Source: Eubacteriales bacterium (GTDB taxonomy: Bacteria > Bacillota > Clostridia > Oscillospirales > CAG-272). Taken from it: a DNA stretch of 64,000 nucleotides. Under the pieces are notes generated by a model, which was not told where the DNA came from, ran no database searches, and saw only the letters and a program-made list of their open reading frames with translations. The translations under genes and the position numbers were made by a program. Positions within the stretch are counted from its first letter, which is position 1, and each line of letters opens with the position of its first letter. Location: the NCBI GenBank assembly GCA_045594705.1, contig JAZNZB010000081.1, positions 2,932-66,931 of the forward strand, given 5' to 3'. Shown one piece after another: positions 1 through 64,000 of the stretch.

Positions 1-127
1 TGCCGTTGCCGTATTCCTTCTTGAACGCGGACAAGAGCGCCGCCTCGATCTTTTCGATCATGTACTCCTTGGGGATTCCCTTTTCCTTCTCCAGAAGCTC
101 CAGAGCAGCGAAAAATTCGTTATTCAT
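1..127 (-). CDS. nusA: Transcription termination factor NusA, N-terminal part (runs off the window)
   Basis: Manual translation from the ATG at 127: MNNEFFAALELLEKEKGIPKEYMIEKIEAALLSAFKKEYG, a typical NusA N-terminus, directly downstream of rimP. Confidence 0.93.
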   Translation of the reverse strand, partial: MNNEFFAALELLEKEKGIPKEYMIEKIEAALLSAFKKEYGNG

Positions 128-148
128 TTTGTCGGTTCCTTCCTTTTC

Positions 149-643
149 TCAATTTGCGCCGAAATCGTAAATGGTCTGCAGCTTGGCGATCTTGTCAGCG
201 TCAAACTCCAGCACCTTGTCACCCTGCTCAAGCAGCACGTTGCCCTCCTCGGTCATTCCCAAGAGAATGCCGCGGTGCACCTTTGCGCCATGCAGAGCGG
301 AATAAAGTCTGATCTCTACCGTATCACCCAGACACATTTCCACGTGGTCGCGGTTTTTGAGCTCTCTCTCAATTCCGGGAGAGGAGACCTCTAAGATATA
401 CGCCTGCGTGATGGGATCTGCATCGTCCAGCACCGGGTCAATGGCACGATGGAAACGCTCGCAATCATCAATGGTGATTCCTTCGGGGTGGTCGATGGTG
501 ATGCGCAGATAGTAGTCCGCACCTTCCTTGACAAACTCCACGTCCCAGAGAATATATTCCAGCTCGTCGGCCGTGGGAAGCACGATCTCCCAAACTTTTT
601 GCGCAATACTGCCCTGACGCTTTGCGCCTTGTGCTGTACTCAT
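149..643 (-). CDS. rimP: Ribosome maturation factor RimP
   Basis: DVEFVKEG..LRITID...ITIDDCE and YILEVSSPGIEREL motifs; upstream of nusA. Confidence 0.96.
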   Translation of the reverse strand: MSTAQGAKRQGSIAQKVWEIVLPTADELEYILWDVEFVKEGADYYLRITIDHPEGITIDDCERFHRAIDPVLDDADPITQAYILEVSSPGIERELKNRDHVEMCLGDTVEIRLYSALHGAKVHRGILLGMTEEGNVLLEQGDKVLEFDADKIAKLQTIYDFGAN

Positions 644-693
644 GCTTTGTATCCTTTCCGTGAAAACTTTTCAGGTAATTCAAGATAAAATTT

Positions 694-722
694 TTGGAGT
701 GGATTTGCTCAACCCACTCCAA
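694..722 (-). promoter_or_regulatory. rimP leader hairpin (GGAGTGGG...TCCACTCC), probable NusA-dependent attenuator
   Basis: Minus-strand stem TTGGAGTGGGTT-GAGCA-AATCCACTCCAA with a poor U-tract, between the promoter and the rimP start; resembles the Firmicute rimP (ylxS) leader. Confidence 0.65.
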
Positions 723-742
723 CATGCTATCTTACCATTAGC

Positions 743-771
743 ATTATAACACAAGTTTTTGCTGTTTGCAA
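743..771 (-). promoter_or_regulatory. SigA promoter for rimP-nusA
   Basis: TTGCAA-17 bp-TATAAT on the minus strand. Confidence 0.7.
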
Positions 772-886
772 TACCTTATGCAAATATTTTTTGAATTTTT
801 TGAAAAAATTTTTCCGAAAACCTGTGCGCAGTCCATATATTTTTTGGAAAATTCTTGACAAATTCCCGTTTTTGTTCGGTTTCTTG

Positions 887-915
887 TTTACAAACACAAA
901 AATATATGTTATACT
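887..915 (+). promoter_or_regulatory. SigA promoter for the yybS-gdpP-rplI-dnaB operon
   Basis: TTTACA-17 bp-TATACT with an extended TG. Confidence 0.6.
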
Positions 916-972
916 ATTATAATGGTATGATTGTGCCCCTATGTATTTTTGCGGGCACGGAAAGGAGAAGAC

Positions 973-2223
973 ATGGACGCTTCCAATCCCACCACCCCCG
1001 AAATTCAGCGCAAGCCTATATCCGTCAAGGCACAAATATTTTGTACGGCAGTCTTTCTTGCCTGCCAGATCGCGCTTCCCGCACTCCTTTACTATATCAG
1101 TCGCATAGATCCCCAGACCGGTGTGGGAGCCAACATCCCATCTGCCATCGCACTGGGCACGATGGCACTTTGCATCGCGTTCGTTCTGACTCTTTGCAAA
1201 AAACCGCTCTTCCTCTCCTGCTGCGTGCTGGGACTTTTCGCATCCTTTCTGGTCAATCCCTGGTTCTGCGCCCTGTTTGCCGCGTTGCTTTGCGCAACCG
1301 TGGCAGGTGCTGCCCTGCTGGCCGATGCAAAGGGAGCGCAATACCTGCCCTTTATCATCACCGCTCCGGCCGCATTCGGCCTCTCCCTGCTTTTGACCAA
1401 AAGCCTGTTTATCTCTCTGCTTGCATTGCTCCCTGCACTGGGCGCAATCGCACTTGCAGTCAGCTTCAGACGTAAAATATCCATCATCGTTTCTGTAGGC
1501 GCAGTGACAGGCACGCTGACCGTCGCCATTCTGCTGCTGATCCTGGCGGAGCTGCTGGCCGCGGGCATGCCCTTCTCTGTGCAAGGACTGACCGACGCTG
1601 TCAAGGAGCTTCACACAGCACTCTCCTCCATGTTCGCACAAGCGCTGCAGCTGATGTCCGAGACCGAGGAGCTTGCAATCGCCGTGGAGCAAATGCTCGG
1701 AGGAACGCTGGACGCCCAAGCCATTGCCAAATTTTCCGACTCGGTCGCCTACGCCCTGTTGGGACTCCTACCCGGCAGCACCATCATGGTGCTCTGGCTC
1801 TTCTCCTTCGTGGCGCACCGTGGCTTTACCGCCATTCTGATCTCGGGCCAGCCCCGGGAGGTCTGCCCCGCACATCTGAGCCAATACGCACCGTCCATTC
1901 CCACCGCCGTGCTGATGCTGCTTTGCTACGGACTTCTGCTGATCACATCCATGATCCCCCGCGCTGAGGCGGTGACCTTTGTTGCGATCAACCTCTTGCT
2001 TGTGCTGATGCCCATCCTGGCAGTCAGCGGCATTGCGGGAATCGTGACCAACGTCAAACGCGCCCCTGTCAAGTGGCCGCTGATCCTGACCTACGTGATC
2101 GCATTCATGTTCTTAGGTCTTGCCATCGTACCCATGCTCTCCTTCTTCGGTGCATTCGGCGTGATCTTTCAGGCCATCACCAAGGCTCTTGAGAAAAAAA
2201 TGAAGGACTTTAAGGGAGAATAA
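973..2223 (+). CDS. Polytopic membrane protein, YybS/DUF2232-like
   Basis: Many hydrophobic segments; conserved position before gdpP-rplI-dnaB; RBS AAGGAG before the ATG at 973. Confidence 0.7.
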   Translation: MDASNPTTPEIQRKPISVKAQIFCTAVFLACQIALPALLYYISRIDPQTGVGANIPSAIALGTMALCIAFVLTLCKKPLFLSCCVLGLFASFLVNPWFCALFAALLCATVAGAALLADAKGAQYLPFIITAPAAFGLSLLLTKSLFISLLALLPALGAIALAVSFRRKISIIVSVGAVTGTLTVAILLLILAELLAAGMPFSVQGLTDAVKELHTALSSMFAQALQLMSETEELAIAVEQMLGGTLDAQAIAKFSDSVAYALLGLLPGSTIMVLWLFSFVAHRGFTAILISGQPREVCPAHLSQYAPSIPTAVLMLLCYGLLLITSMIPRAEAVTFVAINLLLVLMPILAVSGIAGIVTNVKRAPVKWPLILTYVIAFMFLGLAIVPMLSFFGAFGVIFQAITKALEKKMKDFKGE

Positions 2224-2306
2224 ATCAACTCCCCGCATTTCCTTTCTTTGAATCGCTATTTCACGAAATCTATTCGAGCCGCCGCTTGGGCGGCATGGAG
2301 GTTAAG

Positions 2307-4472
2307 ATGAAAAATCGTTCCGACAACCATAAAAACGGGCATTATACCGGGAAAAAGGACTCCCTGTATATGGATTTGCGCGTGCCGTTTGCGGTATGCG
2401 TTGCCACGGGCTTCGTTCTGATCAGCGCATGCGCCATCATCGGATATCTGAACCCCGCCGTCATCAGAATCGGTTGGTTCGGCTTCGGAGCTGCACTGAT
2501 ATTTACTCTGACCTGCGCCATCGTGTTCCTGATCTACCTGCTCCGTTACCTGCGCTTGCGCGAGGCCGTGCAGGAGGCGGACAAGATCAACACCGACGTT
2601 TACGATATGTTCCGCTACGTCATTGACGTACCCTATGCAGTCATCGGACGCGACGGCGTAGTCAAGATCATCAACAGTGCATTGCAGGACGTGCTGGGCT
2701 ATCATTCCCCCGTCTGCAATATCCGACTGAGCGAATTCTGCGCAGTGCCCATCGACATCGTTGCCGTTTCTGCACACGGCGCAAAATCCAGCGCACACGA
2801 ATCCGATCTTTTGCCCGAGGGCCCCATCACACGTCTGGGCGACGGCAAAAGATACGAGCTGCAGAGCTATCCCATGATGATAGACGGCGAGGAATACTTC
2901 TTCACCGTATTCCGTGACGTCAACAGTCTTTTGGAGATCAAGGAAAAGGCTGACCGCGAGAACCCCGTGGTTGCCTACATTGCCATTGACAACCTGCAGG
3001 AGCTGACCCAGTTCGTACGTGCAAATTACCGCGAGACCTCGACCCGCATCGACCAGATCATGCTGGAATGGGTAGAGAGCCTGAACGGCATGATCCGCGA
3101 ATACGACCGAGACAAATATCTGGCCATCTTCTCTGAAGAGATGCTGGAAAAATGCATTGCCGACCGCTTTGATATCCTCAACACGGTCATGGATGCCAAG
3201 GTTGGCGATAATACCTTCCCGCTGACAATTTCCATGGGCATTGCCGCCATCAAGGGAACCATGGAGGACAAGGACCGCGCCGCTTACGCTGCACTGGAGG
3301 TAGCTCTGTCTCGCGGCGGTAACCAGGTTGCGCTCCGCCGCGACGCGGGCGGAAGCCTGCAATACTTCGGCGGCACGCACAAGATCCTGGAGAGCAACTC
3401 TTCAATCAATTCCCGCGTCATTTCGGGCGTGCTGGCAACCAATATCCGCCAAGCAGGCAACGTGCTGATCATGGGTCATGCCAACCCCGACTTTGACTCG
3501 ATCGGTGCTTGCGTGGGTGCGGCCAGATTCGTGATGAACGTGCTTGCTGCCAAGGCGGCCGAGCAAAAATCGGACACCTCCATTCTGCCCGAGGTCCATG
3601 TTGTCATAGACCGCAAATGCGAAAACTTCCGTACCTGCTACCAACACCTGGCGGATCTGGACGAATATAAGGAAATGTTCATTGACCGTGAGGCAGGCAT
3701 GAACGCCGTGACCTCGGATACGCTTCTGATCATTGTGGACGCCAACAACCGCTTTATCTTTGAAGCACCCGATCTGCCGGGCAGTGTTTCCAACATCGCA
3801 CTGATCGACCATCACAGATTGGTCAAGGAGCCCGACTTCCCCACCTTCGTCACCTATATCGAGCCCACCAAGTCCTCTGCCAGCGAAATGATCGCAGAGA
3901 TCATGCAGCAGAGCGATTATGCGGACGGTATGCAAAAGGGCGAGGCAAACCTGTTGCTCTCCGGCATCATGCTCGATACGCATAACTTTACCCGTAACGC
4001 GGGCGCACAGACCTTTGAGATCACGCATTTTTTGTACTCCAAGGGCGCGCACACAAGCGTGGTACGCGAATTCTTCAACCAGGATCTTGAGGACATGCGC
4101 ATCGCAAGCGCGTTTGACTCCAAGGCGCACATTTATCGCGACGTGGTAGCCATTACGCAGCTGGCAACCGAAAAGGAGCCCACCCCCGAGGACCGTGTGG
4201 CTGCAGCAAAAGCAGCAGACAGTTTGCTTACGCTCAAGGGCATTGAGGCCTCCTTTGCCTTGGTGCTCATGGGAGATACCGTAGTCATCTCCGGCCGCTC
4301 CAAGGGTGAGATCAACGTGCAGCTGATCCTTGAAAAGCTGCAGGGTGGCGGGCACTTTGACGTGGCAGGCGCACAGGTCAAAAATGCAACTCTGGACAGC
4401 GCGTACGATCTGCTGATCGGCGCGATCGACGAATATTTCGAATACGACTACAAAAACGAGGACGATAAATAA
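2307..4472 (+). CDS. gdpP: Cyclic-di-AMP phosphodiesterase GdpP (2 TM, PAS-like, degenerate GGDEF, DHH/DHHA1)
   Basis: [26 protein letters not shown] motifs; SRGGNQ in the degenerate GGDEF; synteny with rplI. Confidence 0.93.
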
Positions 4473-4504
4473 TTCTAATTCCCTTATACAGGAGGTATAT
4501 ACAC

Positions 4505-4948
4505 ATGAAGGTTCTTCTTTTACAGGATGTCAAGGGTCAGGGCAAAAAGGATCAGATCATTGACGTTTCGGACGGTTATGCACGTAACTTCCTCTTCCCC
4601 AAGAAGCTGGCAGTGATTGCGGACAATAAGGCCATGAATGAGGTTAAAAACAAAGAGGCTTCCAAGCAATACAAGATCGAAACCGAAAAGGCCGCTGCCA
4701 AGGAAATTGCGGAAAAGCTTGCAGGGACCGTAGTCAAGATCTCGGTCAACGCCGCTGCCGACGGCCGACTCTACGGCTCAATCACATCCAAGGATCTGGC
4801 TGAGGTACTGGCAAAGCAGTACGGAATCACGGTTGACAAGCGCAAGATCGTCATGCCCGATCCCATCAAGGCTTACGGCACTTACAACTTTGACGTGCGC
4901 CTGTATCCTGAGATCGTAGGCAAGATCAAGGTCACAGTCGGTGCGTAA
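4505..4948 (+). CDS. rplI: 50S ribosomal protein L9
   Basis: [15 protein letters not shown]...[10 protein letters not shown]. Confidence 0.98.
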
Positions 4949-4984
4949 GACCGTAACATTCCCAAAAACCGCAAGGAGGTTTCT

Positions 4985-6322
4985 ATGAGCGAGGAACTTG
5001 TACGCAAGCTACCCTTCTCCCTGATTGCCGAGCAATCCCTGCTCGGCTCGATCCTGATCGACCCCAAGTCGCTCAACGAGATCGCCGACCTGATGACGGC
5101 CGACGACTTTTACCTGGATGAGCACCGCCAGATCTACCTGGCCTTTCAGGATCTCTTTACACAAAACAGTGAAATTGACATCGTCACCCTGATCGATACG
5201 CTGGTATATAAAGGGATTTACGATAAATCGGGCGGTCAGGATTACATCCGCACCCTGGCAGAGGTGGTTCCCAACGCGCTCAATATCAAGGACTACGCAC
5301 GCATCGTCAAGGAAAAGAGCACGCTGCGCCGCCTGATCGAGGTGGCAAACGACATTTCCGAGGCAGCATATTCCGAGCAGGACTCGGTAGCGGGTATTCT
5401 TGAGAGCGCGCAAAACAGCATCTACGCCATCGCACAAGGCCGCGATACCAAAAATTTCAAGCACATCCGCGAGGTCATCGGTGACGTTTACGCGCACCTG
5501 CATGAGCTCAAGGAGAACAAGAACGCCTCGCAGGGCACGTCCACCGGATTTTCGGGACTGGACCGCGTGCTGGCCGGCATGGGCAAGTCCGACCTGATCT
5601 TGGTCGGTGCGCGTCCCGGTATGGGTAAGACGTCCTTCTGCTTGAACATTGCCACCAACGTAGCCTCTCAGACCGGCAAAAAGGTTGCCATCTTCTCGCT
5701 TGAAATGTCGGCAGATCAGTTGGTCAACCGTGTCATTTCCAGTGAAGCTCTGGTGGACAGCTACTCGCTGCGTACAGGCGAGCTGGGACAGGACGACTGG
5801 CGAAAGATCGCGGAGGCAACCTCTCACCTTGCCAAGTGCGACGTGCTGATCGACGACACGTCGGGTCAAACAGTCACGGCCATGAAGGCCAAGCTGCGCC
5901 GCGTGGACAACCTCGGTCTTGTGGTCATCGACTATCTGCAGCTCATGCAATCCGACAGAAAAATCGACAACCGCGTGCAAGAGGTCTCCGAGATCTCCCG
6001 CGCGCTCAAGATCATGGCAAAGGAGCTGATGGTCCCCATCATCTGCTGCGCACAGCTCTCGCGCGGACCCGAAGGCAGAACCGACAAAAAGCCCATGCTT
6101 TCCGACCTGCGTGACTCGGGTGCGATCGAGCAGGACGCGGACGTGGTCATTTTCCTTTACCGCGACGAATACTATAAGGTCGGCGAGGAAGCCCCCGAGG
6201 ATTCCACCGCCGAGGTCATCGTAGCCAAGAACCGTCACGGCTCGACCAACACGGTCAAGATGGGCTGGATCGGACGCTACACCAAGTTCCGCACCATCAC
6301 CGACGATGCAGGACATGGATAA
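4985..6322 (+). CDS. dnaB: Replicative DNA helicase
   Basis: Walker A ARPGMGKT, IDYLQLM, SDLRDSGAIEQDAD, KNRHG. Confidence 0.98.
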   Translation: MSEELVRKLPFSLIAEQSLLGSILIDPKSLNEIADLMTADDFYLDEHRQIYLAFQDLFTQNSEIDIVTLIDTLVYKGIYDKSGGQDYIRTLAEVVPNALNIKDYARIVKEKSTLRRLIEVANDISEAAYSEQDSVAGILESAQNSIYAIAQGRDTKNFKHIREVIGDVYAHLHELKENKNASQGTSTGFSGLDRVLAGMGKSDLILVGARPGMGKTSFCLNIATNVASQTGKKVAIFSLEMSADQLVNRVISSEALVDSYSLRTGELGQDDWRKIAEATSHLAKCDVLIDDTSGQTVTAMKAKLRRVDNLGLVVIDYLQLMQSDRKIDNRVQEVSEISRALKIMAKELMVPIICCAQLSRGPEGRTDKKPMLSDLRDSGAIEQDADVVIFLYRDEYYKVGEEAPEDSTAEVIVAKNRHGSTNTVKMGWIGRYTKFRTITDDAGHG

Positions 6323-7727
6323 ATTTGCCGTGCGTCTCCCGGACGGGTACGCACAAAGCACACCCGTGCTCGTTGCCTTTTCGGGCGGTGCGGATTCCAC
6401 ACTGCTTTTGCACCTTTTGCACGAGCGTGCGCAAACGCACAACGCACCGCTCTTTGCTGTACACGTACATCACGGCATTCGCGGCAAGGAAGCGGACAGA
6501 GACCTGGAGTTTTGCAGACAGGCTTGCAAAGAGCTGCATGTTCCACTGTTTGCGATCAAGGTCAACGTACCCGCGCTTGCAAAAAAATCGGGGCAGAGCC
6601 TTGAAGAAGCCGCAAGACACGCACGCTACCGCCATTTTGCGCGCCTGATGCAACAGCACCATATTCCCCTGCTTGCCACCGCACACCATGCAAACGACAA
6701 TCTGGAAACCGTGCTCTTCCGCATCTGCCGCGGAACCGGCACGCAAGGCTTACGCGGCATTCCCGCGTTCGCTCCCCTACCCGGTACATCCGAGGGCAGC
6801 TCTCTTTGCTTATTCAGACCGCTTTTGCAGCTGACCAAGCAGGAAATTTTAGACGAATGCGGCGCAAGAGGATTGGATTTTGTGACCGATGCCACAAACG
6901 CATGCGACGACTACGCGCGCAACCGCATCCGCAATCGCGTCATCCCCGAGCTGGAGCAATTGTTTGCACACCCCCAGCACGCTGCCCAACGGCTTTGCCG
7001 CGCAGCTGCCGAGGATTGCGATGCGCTGGACGCTGTGGCCGATCAGCTCTATGTCGCGCATGCAAACGACGGTCGTCTGCCTACCGCACTTTTGCGCACG
7101 CAGCCGCCTGCCGTTGCAAAACGCTTGATCCGCCTTTGCTATGCGGACTTTGCACACCAAAGCGGGATCTCTTATGCCATGGCTGAGGCAGTGCACTTGG
7201 ACGCCGTGTGGCAGCAGATCTGCGCGGGCAAGACCGGCAGCATCAGCCTGCCTTGCGATATTTGCGCCGTGATCGATCGCGATTTTCTGCGCATGACAAA
7301 GCACCAAAGGCACGTGCAAAAAATTTCCTATTCCGTTTTGCTGCAAGAGGGATGGACCGAGCTTTGTGACGCAGATGTGACGGTTTGGGCGAATTTTCCC
7401 GAAAATCCTTTGATGGACACGCCTTGTCCTTCAAATGTTTACAATTTATATACAGAACTGCGGGTAAGATTTGATACAATAGTAGGACAGGTCTTTTTGA
7501 GGCCGATCAAAGAAGGTGACGTCATCCTCTCGGGCGGTATGCATAAAAAAATCCGTAAGCTCTATTCGGAACAGGGCATTCCGCTTTCCCTGCGGGCAAA
7601 GCTCCCCTTGCTCTGCGATCATGACGGCGTCATTGCCGTACCCGGCATCTGCTTGCGCGACGGTGCTGCCGCTGCGCAGGATCAAAAAACGCTTGATCTA
7701 CGCATTTATTTGCATAAAACAATTTGA
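6306..7727 (+). CDS. tilS: tRNA(Ile)-lysidine synthetase
   Basis: AFSGGADS PP-loop, HVHHGIRG, ATAHHANDNLET, RNRIR; start could be 6315. Confidence 0.95.
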   Translation: MQDMDKFAVRLPDGYAQSTPVLVAFSGGADSTLLLHLLHERAQTHNAPLFAVHVHHGIRGKEADRDLEFCRQACKELHVPLFAIKVNVPALAKKSGQSLEEAARHARYRHFARLMQQHHIPLLATAHHANDNLETVLFRICRGTGTQGLRGIPAFAPLPGTSEGSSLCLFRPLLQLTKQEILDECGARGLDFVTDATNACDDYARNRIRNRVIPELEQLFAHPQHAAQRLCRAAAEDCDALDAVADQLYVAHANDGRLPTALLRTQPPAVAKRLIRLCYADFAHQSGISYAMAEAVHLDAVWQQICAGKTGSISLPCDICAVIDRDFLRMTKHQRHVQKISYSVLLQEGWTELCDADVTVWANFPENPLMDTPCPSNVYNLYTELRVRFDTIVGQVFLRPIKEGDVILSGGMHKKIRKLYSEQGIPLSLRAKLPLLCDHDGVIAVPGICLRDGAAAAQDQKTLDLRIYLHKTI

Positions 7728-7751
7728 TACTTCAATGAAAAGGGGCATACC

Positions 7752-8300
7752 ATGATAAAGAATGATATCGAAAAAATTCTTATCAGCGAGCAACAGTTGA
7801 GCGACATGATCGACCGACTGGCACTGCAGATCACCAACGATTATAAGGACTCAAAGCGTAAGCTGGTGTTCGTCGTCATCCTCAAGGGCTCGATCCCCTT
7901 TGCAACCGAGCTGATGAAGCGCGTCACACTGCCGCTTGAGATCGAGGTCATGAAGGTCTCGTCCTACGGCGCGGGCACAAAATCCTCGGGGGAGATCCGT
8001 ATCCATACCGATCTGCTCCGCGACGACCTGCCCGATTGCGATCTTTTGATCATCGAGGACATCGTGGACAGCGGCAGAACGTTGCAAAGACTGACTCAGC
8101 TTTTCGCCAACAGACTTGCAGGCAGCGTCAAGACCTGTACCATGCTGGATAAGCCCGATCGACGCGAGGTGGAATTCGTGCCCGATTATTGCGGCACGGT
8201 CATCCCCAACGAATTTGTGGTCGGCTTTGGCCTTGACTACAATGAAAAATACAGAAATCTGCCCTTTGTGGGCGTTCTGAAGCCGGAGATCTACCAGTAA
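7752..8300 (+). CDS. hpt: Hypoxanthine phosphoribosyltransferase
   Basis: IIEDIVDSGRTL, FVVGFGLDY; tilS-hpt-ftsH synteny. Confidence 0.97.
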   Translation: MIKNDIEKILISEQQLSDMIDRLALQITNDYKDSKRKLVFVVILKGSIPFATELMKRVTLPLEIEVMKVSSYGAGTKSSGEIRIHTDLLRDDLPDCDLLIIEDIVDSGRTLQRLTQLFANRLAGSVKTCTMLDKPDRREVEFVPDYCGTVIPNEFVVGFGLDYNEKYRNLPFVGVLKPEIYQ

Positions 8301-8347
8301 AATCCGGCAGCAGCGAATACATAGTACCCAACCAACGGAGGTTTTGA

Positions 8348-10432
8348 ATGAAGAATAATTTCAAGGTGATCCTGTTTTACGTGATCTTTATTGCTGTGAT
8401 CGCGTTCGTCGTCGTGATGCTGTTCACGGGCGGCAACAAACAGACCATCACCGACGTTACCGATTATCAGGACGTCATCAAGGTCTTCGCCGACACCAAG
8501 GATACAGACGGCGACGGCGTTGCAGACACAGGCGTGAAGAGCTGCGTGATCAGCTTCCGCCACAGAACCCTGACCTATACCACACATGAGGATAAGACTT
8601 ACCGCTATGAGATCGCGGATATGGAATACTTCCAGCGTGACCTTAGCCCCATCATCGTCTCGCTTTCCGAGCAGGGACTGATCGAAGAGGTGGTCAACGA
8701 GCCGGTGATCACACTGCCCGGCTGGGTCTCCTATCTCCCCTTCCTTCTGATCATCGTGGTCTTTATCGTCTTCTATTTTATCGCCATGAAGCGCGCCAAC
8801 AACGAGGGCAACAAGATCAACAACTTTGGCAAAGCACGCGTCAAAACGCCTGTGCCCGATGATAAGAACAAGATCCGCTTCAAGGACGTAGCAGGCGCAG
8901 ACGAGGAAAAGCAGGAGCTGCAGGAGATCGTGGAATTCCTCAAAGCCCCCGGCAAATTCTCCAGACTCGGCGCAAAAATTCCCCATGGCGTTCTGCTCAT
9001 GGGCCCTCCCGGTACGGGTAAAACACTGCTTGCAAAGGCAGTTGCAGGTGAAGCCGGCGTTCCCTTCTTCTCGATCTCGGGCTCCGATTTCGTGGAAATG
9101 TACGTCGGTGTGGGTGCTTCCCGTGTGCGCGACCTGTTTGAAAGCGCGCGTAAAGCCCCCGCATCCATTATCTTTATCGACGAGATCGACGCAGTCGGCC
9201 GTCACAGAGGTGCAGGTCTTGGCGGCGGTCACGACGAGAGAGAGCAAACGCTCAACCAGCTGCTGGTAGAAATGGACGGCTTTGGCTCTCACGAGGGCAT
9301 TATCGTCATCGCAGCCACCAACCGCCCCGATATCCTTGACCCCGCACTGCTCAGACCCGGCCGTTTTGACCGTCAGATCACGGTCAACTACCCCGACATG
9401 AAGGGCAGAGAGGAGATCCTCAAGGTGCATGCCAAGGGCAAGCCGATCGAGGAGACGGTAGACTTTGCCGAGATCTCCAAGCATACCCCCGGCTTTACCG
9501 GTGCCGATCTTGCCAACCTGCTCAACGAGGCTGCACTGCTGGCAGCTCGTAAGAACAAGTCCCTGATCGGTATGGAGGACATTGACGAGGCGTACCTCAA
9601 GGTCGTACTCGGTCCGCAGAAAAAGAGCCATATCCGCACCCCCGAGGACAACAAGCTTTGCGCATATCACGAGGCAGGCCATGCAGTGGTTTCCTACTTC
9701 TGCCCCAAGGCCAACCCCGTATCCTATATTACCATCATTCCCGCAGGCTCTGCAGGCGGTGTGACGCTCACGCCTCCCACCGAGGACAGAATGGGCAGAA
9801 CCAAGGGTCAGATGTTAGACGACGTTGCAGTCGCACTTGGCGGCCGTGCTGCCGAGCAGCTGGTGCTGGAGGATATCTCCACCGGCGCATCCAGCGATAT
9901 CCAGCACGCAACCTCCACCATTCGCAGCATGATTACCCGCTACGGTATGTCCGAGACGCTCGGTACCGTGCTGTACGGCTCGGCACACTCCAGCTCCGAG
10001 GTATTCCTTGGCAGAGACTTCTCTTCCGGCAAGGATTACTCCGAGGAAACGGCTGCTGCCATTGACCGCGAAACCAGACTGATCATGGATGCGCAGTACA
10101 AGCGCGCCATCGAGATCCTTTCCGCGCACATGGATAAGCTGCACTTTATTGCAGAGTATCTTCTGAACCATGAAAACATGGACGGCGACCAGTTCAAGGC
10201 CGCCATGGACGGTTATCCCACGGTGGAAGAGCTTGAGCAAATGCTCGAAGAAAAGAAGCGCAAGAGCCGCGAGGAAAACGAGCAAAAAGAGCAGGCTGAG
10301 CAGGAGCGCGCACGTCGCGAGGCTGAGGAGAAGGCAAATGAGAATCCCTTCCCCTACGCACAGCCCGAGCCCGAAGAAGATAAGAAAAACGACAAAAAGG
10401 ACGACGACAACAGCGGATTTTTCTCGCTGTAA
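8348..10432 (+). CDS. ftsH: ATP-dependent zinc metalloprotease FtsH
   Basis: Two TM segments, [25 protein letters not shown]. Confidence 0.98.
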
Positions 10433-10451
10433 GCCGTCATAAGGTCATAAG

Positions 10452-10482
10452 GAAAACCCTCGCGATTTTCGCGAGGGTTTTC
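10452..10482. terminator. Bidirectional intrinsic terminator between ftsH and the convergent gene
   Basis: GAAAACCCTCGCGA-ttt-TCGCGAGGGTTTTC. Confidence 0.8.
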
Positions 10483-10506
10483 TACATTTATTATATACAA
10501 ATCTGA

Positions 10507-11109
10507 TCACGTTTCGCTCTCGTAGAGATACTCATGCACAGGTCCTGCAGGTTTGATCGGTATGAAGCTGAGAATGGGAAAGATCAGGAAGGCAAGCTCG
10601 GACAGGATCACCATACCCGCAATCAGCAGCCACGCACCCCAGGTGGGCACGTATGCCTTGAAAATGCGGAAATGGGAGATGTACAGAAGCACGGCCAGCC
10701 AGACAGAGGCCAGCAACGTCAGCACGGTCAGCACGACTGTTACGAGCGCGACAACACTCACCACGGCGTCGGGCAAAGTAAGCTCGGAAGAGAGCACCAT
10801 AATGACCGCACCGATCACGGCCAGCGTCGCCAGCACGGAAAACACGATCACCGAGACCACACCCTGCTTGAGTAACGATTTTCTGTAAGGATCTTCACGC
10901 TCTGCAGCAGCATCTCCCGCGCGCAGAATTGCCACGGGCGGAAGCAAGAACGCCCACACCCAGGACCAGACCGGACGAAACGCGCCCAATTTATTGCAAA
11001 TACGTGCAAGCCCGATGGCTTGAATGACCGAGGGGATCAGCGCGATCAACGCCATGATAAAGAAAAAGATTGCATAGATCAGCAGGACCATAATACTCAG
11101 ATTAAGCAT
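10507..11109 (-). CDS. Hypothetical integral membrane protein
   Basis: 200-aa ORF with several hydrophobic helices; RBS AAGGAG upstream. Confidence 0.75.
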   Translation of the reverse strand: MLNLSIMVLLIYAIFFFIMALIALIPSVIQAIGLARICNKLGAFRPVWSWVWAFLLPPVAILRAGDAAAEREDPYRKSLLKQGVVSVIVFSVLATLAVIGAVIMVLSSELTLPDAVVSVVALVTVVLTVLTLLASVWLAVLLYISHFRIFKAYVPTWGAWLLIAGMVILSELAFLIFPILSFIPIKPAGPVHEYLYESET

Positions 11110-11249
11110 ATCTTGCTCTCCTTACGTCAAAAGAATTGGATGCTTTATTATAGCATATGCATCATGGTATGTCAAGAGGAAAGAATCTTCACCATGCTTG
11201 CCCCAAGAGTCATCCGCAAACGTGCCCGACACCCCATTCACGTGCCCTT

Positions 11250-11398
11250 GTAGGGACCGGCGTCCCCGACGGTCCGGACTAATCCAAAAATATCATGTAG
11301 GGCCCGCCCCTATAATGCGAACGCGGACCGTCGAGGACGCCGGTCCCTACAAAAAGTTGCTGCGGCAGTAGCGGGCTGTCGAGGACGTCAGCCCCTAC
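11250..11398. repeat. Cluster of GTAG-type REP sequences (inverted doublet plus a third copy)
   Basis: GTAGGGACCGGCGTCCCCGACGGTCCG (11250-11276), inverted copy at 11324-11350, variant at 11372-11398. Confidence 0.8.
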
Positions 11399-11564
11399 CA
11401 ATGGATGCTTCGCGTTTCCTTTACCGATCACAATCAAGCCTAACTGCTGCAGGCGGCGAGCGTATTTAGCTCCTAAAAATTCTCAAAAATCTTCCCTCGG
11501 ACATGTTGCAATATTTGTCTTGTTGTGATATACTAAGAAAAGAAACCTACAGGAGGCACTCTCT

Positions 11565-12803
11565 GTGAAGCAAATAGATCAATTCCTGCCCGCATCCGTT
11601 GACAATCACCGTGTGTGGGCTCATATCGACCTTGACGCATTGGTCAATAACTACGTCGTTTCCAAAAATTACATACAAGAGCAAAACCCCGACTCGGTCG
11701 CCATTGCGGTCATCAAGGCAGATGCCTACGGGCATGGCATTGAGCCTTGTGCATGCGCGCTGTACCGTGCAGGCTGCCGCCATTTTGCCGTGGCATCTGC
11801 AGAAGAAGGCGTTGCTATCAGACAGGCACTTGCTGATTTTGAAAAGACCGAGAATCAGGTCTCCGAGGTTCTGATCCTTGGCTACACAAACCCTGCATAC
11901 GCCGCGCTGTTACATCAGCATCACTTGACACAGACACTGTTTTCCCCTGAATTTGCAAGGGATTTGCATGTGTCCGCCAAGGCAGCGGGCGTCAAGCTTG
12001 CCGTGCACGTCAAGGTGGATACCGGGATGCACCGTATCGGCTATCCCGCCTTTACCCCCGAGCAGGCTGCCGAAACCGTGGAAGCAGTGTGCGCTCTGAC
12101 CGACAGCTGCGACGCCTTTGACGTTTGCGGACTGTTTACCCATCTCTCCGACGCTGATTGCGGTAACTTCTGCTACGAGCAGTGGCAGCGATTTCTCTCT
12201 GTCAAGCAAGGCCTTGAGGCGCGCGGTAAATGCCCGCCCGTATGCCACGCATGCAATAGCCCCGGCTGTATGCGCTATCCCGAGACATACCTCGACGGTG
12301 TTCGCATCGGTGCGTTACTCTTCGGCGTAGCTCCCGTCATCCCCCCGGAAGTCGACAGAAATCCCGGGTGCAATCTTTTTCCTGCAGAGCAGCTGCTCCC
12401 GGTCATGCGTCTGCAAACAAAAATCATTCAGCTCCACAAGGTTGCCGCGGGCGAGCCTGTGGGATACGGTGCACTTTACCGCGCCGAGCGTGAGAGAACC
12501 GTTGCCACGCTCTCGGCAGGATATGCGGACGGCTGGCGTCGCTCATATGCCGACACAGACGTAACCGTGCACACAGCCATGGGCGACAGGACCGCGCGCA
12601 TGGTTGGCCGTATTTGCATGGATCTTTGCATGATCGACGTCACCGACCTGCCATGCAAGGTTGGCGACGTGGTCACCTTGTTCGGCAACGACGTGCAGTC
12701 GCTCGCCTCGCTTGCCAAGCACGCAAATTCGATCGCATACGAGGTTCCCTGCCTTGTCACTGCGCGCGTACCTCGCATTTACCATCAAGATCAGGAATTA
12801 TAA
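11565..12803 (+). CDS. alr: Alanine racemase
   Basis: VIKADAYGHG, HVKVDTGMHRIG, GRICMD; GTG start after AGGAGG. Confidence 0.96.
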   Translation: MKQIDQFLPASVDNHRVWAHIDLDALVNNYVVSKNYIQEQNPDSVAIAVIKADAYGHGIEPCACALYRAGCRHFAVASAEEGVAIRQALADFEKTENQVSEVLILGYTNPAYAALLHQHHLTQTLFSPEFARDLHVSAKAAGVKLAVHVKVDTGMHRIGYPAFTPEQAAETVEAVCALTDSCDAFDVCGLFTHLSDADCGNFCYEQWQRFLSVKQGLEARGKCPPVCHACNSPGCMRYPETYLDGVRIGALLFGVAPVIPPEVDRNPGCNLFPAEQLLPVMRLQTKIIQLHKVAAGEPVGYGALYRAERERTVATLSAGYADGWRRSYADTDVTVHTAMGDRTARMVGRICMDLCMIDVTDLPCKVGDVVTLFGNDVQSLASLAKHANSIAYEVPCLVTARVPRIYHQDQEL

Positions 12804-12824
12804 AGCTCAATTTGGAGGAAAAGT

Positions 12825-15206
12825 ATGAAAAAAACGTTGTCCATTCTCAGTATCGCCTTTGTGCTTCTGCTGCTGACGCTCACATTGACTGCTTGCGGCG
12901 ATAAGGTCGAGGTGACAGAGAGCTGCGTGACTGACGTCACCTTGAACAAAAAAGGAACAGAGATCTCTGTCAAGGCCGCGCTGACCGAGGCAGATCTGGA
13001 AACCTTCAAGAACACGAGCATTTATACGCAAAAGCTCTATCTGATGGCGCTTGAGCCCGGAGAGACCACAGAGGATCTTGCGGGCAAAAAGCCTGTGGCA
13101 GAGAGCAGCATGTCCACCTCGCCCAAGTTCTCGCTTTCTCTTTACGCCGAGGGCAATCTGCAGGCACACTCCCGCCTGCACTGCGCTTTTGCCGTTGCGG
13201 TTTACAATAAAACCTTGGATTCCTACGTGCTTCTGACCTCGCCCGTATACGTCTCCAACGTATCCGACCTGGCTGAGAACACCGCGGATTTCCCAAAGGC
13301 AGATTCGATCAAGGGTCTGCATGCAACCGTTTCCTCGGATGCTGCGTATCTCGGTATCTCGCACGCGGTCGTCGAGCTTGACCCCTCGGTGCTGATCCTT
13401 GATGCCTATACCGACAGTGCGATCTCATACGTGTACGACGGACAGACCTATTATCTGGACCGCGGCGCGCTTGAGACACTGGACAAGCAGGTCACCGAAT
13501 ATACGGCACAGGGTGCGATCGTTTATCTGCGCCTGCGCATGCGCACTGCTCCCGACAAGGCCAATTCTCTGGTCTCCTGCCTGTATGCAGTCAGTGAACC
13601 CGCAAGCAAGGCACGCGCCTATGGCATCTGGATGGATGACGAGCAAAGCGCCTCGCTGATGGCCGGCTTCCTTGATTTCATCACCGACCGATACACCGAT
13701 CCTTCGGGACAGCACGGCTTTTGCGGTGCACTGATCGTCGGCCGCAGCGTCAACGAGGCAAGCTCCAACAACTACGTAGGCTCTGTGGAATTTGATCAAT
13801 ACGTTTCCCGCTATCAAGCACTTGTGCGCCTGGCGCATTCCACGCTCAAATCCCACTATGCAAACGGTCGCGTATACGTATCCGTCAGCAACAACCTGGC
13901 CGATACCAAATCTCTTTCCTCCAAAACCGATTGGACGACCCATTACTTTTTGGACCAATTCAATATTGAATCCGCCTACAGCGGCAGCTTTGACTGGAGC
14001 GTAGCCGTTTCCGCCTATGCCTACGGCACGGGCAACGCAGACCCCACGTGGTCGGAGGAGAACGCAAGCGCGCTCAAGCTTTCCCCCGCTCACTTCTCTG
14101 ATTTTACCTGGATGGCTGATCCCGATCACTACTACGAAGGCAGCCGCCGCCACGCCATCATCAGCGACTTTGAGGTTGCCCCGGGCAAGAGCCAGCAGGA
14201 GCAGGCAGCATCCTATGCATATGCCTATTACAAGGTGCTGGAAAACGGCCACGTGGATGCGCTGATCTATTCAGCACACACCGACGCGCAAAGCCTGATT
14301 TCGGACTCCGGTCTCTGGGATACCGACAACAAGGGCGTTATGACCGAGCGTCGCGCACTCTACAACGTTTTTATGACCATTGACACCAAGGACACCTCTG
14401 CGCTGGATGCCATCGGCATTTCCTCTGCAGTCCCCGGCTGGAACTCTCTTTACAGCGCACAGTCCGCCAAGGCCGCTACACGTCGGTTTGTGACCGGCGC
14501 GGACGTCACAGGTGCTCCCTCCTCCAAGAGTCGCGTGCTCTTCTCCTTTACCGATGGCACGACCTGCAGCTTTACTCCCTCCGAGGGCATTTCTTACCTG
14601 GAGCTCAGCCGCAATGCCGCTCTTGGCTGGCCGGTACTCAACGCGCATCTGAATTACATGCAGCCGCAGACCTATACGGGCATTTCCAATACCACGCTGC
14701 AGGGCTCGGATATCAAGGGCATCAAGACGCTGGCACTGACTCTTTGCGCAGATGCAGATACCGAGGCTCCGGTCAGTCTCAAGCTGCGACTGGTCAAGCA
14801 GGGCTCGTCCACAGTCTCTGCAGGCAACGAGCAGGTGGTTTACGAGGAGGTCACCGAAATTGCCGCTAACACCTGGCAGATCGTATACTTTGACGTCTCC
14901 GAATTCACCTCCCTGGTAGACGGAGATGATCCCATCACCGTTTCGATCCAGCTCAAAGCTCCCGAGCTTGAAGAAGAAGGCTCTTGCACGTTGCTTTTGG
15001 ACCGTGTGGAGATGTACGGCTCGGTCGGCGTTCAGTTCTACGAATGGATCATTATCATCGTCTCGGTGCTGGCAGTGCTTGCATTGATCGCAGGTCTTGT
15101 CTATCTCCTCTATCGCAAATACGGTGCGCCTGCCATCATTGCCAATATCTTCTGGAACGTCTCCAAGGGCAAGATCAAGCTGCGCCGCTATAAAAAGACG
15201 AGGTAA
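12825..15206 (+). CDS. Lipoprotein with a DUF5722-like glycoside-hydrolase-type barrel and a C-terminal TM anchor
   Basis: Lipobox LTAC; SIKGL and QAASYAYAYYK motifs recalled from DUF5722 proteins; C-terminal hydrophobic helix and basic tail. Confidence 0.6.
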   Translation: MKKTLSILSIAFVLLLLTLTLTACGDKVEVTESCVTDVTLNKKGTEISVKAALTEADLETFKNTSIYTQKLYLMALEPGETTEDLAGKKPVAESSMSTSPKFSLSLYAEGNLQAHSRLHCAFAVAVYNKTLDSYVLLTSPVYVSNVSDLAENTADFPKADSIKGLHATVSSDAAYLGISHAVVELDPSVLILDAYTDSAISYVYDGQTYYLDRGALETLDKQVTEYTAQGAIVYLRLRMRTAPDKANSLVSCLYAVSEPASKARAYGIWMDDEQSASLMAGFLDFITDRYTDPSGQHGFCGALIVGRSVNEASSNNYVGSVEFDQYVSRYQALVRLAHSTLKSHYANGRVYVSVSNNLADTKSLSSKTDWTTHYFLDQFNIESAYSGSFDWSVAVSAYAYGTGNADPTWSEENASALKLSPAHFSDFTWMADPDHYYEGSRRHAIISDFEVAPGKSQQEQAASYAYAYYKVLENGHVDALIYSAHTDAQSLISDSGLWDTDNKGVMTERRALYNVFMTIDTKDTSALDAIGISSAVPGWNSLYSAQSAKAATRRFVTGADVTGAPSSKSRVLFSFTDGTTCSFTPSEGISYLELSRNAALGWPVLNAHLNYMQPQTYTGISNTTLQGSDIKGIKTLALTLCADADTEAPVSLKLRLVKQGSSTVSAGNEQVVYEEVTEIAANTWQIVYFDVSEFTSLVDGDDPITVSIQLKAPELEEEGSCTLLLDRVEMYGSVGVQFYEWIIIIVSVLAVLALIAGLVYLLYRKYGAPAIIANIFWNVSKGKIKLRRYKKTR

Positions 15207-15211
15207 TTGCG

Positions 15212-16060
15212 ATGGGTGCCATGTACGAAAACAAAAAGGGCGACTTTTCCTGTCGCAACGCGCTCTCCGGCCGATATCCGCTTGCGTTCGGTGCGCACCT
15301 GCACTATCACCTGGAAATGGTGTATATGCTGGAGGGCTGCACCACCTGCACGGTGGATACCGGAGAATACACCATCGAAAGCGGTGACGTGCTGCTGGTT
15401 TTTCCCAACCAAGTGCACCGCTACGACCCTGCAGAAAAGGAAAAGTACCTTTTATTCATCATCAATCCCGATCTTTTGCCCGAGCTTTCCCGCAGCTTTT
15501 CGGGTGCTGCCCCTATCAGTCCCATTGTGCGCGGTGTGGGTAATGACCCTTACATGCACGAGCTGCTCATGACACTCTCGCACACCGAGGACATGCCCGC
15601 CGACTACCGCGACGCCATTACCAAGGGCTATCTGCTCGCCTTCTTCGGTGAGCTTCTCTCCCGCATGACCTTCCGCGAGAGCAATCAAACGGATTCTGTA
15701 ACGCTGCGCTCCATCGTTTCCTTCTGTGCACAGAATTACAGCCGCGAGCTGACACTGAGCACGCTGGAAGAGGAGCTGCACTTGAGTAAATACTATATCT
15801 CTCACCTGTTTGGAAGCAAAATCGGTACGGGCTTTAACGACTACATCAACGCCCTGCGCGTTTCCGAGGCCTGCCGATACCTGCGCAGGACCAACAAAAG
15901 CATCACCGAAATTTCCACATTGGTAGGCTTTGGCACGCTGCGCACCTTTAACCGCGCCTTTATCAAACAGGTGGGCATGTCGCCCAGTGAATACCGTAAA
16001 ACCGCCCCGGGCGGAAACGAACCCGAGCGAATTGGGATGGAGGTGACGGAAAATGCCTGA
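15212..16060 (+). CDS. AraC-family transcriptional regulator with a cupin domain
   Basis: HLHYHLEM and FPNQVH cupin motifs; C-terminal HTH ITEISTLVGFGTLRTFNRAF. Confidence 0.92.
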   Translation: MGAMYENKKGDFSCRNALSGRYPLAFGAHLHYHLEMVYMLEGCTTCTVDTGEYTIESGDVLLVFPNQVHRYDPAEKEKYLLFIINPDLLPELSRSFSGAAPISPIVRGVGNDPYMHELLMTLSHTEDMPADYRDAITKGYLLAFFGELLSRMTFRESNQTDSVTLRSIVSFCAQNYSRELTLSTLEEELHLSKYYISHLFGSKIGTGFNDYINALRVSEACRYLRRTNKSITEISTLVGFGTLRTFNRAFIKQVGMSPSEYRKTAPGGNEPERIGMEVTENA

Positions 16061-16967
16061 TTTGAAAAGAAAATCTCACGATAAGCTGCTAACAGTTTTG
16101 AAAAACTATCTGCTCCTGACCGTTGGATCCGTGATCTACGCCATCGGCATTGCCGCCTTTCTCGATCCCAACCATTTGGCCCCCGGCGGTGTTTCGGGTA
16201 TCTCGATCATTCTCAACAGCCTGGTCCGATTCGGTGAATTCCAGCTTGGTACGGGTGTCTGGATCTTTTTGATCAACATCCCTTTGATGATCCTTGGTCT
16301 GATCGTATTCAAATTCAGCTTTCTGATGGGCACGCTGTATGCAACCGCGCTCTCCTCGGCCGTGATTGAGTTGGTTGCGCGAGGCTTTTCGCATCTGATC
16401 CCCGACATGCACGATCATTTGCTGATCGCTGCAGCAGCCGGCGGTACGCTGGTAGCTCTTGGCATCGGCCTTGTATTCCGTGGCGGCGGATCGACCGGCG
16501 GCTTTGATATCATCGTCAAGCTGCTGCGCAGAAAGTTCCGTCACATGAAAACGGGTGTGCTGTATCTGGTGCTGGACACGAGTGTGATCGTGATCTCCGC
16601 GATCGTGTTCCACGACGTTCTGGTCGCTATGTATGCTGCCGTCACCGTATTTACCAACTCCACCGTGCTGGATATGGTGCTTTACGGAAAGGATAACGCC
16701 AAGATGGTGTATATTATCACCGACTCCCCCGAGGCTGTTTCCGAACGTCTGATGAAAGAGGTGGAAACAGGCGTCACGCTTTTGCACGGTGAGGGTGCTT
16801 ACACAAGAAAGGACAAAAAGGTGCTTTTGTGCGTGCTGCACAATCACCAGTATCCCCTGGTGCGCGACGTGGTCAAGCAGGAGGACAAGCACGCCTTCCT
16901 GATCGTGACCAAAGCAACCGAAATTTATGGCGAGGGATATAAAAACCCATACGCCGAAGAGCTTTGA
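16053..16967 (+). CDS. YitT-family membrane protein (DUF161/DUF2179)
   Basis: LAPGGVSG, GGSTGGFDI, GEGAYT...D..AF motifs. Confidence 0.9.
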   Translation: MPDLKRKSHDKLLTVLKNYLLLTVGSVIYAIGIAAFLDPNHLAPGGVSGISIILNSLVRFGEFQLGTGVWIFLINIPLMILGLIVFKFSFLMGTLYATALSSAVIELVARGFSHLIPDMHDHLLIAAAAGGTLVALGIGLVFRGGGSTGGFDIIVKLLRRKFRHMKTGVLYLVLDTSVIVISAIVFHDVLVAMYAAVTVFTNSTVLDMVLYGKDNAKMVYIITDSPEAVSERLMKEVETGVTLLHGEGAYTRKDKKVLLCVLHNHQYPLVRDVVKQEDKHAFLIVTKATEIYGEGYKNPYAEEL

Positions 16968-16975
16968 TATTATCT

Positions 16976-17004
16976 AAAAATGCTGCCCTCGGGCAGCATT
17001 TTTT
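16976..17004 (+). terminator. Intrinsic terminator after the YitT gene
   Basis: AAAAATGCTGCCC-tc-GGGCAGCATTTTTT. Confidence 0.8.
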
Positions 17005-17035
17005 ATTCCTGCCCACGGGGATAATGCGTAAAACA

Positions 17036-17314
17036 CGGATGCGCGCTGAAAAGGCGTCCCCGAAGGGGAAGAGGACCCGCAGCGAAATGAAACGCAGTGG
17101 AATGAGCGACCGCGGGAAAAGGGGCTGTGTATACAAATTGGAAAAGAAAAAATGCAACGTAACTCCTATGAGTTTTGGGCTAACAAAGCTAACAAATATA
17201 TTACTGTTCCAATCTCATCGCACGGCCCCTTTTCCCGCGGCCGCTTGCGTCGCTGTGCTCTGCTGCGCTGCGGGTCCTCTTCCCCTTCGGGGACGCCTTT
17301 TCAGCGCGCATCCG
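17036..17314. mobile_element. Long imperfect inverted-repeat element (MITE/REPIN-like), about 94-bp arms
   Basis: 17036-17129 is largely the reverse complement of 17221-17314, with an AT-rich spacer. Confidence 0.65.
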
Positions 17315-17330
17315 CATCATTCGCTCACCC

Positions 17331-17426
17331 CAATCATTTACAAAGATCCCCCAATTCGCATCTTACCGTCCGCAATTTGCAGGATAGGTCAAATCGCTTG
17401 ACTTTGCTTTTTTGGCCTTGTATAAT
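17331..17426 (+). promoter_or_regulatory. LytTR-type direct repeats plus a SigA promoter
   Basis: CAATTCGCA (17352) and CAATTTGCA (17373) 21 bp apart, weaker CAATCATTT at 17331; TTGACT-17 bp-TATAAT at 17398-17426. Confidence 0.65.
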
Positions 17427-17456
17427 GAAACCACCAAAGAGAACGGAGGGGCAGAC

Positions 17457-17894
17457 TTGAAAATCACAATTCACGAGGATCCGAGCATCACGGAAACCGA
17501 AATACTGATCAAATGCGCACAAATGACCGACGAGCTAAGAGATATGATTGCCGGCATGGGGCTTGTCGGACACACCTTTGCCGGTGAGCGACAAGGGGAA
17601 ACGTTTTTTATTCCGATTAAGGATATTTTCTACTTTGAATCGGTGGACGGAGAGATCTTTTTCTACACCGAAAAGCAGACGTATAAATCCACAGCCAAGC
17701 TTTACCAGATCGAGCAAAGTCTGCAAAATCTGAAATTTGCGCGGATCTCCAAAACGGTCATCGCGAGCCTTAGCAAAATGCGAAGCATCAAAAATTCCGA
17801 AAACAGCCGTCTGATCGCAACACTGACAAATGACGAAAAACTGCTTGTTTCCAGGCAGTATGTGTCCGAAATCAAGAGAAAGCTGGGGGTGTAA
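17457..17894 (+). CDS. Stand-alone LytTR-domain regulator
   Basis: IFYFES, FARISKTVI, L.NDEKLLVSRQYV motifs; TTG start after GGAGG. Confidence 0.9.
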   Translation: MKITIHEDPSITETEILIKCAQMTDELRDMIAGMGLVGHTFAGERQGETFFIPIKDIFYFESVDGEIFFYTEKQTYKSTAKLYQIEQSLQNLKFARISKTVIASLSKMRSIKNSENSRLIATLTNDEKLLVSRQYVSEIKRKLGV

Positions 17895-17897
17895 GGT

Positions 17898-18317
17898 ATG
17901 AATATCGGAAAAAAATACTGGGATTCATTTATCAAAATGATGGGATGTTGCGCCATTTTATTTACCGTTTTGTCATTGGCCTTCTCTCAAATCGTACAAG
18001 TCAAATATTTACACATGATGTTAGCGGTCGCCATCCCCATCCATCTGTTTTCGTTTTTCACGTTTGAGCTCAGACTGTTTTCGAAACATCTGTGGATCAG
18101 GCGCTTTATTGCCATTGGCTTTAGCATGTTTTCTATGATCTTTGTAAATCTCGCGTTCAACGGATTCCGCCCAAGCCGTGAACTTCTCATTGCACTTGGT
18201 GTTCTGCTGGCATTATATATCCCCTTAATGGTTTTGATCTATTATATTTTAGATAAGATTGAAAAGCGTAATCTGGAGCTCATCAATCAAAAACTTGCGG
18301 ATGAGAATGAAAAATAA
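17898..18317 (+). CDS. DUF3021-like membrane protein (partner of the LytTR regulator)
   Basis: Four TM segments, C-terminal INQKL; 3 bp downstream of the LytTR gene. Confidence 0.7.
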   Translation: MNIGKKYWDSFIKMMGCCAILFTVLSLAFSQIVQVKYLHMMLAVAIPIHLFSFFTFELRLFSKHLWIRRFIAIGFSMFSMIFVNLAFNGFRPSRELLIALGVLLALYIPLMVLIYYILDKIEKRNLELINQKLADENEK

Positions 18318-18416
18318 AATTGCAACAAAAGCCAAGCAAAAAAGGAGAAATTTTCCTACGAAAGGTTGATGCATAGCACAAAACACATCATCCGTGCTCG
18401 GGCTTCATTTATATCC

Positions 18417-18520
18417 GCAGGGGACGGCGCCCTCGACGTCCCGCGCATACACGAACTAACTAATGCTTAGCGAAAAGTTAGTTGCCGCTGGCTCGGGACG
18501 TCGAGGGCGCCGTCCCCTGC
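18417..18520. repeat. REP doublet (GCAG variant)
   Basis: GCAGGGGACGGCGCCCTCGACGTCCCG (18417-18443) and its exact reverse complement (18494-18520). Confidence 0.8.
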
Positions 18521-18568
18521 AGGTGTTTATGTTGAAATTTTGCTCCCTGCGTTCTTCATTCTGCATTC

Positions 18569-18609
18569 TAAAAACGCCGTCCGCACTTATGTGCGGGCGG
18601 CGTTTTTTT
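18569..18609. terminator. Bidirectional intrinsic terminator
   Basis: AAAAACGCCGTCCGCAC-ttat-GTGCGGGCGGCGTTTTTTT. Confidence 0.75.
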
Positions 18610-18611
18610 GC

Positions 18612-18836
18612 TCACATCTCTTCCGGCTGCTCGAAGGTATCTCTGACACGGAAGACCAGAGAGATACACCAAAGCGCGGCAAGCGCAACCACCACGTAAA
18701 CGATACGCGACAAGATAGCGCCCTGCCCGCCAAACAGCCATGCGACCGCATCAAACCCGAAAAGACCGATGCTGCCCCAGTTCAAACCACCAATGGCGGC
18801 TACGATCAGGGCGATTCTATCAAGAATAGGCATCAT
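18612..18836 (-). CDS. DUF378 family small membrane protein (YuzA-like)
   Basis: IGGLNWG.IG.FGFD.VA..FGG...SRIVY motif. Confidence 0.9.
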   Translation of the reverse strand: MMPILDRIALIVAAIGGLNWGSIGLFGFDAVAWLFGGQGAILSRIVYVVVALAALWCISLVFRVRDTFEQPEEM

Positions 18837-18881
18837 AATATTATTCTCCTATTTACTTCATATTTGGATGATATCCGTTCA

Positions 18882-18910
18882 TAGTTTGCCCACCTGTGCC
18901 GTTTTTATGC
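18882..18910 (-). promoter_or_regulatory. Forespore SigF/SigG-like promoter for the DUF378 gene
   Basis: Minus strand GCATA-N14-GGGCAAACTA. Confidence 0.45.
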
Positions 18911-18974
18911 CAAAATTCTTGAAAGCGCAATAAATATCTTGGCATCGACACACAATATTTAGAAAATGTACCGA

Positions 18975-19003
18975 TTGACACAGGTAAAAAACTGTGATAT
19001 ACT
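18975..19003 (+). promoter_or_regulatory. SigA promoter for lysS
   Basis: TTGACA-17 bp-TATACT with an extended TG. Confidence 0.75.
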
Positions 19004-19055
19004 ATAATGGATAAAGTATGTATACATTCAATTCTTGATAAAAGGAGACCTAACT

Positions 19056-21119
19056 ATGCATTGGTCAGAAGAAATTGCAAAAAAGATCATCGCGCAAAAT
19101 CCTGACAAGGATGAATACGTTTGCGCTGCCGGTGTTTCTCCCTCCGGCTCTGTTCACATTGGTAACTTCCGCGATCTGGCAACGCCCCTGTTCGTTGTCA
19201 AGGCTCTTGAAAAAGAGGGTAAGAAGGCCAAGCTTCTGATTTCCTGGGACGAATACGACCGTTGCCGTAAGATCCCTGCCAACGTGCAGGCCGTGGTTGG
19301 CAACACCTACGACAAATACATCGGCTGCCCTTACGTGGACATTCCCGATCCCTGGGGCTGCCACGAAAACTACGCAAAGCACTTTGAGGAAGAATTTCTC
19401 AAGGGTATCGAGCCCTTCGGCATCAAGCTGGACTGCCGCTACCAGGCAGACCTGTATCGCTCGGGCGCATATGCAGACGCCATTCTCGAGTCCATTCAGA
19501 AGAGAGGCGAGATCTTTGAGATCCTTGACTCCTTCAAGACCAAGGACAAGAGCAAGAGCGAGGAGCAGCTCAAGGCTGAGCACGACGCTGAAAAAGCAGC
19601 ATACAGCCCCGTAAGCATTTTCTGTGACGCTTGCCACACCGACTTTACCACCATCACCGCCTTCTCCGCTGACGGTACCGAGGCAGACTACACCTGTCGC
19701 TGCGGTCACGCAGGCCACTTCAACTTCCTTGAAAACCACAACTGCAAGCTGGGCTGGAAGGTTGACTGGGCCATGAGATGGAGACACGAGGGCGTTGACT
19801 TTGAGCCCGGCGGAAAGGATCACTCCGCACCCACCGGCTCTTACAACAACTCCAAGCAGATTGCAAAGAAGGTATTCGGCCATCAGGCACCCCTGTACCA
19901 GGGCTATGAATTCATCGGCATCAAGGGCTTGGCCGGCAAGATGTCCTCTTCCTCGGGCATCAATCTGACCCCCGAGACCATGCTCAAGCTGTATCAGCCC
20001 GAGGTACTGCTCTGGCTGTACGCCAAGACCGATCCCGTCAAGGCGTTCGACATCTGCTTTGACGACGGCATTCTGCGCCAGTACTTTGAGTTTGACAAGA
20101 TGCTCAACGATTGGAGAGAGGGCAAGGCAAACGAAGCGACCGCCTCCATTATGGAAAAGTGCATGATCGAGGGCAGATACGTCGAAACCGTTCCCATGAG
20201 TTTGCTTGTACAGCTTGGCTCGATCGTGGACTTCAACGTGCCGCTCCTGGAAACCGTATTTGAAAAGATCGGTATGCCCTACAAGTACGAGCAGTTTGCC
20301 GACAGACTCCAGCGCGCAAAGTTCTGGCTGGAGCAGTGCGCACCCGAGCAGGTCAACCGTCTGCGCACGACCCGTAACTTTGAGGTTTACGAGCAGCTCT
20401 CCGAGCAGGAAAAGAAGCAGATCGCGCTGCTCCACGACGTGATCGCCAAGGGCGGATATACGCTGGATGAGCTCAATACCGCCATTTACGATATTCCCAA
20501 GCAGGTTTACCCCGAGCTGGCAGACTCCAAGGAGCTGCGCAGCATTCAGGGCAACTTCTTCAAGACCGTTTACAAGCTGCTGATCGATAAGGAGCAGGGC
20601 CCCAGACTTTACCTCTTCCTGTACGCCATTGACGCGGACAAGTACGTAGGCCTTTTGGACTTCTCCTATCCCAAGACCGAGGCAGAGATCCTTGCCGAAA
20701 AGGCATGCGAGGTATGCGAGACTCCCGCAGAGGAAACGCCCGCACAGCCCGAAGCACCCAGAGGCGAGCCCGATCCCGTACAGCCCGTCAAGGAGCAGGT
20801 CACCATCGAAGACTTTGACAAGCTGGATCTGCGCGTTTGCAAGATCCTCAAGGCAGAGACACTGCGTAAATCCAACGCGTGCCTCAAGCTGACCTTGGAC
20901 GACGGCATTGGTGAGAGAGTCATCATGTCCTCGATCAAGGCAGAGTACACGCCCGAATCCATCATCGGCAAGAAGATCATCGTCATTGCGAACCTCAAGC
21001 CGAACAGAATTTGCAACATCAATTCTCAGGGCATGCTGCTGGCCGCAACCAACAACGCCTGCGGCTGCAAGGTCATTTTCGTTGATGACAGCGTTCCCAC
21101 CGGCACGCAGATTCATTAA
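19056..21119 (+). CDS. lysS: Class I lysyl-tRNA synthetase with a C-terminal tRNA-binding OB-fold (Trbp111/MetRS-C type) domain
   Basis: SPSGSVHIGN (HIGH-like), KLGWKVDWAMRW, FEPGGKDH, KMSSS, QGPRL; C-terminal IEDFDKLDLRV...ANLKP...SQGMLLAA. Confidence 0.92.
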   Translation: MHWSEEIAKKIIAQNPDKDEYVCAAGVSPSGSVHIGNFRDLATPLFVVKALEKEGKKAKLLISWDEYDRCRKIPANVQAVVGNTYDKYIGCPYVDIPDPWGCHENYAKHFEEEFLKGIEPFGIKLDCRYQADLYRSGAYADAILESIQKRGEIFEILDSFKTKDKSKSEEQLKAEHDAEKAAYSPVSIFCDACHTDFTTITAFSADGTEADYTCRCGHAGHFNFLENHNCKLGWKVDWAMRWRHEGVDFEPGGKDHSAPTGSYNNSKQIAKKVFGHQAPLYQGYEFIGIKGLAGKMSSSSGINLTPETMLKLYQPEVLLWLYAKTDPVKAFDICFDDGILRQYFEFDKMLNDWREGKANEATASIMEKCMIEGRYVETVPMSLLVQLGSIVDFNVPLLETVFEKIGMPYKYEQFADRLQRAKFWLEQCAPEQVNRLRTTRNFEVYEQLSEQEKKQIALLHDVIAKGGYTLDELNTAIYDIPKQVYPELADSKELRSIQGNFFKTVYKLLIDKEQGPRLYLFLYAIDADKYVGLLDFSYPKTEAEILAEKACEVCETPAEETPAQPEAPRGEPDPVQPVKEQVTIEDFDKLDLRVCKILKAETLRKSNACLKLTLDDGIGERVIMSSIKAEYTPESIIGKKIIVIANLKPNRICNINSQGMLLAATNNACGCKVIFVDDSVPTGTQIH

Positions 21120-21125
21120 AAATAT

Positions 21126-21156
21126 CAGGGTTAAGCATTGCTTAGCCCTGTTTTTT
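21126..21156 (+). terminator. Intrinsic terminator after lysS
   Basis: CAGGGTTAAGC-att-GCTTAGCCCTG followed by TTTTTT. Confidence 0.8.
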
Positions 21157-21165
21157 ACCATTTTG

Positions 21166-21459
21166 CGCGCAGAAACCGATCGGATTCGCATTCTCCCCCC
21201 TGCGCCAAAGGCAGGCCGGCGCGCGTTTATCCCCCCTCCCGGAGGGGGGCTGTGAGTGTGACAAACGCTTATTGATATTCTTAACTTATCCGTTAACGGA
21301 CATTATTTGTTTGTTTTAGTATTGGGAATATATCCGTGAACAGTAAAGTTTCATTGAATCACGCTGCTTTTACAGCCCCCCTCCGGGAGGGGGGAATATT
21401 TGGTGCTGCCCTGTGCCAAGCACAGGGGGGAGAACGCGAATCCAAACGGTTTCTGCGCG
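21166..21459. mobile_element. Long imperfect inverted-repeat element (MITE/REPIN-like)
   Basis: CGCGCAGAAACCG...GGATTCGC.TTCTCCCCCCTG...GGAGGGGGGCTGT pairs with the mirror arm ending CGGTTTCTGCGCG; AT-rich spacer. Confidence 0.65.
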
Positions 21460-21497
21460 TTTCCCCTAATTTGTCAATCAAAATACTCAACAAAACA

Positions 21498-21527
21498 AGG
21501 CTGAGCCGCATGGCTCAGCCTATTTTT
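21498..21527. terminator. Intrinsic terminator for the minus-strand lipoprotein gene
   Basis: AGGCTGAGCC-gcat-GGCTCAGCCT flanked by A/T runs. Confidence 0.7.
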
Positions 21528-21531
21528 ATCG

Positions 21532-21852
21532 TCACTTCCCGTCTCTGCCGCGCATACCGCGTGCACGTCCGGGTGCGGTGGTAGTCGTTTCCTCGGTGGT
21601 CGCTGCAGTGGTATTGTCACCGCTGATGGCGTCACTGACGTCCTCAACCACACTATCCACGCTGTCCATCATACCTCCGCTCGTTTCGTCGGTGGTGGGA
21701 GCTTGCGTGGTCTGCTGTGCGGTCGTATTCTTGGTGGTCTCGCCACTTGTGTTGCTGCCGTCGTCACTCTCAGGACCTACACAGCCAACCAAAGCAGCCG
21801 TGATCAAACCCAGCACCAGCGCAAGAGTCAAAGCTTTACCGGTATATTTCAT
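21532..21852 (-). CDS. Small low-complexity lipoprotein
   Basis: MKYTGKALTLALVLGLITAALVGC lipobox; T/S/D-rich body; RBS GGAGG. Confidence 0.8.
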   Translation of the reverse strand: MKYTGKALTLALVLGLITAALVGCVGPESDDGSNTSGETTKNTTAQQTTQAPTTDETSGGMMDSVDSVVEDVSDAISGDNTTAATTEETTTTAPGRARGMRGRDGK

Positions 21853-22007
21853 TGCAATATTCCTCCGAATTTTTTGGGTCAGCATTATTATGCGCAAATA
21901 AAAAGCAATCCTTACATGGAAGATTCCGCCTTATTGACAAAAATCCGTCATTTATGTATAATAAAAATGAATACAGCGTAATTTTGAATATGCAAAGGAG
22001 GGCTGAG

Positions 22008-22904
22008 ATGAGAGTTCGTGTGTGTTTGGCACTGTTTTTGTCTCTTTTTTTATTGATCACGCCCGCGCATGCGGTACAGGCAAATAACGATTTTGCCCTG
22101 CAGCTTGTGCAGAACAACACTTGCCGGGCAGGTGAATCGGTCGAGCTCTCGCTGGTCTTACCCGAGACTGCGATCGCAGGCGGATTTGTGACGCTGGAAT
22201 ATGACCCGCTTTTATTCAGATTGACCGACGTATTCCTGACACAGGAAAATGACGCGCTGACCTTAACCTATCATAATCAAAATGGCAAGCTCAATCTTTT
22301 GCTGGATGCGGCACAAAACGTGGAGGTCTCGGGGCAGATCGTCACCCTGAAATTTCTGGTCAACGAGGAAATTCAGCCCGGCACGTATCCACTCATCTGT
22401 ACCGTACCCGATCCCGCATCCTTTTATCGGCTTGACGAGAATGGCGACACGCACGCGCTTGACATTTTGGGCTGTGAGGCACAGATCGAGATCAGTGCTC
22501 CCGTGCTTCCCGCCTGCCCCGCACGCTACCTTGCCTGCCAGGAGACTAATCCGGCAGACGGAACCATCAAGGTCCGCCTTTGTGCATTGGTAGACGCAGA
22601 GACCTCACTTTCGCGCGGCTCGTACGGCTTTACCTGTACCGTGACCGACCAAGACGGAACGCGCGAGCTGACGCTTGGCGGCTCTGAGATTTTGACAGAA
22701 ATCGAGGGAGGCGGAAAGCTCTATACCGCGCAAAGCCTTGGCGGCCAGCTCTATACCGCCACGCTGCAGGTCCGTTCCCAAGGAAATGCGCAAATCACAA
22801 TCGCTCCTTTTGTGCGCGTGGACGGGCAGACACTGTACGGCGGTGCTTATACCGTATTTTATCAAAACGGCGTTTACGTGCGGACCGAAACCGGAAATTC
22901 CTGA
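22008..22904 (+). CDS. Secreted protein with an N-terminal cohesin-like beta-sandwich
   Basis: Signal peptide ending AHA; AGESVELSL...GGFVTLEYDP..F...IVTLKF.V pattern typical of cohesin-like domains. Confidence 0.55.
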   Translation: MRVRVCLALFLSLFLLITPAHAVQANNDFALQLVQNNTCRAGESVELSLVLPETAIAGGFVTLEYDPLLFRLTDVFLTQENDALTLTYHNQNGKLNLLLDAAQNVEVSGQIVTLKFLVNEEIQPGTYPLICTVPDPASFYRLDENGDTHALDILGCEAQIEISAPVLPACPARYLACQETNPADGTIKVRLCALVDAETSLSRGSYGFTCTVTDQDGTRELTLGGSEILTEIEGGGKLYTAQSLGGQLYTATLQVRSQGNAQITIAPFVRVDGQTLYGGAYTVFYQNGVYVRTETGNS

Positions 22905-23011
22905 CATATTTTTTGAATTCGGGCAAAAATTGGTATAAGTCTGTTGACAATTCACTGAAAATAGTATAAAATGATAATTGTCCAAATATTTTTGTAAAGG
23001 AGATTACTACC

Positions 23012-23869
23012 ATGAAGAAATTACTGGCTCTGGTTCTTTCCATGCTGCTGGTTGCTTCCTGCTTTGCTATGATGGCTTATGCAGAAGAGGAAACCACTAC
23101 TGCTGCTGAAGAGACCACCGTTGCTGCTGAAGGAGAAGAAACCACCGAAGGCGAAGCTCCCTCCTACTCCAACACCCTGCTCGTTTTCAATGATGACGCA
23201 AAGGATATGAAGATCCTGACCTCTCCCAACGGCATTAACAAGACTTACTTTAAGTCCGAATGGGAAGGCGCAAGACTCAAGATCACCAAGCCCGATGACC
23301 CCTACGTACAGATCACTTGGTCTCAGTACATCAGAAAGGCTGATCTGGAGCAGCTCGACTCCCAGTCCTATCCCTTTGTCGTATTCAAGCTCAAGGTAGT
23401 TGGCTACATTGACGATATCGAGCTCTTCTACTGTGCAGGTGATGTTACCGCTGCTACCGGCGGTTATTCCACCACCACGGATTTCCCCGGCATGTACGAC
23501 GGCTCTGTTGAGTACATCATCTACGACCTGACCGGCGACTGCGAGGGTATTTACAACGTATTCAGATTCGACCCCATGGGCGCAGACGAGGATACCGAGA
23601 TCTATCTGTATGAGATGGCATTCTTCGCAACCGAGGACGAGGCGATCAAGTACGCAGGTCTTGATCAGGTAACCGAGCCCGAAGAGAGCGAGACCGAATC
23701 TGCAGAGGTAACTACCGAGGAAAAGACCGAGGCTCCCACCACCGAGGCTGCTTCCAGACCCGAAAGAGGCGAGAAGGAAGAGGAAAAGGGCTGCGGCGGT
23801 ATCATCAGCGTTGGCGCACTCGTCGCTATGATCTCTCTTGGTGTTGTTTGCATCAAGAAGAAGGACTGA
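23012..23869 (+). CDS. Secreted protein with one CBM-like 'DPY' domain and a C-terminal GC-TM-KKK motif
   Basis: Signal peptide ending AYA, E/T-rich linkers, ends KGCGGIISVGALVAMISLGVVCIKKKD. Confidence 0.8.
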   Translation: MKKLLALVLSMLLVASCFAMMAYAEEETTTAAEETTVAAEGEETTEGEAPSYSNTLLVFNDDAKDMKILTSPNGINKTYFKSEWEGARLKITKPDDPYVQITWSQYIRKADLEQLDSQSYPFVVFKLKVVGYIDDIELFYCAGDVTAATGGYSTTTDFPGMYDGSVEYIIYDLTGDCEGIYNVFRFDPMGADEDTEIYLYEMAFFATEDEAIKYAGLDQVTEPEESETESAEVTTEEKTEAPTTEAASRPERGEKEEEKGCGGIISVGALVAMISLGVVCIKKKD

Positions 23870-23900
23870 TCTTTGTTGATTTGAATTAGTTTTCACATTT

Positions 23901-23934
23901 TGCCCGCATATCCGAACGGATATGCGGGCATTTT
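23901..23934 (+). terminator. Intrinsic terminator
   Basis: TGCCCGCATATCCG-aa-CGGATATGCGGGCA-TTTT. Confidence 0.75.
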
Positions 23935-24072
23935 GTATTGTTTTCTCTGCTTCAATTTGTGCAATGCACCAAAAAATGAGGTGAATGCAAAAAAGTGCCT
24001 TTTTTCCCTTTGCATGCAAAAAGTTTTATTGTATAATATAAATTGAATAAATGTCTGCAGAAGGAGCTTGAT

Positions 24073-26229
24073 ATGAAAAAATCCTTTTACATAAAATATT
24101 TGTTCCGTGCATTTGCGTGTTTGGTGCTTCTCTGTCTTGCATTCGGAATGGGCGTGCATGCCGATTCGGTACGCGAATACGGTGTGACTTTGGACGATCC
24201 CGTAAGCATGACTGCAACAAACGGACCCATCGTGCTCAATGGATACGATCAGGGCACAGAGCCGGAATTGGTGCTGGCGGGTTGGATCAAGACGGACCTT
24301 GTCATGCAACGCTACGAGTACACATTGGACGGCGGGAAAACCTGGATCGAGGTCAAGAACGCAATCAAAGAGCGTCCCGATACCAAGCACTTTTGCCCCA
24401 CAACCTGGAGCACTGCGGGATATCACATTGAAATTGACGTTTCCTCTCTGCCTCGCGGCGCACACGATATATTCGTACGTGGCTATACCGAGTCGGGTGA
24501 CGAGCTGAGCGTGCTTGCCATGCTGGACGTTCTGATCGGAGATGCGGATACCGTTACGACCAATTATCTGAAGGTCAATCTCGATGCCTATGGGGCAAAG
24601 AACGGTGCATTGCCGCTGGCGGCAGGAGAGACACTTTTGCTGGACGCTTACAATTTCAATGAATTCGGACGCACTGAGATCCTCCTTGACAGTGCCGCAT
24701 CGCTGACCTTTGGCTCGCAAGACACTCCTGATCCAAAAAGATTTTCACTGACCGAGACAGCAGCCAAGACCGAGCAGGGCTACCTTGTCACATTTGATCT
24801 TGACAGCGTTTCGTTTGCCGGAGCTGTTCAACTCAGCACGGATGCCGACGTGCAAATTCTGGACATCCTCTTTTATTACAACACACCGGACTATTATACA
24901 GGAGATCTCAAGCTCCATATGACCGCCTTGGCATATGATTATCTGAGCGGTGCAAATTATGCCGACGCCATGCTTCTTGCAGACGATACCGTGGGCACTT
25001 ACACGACTCTTTATCCCACGGGTGACACCAATGACCCCTTTATTTATTTTGAGATCGGCAAGTACTTATCAGATACGCAAGGACGCGTGATCAGCGCAGA
25101 CCATTACCGCTATGCCGTGATCACACTGCAAACACCCGCAACCAACTCAAACGGCCTTTTCCGCCTGTTTTTGTGTGCGGGTGCGATCCGAGGTCCTTCG
25201 GGAGACAGCCACGTTGCATTCCAGCCCATCAACGACGGAAAATGGCGCACGTACGTCATTCCGCTTTTGGAGGAAAACGACTGGACAGGCAAGATCTACG
25301 GGGTCAGACTGGATTTCATAGATGCAAACGCCGTGCCTTCGGACTATGCCAATATTGCCTCGATCGGCCTTTATCCCGATCTTGAAAGTGCACAGGCTGC
25401 AGCCAATGCACCCTTGGAGATTTATCACGAAAACGGTGCTGCACCGAACGATCAATACAAGGAGGAAGGTCGCGCACCCTCGGGCAGAGCTGATGCCATT
25501 ACCTGGTTTGACCAAAGTCTTGCGCCTTGCTTTGGCGGAGAAAATCAAACCTCCATCAGCTTTGATTCATACGGACACGTGATGCTTACGGCCACCGAGG
25601 CCACCAACGACCCCTATATCAGCTTTGATCTGCAAACCTACGCAGCACTGAGCGGCACACAGCCCCTGTCCGCCGATCAGAATCAGGTCATTGTGCTGCG
25701 CGTGCTGGGTGACAAGCGGATCGTCGGAAAAAATTTTATACTCTACTATTATTCCGGCGGTTTCAATTACGCCGAGGGAACACGCACGGCTGCGGCGGAA
25801 TTTCAAGGCGGAAATTGGGAGTATTTGGTTTACGATATGAGCGATAAGCCTTATTGGACAGATCAGATTTTGGGCATGCGACTGGATTTTGCAACACAGA
25901 TCAGTGCCAATCAAAGCGTTTGCCTTTCGGATATTCTGTTCTTTGCGGATATGGAGGACTGGCTTGCATACGCTGCCGAGCACGGAATCAGCACGGGCTC
26001 TACGGTCGATACCGCCGCTCCCGAGACAACCGAGCCCGAAACAGAGCGTCCCTCCATTGAGATTCCTTCAAAGGGCCCGGGGCTGGAATACGTTCCGCCC
26101 GAATCAGAAGAAAACGGAGAAAATCAAGGTTGTAAGAGTCTGATTTCAGGTTACGCATTCTTCCTTCTCTTCCCCGTGTATTTTGTTTTAAGCTACAATA
26201 ATAAATCCAAAAAAGGAGACAGATCATGA
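24073..26229 (+). CDS. Secreted multidomain protein (Ig-like domain plus two 'DPY' domains) with a C-terminal GC-TM-basic motif
   Basis: Signal peptide ending VHA; internal repeat NDP[FY]I.F...W..Y...W...I.G.RLDF; ends GCKSLISGYAFFLLFPVYFVLSYNNKSKK. Confidence 0.8.
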   Translation: MKKSFYIKYLFRAFACLVLLCLAFGMGVHADSVREYGVTLDDPVSMTATNGPIVLNGYDQGTEPELVLAGWIKTDLVMQRYEYTLDGGKTWIEVKNAIKERPDTKHFCPTTWSTAGYHIEIDVSSLPRGAHDIFVRGYTESGDELSVLAMLDVLIGDADTVTTNYLKVNLDAYGAKNGALPLAAGETLLLDAYNFNEFGRTEILLDSAASLTFGSQDTPDPKRFSLTETAAKTEQGYLVTFDLDSVSFAGAVQLSTDADVQILDILFYYNTPDYYTGDLKLHMTALAYDYLSGANYADAMLLADDTVGTYTTLYPTGDTNDPFIYFEIGKYLSDTQGRVISADHYRYAVITLQTPATNSNGLFRLFLCAGAIRGPSGDSHVAFQPINDGKWRTYVIPLLEENDWTGKIYGVRLDFIDANAVPSDYANIASIGLYPDLESAQAAANAPLEIYHENGAAPNDQYKEEGRAPSGRADAITWFDQSLAPCFGGENQTSISFDSYGHVMLTATEATNDPYISFDLQTYAALSGTQPLSADQNQVIVLRVLGDKRIVGKNFILYYYSGGFNYAEGTRTAAAEFQGGNWEYLVYDMSDKPYWTDQILGMRLDFATQISANQSVCLSDILFFADMEDWLAYAAEHGISTGSTVDTAAPETTEPETERPSIEIPSKGPGLEYVPPESEENGENQGCKSLISGYAFFLLFPVYFVLSYNNKSKKGDRS

Positions 26230-28691
26230 AACGTATGCTCAGAATTTTGGTATGTCTGACGCTTTGCCTTGCTCTGGCAATGCCTTTGACACTCGTGACC
26301 TATGCCGAGGAATCGACCTCTGCCGTCGGTACACTTGAGGGTGAGGTTGGCAGAGAGAGTGAAGAGATCACGCTTGCCGACGGAACCAAAACCGGCGTCA
26401 CGGTTGAAACCATCACACTGGACGGCACGTACGGCAAAAAAGAGGTCGTTGTGGCAACGGCCAACCTTGCAAACACCAATCTTTCCGTTGAGGTCCTGAA
26501 CTGCGGTGATTACATGGTCTCCGCCACCACGATGATCAAGTCGGCAGAAAAATACAATGCCGAGCACGAGGGTCAGACCGTGCTGGCTGCCGTGAACGGT
26601 GACCTTTGGATGACTTCCGTGCACAGTAACTCTGCAGTCACCACCAAGGTACTCAAGGTACCGCGCGGCTTTACCATGATCGACGGTGAGATCTGGGCAA
26701 CCCAGCAGATCGGTATGGAAAACTACGTGGCAACCAACGGCGAAAAGGGTACGACCAGCCCCGATAAGGCGGCCTTTGGTATCACCTCATCCAATCAGCC
26801 TCTGGTGGGTACTCCCGTCGTGGACATCACGGTCAAGAACGAGAGTAAGGATTTCTCCACCACGGCCGACGGCATCAACCGTCTGCCCGCATGGAACTCT
26901 CTGATCGTTTACAATTACCGTTGCAATGACACCAACTATGCCCTTTCCGACTCTTACGAGATTGAGATCGAGGTCGAATCCTCTGCCTTTACGCTGAACG
27001 GCAAGGTCAGCGGTACGGTTAAAGCCATTTACCCCGCAGATTCCTCTACCCGTCCGACCTTTGGCAAAAATTCCGTGGTGCTGACCGCGCGCGGCTCGGC
27101 ACAAAGCAAGCTCAAGGATCATTTTTCGGTTGGCGATACCGTTTCCTTTGATCTGACTCTGACCGACAAGCTTGGCAACACCGAGCTCTGGCAGACCGTA
27201 CAGGATGCCATCGGCGGCCACATGATCGTGCTTAACGACGGTAAGATCCACACCGCCAACGGTGACGGCTCGGAATACCCTACCACCTTGATTGGCTATA
27301 AGCAGGACGGCACTGTCATGATGCTGACCGTCAACTCCCAGACCGCAGGCAAATATGCGGGTCTGAAATTCTCTCAGGGCATCAAATTCTGCTCCGAGCT
27401 TGGCTATAACAGCGTATTTTACATGGACGGCGGCGGTTCAGCCACCTTTGTGACCATGGAAGAGGGCGAGAGCGGCACAACCTACATAGCAAGAAATAAC
27501 TGTGCCGACCCGATCAAGGACGATGCAGGCAACGTCATCGGCGGCACACCCAGAAGCGTCATCAACGGCGTGGGCTTTGTCTGGAACACCACTCCCGTAT
27601 GCGACGCGCAGGGCTCGCTGGATTACATCGAGTATCCCCTCTTTGACTACAGTCAGATCTCCTGCGAGTACGTTTGCGGTGAGCTGATGGCAGAATTCAT
27701 GGGCGGCCACAACGCCGTGGACACCTATTACGACAAGGAGCAGGGCGGCCTTGTCATCGAGCTGAACGCCAACAGCAACGACCCCTACGCAGCCTTTGAT
27801 ATGACCTCGCTTTCCCAGGTCAACGCAGATGAATACAAATACATCGTCTTATGCGCAAAGACCAACAGAGACAGCGTCAATACCAGTACCTCGGCCATCT
27901 TCTACGCTTGCGGCAATACCATGGGTGCTGTGGGCGGTCAGACCGTTCGGTATGAGATCCCCAAGGGTGACGAATGGAGCTACCACATCATTGATATGAG
28001 CAAAAAGCCCGGCTGGTCGGGTAAGATCAACAACCTGCGCTTTGACATTTTTGACGGCCCAACCGTACAAAAAGGTTTGAGCGTTACCTTCTCTATGATC
28101 GCCTTTGCAAAAACCGCGGAGGATGCACAAAAGCTGACCGAGGGCTACGTACCCGAGGGATGCATTGCCGATTTCGGTGCTTTCAAGCAGACCCTGCTTG
28201 ACGTACTCGATGCGAAAAAGCAAGTGAGCGCGCTCCTTTCCGACGCGCAAGCAGCTGCGAGCGATGCATCTGCCGCACTGACTGCCGTACAGGACATTGC
28301 GGCAAAGAATGAGCAGACGACCGTGCTCTACCAAGAGGCAGAGGCACTGTTGGCAAAGGTCAACGGCTCGCTGGAGTCGCTCAAAGCCACCAATGCTTCG
28401 ATTCAGGCACTCAAGGATGAGACCGATGAAGCAGCCTCCTTGGTTGAGCAAGCAAAAGCAACACTGACCGCTCTGCAGGCGGACGCATCCGCACTGACAG
28501 ACAAGATTGCTGAGCTTGTGACAGCAAGCGAACAGACCGAAGCTCCCCAGACCACCGAGCCGGGGACCCAAGCTCCCGAAACCGAGACGGAGGCCGAGAA
28601 ATCCACGGGCTGCAAGAGCATCATGCTTGCAGGCTCTACCCTGCTCTTGCTTGCAGGCTGCGCTTTGGTTTTGAAAAAAAAGCGTGATTGA
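26226..28691 (+). CDS. Phosphodiester glycosidase (NAGPA/DUF2233) family secreted protein with a 'DPY' domain, helical stalk and GC-TM-KKKR tail
   Basis: AAVNGD, P.T.IG, MDGGGSAT and PRSVING motifs. Confidence 0.82.
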   Translation: MKRMLRILVCLTLCLALAMPLTLVTYAEESTSAVGTLEGEVGRESEEITLADGTKTGVTVETITLDGTYGKKEVVVATANLANTNLSVEVLNCGDYMVSATTMIKSAEKYNAEHEGQTVLAAVNGDLWMTSVHSNSAVTTKVLKVPRGFTMIDGEIWATQQIGMENYVATNGEKGTTSPDKAAFGITSSNQPLVGTPVVDITVKNESKDFSTTADGINRLPAWNSLIVYNYRCNDTNYALSDSYEIEIEVESSAFTLNGKVSGTVKAIYPADSSTRPTFGKNSVVLTARGSAQSKLKDHFSVGDTVSFDLTLTDKLGNTELWQTVQDAIGGHMIVLNDGKIHTANGDGSEYPTTLIGYKQDGTVMMLTVNSQTAGKYAGLKFSQGIKFCSELGYNSVFYMDGGGSATFVTMEEGESGTTYIARNNCADPIKDDAGNVIGGTPRSVINGVGFVWNTTPVCDAQGSLDYIEYPLFDYSQISCEYVCGELMAEFMGGHNAVDTYYDKEQGGLVIELNANSNDPYAAFDMTSLSQVNADEYKYIVLCAKTNRDSVNTSTSAIFYACGNTMGAVGGQTVRYEIPKGDEWSYHIIDMSKKPGWSGKINNLRFDIFDGPTVQKGLSVTFSMIAFAKTAEDAQKLTEGYVPEGCIADFGAFKQTLLDVLDAKKQVSALLSDAQAAASDASAALTAVQDIAAKNEQTTVLYQEAEALLAKVNGSLESLKATNASIQALKDETDEAASLVEQAKATLTALQADASALTDKIAELVTASEQTEAPQTTEPGTQAPETETEAEKSTGCKSIMLAGSTLLLLAGCALVLKKKRD

Positions 28692-28692
28692 T

Positions 28693-28947
28693 ATGAGAAA
28701 ATATATGACAGCTTACATTGCTTTCTTGCTGCTTCTCTGCTTTGTCGCTTGTATGCCGGAGCTGCCCGAGCTGCCGCAAGGACAAGAGACAACCAAACAG
28801 ACTGAACGGGAGTCCGAGCCGGTAACTGAACAGCAGACCGACACAGAGACGATCGAAAAAGAAACAGAACAAGAAACGCAACAAGAAACCACCGGTGAAG
28901 AGACCACCTACGGCCCGCTTCACTTCCCCGAGGAAACGGGTGAATAA
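28693..28947 (+). CDS. Small E/T/Q-rich lipoprotein
   Basis: Lipobox FVAC followed by a low-complexity acidic body and YGPLHFP. Confidence 0.65.
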   Translation: MRKYMTAYIAFLLLLCFVACMPELPELPQGQETTKQTERESEPVTEQQTDTETIEKETEQETQQETTGEETTYGPLHFPEETGE

Positions 28948-28971
28948 GAATAGTGGAAAAATCCGCATAAG

Positions 28972-29004
28972 ACAAGGACTGTATCGCGTAGATACAGTCC
29001 TTGT
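28972..29004. terminator. Bidirectional terminator
   Basis: ACAAGGACTGTATC-gcgta-GATACAGTCCTTGT. Confidence 0.75.
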
Positions 29005-29034
29005 TGTTTATTTTTGCCGATTTCCACGTAAAAA

Positions 29035-29937
29035 TCAATGATAAAATTCATGATTTCCGATGCGGAAGGCATATTTACGGTGATTCTGGATCCAGGATGA
29101 GGTGGCAATGGACGGATTGACAAAATACAAGACGGAATTTGACAAGGTATAGCCGTCCAGACACATTTTTGCCGCTACAACGGCAGAATTGGTGGGGGTA
29201 TTGTAAACCGTTCCGTTGGCTACGGGCGTGAACTGCGTACCGTATTTTCGATCAAATACCACACCCTTGACAGTATTCGGGAATTCCCTTGAGCGCACTC
29301 GGTTAAGCACCACCGTGCCCACACCGATCTGCCCCGTAAAGCTCTCGCCCTTTGCCTCGGCTGAGATGATACGAGCAAGCCAATACAGATCCTCATAATC
29401 ATACGCGCTGTCCGCCTTGACCATCTTTTTTGCCTGTGCATAGGTTACGTTCCATCCGCTCACAGGCTTCGACGTGCCGCCGGTCGTACTTTCCGACGGC
29501 TTTTGTGTGCTTTGCGGTGGCTTGGTCGTACCCTGTGTCGTTGGCCTTTGCGTGCTTTGTTCAGGCGGCCTTGTCGTTTGGGTGGGCTTTTGCGTGGTCT
29601 CGGGTGCCGTGGTTTCTTGCTGTGTGATCTCGCTCTCAACCTGCTCGGGCGGGGTTGCCTCGGGCAGATCAATTGTGACGTCGGTAAACAAACACGTCGT
29701 CTCTTCCCGATCCTCTTCCGCATCCTCCTGTGTGAGAATTTCCGGTATGTATATCATATCCTCGGGTACAATCGGATCAATTCTTTGAAAATTCCATTCT
29801 CCGGCCTCTCTCCCTTCTATCATATCCTTTGCGGTACATCCGCTGTATATCACCGCCGTGATCGCTACCGCGCCGCACACGAGAAACGTGTACTTTGATC
29901 GCAGCAGAGCGCGACATATTCGTTTGAAAAATTTCAT
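29035..29937 (-). CDS. Cell wall hydrolase, SleB/Hydrolase_2 family
   Basis: LARIISAEAKGE...VVLNRVRS..FPNTV..V...QF.PV.NG...IGNH.F; N-terminal hydrophobic segment and T/P/Q linker. Confidence 0.9.
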   Translation of the reverse strand: MKFFKRICRALLRSKYTFLVCGAVAITAVIYSGCTAKDMIEGREAGEWNFQRIDPIVPEDMIYIPEILTQEDAEEDREETTCLFTDVTIDLPEATPPEQVESEITQQETTAPETTQKPTQTTRPPEQSTQRPTTQGTTKPPQSTQKPSESTTGGTSKPVSGWNVTYAQAKKMVKADSAYDYEDLYWLARIISAEAKGESFTGQIGVGTVVLNRVRSREFPNTVKGVVFDRKYGTQFTPVANGTVYNTPTNSAVVAAKMCLDGYTLSNSVLYFVNPSIATSSWIQNHRKYAFRIGNHEFYH

Positions 29938-30211
29938 ATTCCGTGTCCTTTCCGAAAAATTTCCGATGCTGACGCGGCCTTGGGAGTCGATAGAAATATT
30001 GTAACAGAAAACACTTGTCGGCGCAAGGAACAATATTTGGAAATGACAAACTTCAATGCTTACAGGGGACGGAAAGAAAAATCTTGTAAAGTTTTTGTGC
30101 TGTGCCTAAAAGCACTTGCAAACCACTATATTTTGTGGTATAATTAAAGTTGGATTAATATGGATAGGTATACTCATTTTTACTGCCTATCATCGAACAG
30201 GAGTTCTGTAT

Positions 30212-30820
30212 ATGCAAGTCATTTTAGCATCCAAATCGCCCAGACGCAAGGAGATCCTTGAAACACTCGGCATTTCCTTTATCATATTGACCGCCGACAC
30301 CGACGAAAAAAGCGATCAGAAAGACCCCGCGCTGCTTGTAGAGCAGCTTTCCCTGCAAAAGGCACAGGACGTGCAAAATATGCTTGACTCGCAGGACAAG
30401 CTTTTACCCGACACGCTGATCATTGCTTCGGATACGGTGGTCTCATTGAACGGTGAGATTTTGGGCAAACCCAAGGATCGCGAAGACGCACGACGCATGA
30501 TCAAAGGCTTACAGAATACCACACATCACGTGCTCTCGGGTATTGCGCTTTGTTATATTGATGCAGAGGGTAACAGAAAGGGTGCGTTTTCGCACGCCTC
30601 AACCGCCGTGCACTTCGGGCCTATGAGTGACGCGGATATTGAGCTTTATCTTGATTCGGGAGAGCCCTTTGACAAAGCAGGCGCATACGCCATTCAAGGT
30701 CTTGCAGGCAGATGGATTACAGGCATTGAGGGTGATTACTTCAACGTGGTCGGCCTGCCCGTCAACGTCATGTGCGACCTGGCACAATCGGCGTTGGGAA
30801 TTGATTTATTGAGATTATAA
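30212..30820 (+). CDS. maf: Maf nucleoside triphosphate pyrophosphatase
   Basis: ILASKSPRR, DTVV, GKP, DKAGAYAIQG, NVVGLP. Confidence 0.95.
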   Translation: MQVILASKSPRRKEILETLGISFIILTADTDEKSDQKDPALLVEQLSLQKAQDVQNMLDSQDKLLPDTLIIASDTVVSLNGEILGKPKDREDARRMIKGLQNTTHHVLSGIALCYIDAEGNRKGAFSHASTAVHFGPMSDADIELYLDSGEPFDKAGAYAIQGLAGRWITGIEGDYFNVVGLPVNVMCDLAQSALGIDLLRL

Positions 30821-30861
30821 AGACATTATGTAGGAGAGTTTTACAGAAAGGAGGGAGAGCT

Positions 30862-31869
30862 TTGGCAAAGCATATCGGTATTGATCTCGGTACATCCAAT
30901 ACACGTTTTTGGCTCAAGGAAAAGGGCATACTTTTGCGCTCTCCCTCCGCCGTTGCCATTGATAATCGCACCCGCGAGGTTGTCTGTGTAGGCAGTGACG
31001 CCCGCCGTATGGTGGGAAAAACTCCCGTACACCTTTCGGCCTACAGACCCATTCAGGACAGCGTTGTCACCAACTTAGAGGTGACCTCTACCATGGTTCG
31101 TGAATTTTTTGAGCGCACCAACTGCACGGGATTTTTCAACAAGCCCGTCGTGCTTGCCGCCAGCCCTTACAGGCTGACCGACGTGGAGCGACTGGCCATT
31201 GAGACCGCAATTCTGGACGCGGGCGCAAAATCGGTTGCCATGATCGATGCACCCCTTGCCGCGGCTCTTGGAGCAGGCTTGCGTATTTCCGATCCGCGCG
31301 GCTGTATGGTCTGCGACATCGGTGGCGGCACGACAGAGATCGCCGTGATCAGCTCAGGCGGTATCGTGCGCGCAAAATCCTTGCGTGTTGGCGGTGACAA
31401 ATTCGACCAAGCCATTATCAACTACTGCAAATACCGCAAGGATCTGATCGTGGGCGACACGGCTGCCGAGATGGCCAAGCGTCAGCTTTCGGTTGCCACA
31501 CCCGATCTTGATCGAGGATCTATGCAGATTTTCGGCAGAAACGTCCGCACCGGTCTTGCCACCACGCAAACCATTTCCTCAGGCGAGGTCTGCCAGGCCT
31601 TGCGCGCACCCATTGAAGCCATTATCAGAGCCATTATTACCACCATTGAGGAAACTCCCCCCGAGATCTCGGGCGATATTTTCGATTTTGGTATCATGCT
31701 GACCGGCGGCGGTGCTAACATTCCGGGGCTGGCCGCACTGATCAGCAAGCATGTGGGCGTACGTGTCATTATAGCCAAGCAACCCATGGATGCGGTTTGC
31801 CAAGGTCTTGGCAGAATGATCGAGCATCCGGGGCTGACCTCCAAGCAGCTGATCTACAGGTCGAGGTGA
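30862..31869 (+). CDS. mreB: MreB/Mbl-family actin homologue (divergent)
   Basis: IGIDLGT.N, DIGGGTTEIAVIS, LTGGGA; TTG start; maf-mreB synteny. Confidence 0.88.
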   Translation: MAKHIGIDLGTSNTRFWLKEKGILLRSPSAVAIDNRTREVVCVGSDARRMVGKTPVHLSAYRPIQDSVVTNLEVTSTMVREFFERTNCTGFFNKPVVLAASPYRLTDVERLAIETAILDAGAKSVAMIDAPLAAALGAGLRISDPRGCMVCDIGGGTTEIAVISSGGIVRAKSLRVGGDKFDQAIINYCKYRKDLIVGDTAAEMAKRQLSVATPDLDRGSMQIFGRNVRTGLATTQTISSGEVCQALRAPIEAIIRAIITTIEETPPEISGDIFDFGIMLTGGGANIPGLAALISKHVGVRVIIAKQPMDAVCQGLGRMIEHPGLTSKQLIYRSR

Positions 31870-31873
31870 GAAT

Positions 31874-33955
31874 ATGAATCAACAAAAAATCCCACGCAGA
31901 ATTTTTATTCTCGCCATCATCTTTTGTGTTGTCTGCCTGCTTTACGTTTTTCGCTTGGTCGGTATTGTACTGACAGGTGAAAAGCCTGTTATACAGGATC
32001 ACTCGTTCGTATACGTCACCGTCAATGCTGCGCGCGGGCAGATCTATGACCGAAACGGTGTTCCGCTTGTGACCAACAAGTACGTTTACAATCTCGTGCT
32101 GGACGATCAGACCCTGCCCGATGACGATTACGATCGAAATAAAGGCCTTTTACTGCTCCTGCACGTATTTTCTCACTCGTCCGAAGCGGATCACCGCACC
32201 AAGGATCTCTATCCCTTTGTCGGTACGTATCCCGATCTGACCTATCATTCCGACGTATCAGAGGATACTACCATGCGTTACAGACTCGTGCGCCGTTTGG
32301 CAGCCAATGAGCTGGAGGACGACGTCAAAACGCACACGGTTGCATCTCTTGAGGCTTATTACGCAGAGCACCCCGAGGATTTTCCAACTGCTGAAACAGT
32401 AGTGAAATATTATCTGAAAAAATACGGTCTGAACGAGCAGAATCAGGATCAGAATCTTTATACCGACGCACAGATCGACGCACTTTTACGCCTTTATTAC
32501 GATATGGAGTGCAACAATTTCGGCGGGCTCAATCCATACACGCTTGCAACCGACATCTCTCTTTCGCTGATCACCGAGATCAAAGAGCACGCCATCCCTG
32601 GCGTGACCTTTGCCTATACGGTACAGCGTCAGTACGAATACCCCGGCTATGCCTCGCATATTCTCGGAAATATCGGTCAGATCTACGCCGAGGACTGGGA
32701 ATATTACAAAGATCTTGGCTACAACATGAACGATGTTGTGGGTATTTCGGGCTGCGAATATGCATTTGAAAGCTATCTGCGCGGCATTTCGGGCACAAAG
32801 GTATTGGAATTTGACGCAAAGGGAAATTTGGTGGGCGAATACTATGAATCCATGCCCGTGGCAGGTAAGGACGTTTATCTGACCATTGATATCAATCTTC
32901 AGATCGCAGCCGAGGACGGCCTTGCCGAAAATATCAAATATATCCGTGACCGCGGATATAACAAGGACTGTCAATCCGGTTCTCTGGTAGCCATGCATCC
33001 AACCACAGGTGAAGTATTGGCAATTGCCTCTTATCCTACCTTTGATCTGACTACCTACAACCTTGACTATTCTGATCTGTACGCAGATCCCGCGCAGCCA
33101 CTCTTAAACCGCGCGCTGCAGGGTCTTTACGCACCCGGTTCGACCTTCAAGCTGGGTATGGTGGTAGCAGGCATGCAGGAGGGTGTGGTACAAGCCTCTA
33201 CACCTTTACTGTGCGAAGGCACTTATACGGGGCTTGGCAGCGGATATCAGCCCAAATGCACGGGTGTGCACGGCAATATCAATGCGCCAAACGCTATTTG
33301 CGTTTCCTGTAACTGCTATTTTTACGAGCTTGGCAGGCAGCTGGGCATTGAAAAAATGAATCGGTACTGTGATTTTTACGGTTTTGGTAAGAAAACCGGC
33401 GTAGAGCTTTACGAGGAGATCGGCATTTTAGCGGGAGAGACCTACCGTGAGCAAAACGGACTTGCCACCTGGCAGCCGGGCGATACCATTGCTGCTGCCA
33501 TCGGTCAGTCGGATAACTCCTTTACGCCCATTCAGATCGCATCCTACCTTTGCACATTACTCAACGGCGGAACTCGGTATTCAGCGCATTTGCTTGGATC
33601 TGTCAACACGTATTTTACCAACGAAACGGCTGTGAAGGTAGAGCCGAAGGTGCTCTCCGAGCTTTCCATTGCGCAAAATACACTGGATACCGTCAAGCTT
33701 GGCATGAAAATGATGGTGGAGGAAAGCGCGACTGTCAGCTATTTCATGAGAAACGTGCCTGTAACGGTTGGCGGAAAAACAGGTACGGCACAGATTGGGC
33801 AAGGGCTGATCGACAACGCACTGTTCGTATGCGCTGCTCCCTATGATGATCCTGAGATCGTGATCTCGGTCGTCATTGAAAAGGGCGCGGGCGGCTCGTA
33901 TTCTTCTCTTTCCGCTGCACGCGTGCTGGAGGCATATTACGCAGGGAAAAATTAA
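31874..33955 (+). CDS. mrdA: Class B penicillin-binding protein (PBP2/MrdA-like)
   Basis: ARGQIYDRNG, STFK (SxxK), SCN (SxN), KTGTAQ. Confidence 0.88.
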   Translation: MNQQKIPRRIFILAIIFCVVCLLYVFRLVGIVLTGEKPVIQDHSFVYVTVNAARGQIYDRNGVPLVTNKYVYNLVLDDQTLPDDDYDRNKGLLLLLHVFSHSSEADHRTKDLYPFVGTYPDLTYHSDVSEDTTMRYRLVRRLAANELEDDVKTHTVASLEAYYAEHPEDFPTAETVVKYYLKKYGLNEQNQDQNLYTDAQIDALLRLYYDMECNNFGGLNPYTLATDISLSLITEIKEHAIPGVTFAYTVQRQYEYPGYASHILGNIGQIYAEDWEYYKDLGYNMNDVVGISGCEYAFESYLRGISGTKVLEFDAKGNLVGEYYESMPVAGKDVYLTIDINLQIAAEDGLAENIKYIRDRGYNKDCQSGSLVAMHPTTGEVLAIASYPTFDLTTYNLDYSDLYADPAQPLLNRALQGLYAPGSTFKLGMVVAGMQEGVVQASTPLLCEGTYTGLGSGYQPKCTGVHGNINAPNAICVSCNCYFYELGRQLGIEKMNRYCDFYGFGKKTGVELYEEIGILAGETYREQNGLATWQPGDTIAAAIGQSDNSFTPIQIASYLCTLLNGGTRYSAHLLGSVNTYFTNETAVKVEPKVLSELSIAQNTLDTVKLGMKMMVEESATVSYFMRNVPVTVGGKTGTAQIGQGLIDNALFVCAAPYDDPEIVISVVIEKGAGGSYSSLSAARVLEAYYAGKN

Positions 33956-34051
33956 ATTTTTATTAAAAAGGGAGGCATTTTTGCTTTCCTTTTTTCATGT
34001 TTGTTGCAAAAATGGTGAGACCCTCTCTTACGTCACATGAAAATTATTTAT

Positions 34052-34153
34052 GTAGGGGAGGATATTATCCTCCCGCACGCGATAAGACGAGAACGTATTC
34101 AGCATTACATCATGAAAACCCATTTCCTGCGGGAAGATAATATCTTCCCCTAC
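34052..34153. repeat. GTAG-type REP doublet
   Basis: GTAGGGGAGGATATTATCCTCCCG (34052-34075) and inverted CGGGAAGATAATATCTTCCCCTAC (34130-34153). Confidence 0.8.
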
Positions 34154-34250
34154 ACACATTGATCGCATTAAAATTTGTAGGAAATGGGCAATTTGCTTAC
34201 AAATAACTACTCCCTTTTTTTGAAAATTTTTCAAAACTCAACAAAGACCC

Positions 34251-34305
34251 TTGACAAAAGTCCGATTTAGGACTATAATAATTGCATAAAGTCCGAAATA
34301 GGACT
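34251..34305 (+). promoter_or_regulatory. SigA promoter with two AGTCC-N6-GGACT operators (probable MarR autorepression sites)
   Basis: TTGACA-17 bp-TATAAT (34251-34279); palindromes at 34259-34274 and 34290-34305. Confidence 0.8.
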
Positions 34306-34320
34306 TTTTTGGAGGTATCC

Positions 34321-34758
34321 ATGCAACTAATCGATCAATTTCACACGCAAATCAAAGAATATCTGAATACTTACCAGAATGCCATCGGACAAAATTCGAT
34401 CTCAATCAACGAATTTTTTGTATGGTCATCGCTGACAGAGCAGAACAGTGAATATACCCAACAGGATCTTTGCACTATCTGGTCCTTGCCCAAACAAACG
34501 GTCAATTCGATCGTCACGCAAATGATTTTGAAAAAATACGCACGCCTGGAGCACGTGCCCGGACAGCGCAAAAGAAAGATCATTCGCTTGACTGAGGAAG
34601 GAAAAAAGCGCGGTCAAAGCATAGTTGATCCCATTTCCAAGGCTGAGCAAAGAGCCTTTGAAAAAATGACCCCCGAACAATTTAAGGCTATGATACAGAT
34701 GTTTGAGCAATATATTTCAATCGTTCGGGGAGAATTTGAGGGCAAGGATCATGACTAA
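34321..34758 (+). CDS. MarR-family transcriptional regulator
   Basis: TQQDLC..WSLPKQTVNS...RKII.LTEEG winged helix. Confidence 0.9.
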   Translation: MQLIDQFHTQIKEYLNTYQNAIGQNSISINEFFVWSSLTEQNSEYTQQDLCTIWSLPKQTVNSIVTQMILKKYARLEHVPGQRKRKIIRLTEEGKKRGQSIVDPISKAEQRAFEKMTPEQFKAMIQMFEQYISIVRGEFEGKDHD

Positions 34759-35581
34759 AATGCTTCTTAGGTCCTTGCTTTACGTATTTCAGGGCGCGAT
34801 CGTAGGCGTGGGTGCCATCCTGCCCGGTATCAGCGGTGGCGTTCTTTGTGTCGTATTCGGTATTTACGAGCCTATGATGGAATTTTTGTCAAACCCCATC
34901 AAATGCTTCAAAAAGCACCTTGGAATCCTAATTCCGTTTGCCATCGGTTGGGCACTTGGCTTTGTTCTGCTTGCCAAGGCGGTGGAATTTGTTTTTGGTC
35001 TATGCCAGCCTGCGGCACTTATGCTCTTTTTCGGTCTGATTTGCGGCACCTTGCCGGAAATGCTGGTTTTCAAGGATACACAAGAGGGTAACACTTCAAA
35101 GAGCTGGATGCCCTTTGTCATTTCCCTATCCTTTGCATACCTTCTCTTTCATCTGATTGAGGTTGGCGTGCAGGCCACGCTTGCTCCCTCGTTTTTAGCC
35201 TTTATTTTCTGCGGCGTTTTGTGGGGACTTTCCACCATCGTGCCCGGCATGACCTCCTCAGCCATCCTGATCGAGCTTGGGCTTTACGAGCCTCTGACCT
35301 ATGGTATAGGCTCTCTCAAGCTGCCTGTATTGATCCCTTTTCTGATCGGTATCGTTGCAACAGTTTTATTGCTGGCACGTCTGATCAACATGCTTTATAA
35401 AAAGCACAATTTACTGATGTGCCGTGTCATTCTCGGCTTTGTCATTGCATCCTCTCTCAAAATTATTCCCACCGATTTCTTGTCCCCTACCGTGATGATC
35501 GTATCCATTGTCTGCTTTATCGCAGGTCTTGCAGCCGCGCGCGCCATGGACGTTTGGAGTGCACATCACCAACATCACTAA
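34751..35581 (+). CDS. DUF368 family membrane protein (undecaprenyl-phosphate translocase family)
   Basis: ILPGISGG...FGIYE and second-repeat IVPGMTSS...LGLYE motifs. Confidence 0.85.
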   Translation: MTKMLLRSLLYVFQGAIVGVGAILPGISGGVLCVVFGIYEPMMEFLSNPIKCFKKHLGILIPFAIGWALGFVLLAKAVEFVFGLCQPAALMLFFGLICGTLPEMLVFKDTQEGNTSKSWMPFVISLSFAYLLFHLIEVGVQATLAPSFLAFIFCGVLWGLSTIVPGMTSSAILIELGLYEPLTYGIGSLKLPVLIPFLIGIVATVLLLARLINMLYKKHNLLMCRVILGFVIASSLKIIPTDFLSPTVMIVSIVCFIAGLAAARAMDVWSAHHQHH

Positions 35582-35592
35582 AGGAGCTTACT

Positions 35593-36192
35593 ATGCGCTT
35601 GATTGGTTTTTATAATTACACGGTCATTTTGACCTACATAAGCTTGTTTTCATCTCTGCTTGGCATTAAATTTGCCTTTGATGGCAACGCTTTTGCCGCT
35701 ATGGCGTGTCTGGCAATCTCGGGTATTTGTGACATGTTTGACGGCGTAGTGGCAAGATCCAAGAAAAACAGAACGGCTGACGAGAAAAATTTCGGCATTC
35801 AGCTGGATTCTCTTTGCGACGTGATCTGCTTTGGCGCATTTCCTGCCATTTTCCTGTACTTTAACGGTGTGGACTCTGTTGTAGGCATAATTCTGCTGAT
35901 GTTATTTGTGCTTTGCGCGGTGATTCGCCTTGCATTCTTTAACGTGCTGGAGATCAAACGCCAGCAGACCGAGGGCGGCGTAACAAAGAAATACAGAGGA
36001 TTGCCCGTGACCTCGATCGCCATCATTCTTCCGCTGACCTTTTTGCTGCATTACGTCCTTCCCGAAAACGTTATGACCGTGATTTATTACGTGCTGACCG
36101 TTGTCGTTCCTTTCTTGTTCGTGCTGGACGTGGGCATTCCCAAATTCTGCGTGGATAAGATTTTTGCAAAGAAAAAAGAAAAACGCTCGTAA
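35593..36192 (+). CDS. pssA: CDP-alcohol phosphatidyltransferase, PssA-like
   Basis: DMFDGVVAR...FGIQLDSLCDVICFG signature; RLA.FN, GLP. Confidence 0.82.
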   Translation: MRLIGFYNYTVILTYISLFSSLLGIKFAFDGNAFAAMACLAISGICDMFDGVVARSKKNRTADEKNFGIQLDSLCDVICFGAFPAIFLYFNGVDSVVGIILLMLFVLCAVIRLAFFNVLEIKRQQTEGGVTKKYRGLPVTSIAIILPLTFLLHYVLPENVMTVIYYVLTVVVPFLFVLDVGIPKFCVDKIFAKKKEKRS

Positions 36193-36204
36193 ACCGTTTT
36201 CGGG

Positions 36205-36269
36205 CAGGAGCATGATATGCTCCCCTACACAAGAGTCATTTCTGTCGTGGGGCGACCATCTGTCGTCCG
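36205..36269. repeat. Degenerate REP pair
   Basis: CAGGAGCATGATATGCTCCCCTAC and GTGGGGCGACCATCTGTCGTCCG. Confidence 0.55.
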
Positions 36270-36300
36270 ACTGCGACAACTGATTTATTAGAATATATGA

Positions 36301-36341
36301 AAAACAGGGGCTTCTTCACATAAAGGAGCCCCTGTTTTTTT
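36301..36341. terminator. Bidirectional terminator between pssA and copA
   Basis: AAAACAGGGGCTTCTT...AAGGAGCCCCTGTTTTTTT. Confidence 0.75.
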
Positions 36342-36350
36342 CATGTCATT

Positions 36351-38888
36351 TTATCTGATTTTCGCGGGATAACCCTCTTGTGTCACGCTCTTGACCAGAT
36401 CCTCGGGCTTTTTGCCGGTATAGGTCACGGTTGCGGTATTGTTATCAAGATCGACCTCGACTGCCTTGACACCCTTGACGCCCTCAAGAGCCTTTTTGAC
36501 GTGCGCGACGCACTTCTGGCACATCATGCCTTGTACGTCCATCACAATGATCTGTTCTGCCATTGTATTTTTACCTCTCTTTTTATGATGAATTGTATAC
36601 TTGACGCCGTCCTTGTATTTTGCCGGCTTTTTGAGTCTTAGTGAATTGAGCACCACGCTGACCGAGGAAAAGCTCATGGCCACCGAGGCGATCATGGGAC
36701 TGAGCACAATGCCCACGGGTGCAAGCACGCCTGCCGCCAGCGGAATGCAGATGCTGTTATAGATCAGTGCCCAAAACAGATTTTGCTGAATAATTTTTAC
36801 AGTTTCGCGGGAGAGCCTGATGGCCTGCACCACACCGAACAGAGAATTTTTGGAAAGTACCGCATCGGCCGAATCAATGGCAACCTCTGTACCCGAGCCA
36901 ATGGCAATGCCCACGTCGGCACGCGCCAGGGCAGGAGCGTCGTTGATGCCGTCGCCCACCATGGCCGTTTTTCCCTTTTGACAGTATTCGCGGATGATTC
37001 TTTCCTTATCGTCCGGCAAAAGCGACGCGTGTACGGTGGAAATGCCTGCCTCTTTTGCAATGGCAGCAGCCGTTGTGGGATTATCGCCCGTCAGCATGAC
37101 CGTCGTAATGCCCATATCGGAAAGTGCAGATACGGTCCTTGCACTTTCCTCCTTGATCGGGTCGGAAATACCTATCATACCAAGTGTGTACCCGTCCGCA
37201 GATACGGCTACAACCGTCATTCCCTTGGTCTGACATGCATCAAACGCATTTTGGTGCTGCTCTGTAAATACAACGCCATTTTCAATTAAGAATTTCGGCT
37301 TACCGACTAAAATTTTCTTTCCGTCCACCACGGCACCGATGCCGTTGCCCACACTGGAAAAATGATCTGTCACCGATTGTAATGCGACGTTTTTTTCTTC
37401 TGCATAACTGCATATTGCAGCCGACAGCGGATGCGCCGAAAAGCTTTCGGCAGCATATGCATACGAAATCAGCTCTTTCTCATTTGCACTGTCAAAGACT
37501 TCAACGTGTGACACGGCAGGCTTGCCCTTGGTCAACGTGCCGGTCTTATCCATGAGCACGTATTCCACCTCGTGCAAGGCCTCTAAGGTTTCTCCGTTCT
37601 TGATCAATACACCCTCGCCCGCGCCTCTGCCCGTGCCCACCATAATGGCAGTAGGGGTGGCAAGTCCGAGTGCACAAGGACAGGAAATAACCAATACAGA
37701 AATTGCACTTCTCAACGCTTGGTTGATATCTCCACCCGTTGCAATCAGCCATACCACGACAGTGATCAGTGAAATTGCCATCACGCTCGGCACAAAGATC
37801 GCGCTGACCTTATCCGCCACGCGGGCAATGGGTGCTTTGGAGGAAGCAGCATCCTCCAGGAGATTGATAATCTTTTGCAGTGCAGTATCCTGTCCGACAC
37901 GATCTACACGCACAGTCAGATATCCGCTGACCAAGGTACACGCACCGCTGACCACGTCGCCCACACCCTTTTCAATCGGAATGCTCTCGCCACTCAAGGG
38001 AGATTCGTCCACGCCTCCGTGTCCTTCCAGTACGGTTCCGTCCACGGGAATGGCCTGCCCCTGCTTGACGATGACCACGTCACCCACGACCAGCTCGGAA
38101 ATGGGCAACTGCACGTGCTCACTGCCCCGGATAACGGTTGCCTCGTCGGGCAAAAGCGACGCCAACGCACGCACGGCCGCTCCCGCCTTATTTTTTGCTC
38201 TGCCCTCAAGCATCTTTCCAAGCGATACCAGCGTGACGATCATGGCCGAGGACTCCAGATACAGCGAATGCATCCAGGAATGCAGCATTTCGACGTTACC
38301 CGTAGTGCTTGCAATGCCGATTTCCACAGCTGCCCACACACCGTAAATAAACGCCGCAGACGAGCCGATGGCGATCAAGGTATCCATATTGGGGGAAAGA
38401 TGGAAAAGTGCGCGGAAACCGCGGAAAAAGAAGCCGTAATTCAAAATCAGCACAGGCAGCGTCAATATCATCTGTAAAAGCACGAACGAAAGCGCGTATT
38501 CCGGCTCGGAAAAAAACTGCAAGAACGGCACACCGAACATATTTCCCATGGATACAAACATCAAAAGTCCGGTCAGAAATGCGCTGAGCAAAAACCTGAC
38601 AAGTACTGCCTTTTGTTGCTTTTGCTCTCCATGTGCCGATTTGCTTTGCTCCGCATTTTCTGTCAGCGCATATCCCGCCGACTTGATTTTTGCAGCAAGC
38701 CTTTTTTCTATTTTTTTGATATCTCCCGCACTGTATGTGTCGGGATAGGTCACACTTAAGGAATTGGTCAGAAGGCTGACGGTAAATTCGATCTGCTCAC
38801 TGCCAAGCACGGCACCCGCGGCACGCTCGACGTGGCTGACGCAGGCCGCGCACATCATACCCTTGACTCCATATCTGATTTTTTGCAT
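36351..38888 (-). CDS. copA: Cu(I)-translocating P1B-type ATPase with N- and C-terminal HMA domains
   Basis: GMMCAAC, CPCALGLATP, DKTGTLT, GDGINDAP, YN and MSFSS motifs, C-terminal GMMCQKC. Confidence 0.93.
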   Translation of the reverse strand: MQKIRYGVKGMMCAACVSHVERAAGAVLGSEQIEFTVSLLTNSLSVTYPDTYSAGDIKKIEKRLAAKIKSAGYALTENAEQSKSAHGEQKQQKAVLVRFLLSAFLTGLLMFVSMGNMFGVPFLQFFSEPEYALSFVLLQMILTLPVLILNYGFFFRGFRALFHLSPNMDTLIAIGSSAAFIYGVWAAVEIGIASTTGNVEMLHSWMHSLYLESSAMIVTLVSLGKMLEGRAKNKAGAAVRALASLLPDEATVIRGSEHVQLPISELVVGDVVIVKQGQAIPVDGTVLEGHGGVDESPLSGESIPIEKGVGDVVSGACTLVSGYLTVRVDRVGQDTALQKIINLLEDAASSKAPIARVADKVSAIFVPSVMAISLITVVVWLIATGGDINQALRSAISVLVISCPCALGLATPTAIMVGTGRGAGEGVLIKNGETLEALHEVEYVLMDKTGTLTKGKPAVSHVEVFDSANEKELISYAYAAESFSAHPLSAAICSYAEEKNVALQSVTDHFSSVGNGIGAVVDGKKILVGKPKFLIENGVVFTEQHQNAFDACQTKGMTVVAVSADGYTLGMIGISDPIKEESARTVSALSDMGITTVMLTGDNPTTAAAIAKEAGISTVHASLLPDDKERIIREYCQKGKTAMVGDGINDAPALARADVGIAIGSGTEVAIDSADAVLSKNSLFGVVQAIRLSRETVKIIQQNLFWALIYNSICIPLAAGVLAPVGIVLSPMIASVAMSFSSVSVVLNSLRLKKPAKYKDGVKYTIHHKKRGKNTMAEQIIVMDVQGMMCQKCVAHVKKALEGVKGVKAVEVDLDNNTATVTYTGKKPEDLVKSVTQEGYPAKIR

Positions 38889-39103
38889 TTTTCATCTCTT
38901 TTCATAAAAAATTTACAATTACAGTTTCAACTTATTATATCGCAAATATGAAGCAAAAACAAGAAAAAAATGTAAACTTTTTTGTTTCAAACCGCGCAAA
39001 AAATGGTGTATATGGGGTTGCTTTTGCGACTAATATATGTTATAATATAATATAACTATAATTATATATAAATTTAAGTTACCCATATGGGAAAGGAAAC
39101 ATA

Positions 39104-40492
39104 ATGGAAATACTGGATCTGCTTAACGCACTCTGGGACGGAATCAAGGAATACTATCGAGACACGCTCGGAGACCTGATCTGCGACGTCTGGTTCGGTG
39201 GCTTGGAAATTCAAAGCTTTGAAAATAATACCATTGTCATGGTGACACCGTCCGAGATCAAAATCAACGTGATCAAAAGTAAATATCTGCCTGAAATCAA
39301 ACAAAAGTTTTCGGAAAATCTCGGAATGGACGTAAACGTGGAGCTGCGCTTTTCGGGAGACACCAAGGGAATGGAATCCTTGCGTGACCGTTTTGTGCGT
39401 GCTGCGCAAAATGAGGTAAGCACACCGGCAGCCGAGCAGCCTGCTCAGAAGCCTACTCTCGGCTCGACCATGCCTCCCTTCAAATTTGAATACACCTTTG
39501 ATAATTTCATCGTCGGAAACTCCAACAAGTTTGCACACGCTGCCTGTGTAGCTGTGGCAAACCATCCTGCAACCGACTATAATCCGCTCTTTATATACGG
39601 CCCTTCGGGTATCGGTAAAACGCACTTGCTCTACGCCATTACCAATGAGTTCAAGCGCAAGCGTCCCGATATCAAGGTCATTTACATCAAGAGTGAGGAC
39701 TTTACCAATCAGATGATCGACTGTATGGCCCGCCGCAATATGAACGAATTCCGCGAGAAATACCGCAGCTGCGATATTCTTATGATCGACGATATTCAGT
39801 TCATCGCAGGTAAGGTTTCCACGCAAGAGGAATTTTTCCACACCTTCAACGCTCTGCACGAGGACGGCAAGCAGATCATTCTGACCTCGGACAAGCCTCC
39901 CAGAGAGATCAAGACCTTGGAGGACAGACTGATCACGAGATTTGAATGGGGACTGATCGCAGACATTCAGCCGCCGGATCACGAGCTGCGCATGGCCATT
40001 ATCAAAAAGAAGGCCGATCAGGTAGGCATTGAAATTTCGGACGAGGTGCTGGAATTTCTTGCAGAAAACCTGCGCTCCAATATCCGACAGATCGAGGGCG
40101 CTGTGCGAAAGCTGAGTGCGATCGGATTTGTGTACGGCAAGGTGATCACCATGGACGTGGCCCGTGGCTGCATTGACGAGCTGCTTGGCGGCGCTGAGCC
40201 GGTAAACGTGACAGTGGACAAGATCTTTACCGCAGTTTATAAAAAATACGGCATCAAGAAAGAAGAGATTCTGGGTGAGCGCCGTACCAAGGATATTGCT
40301 CAGGCAAGACACATTGCCATCTACCTGATCCGCAACATTACCGACATGTCCTTCCCCGGCATCGGTAAGATCCTCAATCGCAACCACACCACCGTTATCT
40401 CCTCGATCGACACTGTGGAAAAGAAGATGATGGCTTCCACCTCCTTCTCTCTTGAAATCGATGAGCTGATCAAGGCTGTGAAGGAAAGTTAA
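39104..40492 (+). CDS. dnaA: Chromosomal replication initiator DnaA
   Basis: YNPLFIYGPSGIGKTHLL, IDDIQF, RFEWGL, HTTVI. Confidence 0.98.
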   Translation: MEILDLLNALWDGIKEYYRDTLGDLICDVWFGGLEIQSFENNTIVMVTPSEIKINVIKSKYLPEIKQKFSENLGMDVNVELRFSGDTKGMESLRDRFVRAAQNEVSTPAAEQPAQKPTLGSTMPPFKFEYTFDNFIVGNSNKFAHAACVAVANHPATDYNPLFIYGPSGIGKTHLLYAITNEFKRKRPDIKVIYIKSEDFTNQMIDCMARRNMNEFREKYRSCDILMIDDIQFIAGKVSTQEEFFHTFNALHEDGKQIILTSDKPPREIKTLEDRLITRFEWGLIADIQPPDHELRMAIIKKKADQVGIEISDEVLEFLAENLRSNIRQIEGAVRKLSAIGFVYGKVITMDVARGCIDELLGGAEPVNVTVDKIFTAVYKKYGIKKEEILGERRTKDIAQARHIAIYLIRNITDMSFPGIGKILNRNHTTVISSIDTVEKKMMASTSFSLEIDELIKAVKES

Positions 40493-40810
40493 GTCAGAAT
40501 TGTGGAAAACTCACGCATTTTTTTCCACAGCGACACATATGTCGTACCAAAAATGCGAAACACCGGATTTTTGACAACTCAGAAATTGACTTTTCCACAT
40601 TTTATCCCTTGTCTCCAAACAGGCTTTTGCCAAGAAATTTACGGCAAAATTCTAAAAAAAATTCTTGCACTGCAAGGCAAAAATGACTTTTCCACATTTT
40701 GCACAGAAACTATTATTAAAACTACTGAATATTATTATCTCTCTATCTCTCTCGCGTGCACGCGAGATGCAATCAGATCAGCGAGATACACAAAAAAAAG
40801 GAGTGCTGTT
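40493..40810. other. Replication origin oriC (DnaA boxes plus DnaA-trio unwinding element)
   Basis: TTTTCCACA boxes at 40501 (reverse), 40521, 40591, 40688, tandem TTTTGCACA at 40697, then AT-rich trio-like run ACTATTATTAAAACTACTGAATATTATTAT; between dnaA and dnaN. Confidence 0.85.
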
Positions 40811-41947
40811 ATGAAAATCGTATTCAACCGCCAGGAAATCTGCAACGCCGTTGCACCTCTGATGTGCGCTGTATCCGGCAAATCTACGCTGACTGCCGTG
40901 GAGGGCATTCTGTTTGAAGCAAAAGAGGACAATACCTGCGTGCTGACCACGTTTGACCTTGAAAAGGGCGTTCGTATTGTGATCAATGCCGACGTTGAAG
41001 AGCCCGGCTGCTATATCATCAACGCACAGAAGTTTGTGCAGACCATTCGTGTCATGGAAGGTGAGACCGTAACTCTGACCGTCAACGAAAAGCTGGGCGC
41101 AGAGATCGTTTCCGCCAATTCTTCCCATAAAATGAACGCGCTTGCGGGTGCGGATTTTCCCGAGATTCCCAAGCTGACCTCGCAAAATACCTTTACGCTC
41201 AAGCAGAGCGTGCTCAAGGAAATGCTTTCCAAGGTCATGTACGCCATGGGCGTCAACGACCAGCGTCCCGTACTCAACGGTACACACTTCCGCATTACCG
41301 ACAACGTGCTCTACTTAGTATCCTGTGACTCCTTCAAGCTGGCAAAGTGCAATGTGACCACCGAGATCGAATCACAGGGCACGTCCGACTTCTCCTTCAT
41401 CATTCCCTGCAAAACGGTAAACGAGCTTTACAGAATGCTGGATAACGACGAGGAAGCAACCGTGACCGTTTACACCAGCCGTAAGAATATCGTGTTTGAT
41501 CTGGACAGCATGATCTTCTTCTCCCGTCTGATCGACGGCGATTATATTGATTATAACCGCATCATTATCACCACGCACCGTATCTCGGTTTGCGTGGACA
41601 GATCCGTTCTGATCGGTGCTCTGGAGCGCGCAGCACTTGTTACCGAGGAAAGAATTGCGGGCAGCGTGCGCTCTCACGTCAAGCTGACCGTGGCCGGTGA
41701 TTATCTCAAGATCTCGGCAACCTCTACCGCAGGCTCTACTTACGAGGAGCTTTACGTGGAGCACGAGGGCGACGATCTGGTCATTGCCTTCAATAACCGC
41801 TATCTGATCGACTCCTTGCGTGCCTGCACGGCAGACAGAATCAAGCTGAGCATGACCTCTCCCCTGTCCAGCATCAATATCGAGCCCGTAGAGCAGAGCG
41901 AGGACAAGGAGCTGTTTTTGTTGCTGCCTGTTCGTATGAAGGACTAA
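40811..41947 (+). CDS. dnaN: DNA polymerase III beta clamp
   Basis: RPVLNG, CDSFKLA, FFSRLIDG, IAFNNRYL, LLLPVR; ATG at 40811 after AGGAG. Confidence 0.96.
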   Translation: MKIVFNRQEICNAVAPLMCAVSGKSTLTAVEGILFEAKEDNTCVLTTFDLEKGVRIVINADVEEPGCYIINAQKFVQTIRVMEGETVTLTVNEKLGAEIVSANSSHKMNALAGADFPEIPKLTSQNTFTLKQSVLKEMLSKVMYAMGVNDQRPVLNGTHFRITDNVLYLVSCDSFKLAKCNVTTEIESQGTSDFSFIIPCKTVNELYRMLDNDEEATVTVYTSRKNIVFDLDSMIFFSRLIDGDYIDYNRIIITTHRISVCVDRSVLIGALERAALVTEERIAGSVRSHVKLTVAGDYLKISATSTAGSTYEELYVEHEGDDLVIAFNNRYLIDSLRACTADRIKLSMTSPLSSINIEPVEQSEDKELFLLLPVRMKD

Positions 41948-41954
41948 GACACTT

Positions 41955-43067
41955 ATGCAATGCAATCGCATAGAGGTCACCGATTTCCGTAATATCGAGC
42001 ATGCAGAGGTAGCATTCGACGGCGGAGTCAACGTGCTTGTGGGCGACAATGCCCAGGGAAAGACCAATTTGCTTGAAGCCATTTATCTCTGTGCGCTGGG
42101 AAAGACCTTTCGCGCAGCGAAGGATACTGAGCTTGTGCGATTCGGCCGTGAGGAATGCAGCATTGTGCAGCATTTTTCCGACAGTGCAAGAGAGCAGGTC
42201 ATTGAAATGCAGCTTGGTACCAAGGCGCGCAGGCGTGTGTATCATAACGGTGTCAGCCTTGCGCGTACCAGTCAACTGCTCGGAAATTTCCGCGTCGTAC
42301 TCTTTTGCCCCGAGCACCTCTCCTTGGTCAAGGACGGACCTGCCGAGAGACGCAATTTTTTAGACGTGGCCATCTCGCAGCTGCACCCCGCCTATATCCG
42401 CTCACTGCAGAAATACAATCAGCTGCTCAAGCAAAGAAACAGCCTCTTAAAGCTTGCCGAAACAGACCGCAAGACCTTTGACGATACGGTGGAGCTGTGG
42501 AGCGCGCAGCTGGCGCATGAGGCAGCATATATTGCGTCGGTCAGATACGAATACGTCAAAAAGCTCAACGTACACGTGGGTGAATTTTTCACCGGAATGT
42601 CGGGCGAGCGCGAGTCGGTATGCGTCAGATATATGGGTAAGGCGCACGTGGAAGAGGATATGTATGCGGACAAGGAATATTGCGAGCGTGCTTATATGAA
42701 TCTTTATATGTCGCACCACGACCGAGAAATTGCCGCAGGAAGCACTTTGTGGGGCATTCACAGAGATGACCTCGAAATTGAGCTTAACGGCAAATACGCG
42801 CGAATTTTTGCCTCTCAGGGGCAACAAAGATCGATCGCTCTTGCCATGAAAATGGCAGAGGGCGAAATTTCCCGGGAAAATTGCGGACAGGAATATCCCG
42901 TATTCTTGTTTGATGACGTGCTTTCCGAGCTGGATGCCGGACGCCGCGCTTACCTGCTTGGTGAGATCCGTGACCGTCAGGTGATCATGACCTCATGCGA
43001 GAGTGATCTTGTGGGCGCAAAGAATACCGTTTACGTGAAGCAAGGTACTTACGAAAGAAGAAATTAA
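41955..43067 (+). CDS. recF: DNA replication/repair protein RecF
   Basis: GDNAQGKTNLLEAI, SQGQQRS, DDVLSELD. Confidence 0.97.
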   Translation: MQCNRIEVTDFRNIEHAEVAFDGGVNVLVGDNAQGKTNLLEAIYLCALGKTFRAAKDTELVRFGREECSIVQHFSDSAREQVIEMQLGTKARRRVYHNGVSLARTSQLLGNFRVVLFCPEHLSLVKDGPAERRNFLDVAISQLHPAYIRSLQKYNQLLKQRNSLLKLAETDRKTFDDTVELWSAQLAHEAAYIASVRYEYVKKLNVHVGEFFTGMSGERESVCVRYMGKAHVEEDMYADKEYCERAYMNLYMSHHDREIAAGSTLWGIHRDDLEIELNGKYARIFASQGQQRSIALAMKMAEGEISRENCGQEYPVFLFDDVLSELDAGRRAYLLGEIRDRQVIMTSCESDLVGAKNTVYVKQGTYERRN

Positions 43068-43072
43068 ATATT

Positions 43073-43333
43073 ATGTTTTTACACGTTGGAAACAACAAAA
43101 ATATCCGAAGCCGTGATATCATCGGCATTTTTGATACAGATAACGCCACACTTTCTGCTGTGACAAGACAGTATCTGAGCCGTGCGGAGAAGCAAGGACT
43201 TGTGGATTCGGCGCGCGAGGAGATCCCGAAATCCTTTGTGCTTTATCGCACCAAGGACGGTTGCAAGATCTGTTTTTCTCAGCTTTCGGCAACCGCACTC
43301 TCCGGCAGAATGAGCGACCCGTCCAGCTTATAA
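43073..43333 (+). CDS. remB: DUF370/RemB (YaaB)-family protein
   Basis: MFLHVG...IIGIFD...PKSFV...SQLS; between recF and gyrB. Confidence 0.85.
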   Translation: MFLHVGNNKNIRSRDIIGIFDTDNATLSAVTRQYLSRAEKQGLVDSAREEIPKSFVLYRTKDGCKICFSQLSATALSGRMSDPSSL

Positions 43334-43338
43334 ATTGA

Positions 43339-45344
<2,006 letters not shown>

Positions 45345-45345
<1 letters not shown>

Positions 45346-46331
45346 TGCAAGAAAATTTACAACGCATGATCCCGGGCAAGCCCATGGGGCGAGTATTGGC
45401 GCTTTGCCTGCATCCCGCACTGGACGTCACGGTTCATACCGGCCACGGACGCGAAATTATGCGTTATGAGCACCTTGGCGGAAAGGCGATCAATCTTGCC
45501 CGCATGCTGCACGCTTTGGGTGCAGAGGTCATTTTAATTGCCCCGAATGACCGCGAAGGACGGACAGGCTCTTTGCTGGGAGAATGCGGCTTTGATTGCG
45601 AGCTTGTTGACACCGATCTCTCACTGCGTCAGAATGACAAGTACGTTGACGCAGACGGATCGATGCGCGAGCAAAACGGCAGCGCGGGAACACTTTCTCC
45701 ACAGCAATTTCAACAGCTTTTAAACAGAGTTATGCACATTTGTCGTACACGACAAATTTCGCACCTTGCCCTGTGCGGAAGTTTTCCACAGGGTGTGGAA
45801 AAGGCTGTTTATAAGTCTTTGATTCATGCAGCAAATGCGCTGAATATTTCTTGTGTGACAGATGCATCGGGTGACCCCCTTTCCCTTGCAATACAAGCAA
45901 AACCGCTGCTGATCAAACCGAATTTACAGGAATTTTCTTTGTTTACATCGCAAGATATTTCCATGTTGAAAACTTCCGATCAGCTCGAAAAAGCAATTTT
46001 TGAGGCATATTGTGACACAGGTGTGCAAATTCTTTGCTCCATGGACAAAAACGGCTCGATCTATGCGGGACCCGAAGGTATTTTTACGGTTAAGAGCCCT
46101 GTGGTCGAGCAAGTCTGTTCCTTTGCGGGCGCGGGAGACACCATGCTTGCAAGCTTTATCTATGCAAGGTTTTTGTGCTGTGCAGATATTGAGGACAGCC
46201 TGCGCTTTGCTTCGGCTGCTGCAACCGCAAAGGTGAAATTGCCGGCAAATATACTGCCGAATGATGATCAGATCTATACCGAATGGATCAAAACAGAGAT
46301 TAGCCGTTCGGCTAAGAAAGGCGGAGCATGA
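45345..46331 (+). CDS. PfkB-family carbohydrate kinase (1-phosphofructokinase-like, divergent)
   Basis: GGKAINLAR, IKPN..E, GAGD motifs; ATG overlaps the gyrB stop. Confidence 0.82.
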
Positions 46332-47191
46332 AATATATCAAAAATAAAATATTCCTTGTGTCGCTGACTCTGGCCTTGTGTCTGGTTATCATCTTTTCGG
46401 TATTTTACGTCATGGGAATTCAGAATCTTCCCGCATCCATGGTTCAGGCGGCGATGAAGCCCTTTCAGAACATGTTTACGAATCTCTCGCAGGCCTTTGA
46501 CGGATATGCCATCTATTTTTCCAACGTAAAGCAGCTTTATGAGCAAAATAAGGTTCTGCAGGACAGAGTTGAACAGCTGGAAAACCAACTCAACGATGCT
46601 CAGCTTGCTATTAATGAAAATAACGCCTTACGCGAATATCTCGGTATCAGAGACAGATACGAATCCTTTCACGCAGTAGGCGCACAGGTCCTTGGCCGCA
46701 GCGACGGCACCTACCTGCAGTACATGACACTCAATAAGGGCTCTTCCTCGGGGATTCGCGAGAATATGCCGGTCATTACGCAAAACGGCCTTGTGGGCTA
46801 CGTTTGTGACGTCAGTGTCAATTCCTGTCGCGTCAGCACCATTCTCCAATACGATACCGGAGTGGGCGTCTACGTGGAGCGCACGGGAGACGTCGGTCTT
46901 TCCGACTGTCCCTACTCTATGGGAGAGCAAGGACTTTTACGAGTCATTTATCTGCCGGAGGATGCCATGCTCCAGATCGGTGACCGCATTGTCACAGGTG
47001 ACGTTGGTGATATTTACCCCTCCGGATTGACCGTAGGTCACGTCATTGAGATCATGCCCGACGTTTATAATCGCACGTTGACCGCGACCATCAAGCCCGC
47101 TGTGGATTTTGATACGCTGGATCAGGTTTACGTGATCACAGGATTTGCGGAAAAACAAACAGAGAATACGACTGAGGCGGTGGAACCATGA
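46328..47191 (+). CDS. mreC: Rod shape-determining protein MreC
   Basis: N-terminal TM and coiled coil (ENNALR..L), NKGS..GI..NMPVI...GLVG, IYP.GL.VG, PAVDF. Confidence 0.93.
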   Translation: MKYIKNKIFLVSLTLALCLVIIFSVFYVMGIQNLPASMVQAAMKPFQNMFTNLSQAFDGYAIYFSNVKQLYEQNKVLQDRVEQLENQLNDAQLAINENNALREYLGIRDRYESFHAVGAQVLGRSDGTYLQYMTLNKGSSSGIRENMPVITQNGLVGYVCDVSVNSCRVSTILQYDTGVGVYVERTGDVGLSDCPYSMGEQGLLRVIYLPEDAMLQIGDRIVTGDVGDIYPSGLTVGHVIEIMPDVYNRTLTATIKPAVDFDTLDQVYVITGFAEKQTENTTEAVEP

Positions 47192-47733
47192 AGCAAAGAT
47201 TTGCTCTACACGCCATAAGCATTCTTTGCTGCACTGTCTGCTGTCTTTTTGCCTGTGCCGCACAAACCTCATTCTTGCCGCATTTCATTGACGATACTTA
47301 TTTTGTGTGCGATCTGCTCCTGGCCCTCACGCTTACCGTGGGCATATTGGCAGGACAGGCATATGGTGCATTTTTCGGCATTTTCGCAGGTATTTTAGCG
47401 GACAGCACGGGTGGATTCGGCATCAGTCTCCTGCCCCTGTTCTATATGCTTTGCGGCTATTTTGTGGCAGTGTGTGCCGAGCTGATCCCCACCAAAAAAT
47501 TTCCCGTATATCTTGCTTTTGGCGCGATTTCTGCCATAGGTCGTGCTCTTGTATCCATGATATACGTCATGCTTTCAAGCGGCTCCTTACCGATTTTGGA
47601 CGTAGCACGCTACGTCTGCCTGCCTATCATATCAGGCACAATGATCGCATTGCCGATCATTTATCCGATTGGGTTGCTTATCACAATTCCGCTAAGAAAA
47701 ATCAAACAACATTCGATAGATAAAATAATGTAA
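47188..47733 (+). CDS. mreD: Rod shape-determining protein MreD
   Basis: Hydrophobic; DLLL...GA.FG...G.L.D pattern; ATGA overlap with mreC. Confidence 0.8.
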
Positions 47734-47747
47734 GAAGGTACAAAAAA

Positions 47748-50423
47748 GTGATCAGAAAAGACAAACGAGATCAGGAATATGAAAATATTCTGTTTGACCA
47801 ACAAAAAATCGTAGACGTCGGTATGGATAAGGAGGTAAAGAAATCCTTTATCGAATATTCCATGTCGGTTATCATTTCGCGCGCTCTGCCCGATGTCAGA
47901 GACGGTCTGAAGCCCGGTCAGCGCCGCGTTCTGTATGCAATGTATGAGGATCATGCCACGCACGACAGACCTACGCAGAAGTCTGCTAAGACTGTCGGTA
48001 ACGTGCTGGGCCGTTATCACCCCCACGGTGACTCCTCGGTTTACGGCACGCTGGTTCGTATGGCTCAGCCCTTCTCGCTGCGCTATCCCTTAATCGAGGG
48101 TAGCGGTAACTTCGGTAGCGTGGACGGTGACCCCCCTGCAGCATACCGTTATACCGAGGCACGCCTTGATAAGATCTCTGACGAAATGCTCAAGGATCTT
48201 GACAAGGACGTTGTACTCATGGTGCCCAACTACGATAACCGTTTGCGTGAGCCCAGCGTGCTCCCTGCGCGCTTCCCCAACCTTCTTGTCAATGGCTCTG
48301 TGGGTATCGCGGTCGGTATGGCGACCAACATTCCCCCTCACAATCTTTCCGAGACCATTGATGCCACCATCCACCGCATTCACAATCCCGAATGCTCGAT
48401 TGAGGAGCTGATGCAGTTCATCAAGGGCCCCGACTTCCCCACCTACGGCACCATTTACGGTACCAACGGCATCAAGGAGGCATACCTGACCGGTAAGGGC
48501 AAGATCCAGGTACGTGCTAAGGCTGAGATCGACGAGGAAAACCGCCGTATCATTATCACCGAGATTCCCTACATGGTCAACAAGAGCCAGCTTTGCGAGG
48601 CGATTGCCAACCTTGTCAAGGATAAGAGAGTGGAAGGCATTACCGATATGCGTGACGAATCCGGCCGTAACGGCATGAGAATCGTCATTGAATACAAGCG
48701 TGATGCAAACGGTCAGATCATCTTAAATCAGCTCTACAAGTATTCTCAGCTGCAGGATACCTGCTCGATCAACATGCTGGCCATTGTGGGCAACGAGCCT
48801 AAGACCTTAAATCTTTCCCAGATGCTGGATCACTATATCCATCATCAGGAGTCTGTCATCACCCGCCGTACCCAGCACGAGCTGGATGCCGCTTTGCGTG
48901 AGGCACATATTTACGAGGGCTACAAGCTGGCGATCGACAATCTGGACGAGGTCATTAACATCATCCGTGCGTCCGAGGATCAGCCCACCGCCAAGAAAAA
49001 TCTGATGGCACGCTTTAACGGAGAGCAGACTGACGACGGCTCGGCTGCTGCGCTCAATCTGGAGGCATTTGCTATGGCAGAGGACGCGCACCTTTCCGAG
49101 GAGCAGGCACAGGCCATCGTTTCCATGACGCTGGGTCGTCTTTGCGGCCTGGAGCGCAAGAAGATTGAGGAAAAGCTGGCAGCTCTGAACGCTGCAATCG
49201 TGGAATACAGAGCAATTCTGGGTGACATCAACCGTATTCGCTCTATCATTTGCGATGAAATGTCCGAGATCAAGCGCAAGTTTGGTGACGAGCGTCGCAC
49301 CAGAATTGAGGAATCCGAGGACGATATCGTGCTGGAGGATCTGATTGAAAAGCACGATTGCGTCATTACCCTGACGCACGGCGGCTACATCAAGCGTCAG
49401 CCCGCGTCCGAATATACCGCACAAAATCGCGGCGGCATGGGTAAGGCTGCGCTGACCACCAAGGAAGAGGACTTTATCGAAAAGGTGGTCGTGGTGCACT
49501 CGCACTCCAATCTCATGCTGTTTACTAACCTCGGTCGCGTACAAATGCTGCGTGCATTCATGATCCCCGAGGCCTCCAGAACTGCCAAGGGCACGCATAT
49601 CAACAACGTGCTGGAGCTCTCCGAGGGTGAAAAGATCACGGCAATGATCTCGATCCATGAGTTTGCCGAGGGCGAATATCTGACCATGGTGACCAAGTAC
49701 GGTATCATCAAGAGAACGCTTTTGACCGAGTACGCACATCACCGCAAGGGCGGTAAGATCGCGCTTGCTCTCAAGGAGGGCGACGAGCTGGTATTTGTCA
49801 CCCACACCTACGGCTATCCCACCGACCTGATGATTGCCACCAGACAAGGTAGCGCAGTCAGATTTACCGTGGACGACGAGTCTGTCCGTCCCATGGGCAG
49901 AACTGCGACCGGTGTGCGCGGTATCAAGCTGCGCGGCGACGACTACGTTGTGGGCGTTGCAAGTGTGATGGAAGGCAAATCGCTGATCACCATTACCGAA
50001 AAAGGTTACGGCAAGCGTACTGACTTTGACGACTTCCGTCAGATGAAGCACCGTGGCGGTCATGGCGTTTCCTGCCATGCTCTGTCCGACAAGACGGGTC
50101 TGCTCTCCGGTATCAATATCGTGGACGATAACGACGACGTGATGATCATTACCGATGCAGGTACCATGATCCGTACCTCGGCTGCAAATATCCCCACTTA
50201 TTCCAGAAGTGCGGGCGGCGTTCGCGTCATGAGACTTGCAGAGGGCCAGAAGATCGTCAACTTCACAAAGCTTGCGCGTCAGGACGAGCTGGAAGAGGTT
50301 GTAAGCGAAAGCGAGGCTCTGCCCGAGGATCAGATCCCCGAGACAGAAACGCTTGCAGAGGTTGAAAATATCGACGCAGAGGCTGAGATCGAGCAAACCG
50401 AGCAGGATACAGAGCAAGAATAA
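47748..50423 (+). CDS. gyrA: DNA gyrase subunit A
   Basis: [25 protein letters not shown], GyrA-box-like QNRGGMG; GTG start. Confidence 0.97.
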
Positions 50424-50438
50424 ATCCTTTATAAAACA

Positions 50439-50511
50439 AAAGAAAACCCTTGTAAAAGGGTTTTCTTTTTTATGCATAAGCTCAAAAAAGGGCTCTCCCG
50501 AAGGAGAGCCC
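50439..50511. terminator. Two convergent intrinsic terminators (gyrA and lipoprotein gene)
   Basis: AAGAAAACCCTT-gtaa-AAGGGTTTTCTTTTTT and AAAAAAGGGCTCTCC-cgaa-GGAGAGCCC. Confidence 0.8.
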
Positions 50512-50542
50512 AAATTTTAGCTTATGATCTTTGATTCAAAGA

Positions 50543-53056
50543 TTACTGAGCTGCGGGATAATCAACCCACTCTACAACGTACTGGGAAACGCCAACGTTA
50601 GCAGCGTTATCACCGGTGATGTAGTAGGTGCTGGAGCAGCCAATGGTGGTGAAATCATTGTAGGTGCCCAGATAATAGTTGGTTTCCTCAAAGTTGATAA
50701 CGTAGGTGTTAGCCTCTTCGTCAAATACATAGTAGAACTGGGGATCAGTGGTCAGGCAAACGCGAACCTTGTTACTGTCGTTCTTGTGGATCTCGATGTA
50801 GTTCTTAACGCCGTCAACCAGAACGTACTGTCTCAGACCGTTCTCGGAAGTCTCAACGTAAACCTTTGCAGCAGCAGCTGCGTCGGTGGAGGTAGCGAGG
50901 TAATCGCCAGCCATTTCGCCGGTGAAGTACAGGGTCTCGCCGGTCTTAGCCTGAACCATCTGGAGAGCGTAGAAGGGATCCTCAGCGGGAGCTTCGGGTT
51001 CTTCCTCAACGATGCCGTAGTAAGCGTTAGCGGAAACAACGGTATCGAACAGGATGATCTCAGCGATGTCGATGGAGCCTGCAGAGCCAGCGAAGAAGTC
51101 GTAACGCAGGTAGTTAACCTTGCCTGCAGCATTCAGATAAGAAGCGATGTCGAGAACGATAACGTGCCATTCGCCGTCATTGATGTACTCGAACTTTACT
51201 TCGTCAGCGCCGCCAGTGATAGAGCCGGAGCCTACGAAGAACTCGCCGTCGAATTCCTCACCGCCGTCAACGGTGGTGCGGTACTTCAGAGTGATAGCGC
51301 CAACGCCTTCGATGTTAGCGCCGCCGGTCAGTACCCAGAAGTAGGGGTCGCCGCCGGGGGTGGTGATGGTAACGTAGCTGCCATCCTCGCTCAGAACTGC
51401 GGATTCAATGTTGTTGTTGCCAATACCGCCATTGTTAGCCTGGCCTGCAAGGTATTCAGCATTACCTTCAGCTACGGGAGGCTTGGGCTCTGCGGGGGGA
51501 GTTACGACTACGGGAACAGCAAGCTTAACGGAAGAACCGTAAGTGCCTTCCTTGAGTGTGCCTGCTACGTAGGTCTCTACGCCGGGAACCAGAATTTCGT
51601 CAGCAGCCCAACCGGTGAACTGTGCGGAACCGGTCAGGTACTCGATTTCGTAGTAAACGTCGCCGGTGATCAGCTTTTCAAAGGGAATTTCAACAACAAA
51701 GCTGGTGTTGTCGGGATGGTTCTCGCCGGTCAGCTCGAACAGAACAGTACCTGCAACGGTGGTTTCATAGTCAGTGTTCCAAGCCCAAACCTTGAAGGAC
51801 CAGGTGTTGACGTTGCCGTCAGCGTAGGTAGCCATATCCTTAACGGTTACGCCGGTCAGGTAGTTGTTGCCGAGGGGCAGCTTCTGACCGAACTTCTTTT
51901 CGCCGCTGTAGGGGCCGCCGGAAGTACGGATACCGAGATCAACGGTAGCTTCGTTGCACTCGGGAACGATCTGGAGATAGAAGGAGTAGAACTGAGCATA
52001 GGTGCCGTCTTCGAGCTTAGCGATAACGCCTACGGGATATACGCCTGCGGGAAGGTCAGCGATGGAAACGGTCATGTTGTAGCCAGAGCCGTTTACAATA
52101 CCTGCAGTTGCCAGGTCAGGACGGTCCTGAGCGTAAGCAGCGTCGGTAATGATCTCAACCTGCTTGCCAATGTAATAACCGTACTCAACAGCGGGAGCTG
52201 CAGCAAATGCTGCCCAACCTCTCATGCCGATGGATTCCTTAGCATCGGTGGGCATAACAACAACGGTGTTGTTCTTAGCCTGCATCTCTGCAACAACACT
52301 GCCCTCGGTAACGTATGCGTTGCCGTTCAAGGATACGTTATCGATAGAGAAGTTAGAATGAGCGTTTTCAACGTAAGGCATGGTCTTGGTAACCTTGAAT
52401 TCCTTGATAACTTCTTCGTTACCGTTGGGATCCTTAGCAACCAGAGCGAAGGTGTATTCGCCTGCCTTGAGATCAGCAGTGGGAATGTCGAACTTCATTC
52501 TGCATGCGGACAGAGCGCCGGGAACGTTGTTCTTGATGTGAGTCTGAACGCCTTCCTCAGCGGTGAAGGTGAATGCTTCGTTGTAGATAACGTCGCCGCC
52601 GTTGATGGAGTAACCAACGGTGCCTTCGGTCTCAGTTGCGTATGCGATCCAACCCCAAACGCGCAGAGCCTCGGTGGTGTGGTCGATGTCAACAACTGCA
52701 TTGGTTTCCCAAGTCAAGTAAGCGGTGCCATCGCCGAAAACAGCGTCAGCTTCATAACCGTCAACAACCTTGTACATGGAGTCCCAAGACTTCGCGATGA
52801 CAACCTTAACGGGGTCAACGGTGGGTTGGGTGCTGTCTTCGGGAGTGGTCTCCTCGGGAGTCGTAGCCTCAGGAGTGGTCTCTTCGGGAGTGGTAGCTTC
52901 GGGAGTGGTCTCTTCGGGCGTGGTAGCCTCGGGAGTGGTCACTTCGGGAGTGGTCACTTCGGGAGTGGTTTCTTCGGGATTGTCATTGTTGTTGCAAGCA
53001 ACCAGAACAACCGAGAGAACCATGCAAAGTGCCAGAATAACGAGTAACTTTTTCAT
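50543..53056 (-). CDS. Large modular surface lipoprotein A (PExTT linker, two Ig-like domains, one 'DPY' domain)
   Basis: Lipobox LVAC; beta-rich acidic body; strong preference for TAC/AAC/TTC/GCT codons suggests high expression. Confidence 0.85.
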   Translation of the reverse strand: MKKLLVILALCMVLSVVLVACNNNDNPEETTPEVTTPEVTTPEATTPEETTPEATTPEETTPEATTPEETTPEDSTQPTVDPVKVVIAKSWDSMYKVVDGYEADAVFGDGTAYLTWETNAVVDIDHTTEALRVWGWIAYATETEGTVGYSINGGDVIYNEAFTFTAEEGVQTHIKNNVPGALSACRMKFDIPTADLKAGEYTFALVAKDPNGNEEVIKEFKVTKTMPYVENAHSNFSIDNVSLNGNAYVTEGSVVAEMQAKNNTVVVMPTDAKESIGMRGWAAFAAAPAVEYGYYIGKQVEIITDAAYAQDRPDLATAGIVNGSGYNMTVSIADLPAGVYPVGVIAKLEDGTYAQFYSFYLQIVPECNEATVDLGIRTSGGPYSGEKKFGQKLPLGNNYLTGVTVKDMATYADGNVNTWSFKVWAWNTDYETTVAGTVLFELTGENHPDNTSFVVEIPFEKLITGDVYYEIEYLTGSAQFTGWAADEILVPGVETYVAGTLKEGTYGSSVKLAVPVVVTPPAEPKPPVAEGNAEYLAGQANNGGIGNNNIESAVLSEDGSYVTITTPGGDPYFWVLTGGANIEGVGAITLKYRTTVDGGEEFDGEFFVGSGSITGGADEVKFEYINDGEWHVIVLDIASYLNAAGKVNYLRYDFFAGSAGSIDIAEIILFDTVVSANAYYGIVEEEPEAPAEDPFYALQMVQAKTGETLYFTGEMAGDYLATSTDAAAAAKVYVETSENGLRQYVLVDGVKNYIEIHKNDSNKVRVCLTTDPQFYYVFDEEANTYVINFEETNYYLGTYNDFTTIGCSSTYYITGDNAANVGVSQYVVEWVDYPAAQ
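52844..52978 (-). repeat. Nine tandem 15-bp units encoding PE[EVA]TT
   Basis: Direct reading of the sequence. Confidence 0.95.
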
Positions 53057-53243
53057 GATCTTTTTCCTTTCATGAAGATAATTTTACCTACGCTTAGGAT
53101 AGGCATACCATATTTTATCACAAAGAAAATGAATTTGCAACAAATTTTTGGAAAATTGTACAGTCAATACAGCAAAATAGGCGAAATATACAATCATATC
53201 AAATAAAAATTAGGCACTATTACTATTGATTTCCGGTGAAAGC

Positions 53244-53272
53244 AAAAAAGCAGCCGCCCATGCGGGCGGCTG
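53244..53272 (-). terminator. Terminator of lipoprotein B
   Basis: AAAAAAGCAGCCGCCC-atgc-GGGCGGCTGC. Confidence 0.8.
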
Positions 53273-53311
53273 CCGAAAATCATTGATTTTTTGACTGATT
53301 CAAAGCTTGAA

Positions 53312-55552
53312 TTAAGCCTTGGTAATGTTCAGAACGATGGTTACGTTGCCGTTACCGCCCTCGATTGCCATTACGTCGTCAACGCCAACGTTCAGGGTCA
53401 GGGTATCGCCTGCAGCCAATTCTACGGTCCAAGGAGTGGAGAAGCCCTCATCCTTTTCTACGCACCAGATGAATGCAGCATCGCCGCCGAAGGTGTAAGT
53501 GCCGGCCTCGGTAGCAGTGAAGGTAACGTCAGTACCTGCGCAGTAGTAGTTCTCAACAGTAACTTCTACGGTGTTCTCGCCCATAACGAGACCGGAGGTC
53601 TCAATAGCGGGAGCCTCGAAGGAGATAGCAACCTCAGCAGCCTCAGCGTTGTTGTTTACGATGGTCAGCTCGAAGGAATCCCAATCAGCGGGAATTTCGA
53701 TTACGATCTTACCGTCAACAGCAGTCAGAGTAGCGGGATCGCCTGCGAAGTTGGTAGCAGTGATGGTGAACTTGTCAGCGTTTGCAATGGTCATGGTCAT
53801 GCCTGCAGCGCCGCCACGTACGAAGAACTTGGTTTCGAAGTTTGCGGGAACGGAGAAGGTGCCGTTTTCGCCGTTGTAGTAAACAGTCTCAACAACGGGA
53901 GCAACGGTAACATTAGCCAGCTCGCAGATAACAATTACAGAGTTCTGGTTCAGCTCGGGGATAGCACCGATCATCACGTTGCCCTGTGCGCCTGCGGGGA
54001 AGATGGAGAGGTCAATGGTGATCTCAGCACCGCTATTGAACAAACCGTTCTTGGTGGAGGTCATGCCCTCTTCGGTGTTCAGGCTGTTGTAGTAGCCCTC
54101 GAGAGGCTCGCCGTCCTTACCGCCGGAAACAACTTCCATCCAGTTTACACCGTCGATGGACCAAACGTAACGGTTTACACCGCCGGGAACGCCGCACCAA
54201 CCGCCAAAGGTCAGCAGGCCGTTCTTATCGTTGGTCTTGTGGTCAACTGCAGCGTCGATCTTACCGGTGGAAACACCGCCAACACCTGCATAGTTAGTTG
54301 CCCAATCGCCGGTTTCAGCGTTGTAGGGGCCCTTGCCGTTTACGAAGTCGATGGATACCATGAAGTTGGTGTTAGCATCTACAGTCAGGTTGATCTTGTT
54401 GAGAACGATCTCATACAGCTTTACAATGGTGCCGTCTTCCAGCTTAGCATAGATGCTTACGCTGTGCTCGCCGTAAGGAAGCTCATAGGTGGGAACGGTG
54501 ATGTTGAAGCCACAACCGTTCTTGATGCCTGCAGCCTCAAGGTCGGGTCTATCCTGCTTGAATTCGCCGAATACAACGTTACCGGTAGTGCCGGTGATGT
54601 AGTAACCGAAAGCGGTTACGTTCTGCTGGAAGGAGGTCCAGCCGCGGAAGCCGATGTTGTAGCACTCAGTGCCGTAGTTGATGGGAACGATCTTGTCCTG
54701 AGCTTCGAGCTTGCCGGCAGCATTGCCGTCCTCTGCGAAGTACAGGTTGTCGTTGAGGTAGAAGCCGTCGAAGGACCAGCTAATGAAGCCGGCAGCAGCA
54801 TCGGTGGTGTTTACGCAAAGCTTATCCATAAAGTAGATAGCAGCATACTCAGCAGTGTTGTAGAAGCCGATGTAAGCAAGGTCAAGAGCACCTTCGGTCG
54901 CGCCTCTGAAGGGGTCAAGACGGAAGTAGCCAACGTTGCCGTCGGTGATGTTGGTAGAAGAGCAGTTAGCAAGGTCAACTACCAGGAGGTTCCAGTTGCC
55001 ATCATTGTTCCAATCCAGAACAACGTGGTCGTTAGTACCGTTAGGACCATTGGAGGTACCGATGAACATCTCTGCATCGAGCTCAGCGGTGGTTCTGTAA
55101 ACGAATGCCAAGTACTGAGGTACTACGCCGATGTTAGAACCAACAGTGAACTGGGGGTCACCGGAGTTAACGGTGATGCGAGCGAACTCAAAACCGTCTT
55201 CGGTTACAACCTCTGCGCCTGCAATGCCTGCGCCTGCAGTAGCAATACCTGCCAGATCAGCTGCGCCTGCAAAGAATACGGGATCAGCGGGGTCGGGCTC
55301 GGGCTCGGTGGTTTCTTCGGGAGTGGTTTCCTCGGGAGTGGTCTCCTCGGGAGTCGTAGCCTCAGGAGTGGTCTCCTCAGGAGTGGTAGCCTCGGGAGTG
55401 GTCTCCTCGGGAGTAGTCTCCTCGGGAGTGGTCACTTCGGGAGTGGTCACTTCGGGAGTGGTTTCTTCGGGATCGTTGGTGTTGTCTTTACAAGCAACCA
55501 GAACAACCGAGAGAACCATGCAAAGTGCCAGAATAACGAGTAACTTTTTCAT
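53312..55552 (-). CDS. Large modular surface lipoprotein B (paralogue of A with a different domain order)
   Basis: Same signal peptide MKKLLVILALCMVLSVVLVAC; 'DPQ' domain, then Ig-like domains. Confidence 0.85.
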   Translation of the reverse strand: MKKLLVILALCMVLSVVLVACKDNTNDPEETTPEVTTPEVTTPEETTPEETTPEATTPEETTPEATTPEETTPEETTPEETTEPEPDPADPVFFAGAADLAGIATAGAGIAGAEVVTEDGFEFARITVNSGDPQFTVGSNIGVVPQYLAFVYRTTAELDAEMFIGTSNGPNGTNDHVVLDWNNDGNWNLLVVDLANCSSTNITDGNVGYFRLDPFRGATEGALDLAYIGFYNTAEYAAIYFMDKLCVNTTDAAAGFISWSFDGFYLNDNLYFAEDGNAAGKLEAQDKIVPINYGTECYNIGFRGWTSFQQNVTAFGYYITGTTGNVVFGEFKQDRPDLEAAGIKNGCGFNITVPTYELPYGEHSVSIYAKLEDGTIVKLYEIVLNKINLTVDANTNFMVSIDFVNGKGPYNAETGDWATNYAGVGGVSTGKIDAAVDHKTNDKNGLLTFGGWCGVPGGVNRYVWSIDGVNWMEVVSGGKDGEPLEGYYNSLNTEEGMTSTKNGLFNSGAEITIDLSIFPAGAQGNVMIGAIPELNQNSVIVICELANVTVAPVVETVYYNGENGTFSVPANFETKFFVRGGAAGMTMTIANADKFTITATNFAGDPATLTAVDGKIVIEIPADWDSFELTIVNNNAEAAEVAISFEAPAIETSGLVMGENTVEVTVENYYCAGTDVTFTATEAGTYTFGGDAAFIWCVEKDEGFSTPWTVELAAGDTLTLNVGVDDVMAIEGGNGNVTIVLNITKA
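55307..55471 (-). repeat. Eleven tandem 15-bp units encoding PE[EVA]TT
   Basis: Direct reading of the sequence. Confidence 0.95.
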
Positions 55553-55734
55553 GATTTTTTTCCTTTCATGATATTTTATTTGGCCTACGAATAGGTACGT
55601 TATATGATATCACACGTCAAAATAAAATGCAATAAGGTTTTGAATATTTATGCGTCAACTTTCAGAAAATCGGAATAATGCACAAAACATGCATTCAATA
55701 ATTGGCAAAAAAGACGGATAATAATGGTTAAATC

Positions 55735-55771
55735 AAAAAGGACGCCGCAGCACTTGCCGTGCGGGCGTCCT
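55735..55771 (-). terminator. Terminator after glnA
   Basis: AAAAAGGACGCC...GGCGTCCT hairpin. Confidence 0.65.
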
Positions 55772-55806
55772 ATTCTTTGGATGCTCTATTATTAATGTAA
55801 CCGATT

Positions 55807-57891
55807 TTACTGTCTGTAGGTCATTTCTCCGTAGGTGGGAACAGGCCACAGCGCAGAGGGCATGATGGTCTCCATGGCGTCTACGGGCGCGCGCAAGGCC
55901 TGCATGGCGGGCACGACCTTATCGCAGAAGACACGTGCAACAGAAAAATGATCGGGCTGAGACATGGCCTCGGCATCGGCGCGCTTGAGCGCCTCGAGTG
56001 CTGCGTATGCCTGCTCGTTATACGAGGAGAGCTTGGTCAACAGATCCTTTTCCACACCGATCGAGCCAACGCCCAGAACATCACGCTTTTTACTTGCGGT
56101 ATCTGCCAGGCGGCACATGTATTCCTCAACAGCCGGTATATATTCTCTACTTGCCATTACAATCATGGTCTGTGCTTCGATGTTGATGATCTTGGCGTAA
56201 TTCTCCAGCAGAATATCTTGACGGGATTGCAGCTCGCTGGTACTCATCACACCGAATTTTTCGAACAGCTCCACGTTTTCGGCATCGGTCATATGCGGAT
56301 AGACGTCCACGGAACGCTTATAATTGCACAGTCCGCGACGCTCAGCCTCCTCCTCCCATTCCTTGGAATAGCCGTTTCCGCTGAACAGGATGCGCTCGTG
56401 CTTGGTAAATACCTCGCGCAGCAGCGCATGCAGCTCGGCATCGAAATCCGAAGCATTTTCAAGCCTGTCTGCATACTCGCAGAAGGATTTTGCCACGGCG
56501 GTATTGAGCACGATGTTGGGCATGGCGATATTCTGCGCTGCACCCGGCATACGGAACTCAAATTTCTTGCCGGTAAAGGCAAAGGGAGAGGTGCGGTTGC
56601 GGTCGGTCGTATCCTTTCTGATGGCCGGAATGGAGGGAACGCCCAGATTGAGCGTGGCGCGTCCATGTCCGGCGTAAGCCGTGCCGCGAATGATGGATTC
56701 AATGACGTGCTCCAGCTCCTCGCCCACAAAGATCGAGATGATGGCGGGCGGTGCTTCGGCAACACCCAGGCGCGTATCATTGCCCGCGGTGGCGATAGAC
56801 AGGCGCAAAAGCCCCTGATAATCGTCCACAGCCTGGATCACGGCTGCCAAAATCAGCAAAAATTGCAGATTTTCGCCCGGTTTTTTGCCGGGATCGGTCA
56901 GATTCTTGCCCGTATCGGTGGCAAGTGCCCAGTTGTTATGCTTGCCAGAGCCGCTGACGCCCTGATAGGGCTTTTCGTGGAGCAGACAAACCAGATCGTG
57001 ACGCTCGGCTACCTTTTTCATGTACTCCATGGTCAACATATTCTGATCGACTGCCACGTTGGCCGTGGTGTAGATGGGTGCAAGCTCGTGCTGCGAGGGT
57101 GCAGCCTCATTGTGTTTGGTCTTGGCATTGATGCCGAGTGCCCAAAGCTCGCGGTCAAGCTCAGCCATAAAGGCGGAGACGCGGGTCTTTAACGGACCGA
57201 AATAATGGTCCTCCATCTCCTGACCCTTGGGTGCGGGTGCACCAAACAGAGTCCTGCCGCAGTAGGAGAGATCCTTGCGGCGGTCGAAGTACGCTTTGTT
57301 TACAAGAAAATATTCCTGCTCTGCACCGACTGTTGCGCAAACGCGTGAGGTAGTCGTATCGCCAAACAGGCGCAGAATACGAAGCGCCTGCACGTTGAGC
57401 GCGTCCATAGAGCGCAAAAGCGGCGTTTTGGTATCCAGTGCCTCGCCCGTATAGGAGCAGAAGGCGGTGGGAATGTACAGCGTGCCGTCCTTGACAAAGG
57501 CATAGGACGCAGGATCCCAGGCGGTATAGCCTCTGGCCTCAAAGGTGGCGCGCAGGCCGCCCGAGGGGAAGGAGGAGGCGTCACTTTCGCCCTTGATCAG
57601 CTCCTTGCCGGAGAATTCCATAATGACCTTATCGCCCAGAGGGGAGATAAAGGCATCGTGCTTCTCTGCCGTGACGCCGGAGAGCGGCTGGAACCAATGG
57701 GTAAAGTGGGTAGCGCCCTTTTCGATTGCCCAGTCCTTCATGGCTGTGGCGACCGTGCCTGCAATGGCGGGGTCAATGACACCGCCGGTGGCGATGGTGT
57801 TGGTCAAGGAGCGATAAACGTCCTTGGGAAGTTTTTGACGCATCACGTCGTCGTTAAAGACGCGTGAGCCGTAAAGCTCGGGTACGTTCAT
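55807..57891 (-). CDS. glnA: Glutamine synthetase type III
   Basis: HFTHWFQPL, DASSFPSGGLRATFEARGYT, DRNRTSPFAFTG.KFEFR. Confidence 0.95.
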   Translation of the reverse strand: MNVPELYGSRVFNDDVMRQKLPKDVYRSLTNTIATGGVIDPAIAGTVATAMKDWAIEKGATHFTHWFQPLSGVTAEKHDAFISPLGDKVIMEFSGKELIKGESDASSFPSGGLRATFEARGYTAWDPASYAFVKDGTLYIPTAFCSYTGEALDTKTPLLRSMDALNVQALRILRLFGDTTTSRVCATVGAEQEYFLVNKAYFDRRKDLSYCGRTLFGAPAPKGQEMEDHYFGPLKTRVSAFMAELDRELWALGINAKTKHNEAAPSQHELAPIYTTANVAVDQNMLTMEYMKKVAERHDLVCLLHEKPYQGVSGSGKHNNWALATDTGKNLTDPGKKPGENLQFLLILAAVIQAVDDYQGLLRLSIATAGNDTRLGVAEAPPAIISIFVGEELEHVIESIIRGTAYAGHGRATLNLGVPSIPAIRKDTTDRNRTSPFAFTGKKFEFRMPGAAQNIAMPNIVLNTAVAKSFCEYADRLENASDFDAELHALLREVFTKHERILFSGNGYSKEWEEEAERRGLCNYKRSVDVYPHMTDAENVELFEKFGVMSTSELQSRQDILLENYAKIINIEAQTMIVMASREYIPAVEEYMCRLADTASKKRDVLGVGSIGVEKDLLTKLSSYNEQAYAALEALKRADAEAMSQPDHFSVARVFCDKVVPAMQALRAPVDAMETIMPSALWPVPTYGEMTYRQ

Positions 57892-57964
57892 GGTAATATC
57901 CTTTAATTTAAAAAAATAGGATGAAAAATGGGTTAAGCAACCCTCAACGGGCCACTCTCACAGG

Positions 57965-58254
57965 ATGAAAGTTTTGATCAAACTTTTCCAAAAGTTTGCG
58001 GGGTACGGGGCAGAGCCCCGAAAAACGCCGTTTTTTTGGTTCTTTTTTGCGGCTACTTGCTCAAAAAAAGAACGGAGAGAATCTTCTCAATGTCACGTAA
58101 CCTAATTCGTCACCCACTTTTTTCTTTGACACCGCCGGCGCAAAGAAAAAAGTTCACAAAAAAGAAACGCCGAGATGATTTCGCGCCTGCGGGCGCGACG
58201 AGGGCGCCGCCCTCGACCTGCAAACTTTTGTAAAAGTTTGATCAAAACTTTCAT
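57965..58254. mobile_element. 290-bp MITE-like element with about 35-bp terminal inverted repeats
   Basis: ATGAAAGTTTTGATCAAACTTTTCCAAAAGTTTGC ... GCAAACTTTTGTAAAAGTTTGATCAAAACTTTCAT; no coding capacity recognised. Confidence 0.75.
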
Positions 58255-58276
58255 GAGTTTAGGGCATTCGCTTGGG

Positions 58277-59494
58277 TCAGTTCCCCTTGATCTTCTTCCA
58301 ATACTCCGCCGCGGCCTGTTCGGTCTTATTCTGCGCGGGAGTATAATACTTTCTGTCCTTCAGATCATTGGGCAGATACTGCTGATTGACGTAATGATTC
58401 GGAAAGTCGTGCGGGTACTTATACCCTTTATTCAGCGGGCTTTGCAAATGCTCGGGGATCTCGTTCCCTTTCCCTGCCCGCACGTCCTCCAGCGCTGCAT
58501 CCAGCGCGATATGTGTGGCATTCGATTTGGGTGAGGTTGCCAGAATGATTGCCGCATTTCCGAGCGGAATTCTCGCCTCGGGCATGCCCAGCTCCTTGGC
58601 CGACTCACAGCATGCGCGTGTGATCACTGCTGCCATGGGATAAGCCGCGCCGATGTCCTCGTTTGCAATCACCTGCAGGCGTCTGCAAACCGAGATCAAC
58701 TCGCCCGATTCAAGCAATTTGGCCGTGTAAAATGCCGCCGCATCGGGATCTGAGCCGCGAATGGACTTTTGCAGGCAGGATAGCAGATCGTAATGGGCGT
58801 CGTCACCGTAATTTCCAATGCCGCTCTTGAATGCATCGGCGTGCTCGCGCAAAATCTCGCCGTCTGCCGAGAAAAATGCGTTCTCAAACAGCCCAATCGC
58901 GCGTCTGACGTCTCCTCCCGCAGCCTTTGCCACGTAGCAAAGCAATTCGTCCGATGCCGTTTTATTTGTCCCGTGCTCCTCGTTGAGGTAGTCCAGTGCG
59001 CGTCTGAGCATCTTTGCTCCGCTCTCGGGCGGTACGGGCTTGAATTCAAACAGCGAAGAGCGTGAAATGATCGCGTTATATACGTAAAAATGGGGATTTT
59101 CGGTGGTGGAGGCGATCAGCGTGATTCTGCCGTCCTCCATGTATTCCAGCAGCGTTTGCTGCTGTTTTCTGTTAAAATACTGGATCTCGTCAAGATACAA
59201 GAGAATTCCGCCCGAGCCGAAAATGTTGTTGGTCTCGGCGATGATGTCCTTGATGTCCTGCGTGGATGCGTGTGTGGCGTTGAGCTTGCGAAACTGCATA
59301 CCCGACGCTGCCGCAATGGCAGAGGCTGCCGTGGTCTTTCCCGTGCCGGGAGGGCCAAAAAAGATCATATTCGTGATCCTTCCCCCTGCGATCATGCGTC
59401 TGACTACACCGCGAGGGCCGAACAAATGTTCTTGCCCGACGATCTCATCCAGCGTTTTAGGGCGGAGAATGTCCGCCAGTTGCATATTTTTCAT
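58277..59494 (-). CDS. rarA: Replication-associated recombination protein RarA/MgsA
   Basis: [43 protein letters not shown]. Confidence 0.95.
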   Translation of the reverse strand: MKNMQLADILRPKTLDEIVGQEHLFGPRGVVRRMIAGGRITNMIFFGPPGTGKTTAASAIAAASGMQFRKLNATHASTQDIKDIIAETNNIFGSGGILLYLDEIQYFNRKQQQTLLEYMEDGRITLIASTTENPHFYVYNAIISRSSLFEFKPVPPESGAKMLRRALDYLNEEHGTNKTASDELLCYVAKAAGGDVRRAIGLFENAFFSADGEILREHADAFKSGIGNYGDDAHYDLLSCLQKSIRGSDPDAAAFYTAKLLESGELISVCRRLQVIANEDIGAAYPMAAVITRACCESAKELGMPEARIPLGNAAIILATSPKSNATHIALDAALEDVRAGKGNEIPEHLQSPLNKGYKYPHDFPNHYVNQQYLPNDLKDRKYYTPAQNKTEQAAAEYWKKIKGN

Positions 59495-59497
59495 ACA

Positions 59498-60181
59498 TTA
59501 ACTCCGACAAGCGTCTGCAAACGACGCAAACAACCTTTGCATAGCGGGGCTTTGCGCGCGGAAGATCTCGGGATGCCACTGCACGGCGAGATAAAACCTG
59601 TGCCCTTCCATGTGCACGGCCTCGATATAACCGTCCTCACTCTCGGCATCTGCGGTCAGCGTGGGGGCAAGAGCCTTGATGTTCTGATGGTGGAAGGTGT
59701 TGACCAAGATCTCCTCGCACTCTGTCAGAGAATACAGCATCGAACCCTTGTAAACCAAGGTCTTTTGCAGCGTAGTCGTTCCCGGCTCGGTCTGTCTGTG
59801 GCCGTCGATATGCTGATACAGCGTACCGCCCTCCGCCACGTTGAGCAGCTGAATGCCGCGACAGATGCCGAGAATGGGCTTGCCCGTAGCCTTGACGTGG
59901 CGGTAGAGTGCCAGCTCAAACGCATCACGGTCAGCATCGATCTCTACACTCTCAAACATTTTCTCTTCTCCGTAGAGTGCAGGGTCCATATCGTCGCCAC
60001 CGGCAAACAAAAATCCGTCGAAAACGTTTGCGTATTCGGCTAGCTTTTCTTCATCCTCCGTGTACGCCAAAAAGACCGGAACAGCACCTGCTTCCCAGAG
60101 AGAATTGAGGTAATTCTGGCTCATGGCGATCTTTCCTTCGGCTGTTTTGGAGCAAGTAATGCCGATGTAGGGTCTTTGCAT
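59498..60181 (-). CDS. Peptidase C26 / gamma-glutamyl-gamma-aminobutyrate hydrolase family
   Basis: GGDDMDP..YG, GICRGIQ, VNTFHHQ, VQWHPE. Confidence 0.9.
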   Translation of the reverse strand: MQRPYIGITCSKTAEGKIAMSQNYLNSLWEAGAVPVFLAYTEDEEKLAEYANVFDGFLFAGGDDMDPALYGEEKMFESVEIDADRDAFELALYRHVKATGKPILGICRGIQLLNVAEGGTLYQHIDGHRQTEPGTTTLQKTLVYKGSMLYSLTECEEILVNTFHHQNIKALAPTLTADAESEDGYIEAVHMEGHRFYLAVQWHPEIFRAQSPAMQRLFASFADACRS

Positions 60182-60210
60182 ACAAAACCTCCATGCAAGT
60201 AAACTGAAAA

Positions 60211-60912
60211 TCAATGATAATTGGCCTCGGGTCTCATCAGACCGATAAAGTTATCCAACATCTGCAGCATATCGGGCAAAATGAATATGACAAATACAGC
60301 CAGCAGAATGGCAATGCCTGCGATGATCAGCACCGAGATCCAGCCTGATCCTCGCTTGTCGTAACGGATATCGGCTGCGTAAGAATCGTCCTTGGGAATA
60401 TAGAACGTGTCCTTTTGAAAATCGATTTTATAGGGTGCTGAGCCGAATGCGGGGCCATCCTTGGTGGCACTTTCCTCATATTCCTGCTTTTTTTGGGCAA
60501 TTGCGTCGTCGTATTCCTTTTTTTGCGTGCACACGACGACCTTTGAAAGTGACCCGCTGCGCAAGGCACTGCGGACGGCCGCGTTTTTATGATATCCCAG
60601 CTCATAAAGCGTTTTGGCACTTTCGGGTGTATAGCAATCCTCATAGATCAGCTTGCGCACGAATTCCCCAAGGCCCTTTTTCTCATAGACGCTGAGAATT
60701 GCGGCAAGGATCATGCCCAAAAACAGCGCAATGATTGCCCAGGACAGATTGATCACACCGCTCTCGCCCAAATCGATCCCGAGATTATGATATTGTGAAA
60801 TATCCAGAGTAAGATACTTTTCGGTTACGTAAGCCCACAGCTCCTCAATCAGAGAGGGCTGCGCGGAGGCGTCATTGCTCAGATTGATGAGTACTCGGGT
60901 AAATCCGGACAT
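60211..60912 (-). CDS. Hypothetical membrane protein (two TM segments flanking a soluble domain)
   Basis: 233-aa ORF, RBS AAGGAGG, hydrophobic stretches near both ends. Confidence 0.8.
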   Translation of the reverse strand: MSGFTRVLINLSNDASAQPSLIEELWAYVTEKYLTLDISQYHNLGIDLGESGVINLSWAIIALFLGMILAAILSVYEKKGLGEFVRKLIYEDCYTPESAKTLYELGYHKNAAVRSALRSGSLSKVVVCTQKKEYDDAIAQKKQEYEESATKDGPAFGSAPYKIDFQKDTFYIPKDDSYAADIRYDKRGSGWISVLIIAGIAILLAVFVIFILPDMLQMLDNFIGLMRPEANYH

Positions 60913-60935
60913 TGAAGTCCTCCTTTCTCAAAACA

Positions 60936-60967
60936 GAACGAATGTTCTAAAAACAGAATGCGCGTTC
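60936..60967. promoter_or_regulatory. Two tandem LexA (SOS)-box-like palindromes
   Basis: GAAC-GAAT-GTTC (60936-60947) and GAAT-GCGC-GTTC (60956-60967). Confidence 0.55.
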
Positions 60968-60985
60968 TTGTATTTTGTCGAAAAA

Positions 60986-62266
60986 TCAGCGAATAACGTC
61001 AAGACCGATGTACTTCTTCAGGCAATCGGGTACGTTGACCGAACCGTCAGCGTTCTGGTTCTGCTCAACCAGCGCGGGGAAAATACGGCTGGTCGCCAGG
61101 CCGGAGCCGTTGAGTGTGTGCACATACTCGATCTTGCCGTCTGCACGCTTGACGCGCATCATACCTCTGCGTGCCTGGTAGTCACGTGCGTTGGATACCG
61201 AGGAAACTTCCTTATAACCGTTCATGGAAGGAATGTTGATTTCAATATCGTAGGTTCTTGCCATGGATGCGGAGCAGTCCTCTGCGGCCAGCTTGACGGT
61301 TCTGAAGTGGAAGCCCAGGCCCTTGCCCAGGTTTTCTGCGTTGGCAACCAGCTCGTCACACGCCTCGTCACTCTTCTCGGGCAGCGTATACTGCACCATT
61401 TCGACCTTATTGAACTGGTGTCCGCGCACCATACCGCGCTCATCTGCTCTGTAGGAACCGGCCTCACGGCGGAAACAAGGGGTGTAGGAAATATACTTGC
61501 GGGGCAGATCTGCCTCGGTCAGGATCTCATCGCGGTGCAAGGAAACCAGCGCTGTCTCTGCGGTGGGAAGCATGAAACGGCGTCTTTCGTCGTCGTCCTG
61601 CTGCTCCAGCCAGTAAACCTCGTCCTTGAACTTGGGGAACTGACCTGCGGTCTGGCCGCATTCGTAGCCCAGCATATGAGGTACAAGCATCAGCTCGTAG
61701 CCGTTGCCCAGATGGAAATCGATAAAGTAGTTGAGCAGCGCCCACTCCAGACGTGCACCGACGCCGGAATAAATCCAGAAGCCGGAGCCGGACAGCTTGG
61801 TGCCGCGCTTGTAGTCGATCAGACCCAGATCGGTGCACAGATCAACGTGATTTTTGGGCTCGAAATCAAAGGTTCTGGGCTCGCCATAGTAGCGCAGAGG
61901 CTGATTGTTCTCCTTGCCGCCGGGTAACAGATCCTCGTCGGGCAGGTTGGGCAGGCAAAGCAACAGACCCTGATACTGAACCTCAACCTCTTTCTTTCTC
62001 TCATCGATCTGCTTGACGCGCGCGCCCATCTCCTTCATCTGTGCGAAGATGGGGGTGACGTCCTCGCCCTGCTTCTTAAGCTGGGGAATCTGCTTGTTGA
62101 TCTTGTTCTGCTCAGCCTTGATCGCTTCGCCTTCCACGATCAGAGCGCGTCTTTCGGTGTCAAGCGCAAGGATCTGCTCGATTTCTTGTCTTGCGTCCTT
62201 GCCTTTCTTTGCCAGTCTTGCAATGACTTCCTCGGGGTTATTTTTGATATAATTAATGTCGATCAT
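60986..62266 (-). CDS. serS: Seryl-tRNA synthetase
   Basis: LPTAE, FRREAGS, RGHQFNKVE, EVSSVSN, HTLNGSGLA. Confidence 0.97.
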   Translation of the reverse strand: MIDINYIKNNPEEVIARLAKKGKDARQEIEQILALDTERRALIVEGEAIKAEQNKINKQIPQLKKQGEDVTPIFAQMKEMGARVKQIDERKKEVEVQYQGLLLCLPNLPDEDLLPGGKENNQPLRYYGEPRTFDFEPKNHVDLCTDLGLIDYKRGTKLSGSGFWIYSGVGARLEWALLNYFIDFHLGNGYELMLVPHMLGYECGQTAGQFPKFKDEVYWLEQQDDDERRRFMLPTAETALVSLHRDEILTEADLPRKYISYTPCFRREAGSYRADERGMVRGHQFNKVEMVQYTLPEKSDEACDELVANAENLGKGLGFHFRTVKLAAEDCSASMARTYDIEINIPSMNGYKEVSSVSNARDYQARRGMMRVKRADGKIEYVHTLNGSGLATSRIFPALVEQNQNADGSVNVPDCLKKYIGLDVIR

Positions 62267-62288
62267 GATATTTCTCCGTTATTTTGTG

Positions 62289-63188
62289 TTAGATTTCTGC
62301 AAAAAAGTCGTTTCCGCAGAGGATTTTGATAATTTCTTCAAGGTCTTGGTCGTCCTCATAAGACAACTCCACGATCTTCTTTTTGGCAACACGGGCAATT
62401 CTGACCTTTCTGCCAAGCGTGTGCATAACGCGGCGCTCCAGATCCTTCATGTAAACCTTGCGTTGGGAGTCAGATTCGTCAAGCTCCTCGGGCTGCTCGT
62501 CTGCCTCCGCACGGGCCTTGAAAAGACGCACAATACGTTCTGTTTCACGTACGGAATAGTCCTTTTCTGCAATTTTATGTGCCAGATCAATGATTTGCGC
62601 CTCGTCATCAAGACCGAGCAACGCTCTTGCGTGTCCACCGGAGATCTCGCCCTTTTTGAGCAGCTCAAGTGCCTCCTCGGGGAGCTCAAGCAAACGCAGC
62701 ATATTGGTGATGGTAGAACGGTTCTTGCCAACCTTCTTTGCCACCTCGTCCTGCGTGCAGCCGTATCTGTCAATCAGAGCCTGGTATGCAAACGCTTCTT
62801 CGACAGGGTTGAGATCCTGTCTTTGTACGTTCTCAATCAGTGCGATTTCCGAGGTTTTCATGTCGTCGCTGTCCATAATGACAACAGGAACCTCAGTAAT
62901 TCCGGCCATTTTAGCAGCTCTCCAACGACGTTCGCCCGCGATGATCTCATATGTGTTTGCCGAAATAGCGTTTTCGCGCACGATCAGGGGCACCAGAACA
63001 CCGTATTCTGCTACCGAATCAGCCAAAGCCTGCAGGGGCTCAAGATCAAAATCCTTTCGGGGCTGATCACGTCTGGGCTCAATATCTGCCACGCGCAGCT
63101 TTGTAATGGAGTCCTTTTTGGACTCAAGCATATTGTCGTCCAGAATTTCATAGAAATTTCTGCCAAGTCCACCTTGTTTTCTTGCCAT
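62289..63188 (-). CDS. parB: Chromosome partitioning protein ParB/Spo0J
   Basis: GLGR N-terminal motif, QPRK.F, IIAGERRWRA, ENVQRQDLNPVEEA. Confidence 0.96.
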   Translation of the reverse strand: MARKQGGLGRNFYEILDDNMLESKKDSITKLRVADIEPRRDQPRKDFDLEPLQALADSVAEYGVLVPLIVRENAISANTYEIIAGERRWRAAKMAGITEVPVVIMDSDDMKTSEIALIENVQRQDLNPVEEAFAYQALIDRYGCTQDEVAKKVGKNRSTITNMLRLLELPEEALELLKKGEISGGHARALLGLDDEAQIIDLAHKIAEKDYSVRETERIVRLFKARAEADEQPEELDESDSQRKVYMKDLERRVMHTLGRKVRIARVAKKKIVELSYEDDQDLEEIIKILCGNDFFAEI

Positions 63189-63206
63189 TTTTTTTAATAC
63201 CTCCTA

Positions 63207-63968
63207 TTAAATTCTGGATGCAAGCTCTTTTGCGCATGCCAGATATTCGGCAGCGCCCTTGTTGCGCTTGTCATGATAATAAACAGGCATGCCAAAGCCG
63301 GGGGCTTCGGACACCTTGACGCTACGGGAAATGGGCGAATCAAACAGCTTGTCTGCATAGTGGCGACGCAATTCGCTCATGACTTGCTGAGAAAGCAGCA
63401 GTCTTTGATTGTACATGGTGATCAGAATGCCGGTTACGGTCAGATTGTTATTGTAGTGCGACTTGATTCTGCCAACTGTGATCATCAGCTGAGAGAGACC
63501 TTCAAGCGCGTAGAATTCGCACTGCATCGGAATGACCACTCCGTCACTGGCTGCCATGGCGTTTACGGTCAGCATACCCAGAGAAGGCGGACAATCAATA
63601 ATAATGTAGTCGTAATTGCTCTTGACAGGAGCAAGGGCTTCTTTCATACGATATTCGCTGTTTTCATGCTGGAACAGCTCAAATTCAGCACCTGCAAGTG
63701 CAATATTGGTAGGAACTAAGTGCAAATTCTCATATTCAGTTTCAATAATAGCATCTTGCATGGATACGTCAGCAGTCAAAACGTCATTAATGGTCAGCTT
63801 CAGCGTCTTTTTTGCAATCCCTGCACCGCTTGTGGCGTTGCCCTGGGGGTCAAGATCGATCAAGAGTACCTTGTATCCAAGAATGCCGAGGGAAGCAGCA
63901 ATGTTGACAGCAGAGGTGGTTTTGCCTACGCCGCCCTTCTGATTACAGAATGAGATGATTTTTCCCAT
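63207..63968 (-). CDS. parA: Chromosome partitioning ATPase ParA/Soj
   Basis: NQKGGVGKTT, DLDPQGNAT, DCPPSLG, QCEFYALEG. Confidence 0.97.
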   Translation of the reverse strand: MGKIISFCNQKGGVGKTTSAVNIAASLGILGYKVLLIDLDPQGNATSGAGIAKKTLKLTINDVLTADVSMQDAIIETEYENLHLVPTNIALAGAEFELFQHENSEYRMKEALAPVKSNYDYIIIDCPPSLGMLTVNAMAASDGVVIPMQCEFYALEGLSQLMITVGRIKSHYNNNLTVTGILITMYNQRLLLSQQVMSELRRHYADKLFDSPISRSVKVSEAPGFGMPVYYHDKRNKGAAEYLACAKELASRI

Positions 63969-64000
63969 GGAATCTATATACCTCCAAAAAATATTCTGCG

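Follow-up and report, generated by a model that had tools for sequence, protein, structure and literature searches.

A Cys-type C-terminal sorting signal in gut Clostridia that co-occurs with an Rce1-like CPBP protease and a divergent Lgt paralogue

Three adjacent genes in the 64,000-nucleotide stretch of Clostridial DNA analysed here (the window) encoded secreted proteins with the same type of C-terminal tail, and 31 secreted proteins on 19 contigs of the genome shared this layout of an acidic linker, a G-C pair, a membrane helix and a Lys cluster. The similarity among the tails is not chance, and they represent a C-terminal sorting signal that is portable between unrelated proteins. It was conserved among homologues and co-occurred across genomes with a pair of genes, encoding an Rce1-like CPBP protease and a divergent paralogue of prolipoprotein diacylglyceryl transferase (Lgt2), which were commonly linked, fused in two proteins, and kept catalytic motifs of their families. 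We think it fairly probable that these components form a monoderm, myxosortase-like system with a transferase of its own, in which the Cys would receive an S-diacylglyceryl group and the tail would then be cleaved.

The three reading frames were as the preliminary description had them, with the Gly of the G-C pair at 23789, 26128 and 28608 (Table 1), and on reading of the sequences LPxTG was indeed absent from all three proteins. The E/T/P-rich linker noted in them was general, as the 30 residues before the motif contained 24% E, 20% T and 13% P in the 31 substrates. The three signal peptides had been described as having no obvious lipobox, but that of gene 1 included the lipobox-like sequence V-A-S-C. 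Of the 89 gene 1 homologues starting with M-K/R, 80 matched a loose lipobox pattern, and this Cys was lost in several. Since more hydrophobic residues and an A-x-A site follow the V-A-S-C, cleavage by signal peptidase I appears likelier than lipobox processing. Substrate 1 had no significant Pfam or NCBIfam family match, and 87 of its 90 homologues bore the tail. Its own tail scored 30.5 bits, and that of substrate 3 scored 33.5 bits, on a tail profile built from other genomes. Substrate 2 (718 aa from an ATG with a ribosome binding site, or 728 aa from a TTG at 24043) had the least typical tail, which was missed by the profile built only from other genomes. The ribosome binding site of gene 3 sits inside the end of this tail (ATGA overlap), and the tail extends to ...KKGDRS because that site and the start of gene 3 overlap its end. 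Orthologues of substrate 2 were found in all 15 genomes of the genus and in G019, and 15 of these 16 had the Cys tail. The stalk of substrate 3 is proposed from weak SMC/coiled-coil matches.

Table 1. Features of the window and the candidate enzyme genes located elsewhere in the genome (nucleotide positions).
Feature	Position	Strand	Remarks
Substrate 1	23012..23869	+	285 aa; signal peptide, T/E-rich linker, one shared domain (~150 aa), acidic linker, Cys tail
Substrate 1, shared domain	23204-23659	+	
Substrate 1, sorting signal	23789..23866	+	G-C, membrane helix, KKKD; Cys codon 23792-23794
Substrate 2	24073..26229	+	Signal peptide, N-terminal region without known family, two shared-domain copies, Cys tail
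Substrate 2, shared-domain copies	24928-25404 and 25519-25974	+	
Substrate 2, sorting signal	26128..26226	+	Cys codon 26131-26133
Substrate 3	26226..28691	+	821 aa; signal peptide, NAGPA domain, shared domain, putative coiled-coil-like stalk, Cys tail
Substrate 3, phosphodiester glycosidase (NAGPA, PF09992) domain	27174-27494	+	62.9 bits, cut-off 25
Substrate 3, shared domain	27684-28142	+	
Substrate 3, sorting signal	28608..28688	+	Cys codon 28611-28613
Lipobox lipoprotein (L-V-A-C)	50543..53056	-	Shared domain 51017-51415, E 1.7e-9; comparison case, not a substrate
Lipobox lipoprotein	53312..55552	-	Partial shared-domain match 54839-55060, E 3e-5; comparison case
Lgt2, divergent Lgt paralogue	G000:C67:7307-8221	-	Outside the window
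CPBP, Rce1-like protease	G000:C67:6481-7362	-	Outside the window

It had been set out beforehand that the interpretation would fail if the motif were confined to these paralogues, if its Cys were not conserved or if an existing family model already covered it. None of this was found. The 31 substrates formed 14 homology groups, and only 35 of the 465 pairs were similar outside the tail. The Cys was invariant in all of them and was preceded by G in 27, S in three and T in one; among 101 tails it was the only invariant residue, with Gly at 90% or more and strong preferences for G/K at +1 and S/G at +2. Among homologues gathered by whole-protein similarity, the residue before the Cys varied (G, S, D, N) and the Cys was kept in 87 of 87 for gene 1 and 15 of 15 for gene 2. 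A count of 99 Cys-containing tails out of 99 was set aside because the profile rewards Cys. No NCBIfam sorting-signal model fitted the tail of the 31 substrates. The genome-wide profile search that had been proposed was carried out with 82 tails from other genomes against all 11,735 full-length ORFs, and its top 28 matches were 28 of the 31 substrates. Twenty-seven of these matches ended at most four residues from the C-terminus, and the other was partial and ended 14 short. In the protein library, 1,234 representatives at 50% identity matched the tail profile at E≤0.001, and of the top 150 matches, 149 lay six residues or fewer from the C-terminus, each of them carrying G-C or S-C.

The tail has several properties of a tripartite sorting signal in the sense of Haft: it is C-terminal, occurs in many copies per genome (22–35 in each of the 15 genomes of the genus) and combines a hydrophobic helix and a basic cluster with an N-terminal signal peptide, which were identified by pattern and by eye (the start of the C95 substrate was ambiguous). 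Its clients are unrelated apart from the tail and have homologues with another anchor, many of them lipobox proteins of the same genome. The profile of the shared domain matched 28 proteins, 12 with the tail, 11 with a lipobox by pattern (14 by eye) and two of unassigned anchor. The two lipobox proteins at 50.5–55.5 kb, which had been said to carry the same passenger domains as the tail proteins, were both matched.

Phylogenetic profiling, suggested earlier as a route to a co-occurring membrane enzyme, yielded the CPBP protease and the Lgt paralogue. Tails were present in 18 of 40 relatives, and the same 18 had Lgt2 and CPBP orthologues side by side (E≤1.2e-54 and E≤4.4e-43; best in the other 22, 2.4e-24 and 3.1e-9), but 15 of these first 18 positives belong to one genus and, as kin, do not count as independent cases. 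At the order level, where the prediction for both enzymes was fixed beforehand, six of 300 genomes had four to eight tails. Only the same six had CPBP (E≤1.3e-64; next 8.3e-19) and Lgt2 (at least 316 bits; next 179), the pair was adjacent in all six, and one of them (G176) belongs to another family. At the class level, CPBP was found in four of 400 other genomes (206–373 bits; next 97), all four with Cys tails, and in the reverse test of 237 of the 400, Cys tails were found only in the two CPBP-positive ones. At the phylum level, none of 250 other genomes was positive. The hosts of the tail were Clostridia MAGs; its presence was patchy within family f1, and it recurred in five other families, each time with CPBP. 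Single weak tail matches in G155, G179 and G258 were counted as negative, being confined to the helix portion of the profile, and so were weak matches in G406, G433, G484 and G509, in which no Cys was seen on reading. Some of the profiles were partly circular: A4 includes a row (L169) from the same genome as G265 or a very close one, A5 one from G323, which is related to G459, and A6 contains tails taken from G459 and G530. Independent of these overlaps were A2 (CPBP, order genomes), a five-row Lgt2 profile and A1 (tails).

Lgt2 appears not to be strictly required, since three tail-positive genomes (G459, G323 and G686) had CPBP and no gene of the Lgt2 clade, as assigned by a quick tree. G459 (94% complete) and G323 had many tails and CPBP, with a best Lgt of 101–108 bits outside the clade, and in G686 (100% complete, two Cys tails) the best Lgt likewise fell outside it. 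All three keep another Lgt of the G-C-C type. G326, for which a completeness figure was lacking, had a CPBP of about 200 bits, and no tail or Lgt2 was found in it. The two enzyme genes were coupled. Directly upstream of CPBP, lgt2 was found in 71 of the 80 CPBP loci, and a tail gene was present in 18 of the 80. Where lgt2 was unlinked (G324, G325, G327 and G530), it was still in the genome and of the same clade. Two gap-free Lgt2-CPBP fusions of 536 and 539 aa (P0121 and P0122) came from separate sources. An apparent fusion in G019 (575-aa frame) was dropped as evidence because the frame spans a 100-N assembly gap.

As had been stated, no sorting enzyme was found in the window; the candidate pair lies on contig C67. 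The CPBP scored 59.4 bits against PF02517 (cut-off 22.4) and kept EExxFRG, H174 and H218 in 56 of 56 rows, with H-x-x-x-D/N as motif 4. At E≤1e-10 it had 1,585 homologous 90% clusters, not all of them orthologues. Further CPBP genes of the genome lie on contigs C25, C103, C52 and C13. The C52 gene, which adjoins a substrate, was the first candidate and was rejected because near-full-length homologues were present in five of five tail-negative genomes, in which the C13 gene had weak matches only. No sortase (PF04203), exosortase or rhomboid was found in the genome, which is 95.5% complete.

Lgt2 scored 100 bits against PF01790 (cut-off 24.9) and 77.2 bits against the equivalog TIGR00544, below its cut-off of 118.9; the housekeeping Lgt that the genome also keeps, on C43, scored 167.3. 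Residues corresponding to Y26, R143, G154, R239, E243 and R246 of E. coli Lgt were kept in 55 of 55 rows, and the structural model (pLDDT 89.9) had Lgt 5azb as its sole significant PDB match (Foldseek E 3.3e-7, TM 0.57–0.60). Lgt2 belongs to the Lgt family, and its expected reaction would be the transfer of diacylglyceryl from phosphatidylglycerol to Cys. Two residues essential in E. coli Lgt differ, with Cys for N146 (55/55) and Y, L or F for H103. A Tyr at the H103 position is normal in Firmicutes. The alignment allows the speculation that the role of H103 is taken over by an invariant His located four positions ahead of the catalytic Arg. The N146C change is also present in a partly active Leptospira Lgt, and the second Lgt of M. 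smegmatis, whose activity is presumed to be low, has it too (PMC13251419). The signature of Lgt2 is G-R-x-G-C-x-x-x-G-C-C, where the canonical one is G-R-L-G-N-F-I-N-G-E. On the Lgt2 profile the C67 gene scored 339 bits, and those on C74 and C70 scored 71 and 22. Paralogues of the G-C-C type are common in genomes that lack tails: of 301 genomes, 56 gave a weak Lgt2-profile match, and most of these are such cases.

In the mechanism that we propose, the membrane helix of the tail would first hold the exported protein in the membrane, Lgt2 would add a diacylglyceryl lipid to the invariant Cys, the CPBP protease would cut just after the lipidated Cys, and the protein would stay on the cell surface by its C-terminal lipid. 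Such a route would mirror the lipoprotein pathway in which Lgt and LspA act at the N-terminus. The lipid, the order of the steps, the cleavage site and the surface retention are modelled on MYXO-CTERM/MrtX and Rce1. MrtX cleaves MYXO-CTERM in a Cys-dependent manner, and the lipidating acyl-transferase of Cys-type C-terminal signals is stated to be missing, Lgt being the authors' leading candidate (PMC11980579). Lgt2, tied to a Cys signal by co-occurrence, coupling and fusion, is a candidate for this enzyme. A broader proposal, over which we are evenly divided, is that one kind of G-C-C-type Lgt paralogue is a “reverse Lgt”, dedicated to lipidating a Cys that is presented in inverted orientation. 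Together with a CPBP recruited separately, it would make up a complete lipoprotein pathway of mirror-image design in monoderm gut Clostridia, and it would supply the class of enzyme that all C-terminal sorting systems of the Cys type still lack. Surface proteins diacylglycerylated at their C-terminus would then form a class of their own.

Rather unlikely, in our view, is that the signal and CPBP are cognate and the lipid comes from elsewhere (the housekeeping Lgt, any G-C-C-type Lgt or an S-acyl transferase), with Lgt2 as a helper or one of several interchangeable enzymes. The three tail-positive genomes without an Lgt2-clade gene and the N146C change agree with this. Furthermore, canonical Lgt is the only Lgt of E. 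coli, and TraA is nevertheless processed by MrtX there (PMC11980579), which means that a special transferase may not be needed. Against it stand the upstream position of lgt2 in most loci, the two fusions, the absence of lgt2 from the tail-negative genomes examined and the persistence of unlinked lgt2 within the same clade.

We regard it as quite improbable that the tail stays on the protein as its membrane anchor, that modification by a lipid or a disulfide is limited to the Cys, and that CPBP serves as a scaffold or partner of Lgt2 instead of acting as a protease. A speculative non-catalytic role of this kind was proposed for LnsB, a CPBP-fold protein needed for lipoprotein acylation in Staphylococcus. 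LnsB, however, has lost the CPBP catalytic motifs (PMC7387801), which the C67 family keeps. The position of this CPBP outside the myxosortase clade and the partial arrival of uncleaved MYXO-CTERM proteins at the surface would suit a retained anchor, but the short, poorly conserved helix after an invariant Cys has the layout of cleaved signals. An ordinary, unmodified anchor spread by recombination in a few lineages, with the gene pair merely sharing ancestry, would fit the narrow distribution and the close kinship of many positives. We consider it very improbable, as the Cys was kept while the neighbouring Gly varied, the patchy tail returned in five other families along with CPBP, and a tail gene was present in some of the pair loci.

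If the lipidation and cleavage scheme is true, Lgt chemistry would also cover a substrate whose topology is inverted, and sorting of the myxosortase kind would reach monoderm Bacillota, through a CPBP from outside the Mrt clade. Gut Clostridia without sortase would have a way to present some 30 large enzymes and adhesin-like proteins on their surface. The tie to the Lgt2 clade makes the lipidation question one of a three-gene reconstitution. The profiles provide annotation models for the CPBP family and for the signal, which at least 1,234 protein clusters carry. A literature search, which lacked most subscription papers and bioRxiv supplements, found no description of the Cys tail/Lgt2-CPBP system.

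The proposed Clostridial system would be a variant of known Cys-type sorting with a specific Lgt clade tied to the signal. It resembles MYXO-CTERM (TIGR03901/TIGR03382)/MrtX of Myxococcota in its tripartite tail, whose invariant Cys leads into the helix without a spacer, in having dozens of unrelated clients in each genome and in a cognate CPBP glutamic protease (bioRxiv 10.1101/2023.06.07.544157; PMC11980579). Unlike that system, its host is monoderm and no T2SS step is expected, the tail has a Lys rather than an Arg cluster and a single Cys, and only two of the 31 tails weakly matched TIGR03382 (best E 0.015). The linked and sometimes fused Lgt paralogue also sets it apart, the Myxococcota papers containing no such report. 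With Synerg-CTERM/MrtS, JDVT-CTERM/MrtJ and CGP-CTERM/MrtA it shares a motif rich in Gly/Ser whose single, final Cys directly adjoins the helix, and in JDVT-CTERM/MrtJ enzyme and client genes are likewise sometimes adjacent. However, the phyla differ, the Clostridial helix has no invariant Pro or D-P, and only four of the 31 tails matched Synergist_CTERM (best E 0.0075). The CPBP fell outside the Mrt clade (NF040914, NF033192, NF040589, NF040590), with 17.1 bits for Mrt_core (cut-off 100), lower than an unrelated paralogue, 24.6 bits for MrtJ (cut-off 75) and no match to MrtS or MrtA at E≤0.01. LPxTG/NPXTG sortase signals have the same motif-helix-basic layout, and 12 of the 31 tails weakly matched Rumino_NPXTG (NF033846, best E 0.00032), presumably through the helix and Lys cluster, but the Clostridial tail has no pentapeptide motif or spacer, and the genome search returned no sortase. 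The N-terminal lipoprotein pathway (lipobox, Lgt, LspA) also has a Cys at the outer end of a helix, a small residue before it and an Lgt-fold enzyme, and in this genome proteins with either anchor share passenger domains. In contrast to that pathway, the chain direction is inverted, with the helix after the Cys, the Lgt2 signature replaces the canonical one, and CPBP takes the place of LspA.

The three adjacent reading frames whose tails had been claimed in the preliminary description were found at exactly the positions it gave. In each product a signal peptide stands at the N-terminus; after an E/T/P-rich linker come G-C, roughly 17 hydrophobic residues and a cluster of Lys. In gene 2 the ribosome-binding site and start of gene 3 overlap the tail, which for this reason ends in ...KKGDRS. 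The description of the signal peptides as having no obvious lipobox needs a small correction for gene 1, whose signal peptide contains a lipobox-like V-A-S-C; this motif is absent from some homologues and an A-x-A site comes after it. Gene 3 contains a phosphodiester glycosidase domain, and all three genes share a domain of ~150 aa without a Pfam family. Genome-wide this domain was found in 28 proteins, 12 of them tail-bearing and 11-14 lipobox-bearing, including both window lipoproteins. Thus, the two anchors share cargo, as had been suggested. The cohesin-domain secreted protein directly 5′ of the tail genes (PF00963, 27 bits, cut-off 24.1) is itself without a tail. The window also includes a replication origin region, in which gyrA and gyrB were assigned from family matches and the other genes were read by eye from the translation.

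Coordinates of the features discussed (C, contigs and L, loci of the same genome)
Feature	Location	Strand
Cohesin-domain secreted protein	window 21852-22904	+
Tail gene 1	window 23012..23869	+
Tail gene 2	window 24073..26229	+
Tail gene 3	window 26226..28691	+
Origin region (dnaA, dnaN, recF, gyrB, gyrA, parA/parB-like genes, serS)	window 39104-50423 and 60986-63968	
Lipobox protein	window 50543..53056	-
Lipobox protein	window 53312..55552	-
CPBP (Rce1-like protease)	C67:6481-7362	-
Lgt2 (divergent Lgt paralogue)	C67:7307-8221	-
Pilin-like, Lgt and terpene cyclase genes	L035:3069-5538 (C70)	-
Second pilin-like gene and Lgt paralogue	L036:3999-6100 (C74)	+
CPBP gene and 247-aa ORF	L005:151-1561 (C103)	-

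The tail is a portable signal. The genome-wide count that had been proposed, made by pattern scan and profile search of the 2.53 Mb assembly (95.5% complete), yielded 31 tail-bearing secreted proteins (substrates) on 19 contigs. Below them the score dropped from 27.6 to 11.0 bits, with a profile trained on those same substrates. With an independent profile of 82 tails from other genomes, 28 of the 31 took the top ranks among all 11,735 ORFs, and three, window gene 2 included, were missed. Forty-four proteins have a signal peptide together with a single helix and a basic stretch at the C-terminus; 29 of these are substrates. The substrates form 14 homology components, with similarity outside the tail in 35 of 465 pairs, and range over GH106-like, CHAP, F5/8, GLUG, Ig-like, NAGPA and laminin G proteins; of the 28 substrates encoded elsewhere than in the window, 19 had no Pfam match.

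A whole-protein search with gene 1 recovered 90 homologues, three of them without a tail. The Cys was present in all 87 tails, preceded by G/S/K in 81 and by D/N in six (by eye), and its expected conservation is therefore borne out; judging from these sequences, it is the residue under selection in the tail. A Cys tail was also found in 15 of 16 gene 2 orthologues. The remaining one (L384, G015:C24) lacks the tail and reads on into sequence that in the window belongs to the small ORF after gene 3; either a deletion or a misassembly would account for this. Of 1.84 billion representatives searched with the tail profile, 1,234 matched (E<=0.001), and among the 150 best matches 149 were C-terminal. 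As for existing models, NCBIfam (June 2026) had no sorting-signal match to the three full-length window proteins and only weak, mixed matches to the 31 tails. Several proteins in another Clostridia family (L358, L360 and L361; genomes G406 and G433) have V-E-E-T-G or a similar motif at the C-terminus, followed by a helix and K-K-R/K-E-F, by sequence a Cys-free, sortase-like tail.

No sortase, exosortase or rhomboid was found in this 95.5% complete genome, which encodes five CPBP proteases and four members of the Lgt family, of which one is canonical. On contig C67, ftsK is followed by Lgt2 and, directly downstream in an overlapping frame, a CPBP protease. The suggested profiling for a co-occurring membrane enzyme singled out this pair: among 40 relatives, adjoining orthologues of both were found in exactly the 18 with tails (15/15 in the genus, 3/9 in other genera of the family, 0/16 in other families). 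At order level, six of 300 genomes were tail-positive, with 4-8 tails each; the CPBP prediction was written down after these six were identified and before the enzyme search. CPBP occurred solely in the six (E gap 1.3e-64 to 8.3e-19), adjoined by Lgt2 in every case, and Lgt2 scored at least 316 bits in them versus 179 in the next genome, G184, which had no tails. At class level (400 genomes drawn, one not scored) CPBP was found in four further genomes, all with Cys tails (about 18, about 26, 1 and 2), and a reverse search of 237 of the 400 detected Cys tails solely in the two CPBP-positive ones among them. Tails were found in none of 250 phylum-level genomes, using profiles built from positive lineages that could miss divergent tails. 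The tail system is real, and patchy in Clostridia; the positives include non-independent kin and represent about six families of positive lineages. In family f89 (L264 and L265, from G530 and G686) the strongest tail is on one giant protein (~2,500 aa) per genome, which suggests a near-dedicated version of the system.

Among 80 CPBP loci, the best 80 of 225 relatives, 11 of them close kin and almost all from uncultured gut or digester Clostridia MAGs by record title, lgt2 lay directly upstream of CPBP in 71 loci, and a tail gene lay inside the locus in 18, often immediately ahead of lgt2. Of the nine loci without adjoining lgt2, two were at a contig edge and seven were unlinked. Five of these seven were checked: three genomes (G324, G325, G327) had tails and an Lgt2-clade gene elsewhere, G323 had tails and no Lgt2, and in G326 neither was found. 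Two longer proteins (P0121 and P0122, in assemblies from NCBI and ENA) are gapless fusions of Lgt2 (residues 1-260) and CPBP (265-528); being 73% identical, they probably represent one fusion event. A third apparent fusion was rejected as an assembly-gap artefact, and no tracking of the signal was seen for a control CPBP whose gene adjoins a substrate gene.

Three genomes with tails and CPBP, G459 (94% complete), G323 and G686 (100%), had no Lgt2-clade gene. They retain other G-C-C-type Lgt paralogues, which are widespread in tail-negative genomes, and MrtX substrate processing occurs in E. coli according to PMC11980579. The link of CPBP to the tail is therefore firmer than that of Lgt2.

Both enzymes look active from their residues. 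The CPBP motifs EExxFRG, H174 and H218 are kept in 56/56 aligned rows. The predicted Lgt2 fold resembles Lgt (structure model and structure search), and the Lgt2 clade (34 of the 73 Lgt rows placed in a quick tree, SH-aLRT 98) had tails and CPBP in every tested genome. Equivalents of Y26, R143, G154, R239, E243 and R246 (E. coli numbering) are retained, N146 and E151 are replaced by Cys and H103 by Y/L/F, and an invariant extra His precedes R143. According to PMC13251419, E. coli Lgt requires Y26, H103, R143, N146, G154 and R239, Firmicutes Lgt has Y in place of H103, and of distant homologues with N146C one is partly active and one is presumed to have low activity; PMC4728403 locates lipid binding at R143 and R239. 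The lipid-donor site of Lgt2 is therefore kept and its peptide side differs, which fits, without proving, a different acceptor.

A tail signal with the CPBP of this pair as partner is very probably the correct reading. Export by Sec, probably with cleavage by signal peptidase I, follows from sequence and established knowledge; the tail helix would then stop transfer with the Lys cluster inside. From Rce1 and MrtX we infer that Lgt2 would use phosphatidylglycerol as donor to attach diacylglyceryl to the Cys on the outer side of the membrane, and that CPBP would cut after the lipidated Cys, leaving the protein retained at the surface on its flexible linker. Taken as a whole, this mechanism is reasonably likely.

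Other Lgt and CPBP genes lie elsewhere in the genome. An Lgt paralogue of the G-C-C type on C70 is the middle gene of a three-gene run, between a type IV pilin-like N-methylation protein and a transmembrane terpene cyclase of the Pyr4-like kind (PF25129, 45 bits, cut-off 27); by eye, an integrase-like gene lies upstream of the run. The pairing of a cyclase fold with Lgt is odd. On C74 a second pilin-like gene precedes a divergent Lgt paralogue. G-C-C-type Lgts may have several dedicated substrates. The CPBP gene on C103 overlaps a downstream ORF without a Pfam match that is reminiscent, by eye, of permuted papain-like proteins, an arrangement that we presume would resemble LnsA/LnsB.

A literature search found no account of a Cys tail with an Lgt2-CPBP system, and the main text of the Haft preprint (10.1101/2023.06.07.544157), as far as available, does not mention Clostridia, Firmicutes, Bacillota or Lgt. 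The MYXO-CTERM/myxosortase system works alike, but the present one differs in tail model, host and enzyme clade and falls outside it. CPBP scores far below the myxosortase models and therefore appears to have been separately recruited. The acyl-transferase is called unidentified in PMC11980579. Cys-type C-terminal sorting gains a further variant here, and Lgt2 is a specific candidate for the lipid transferase that has been lacking.
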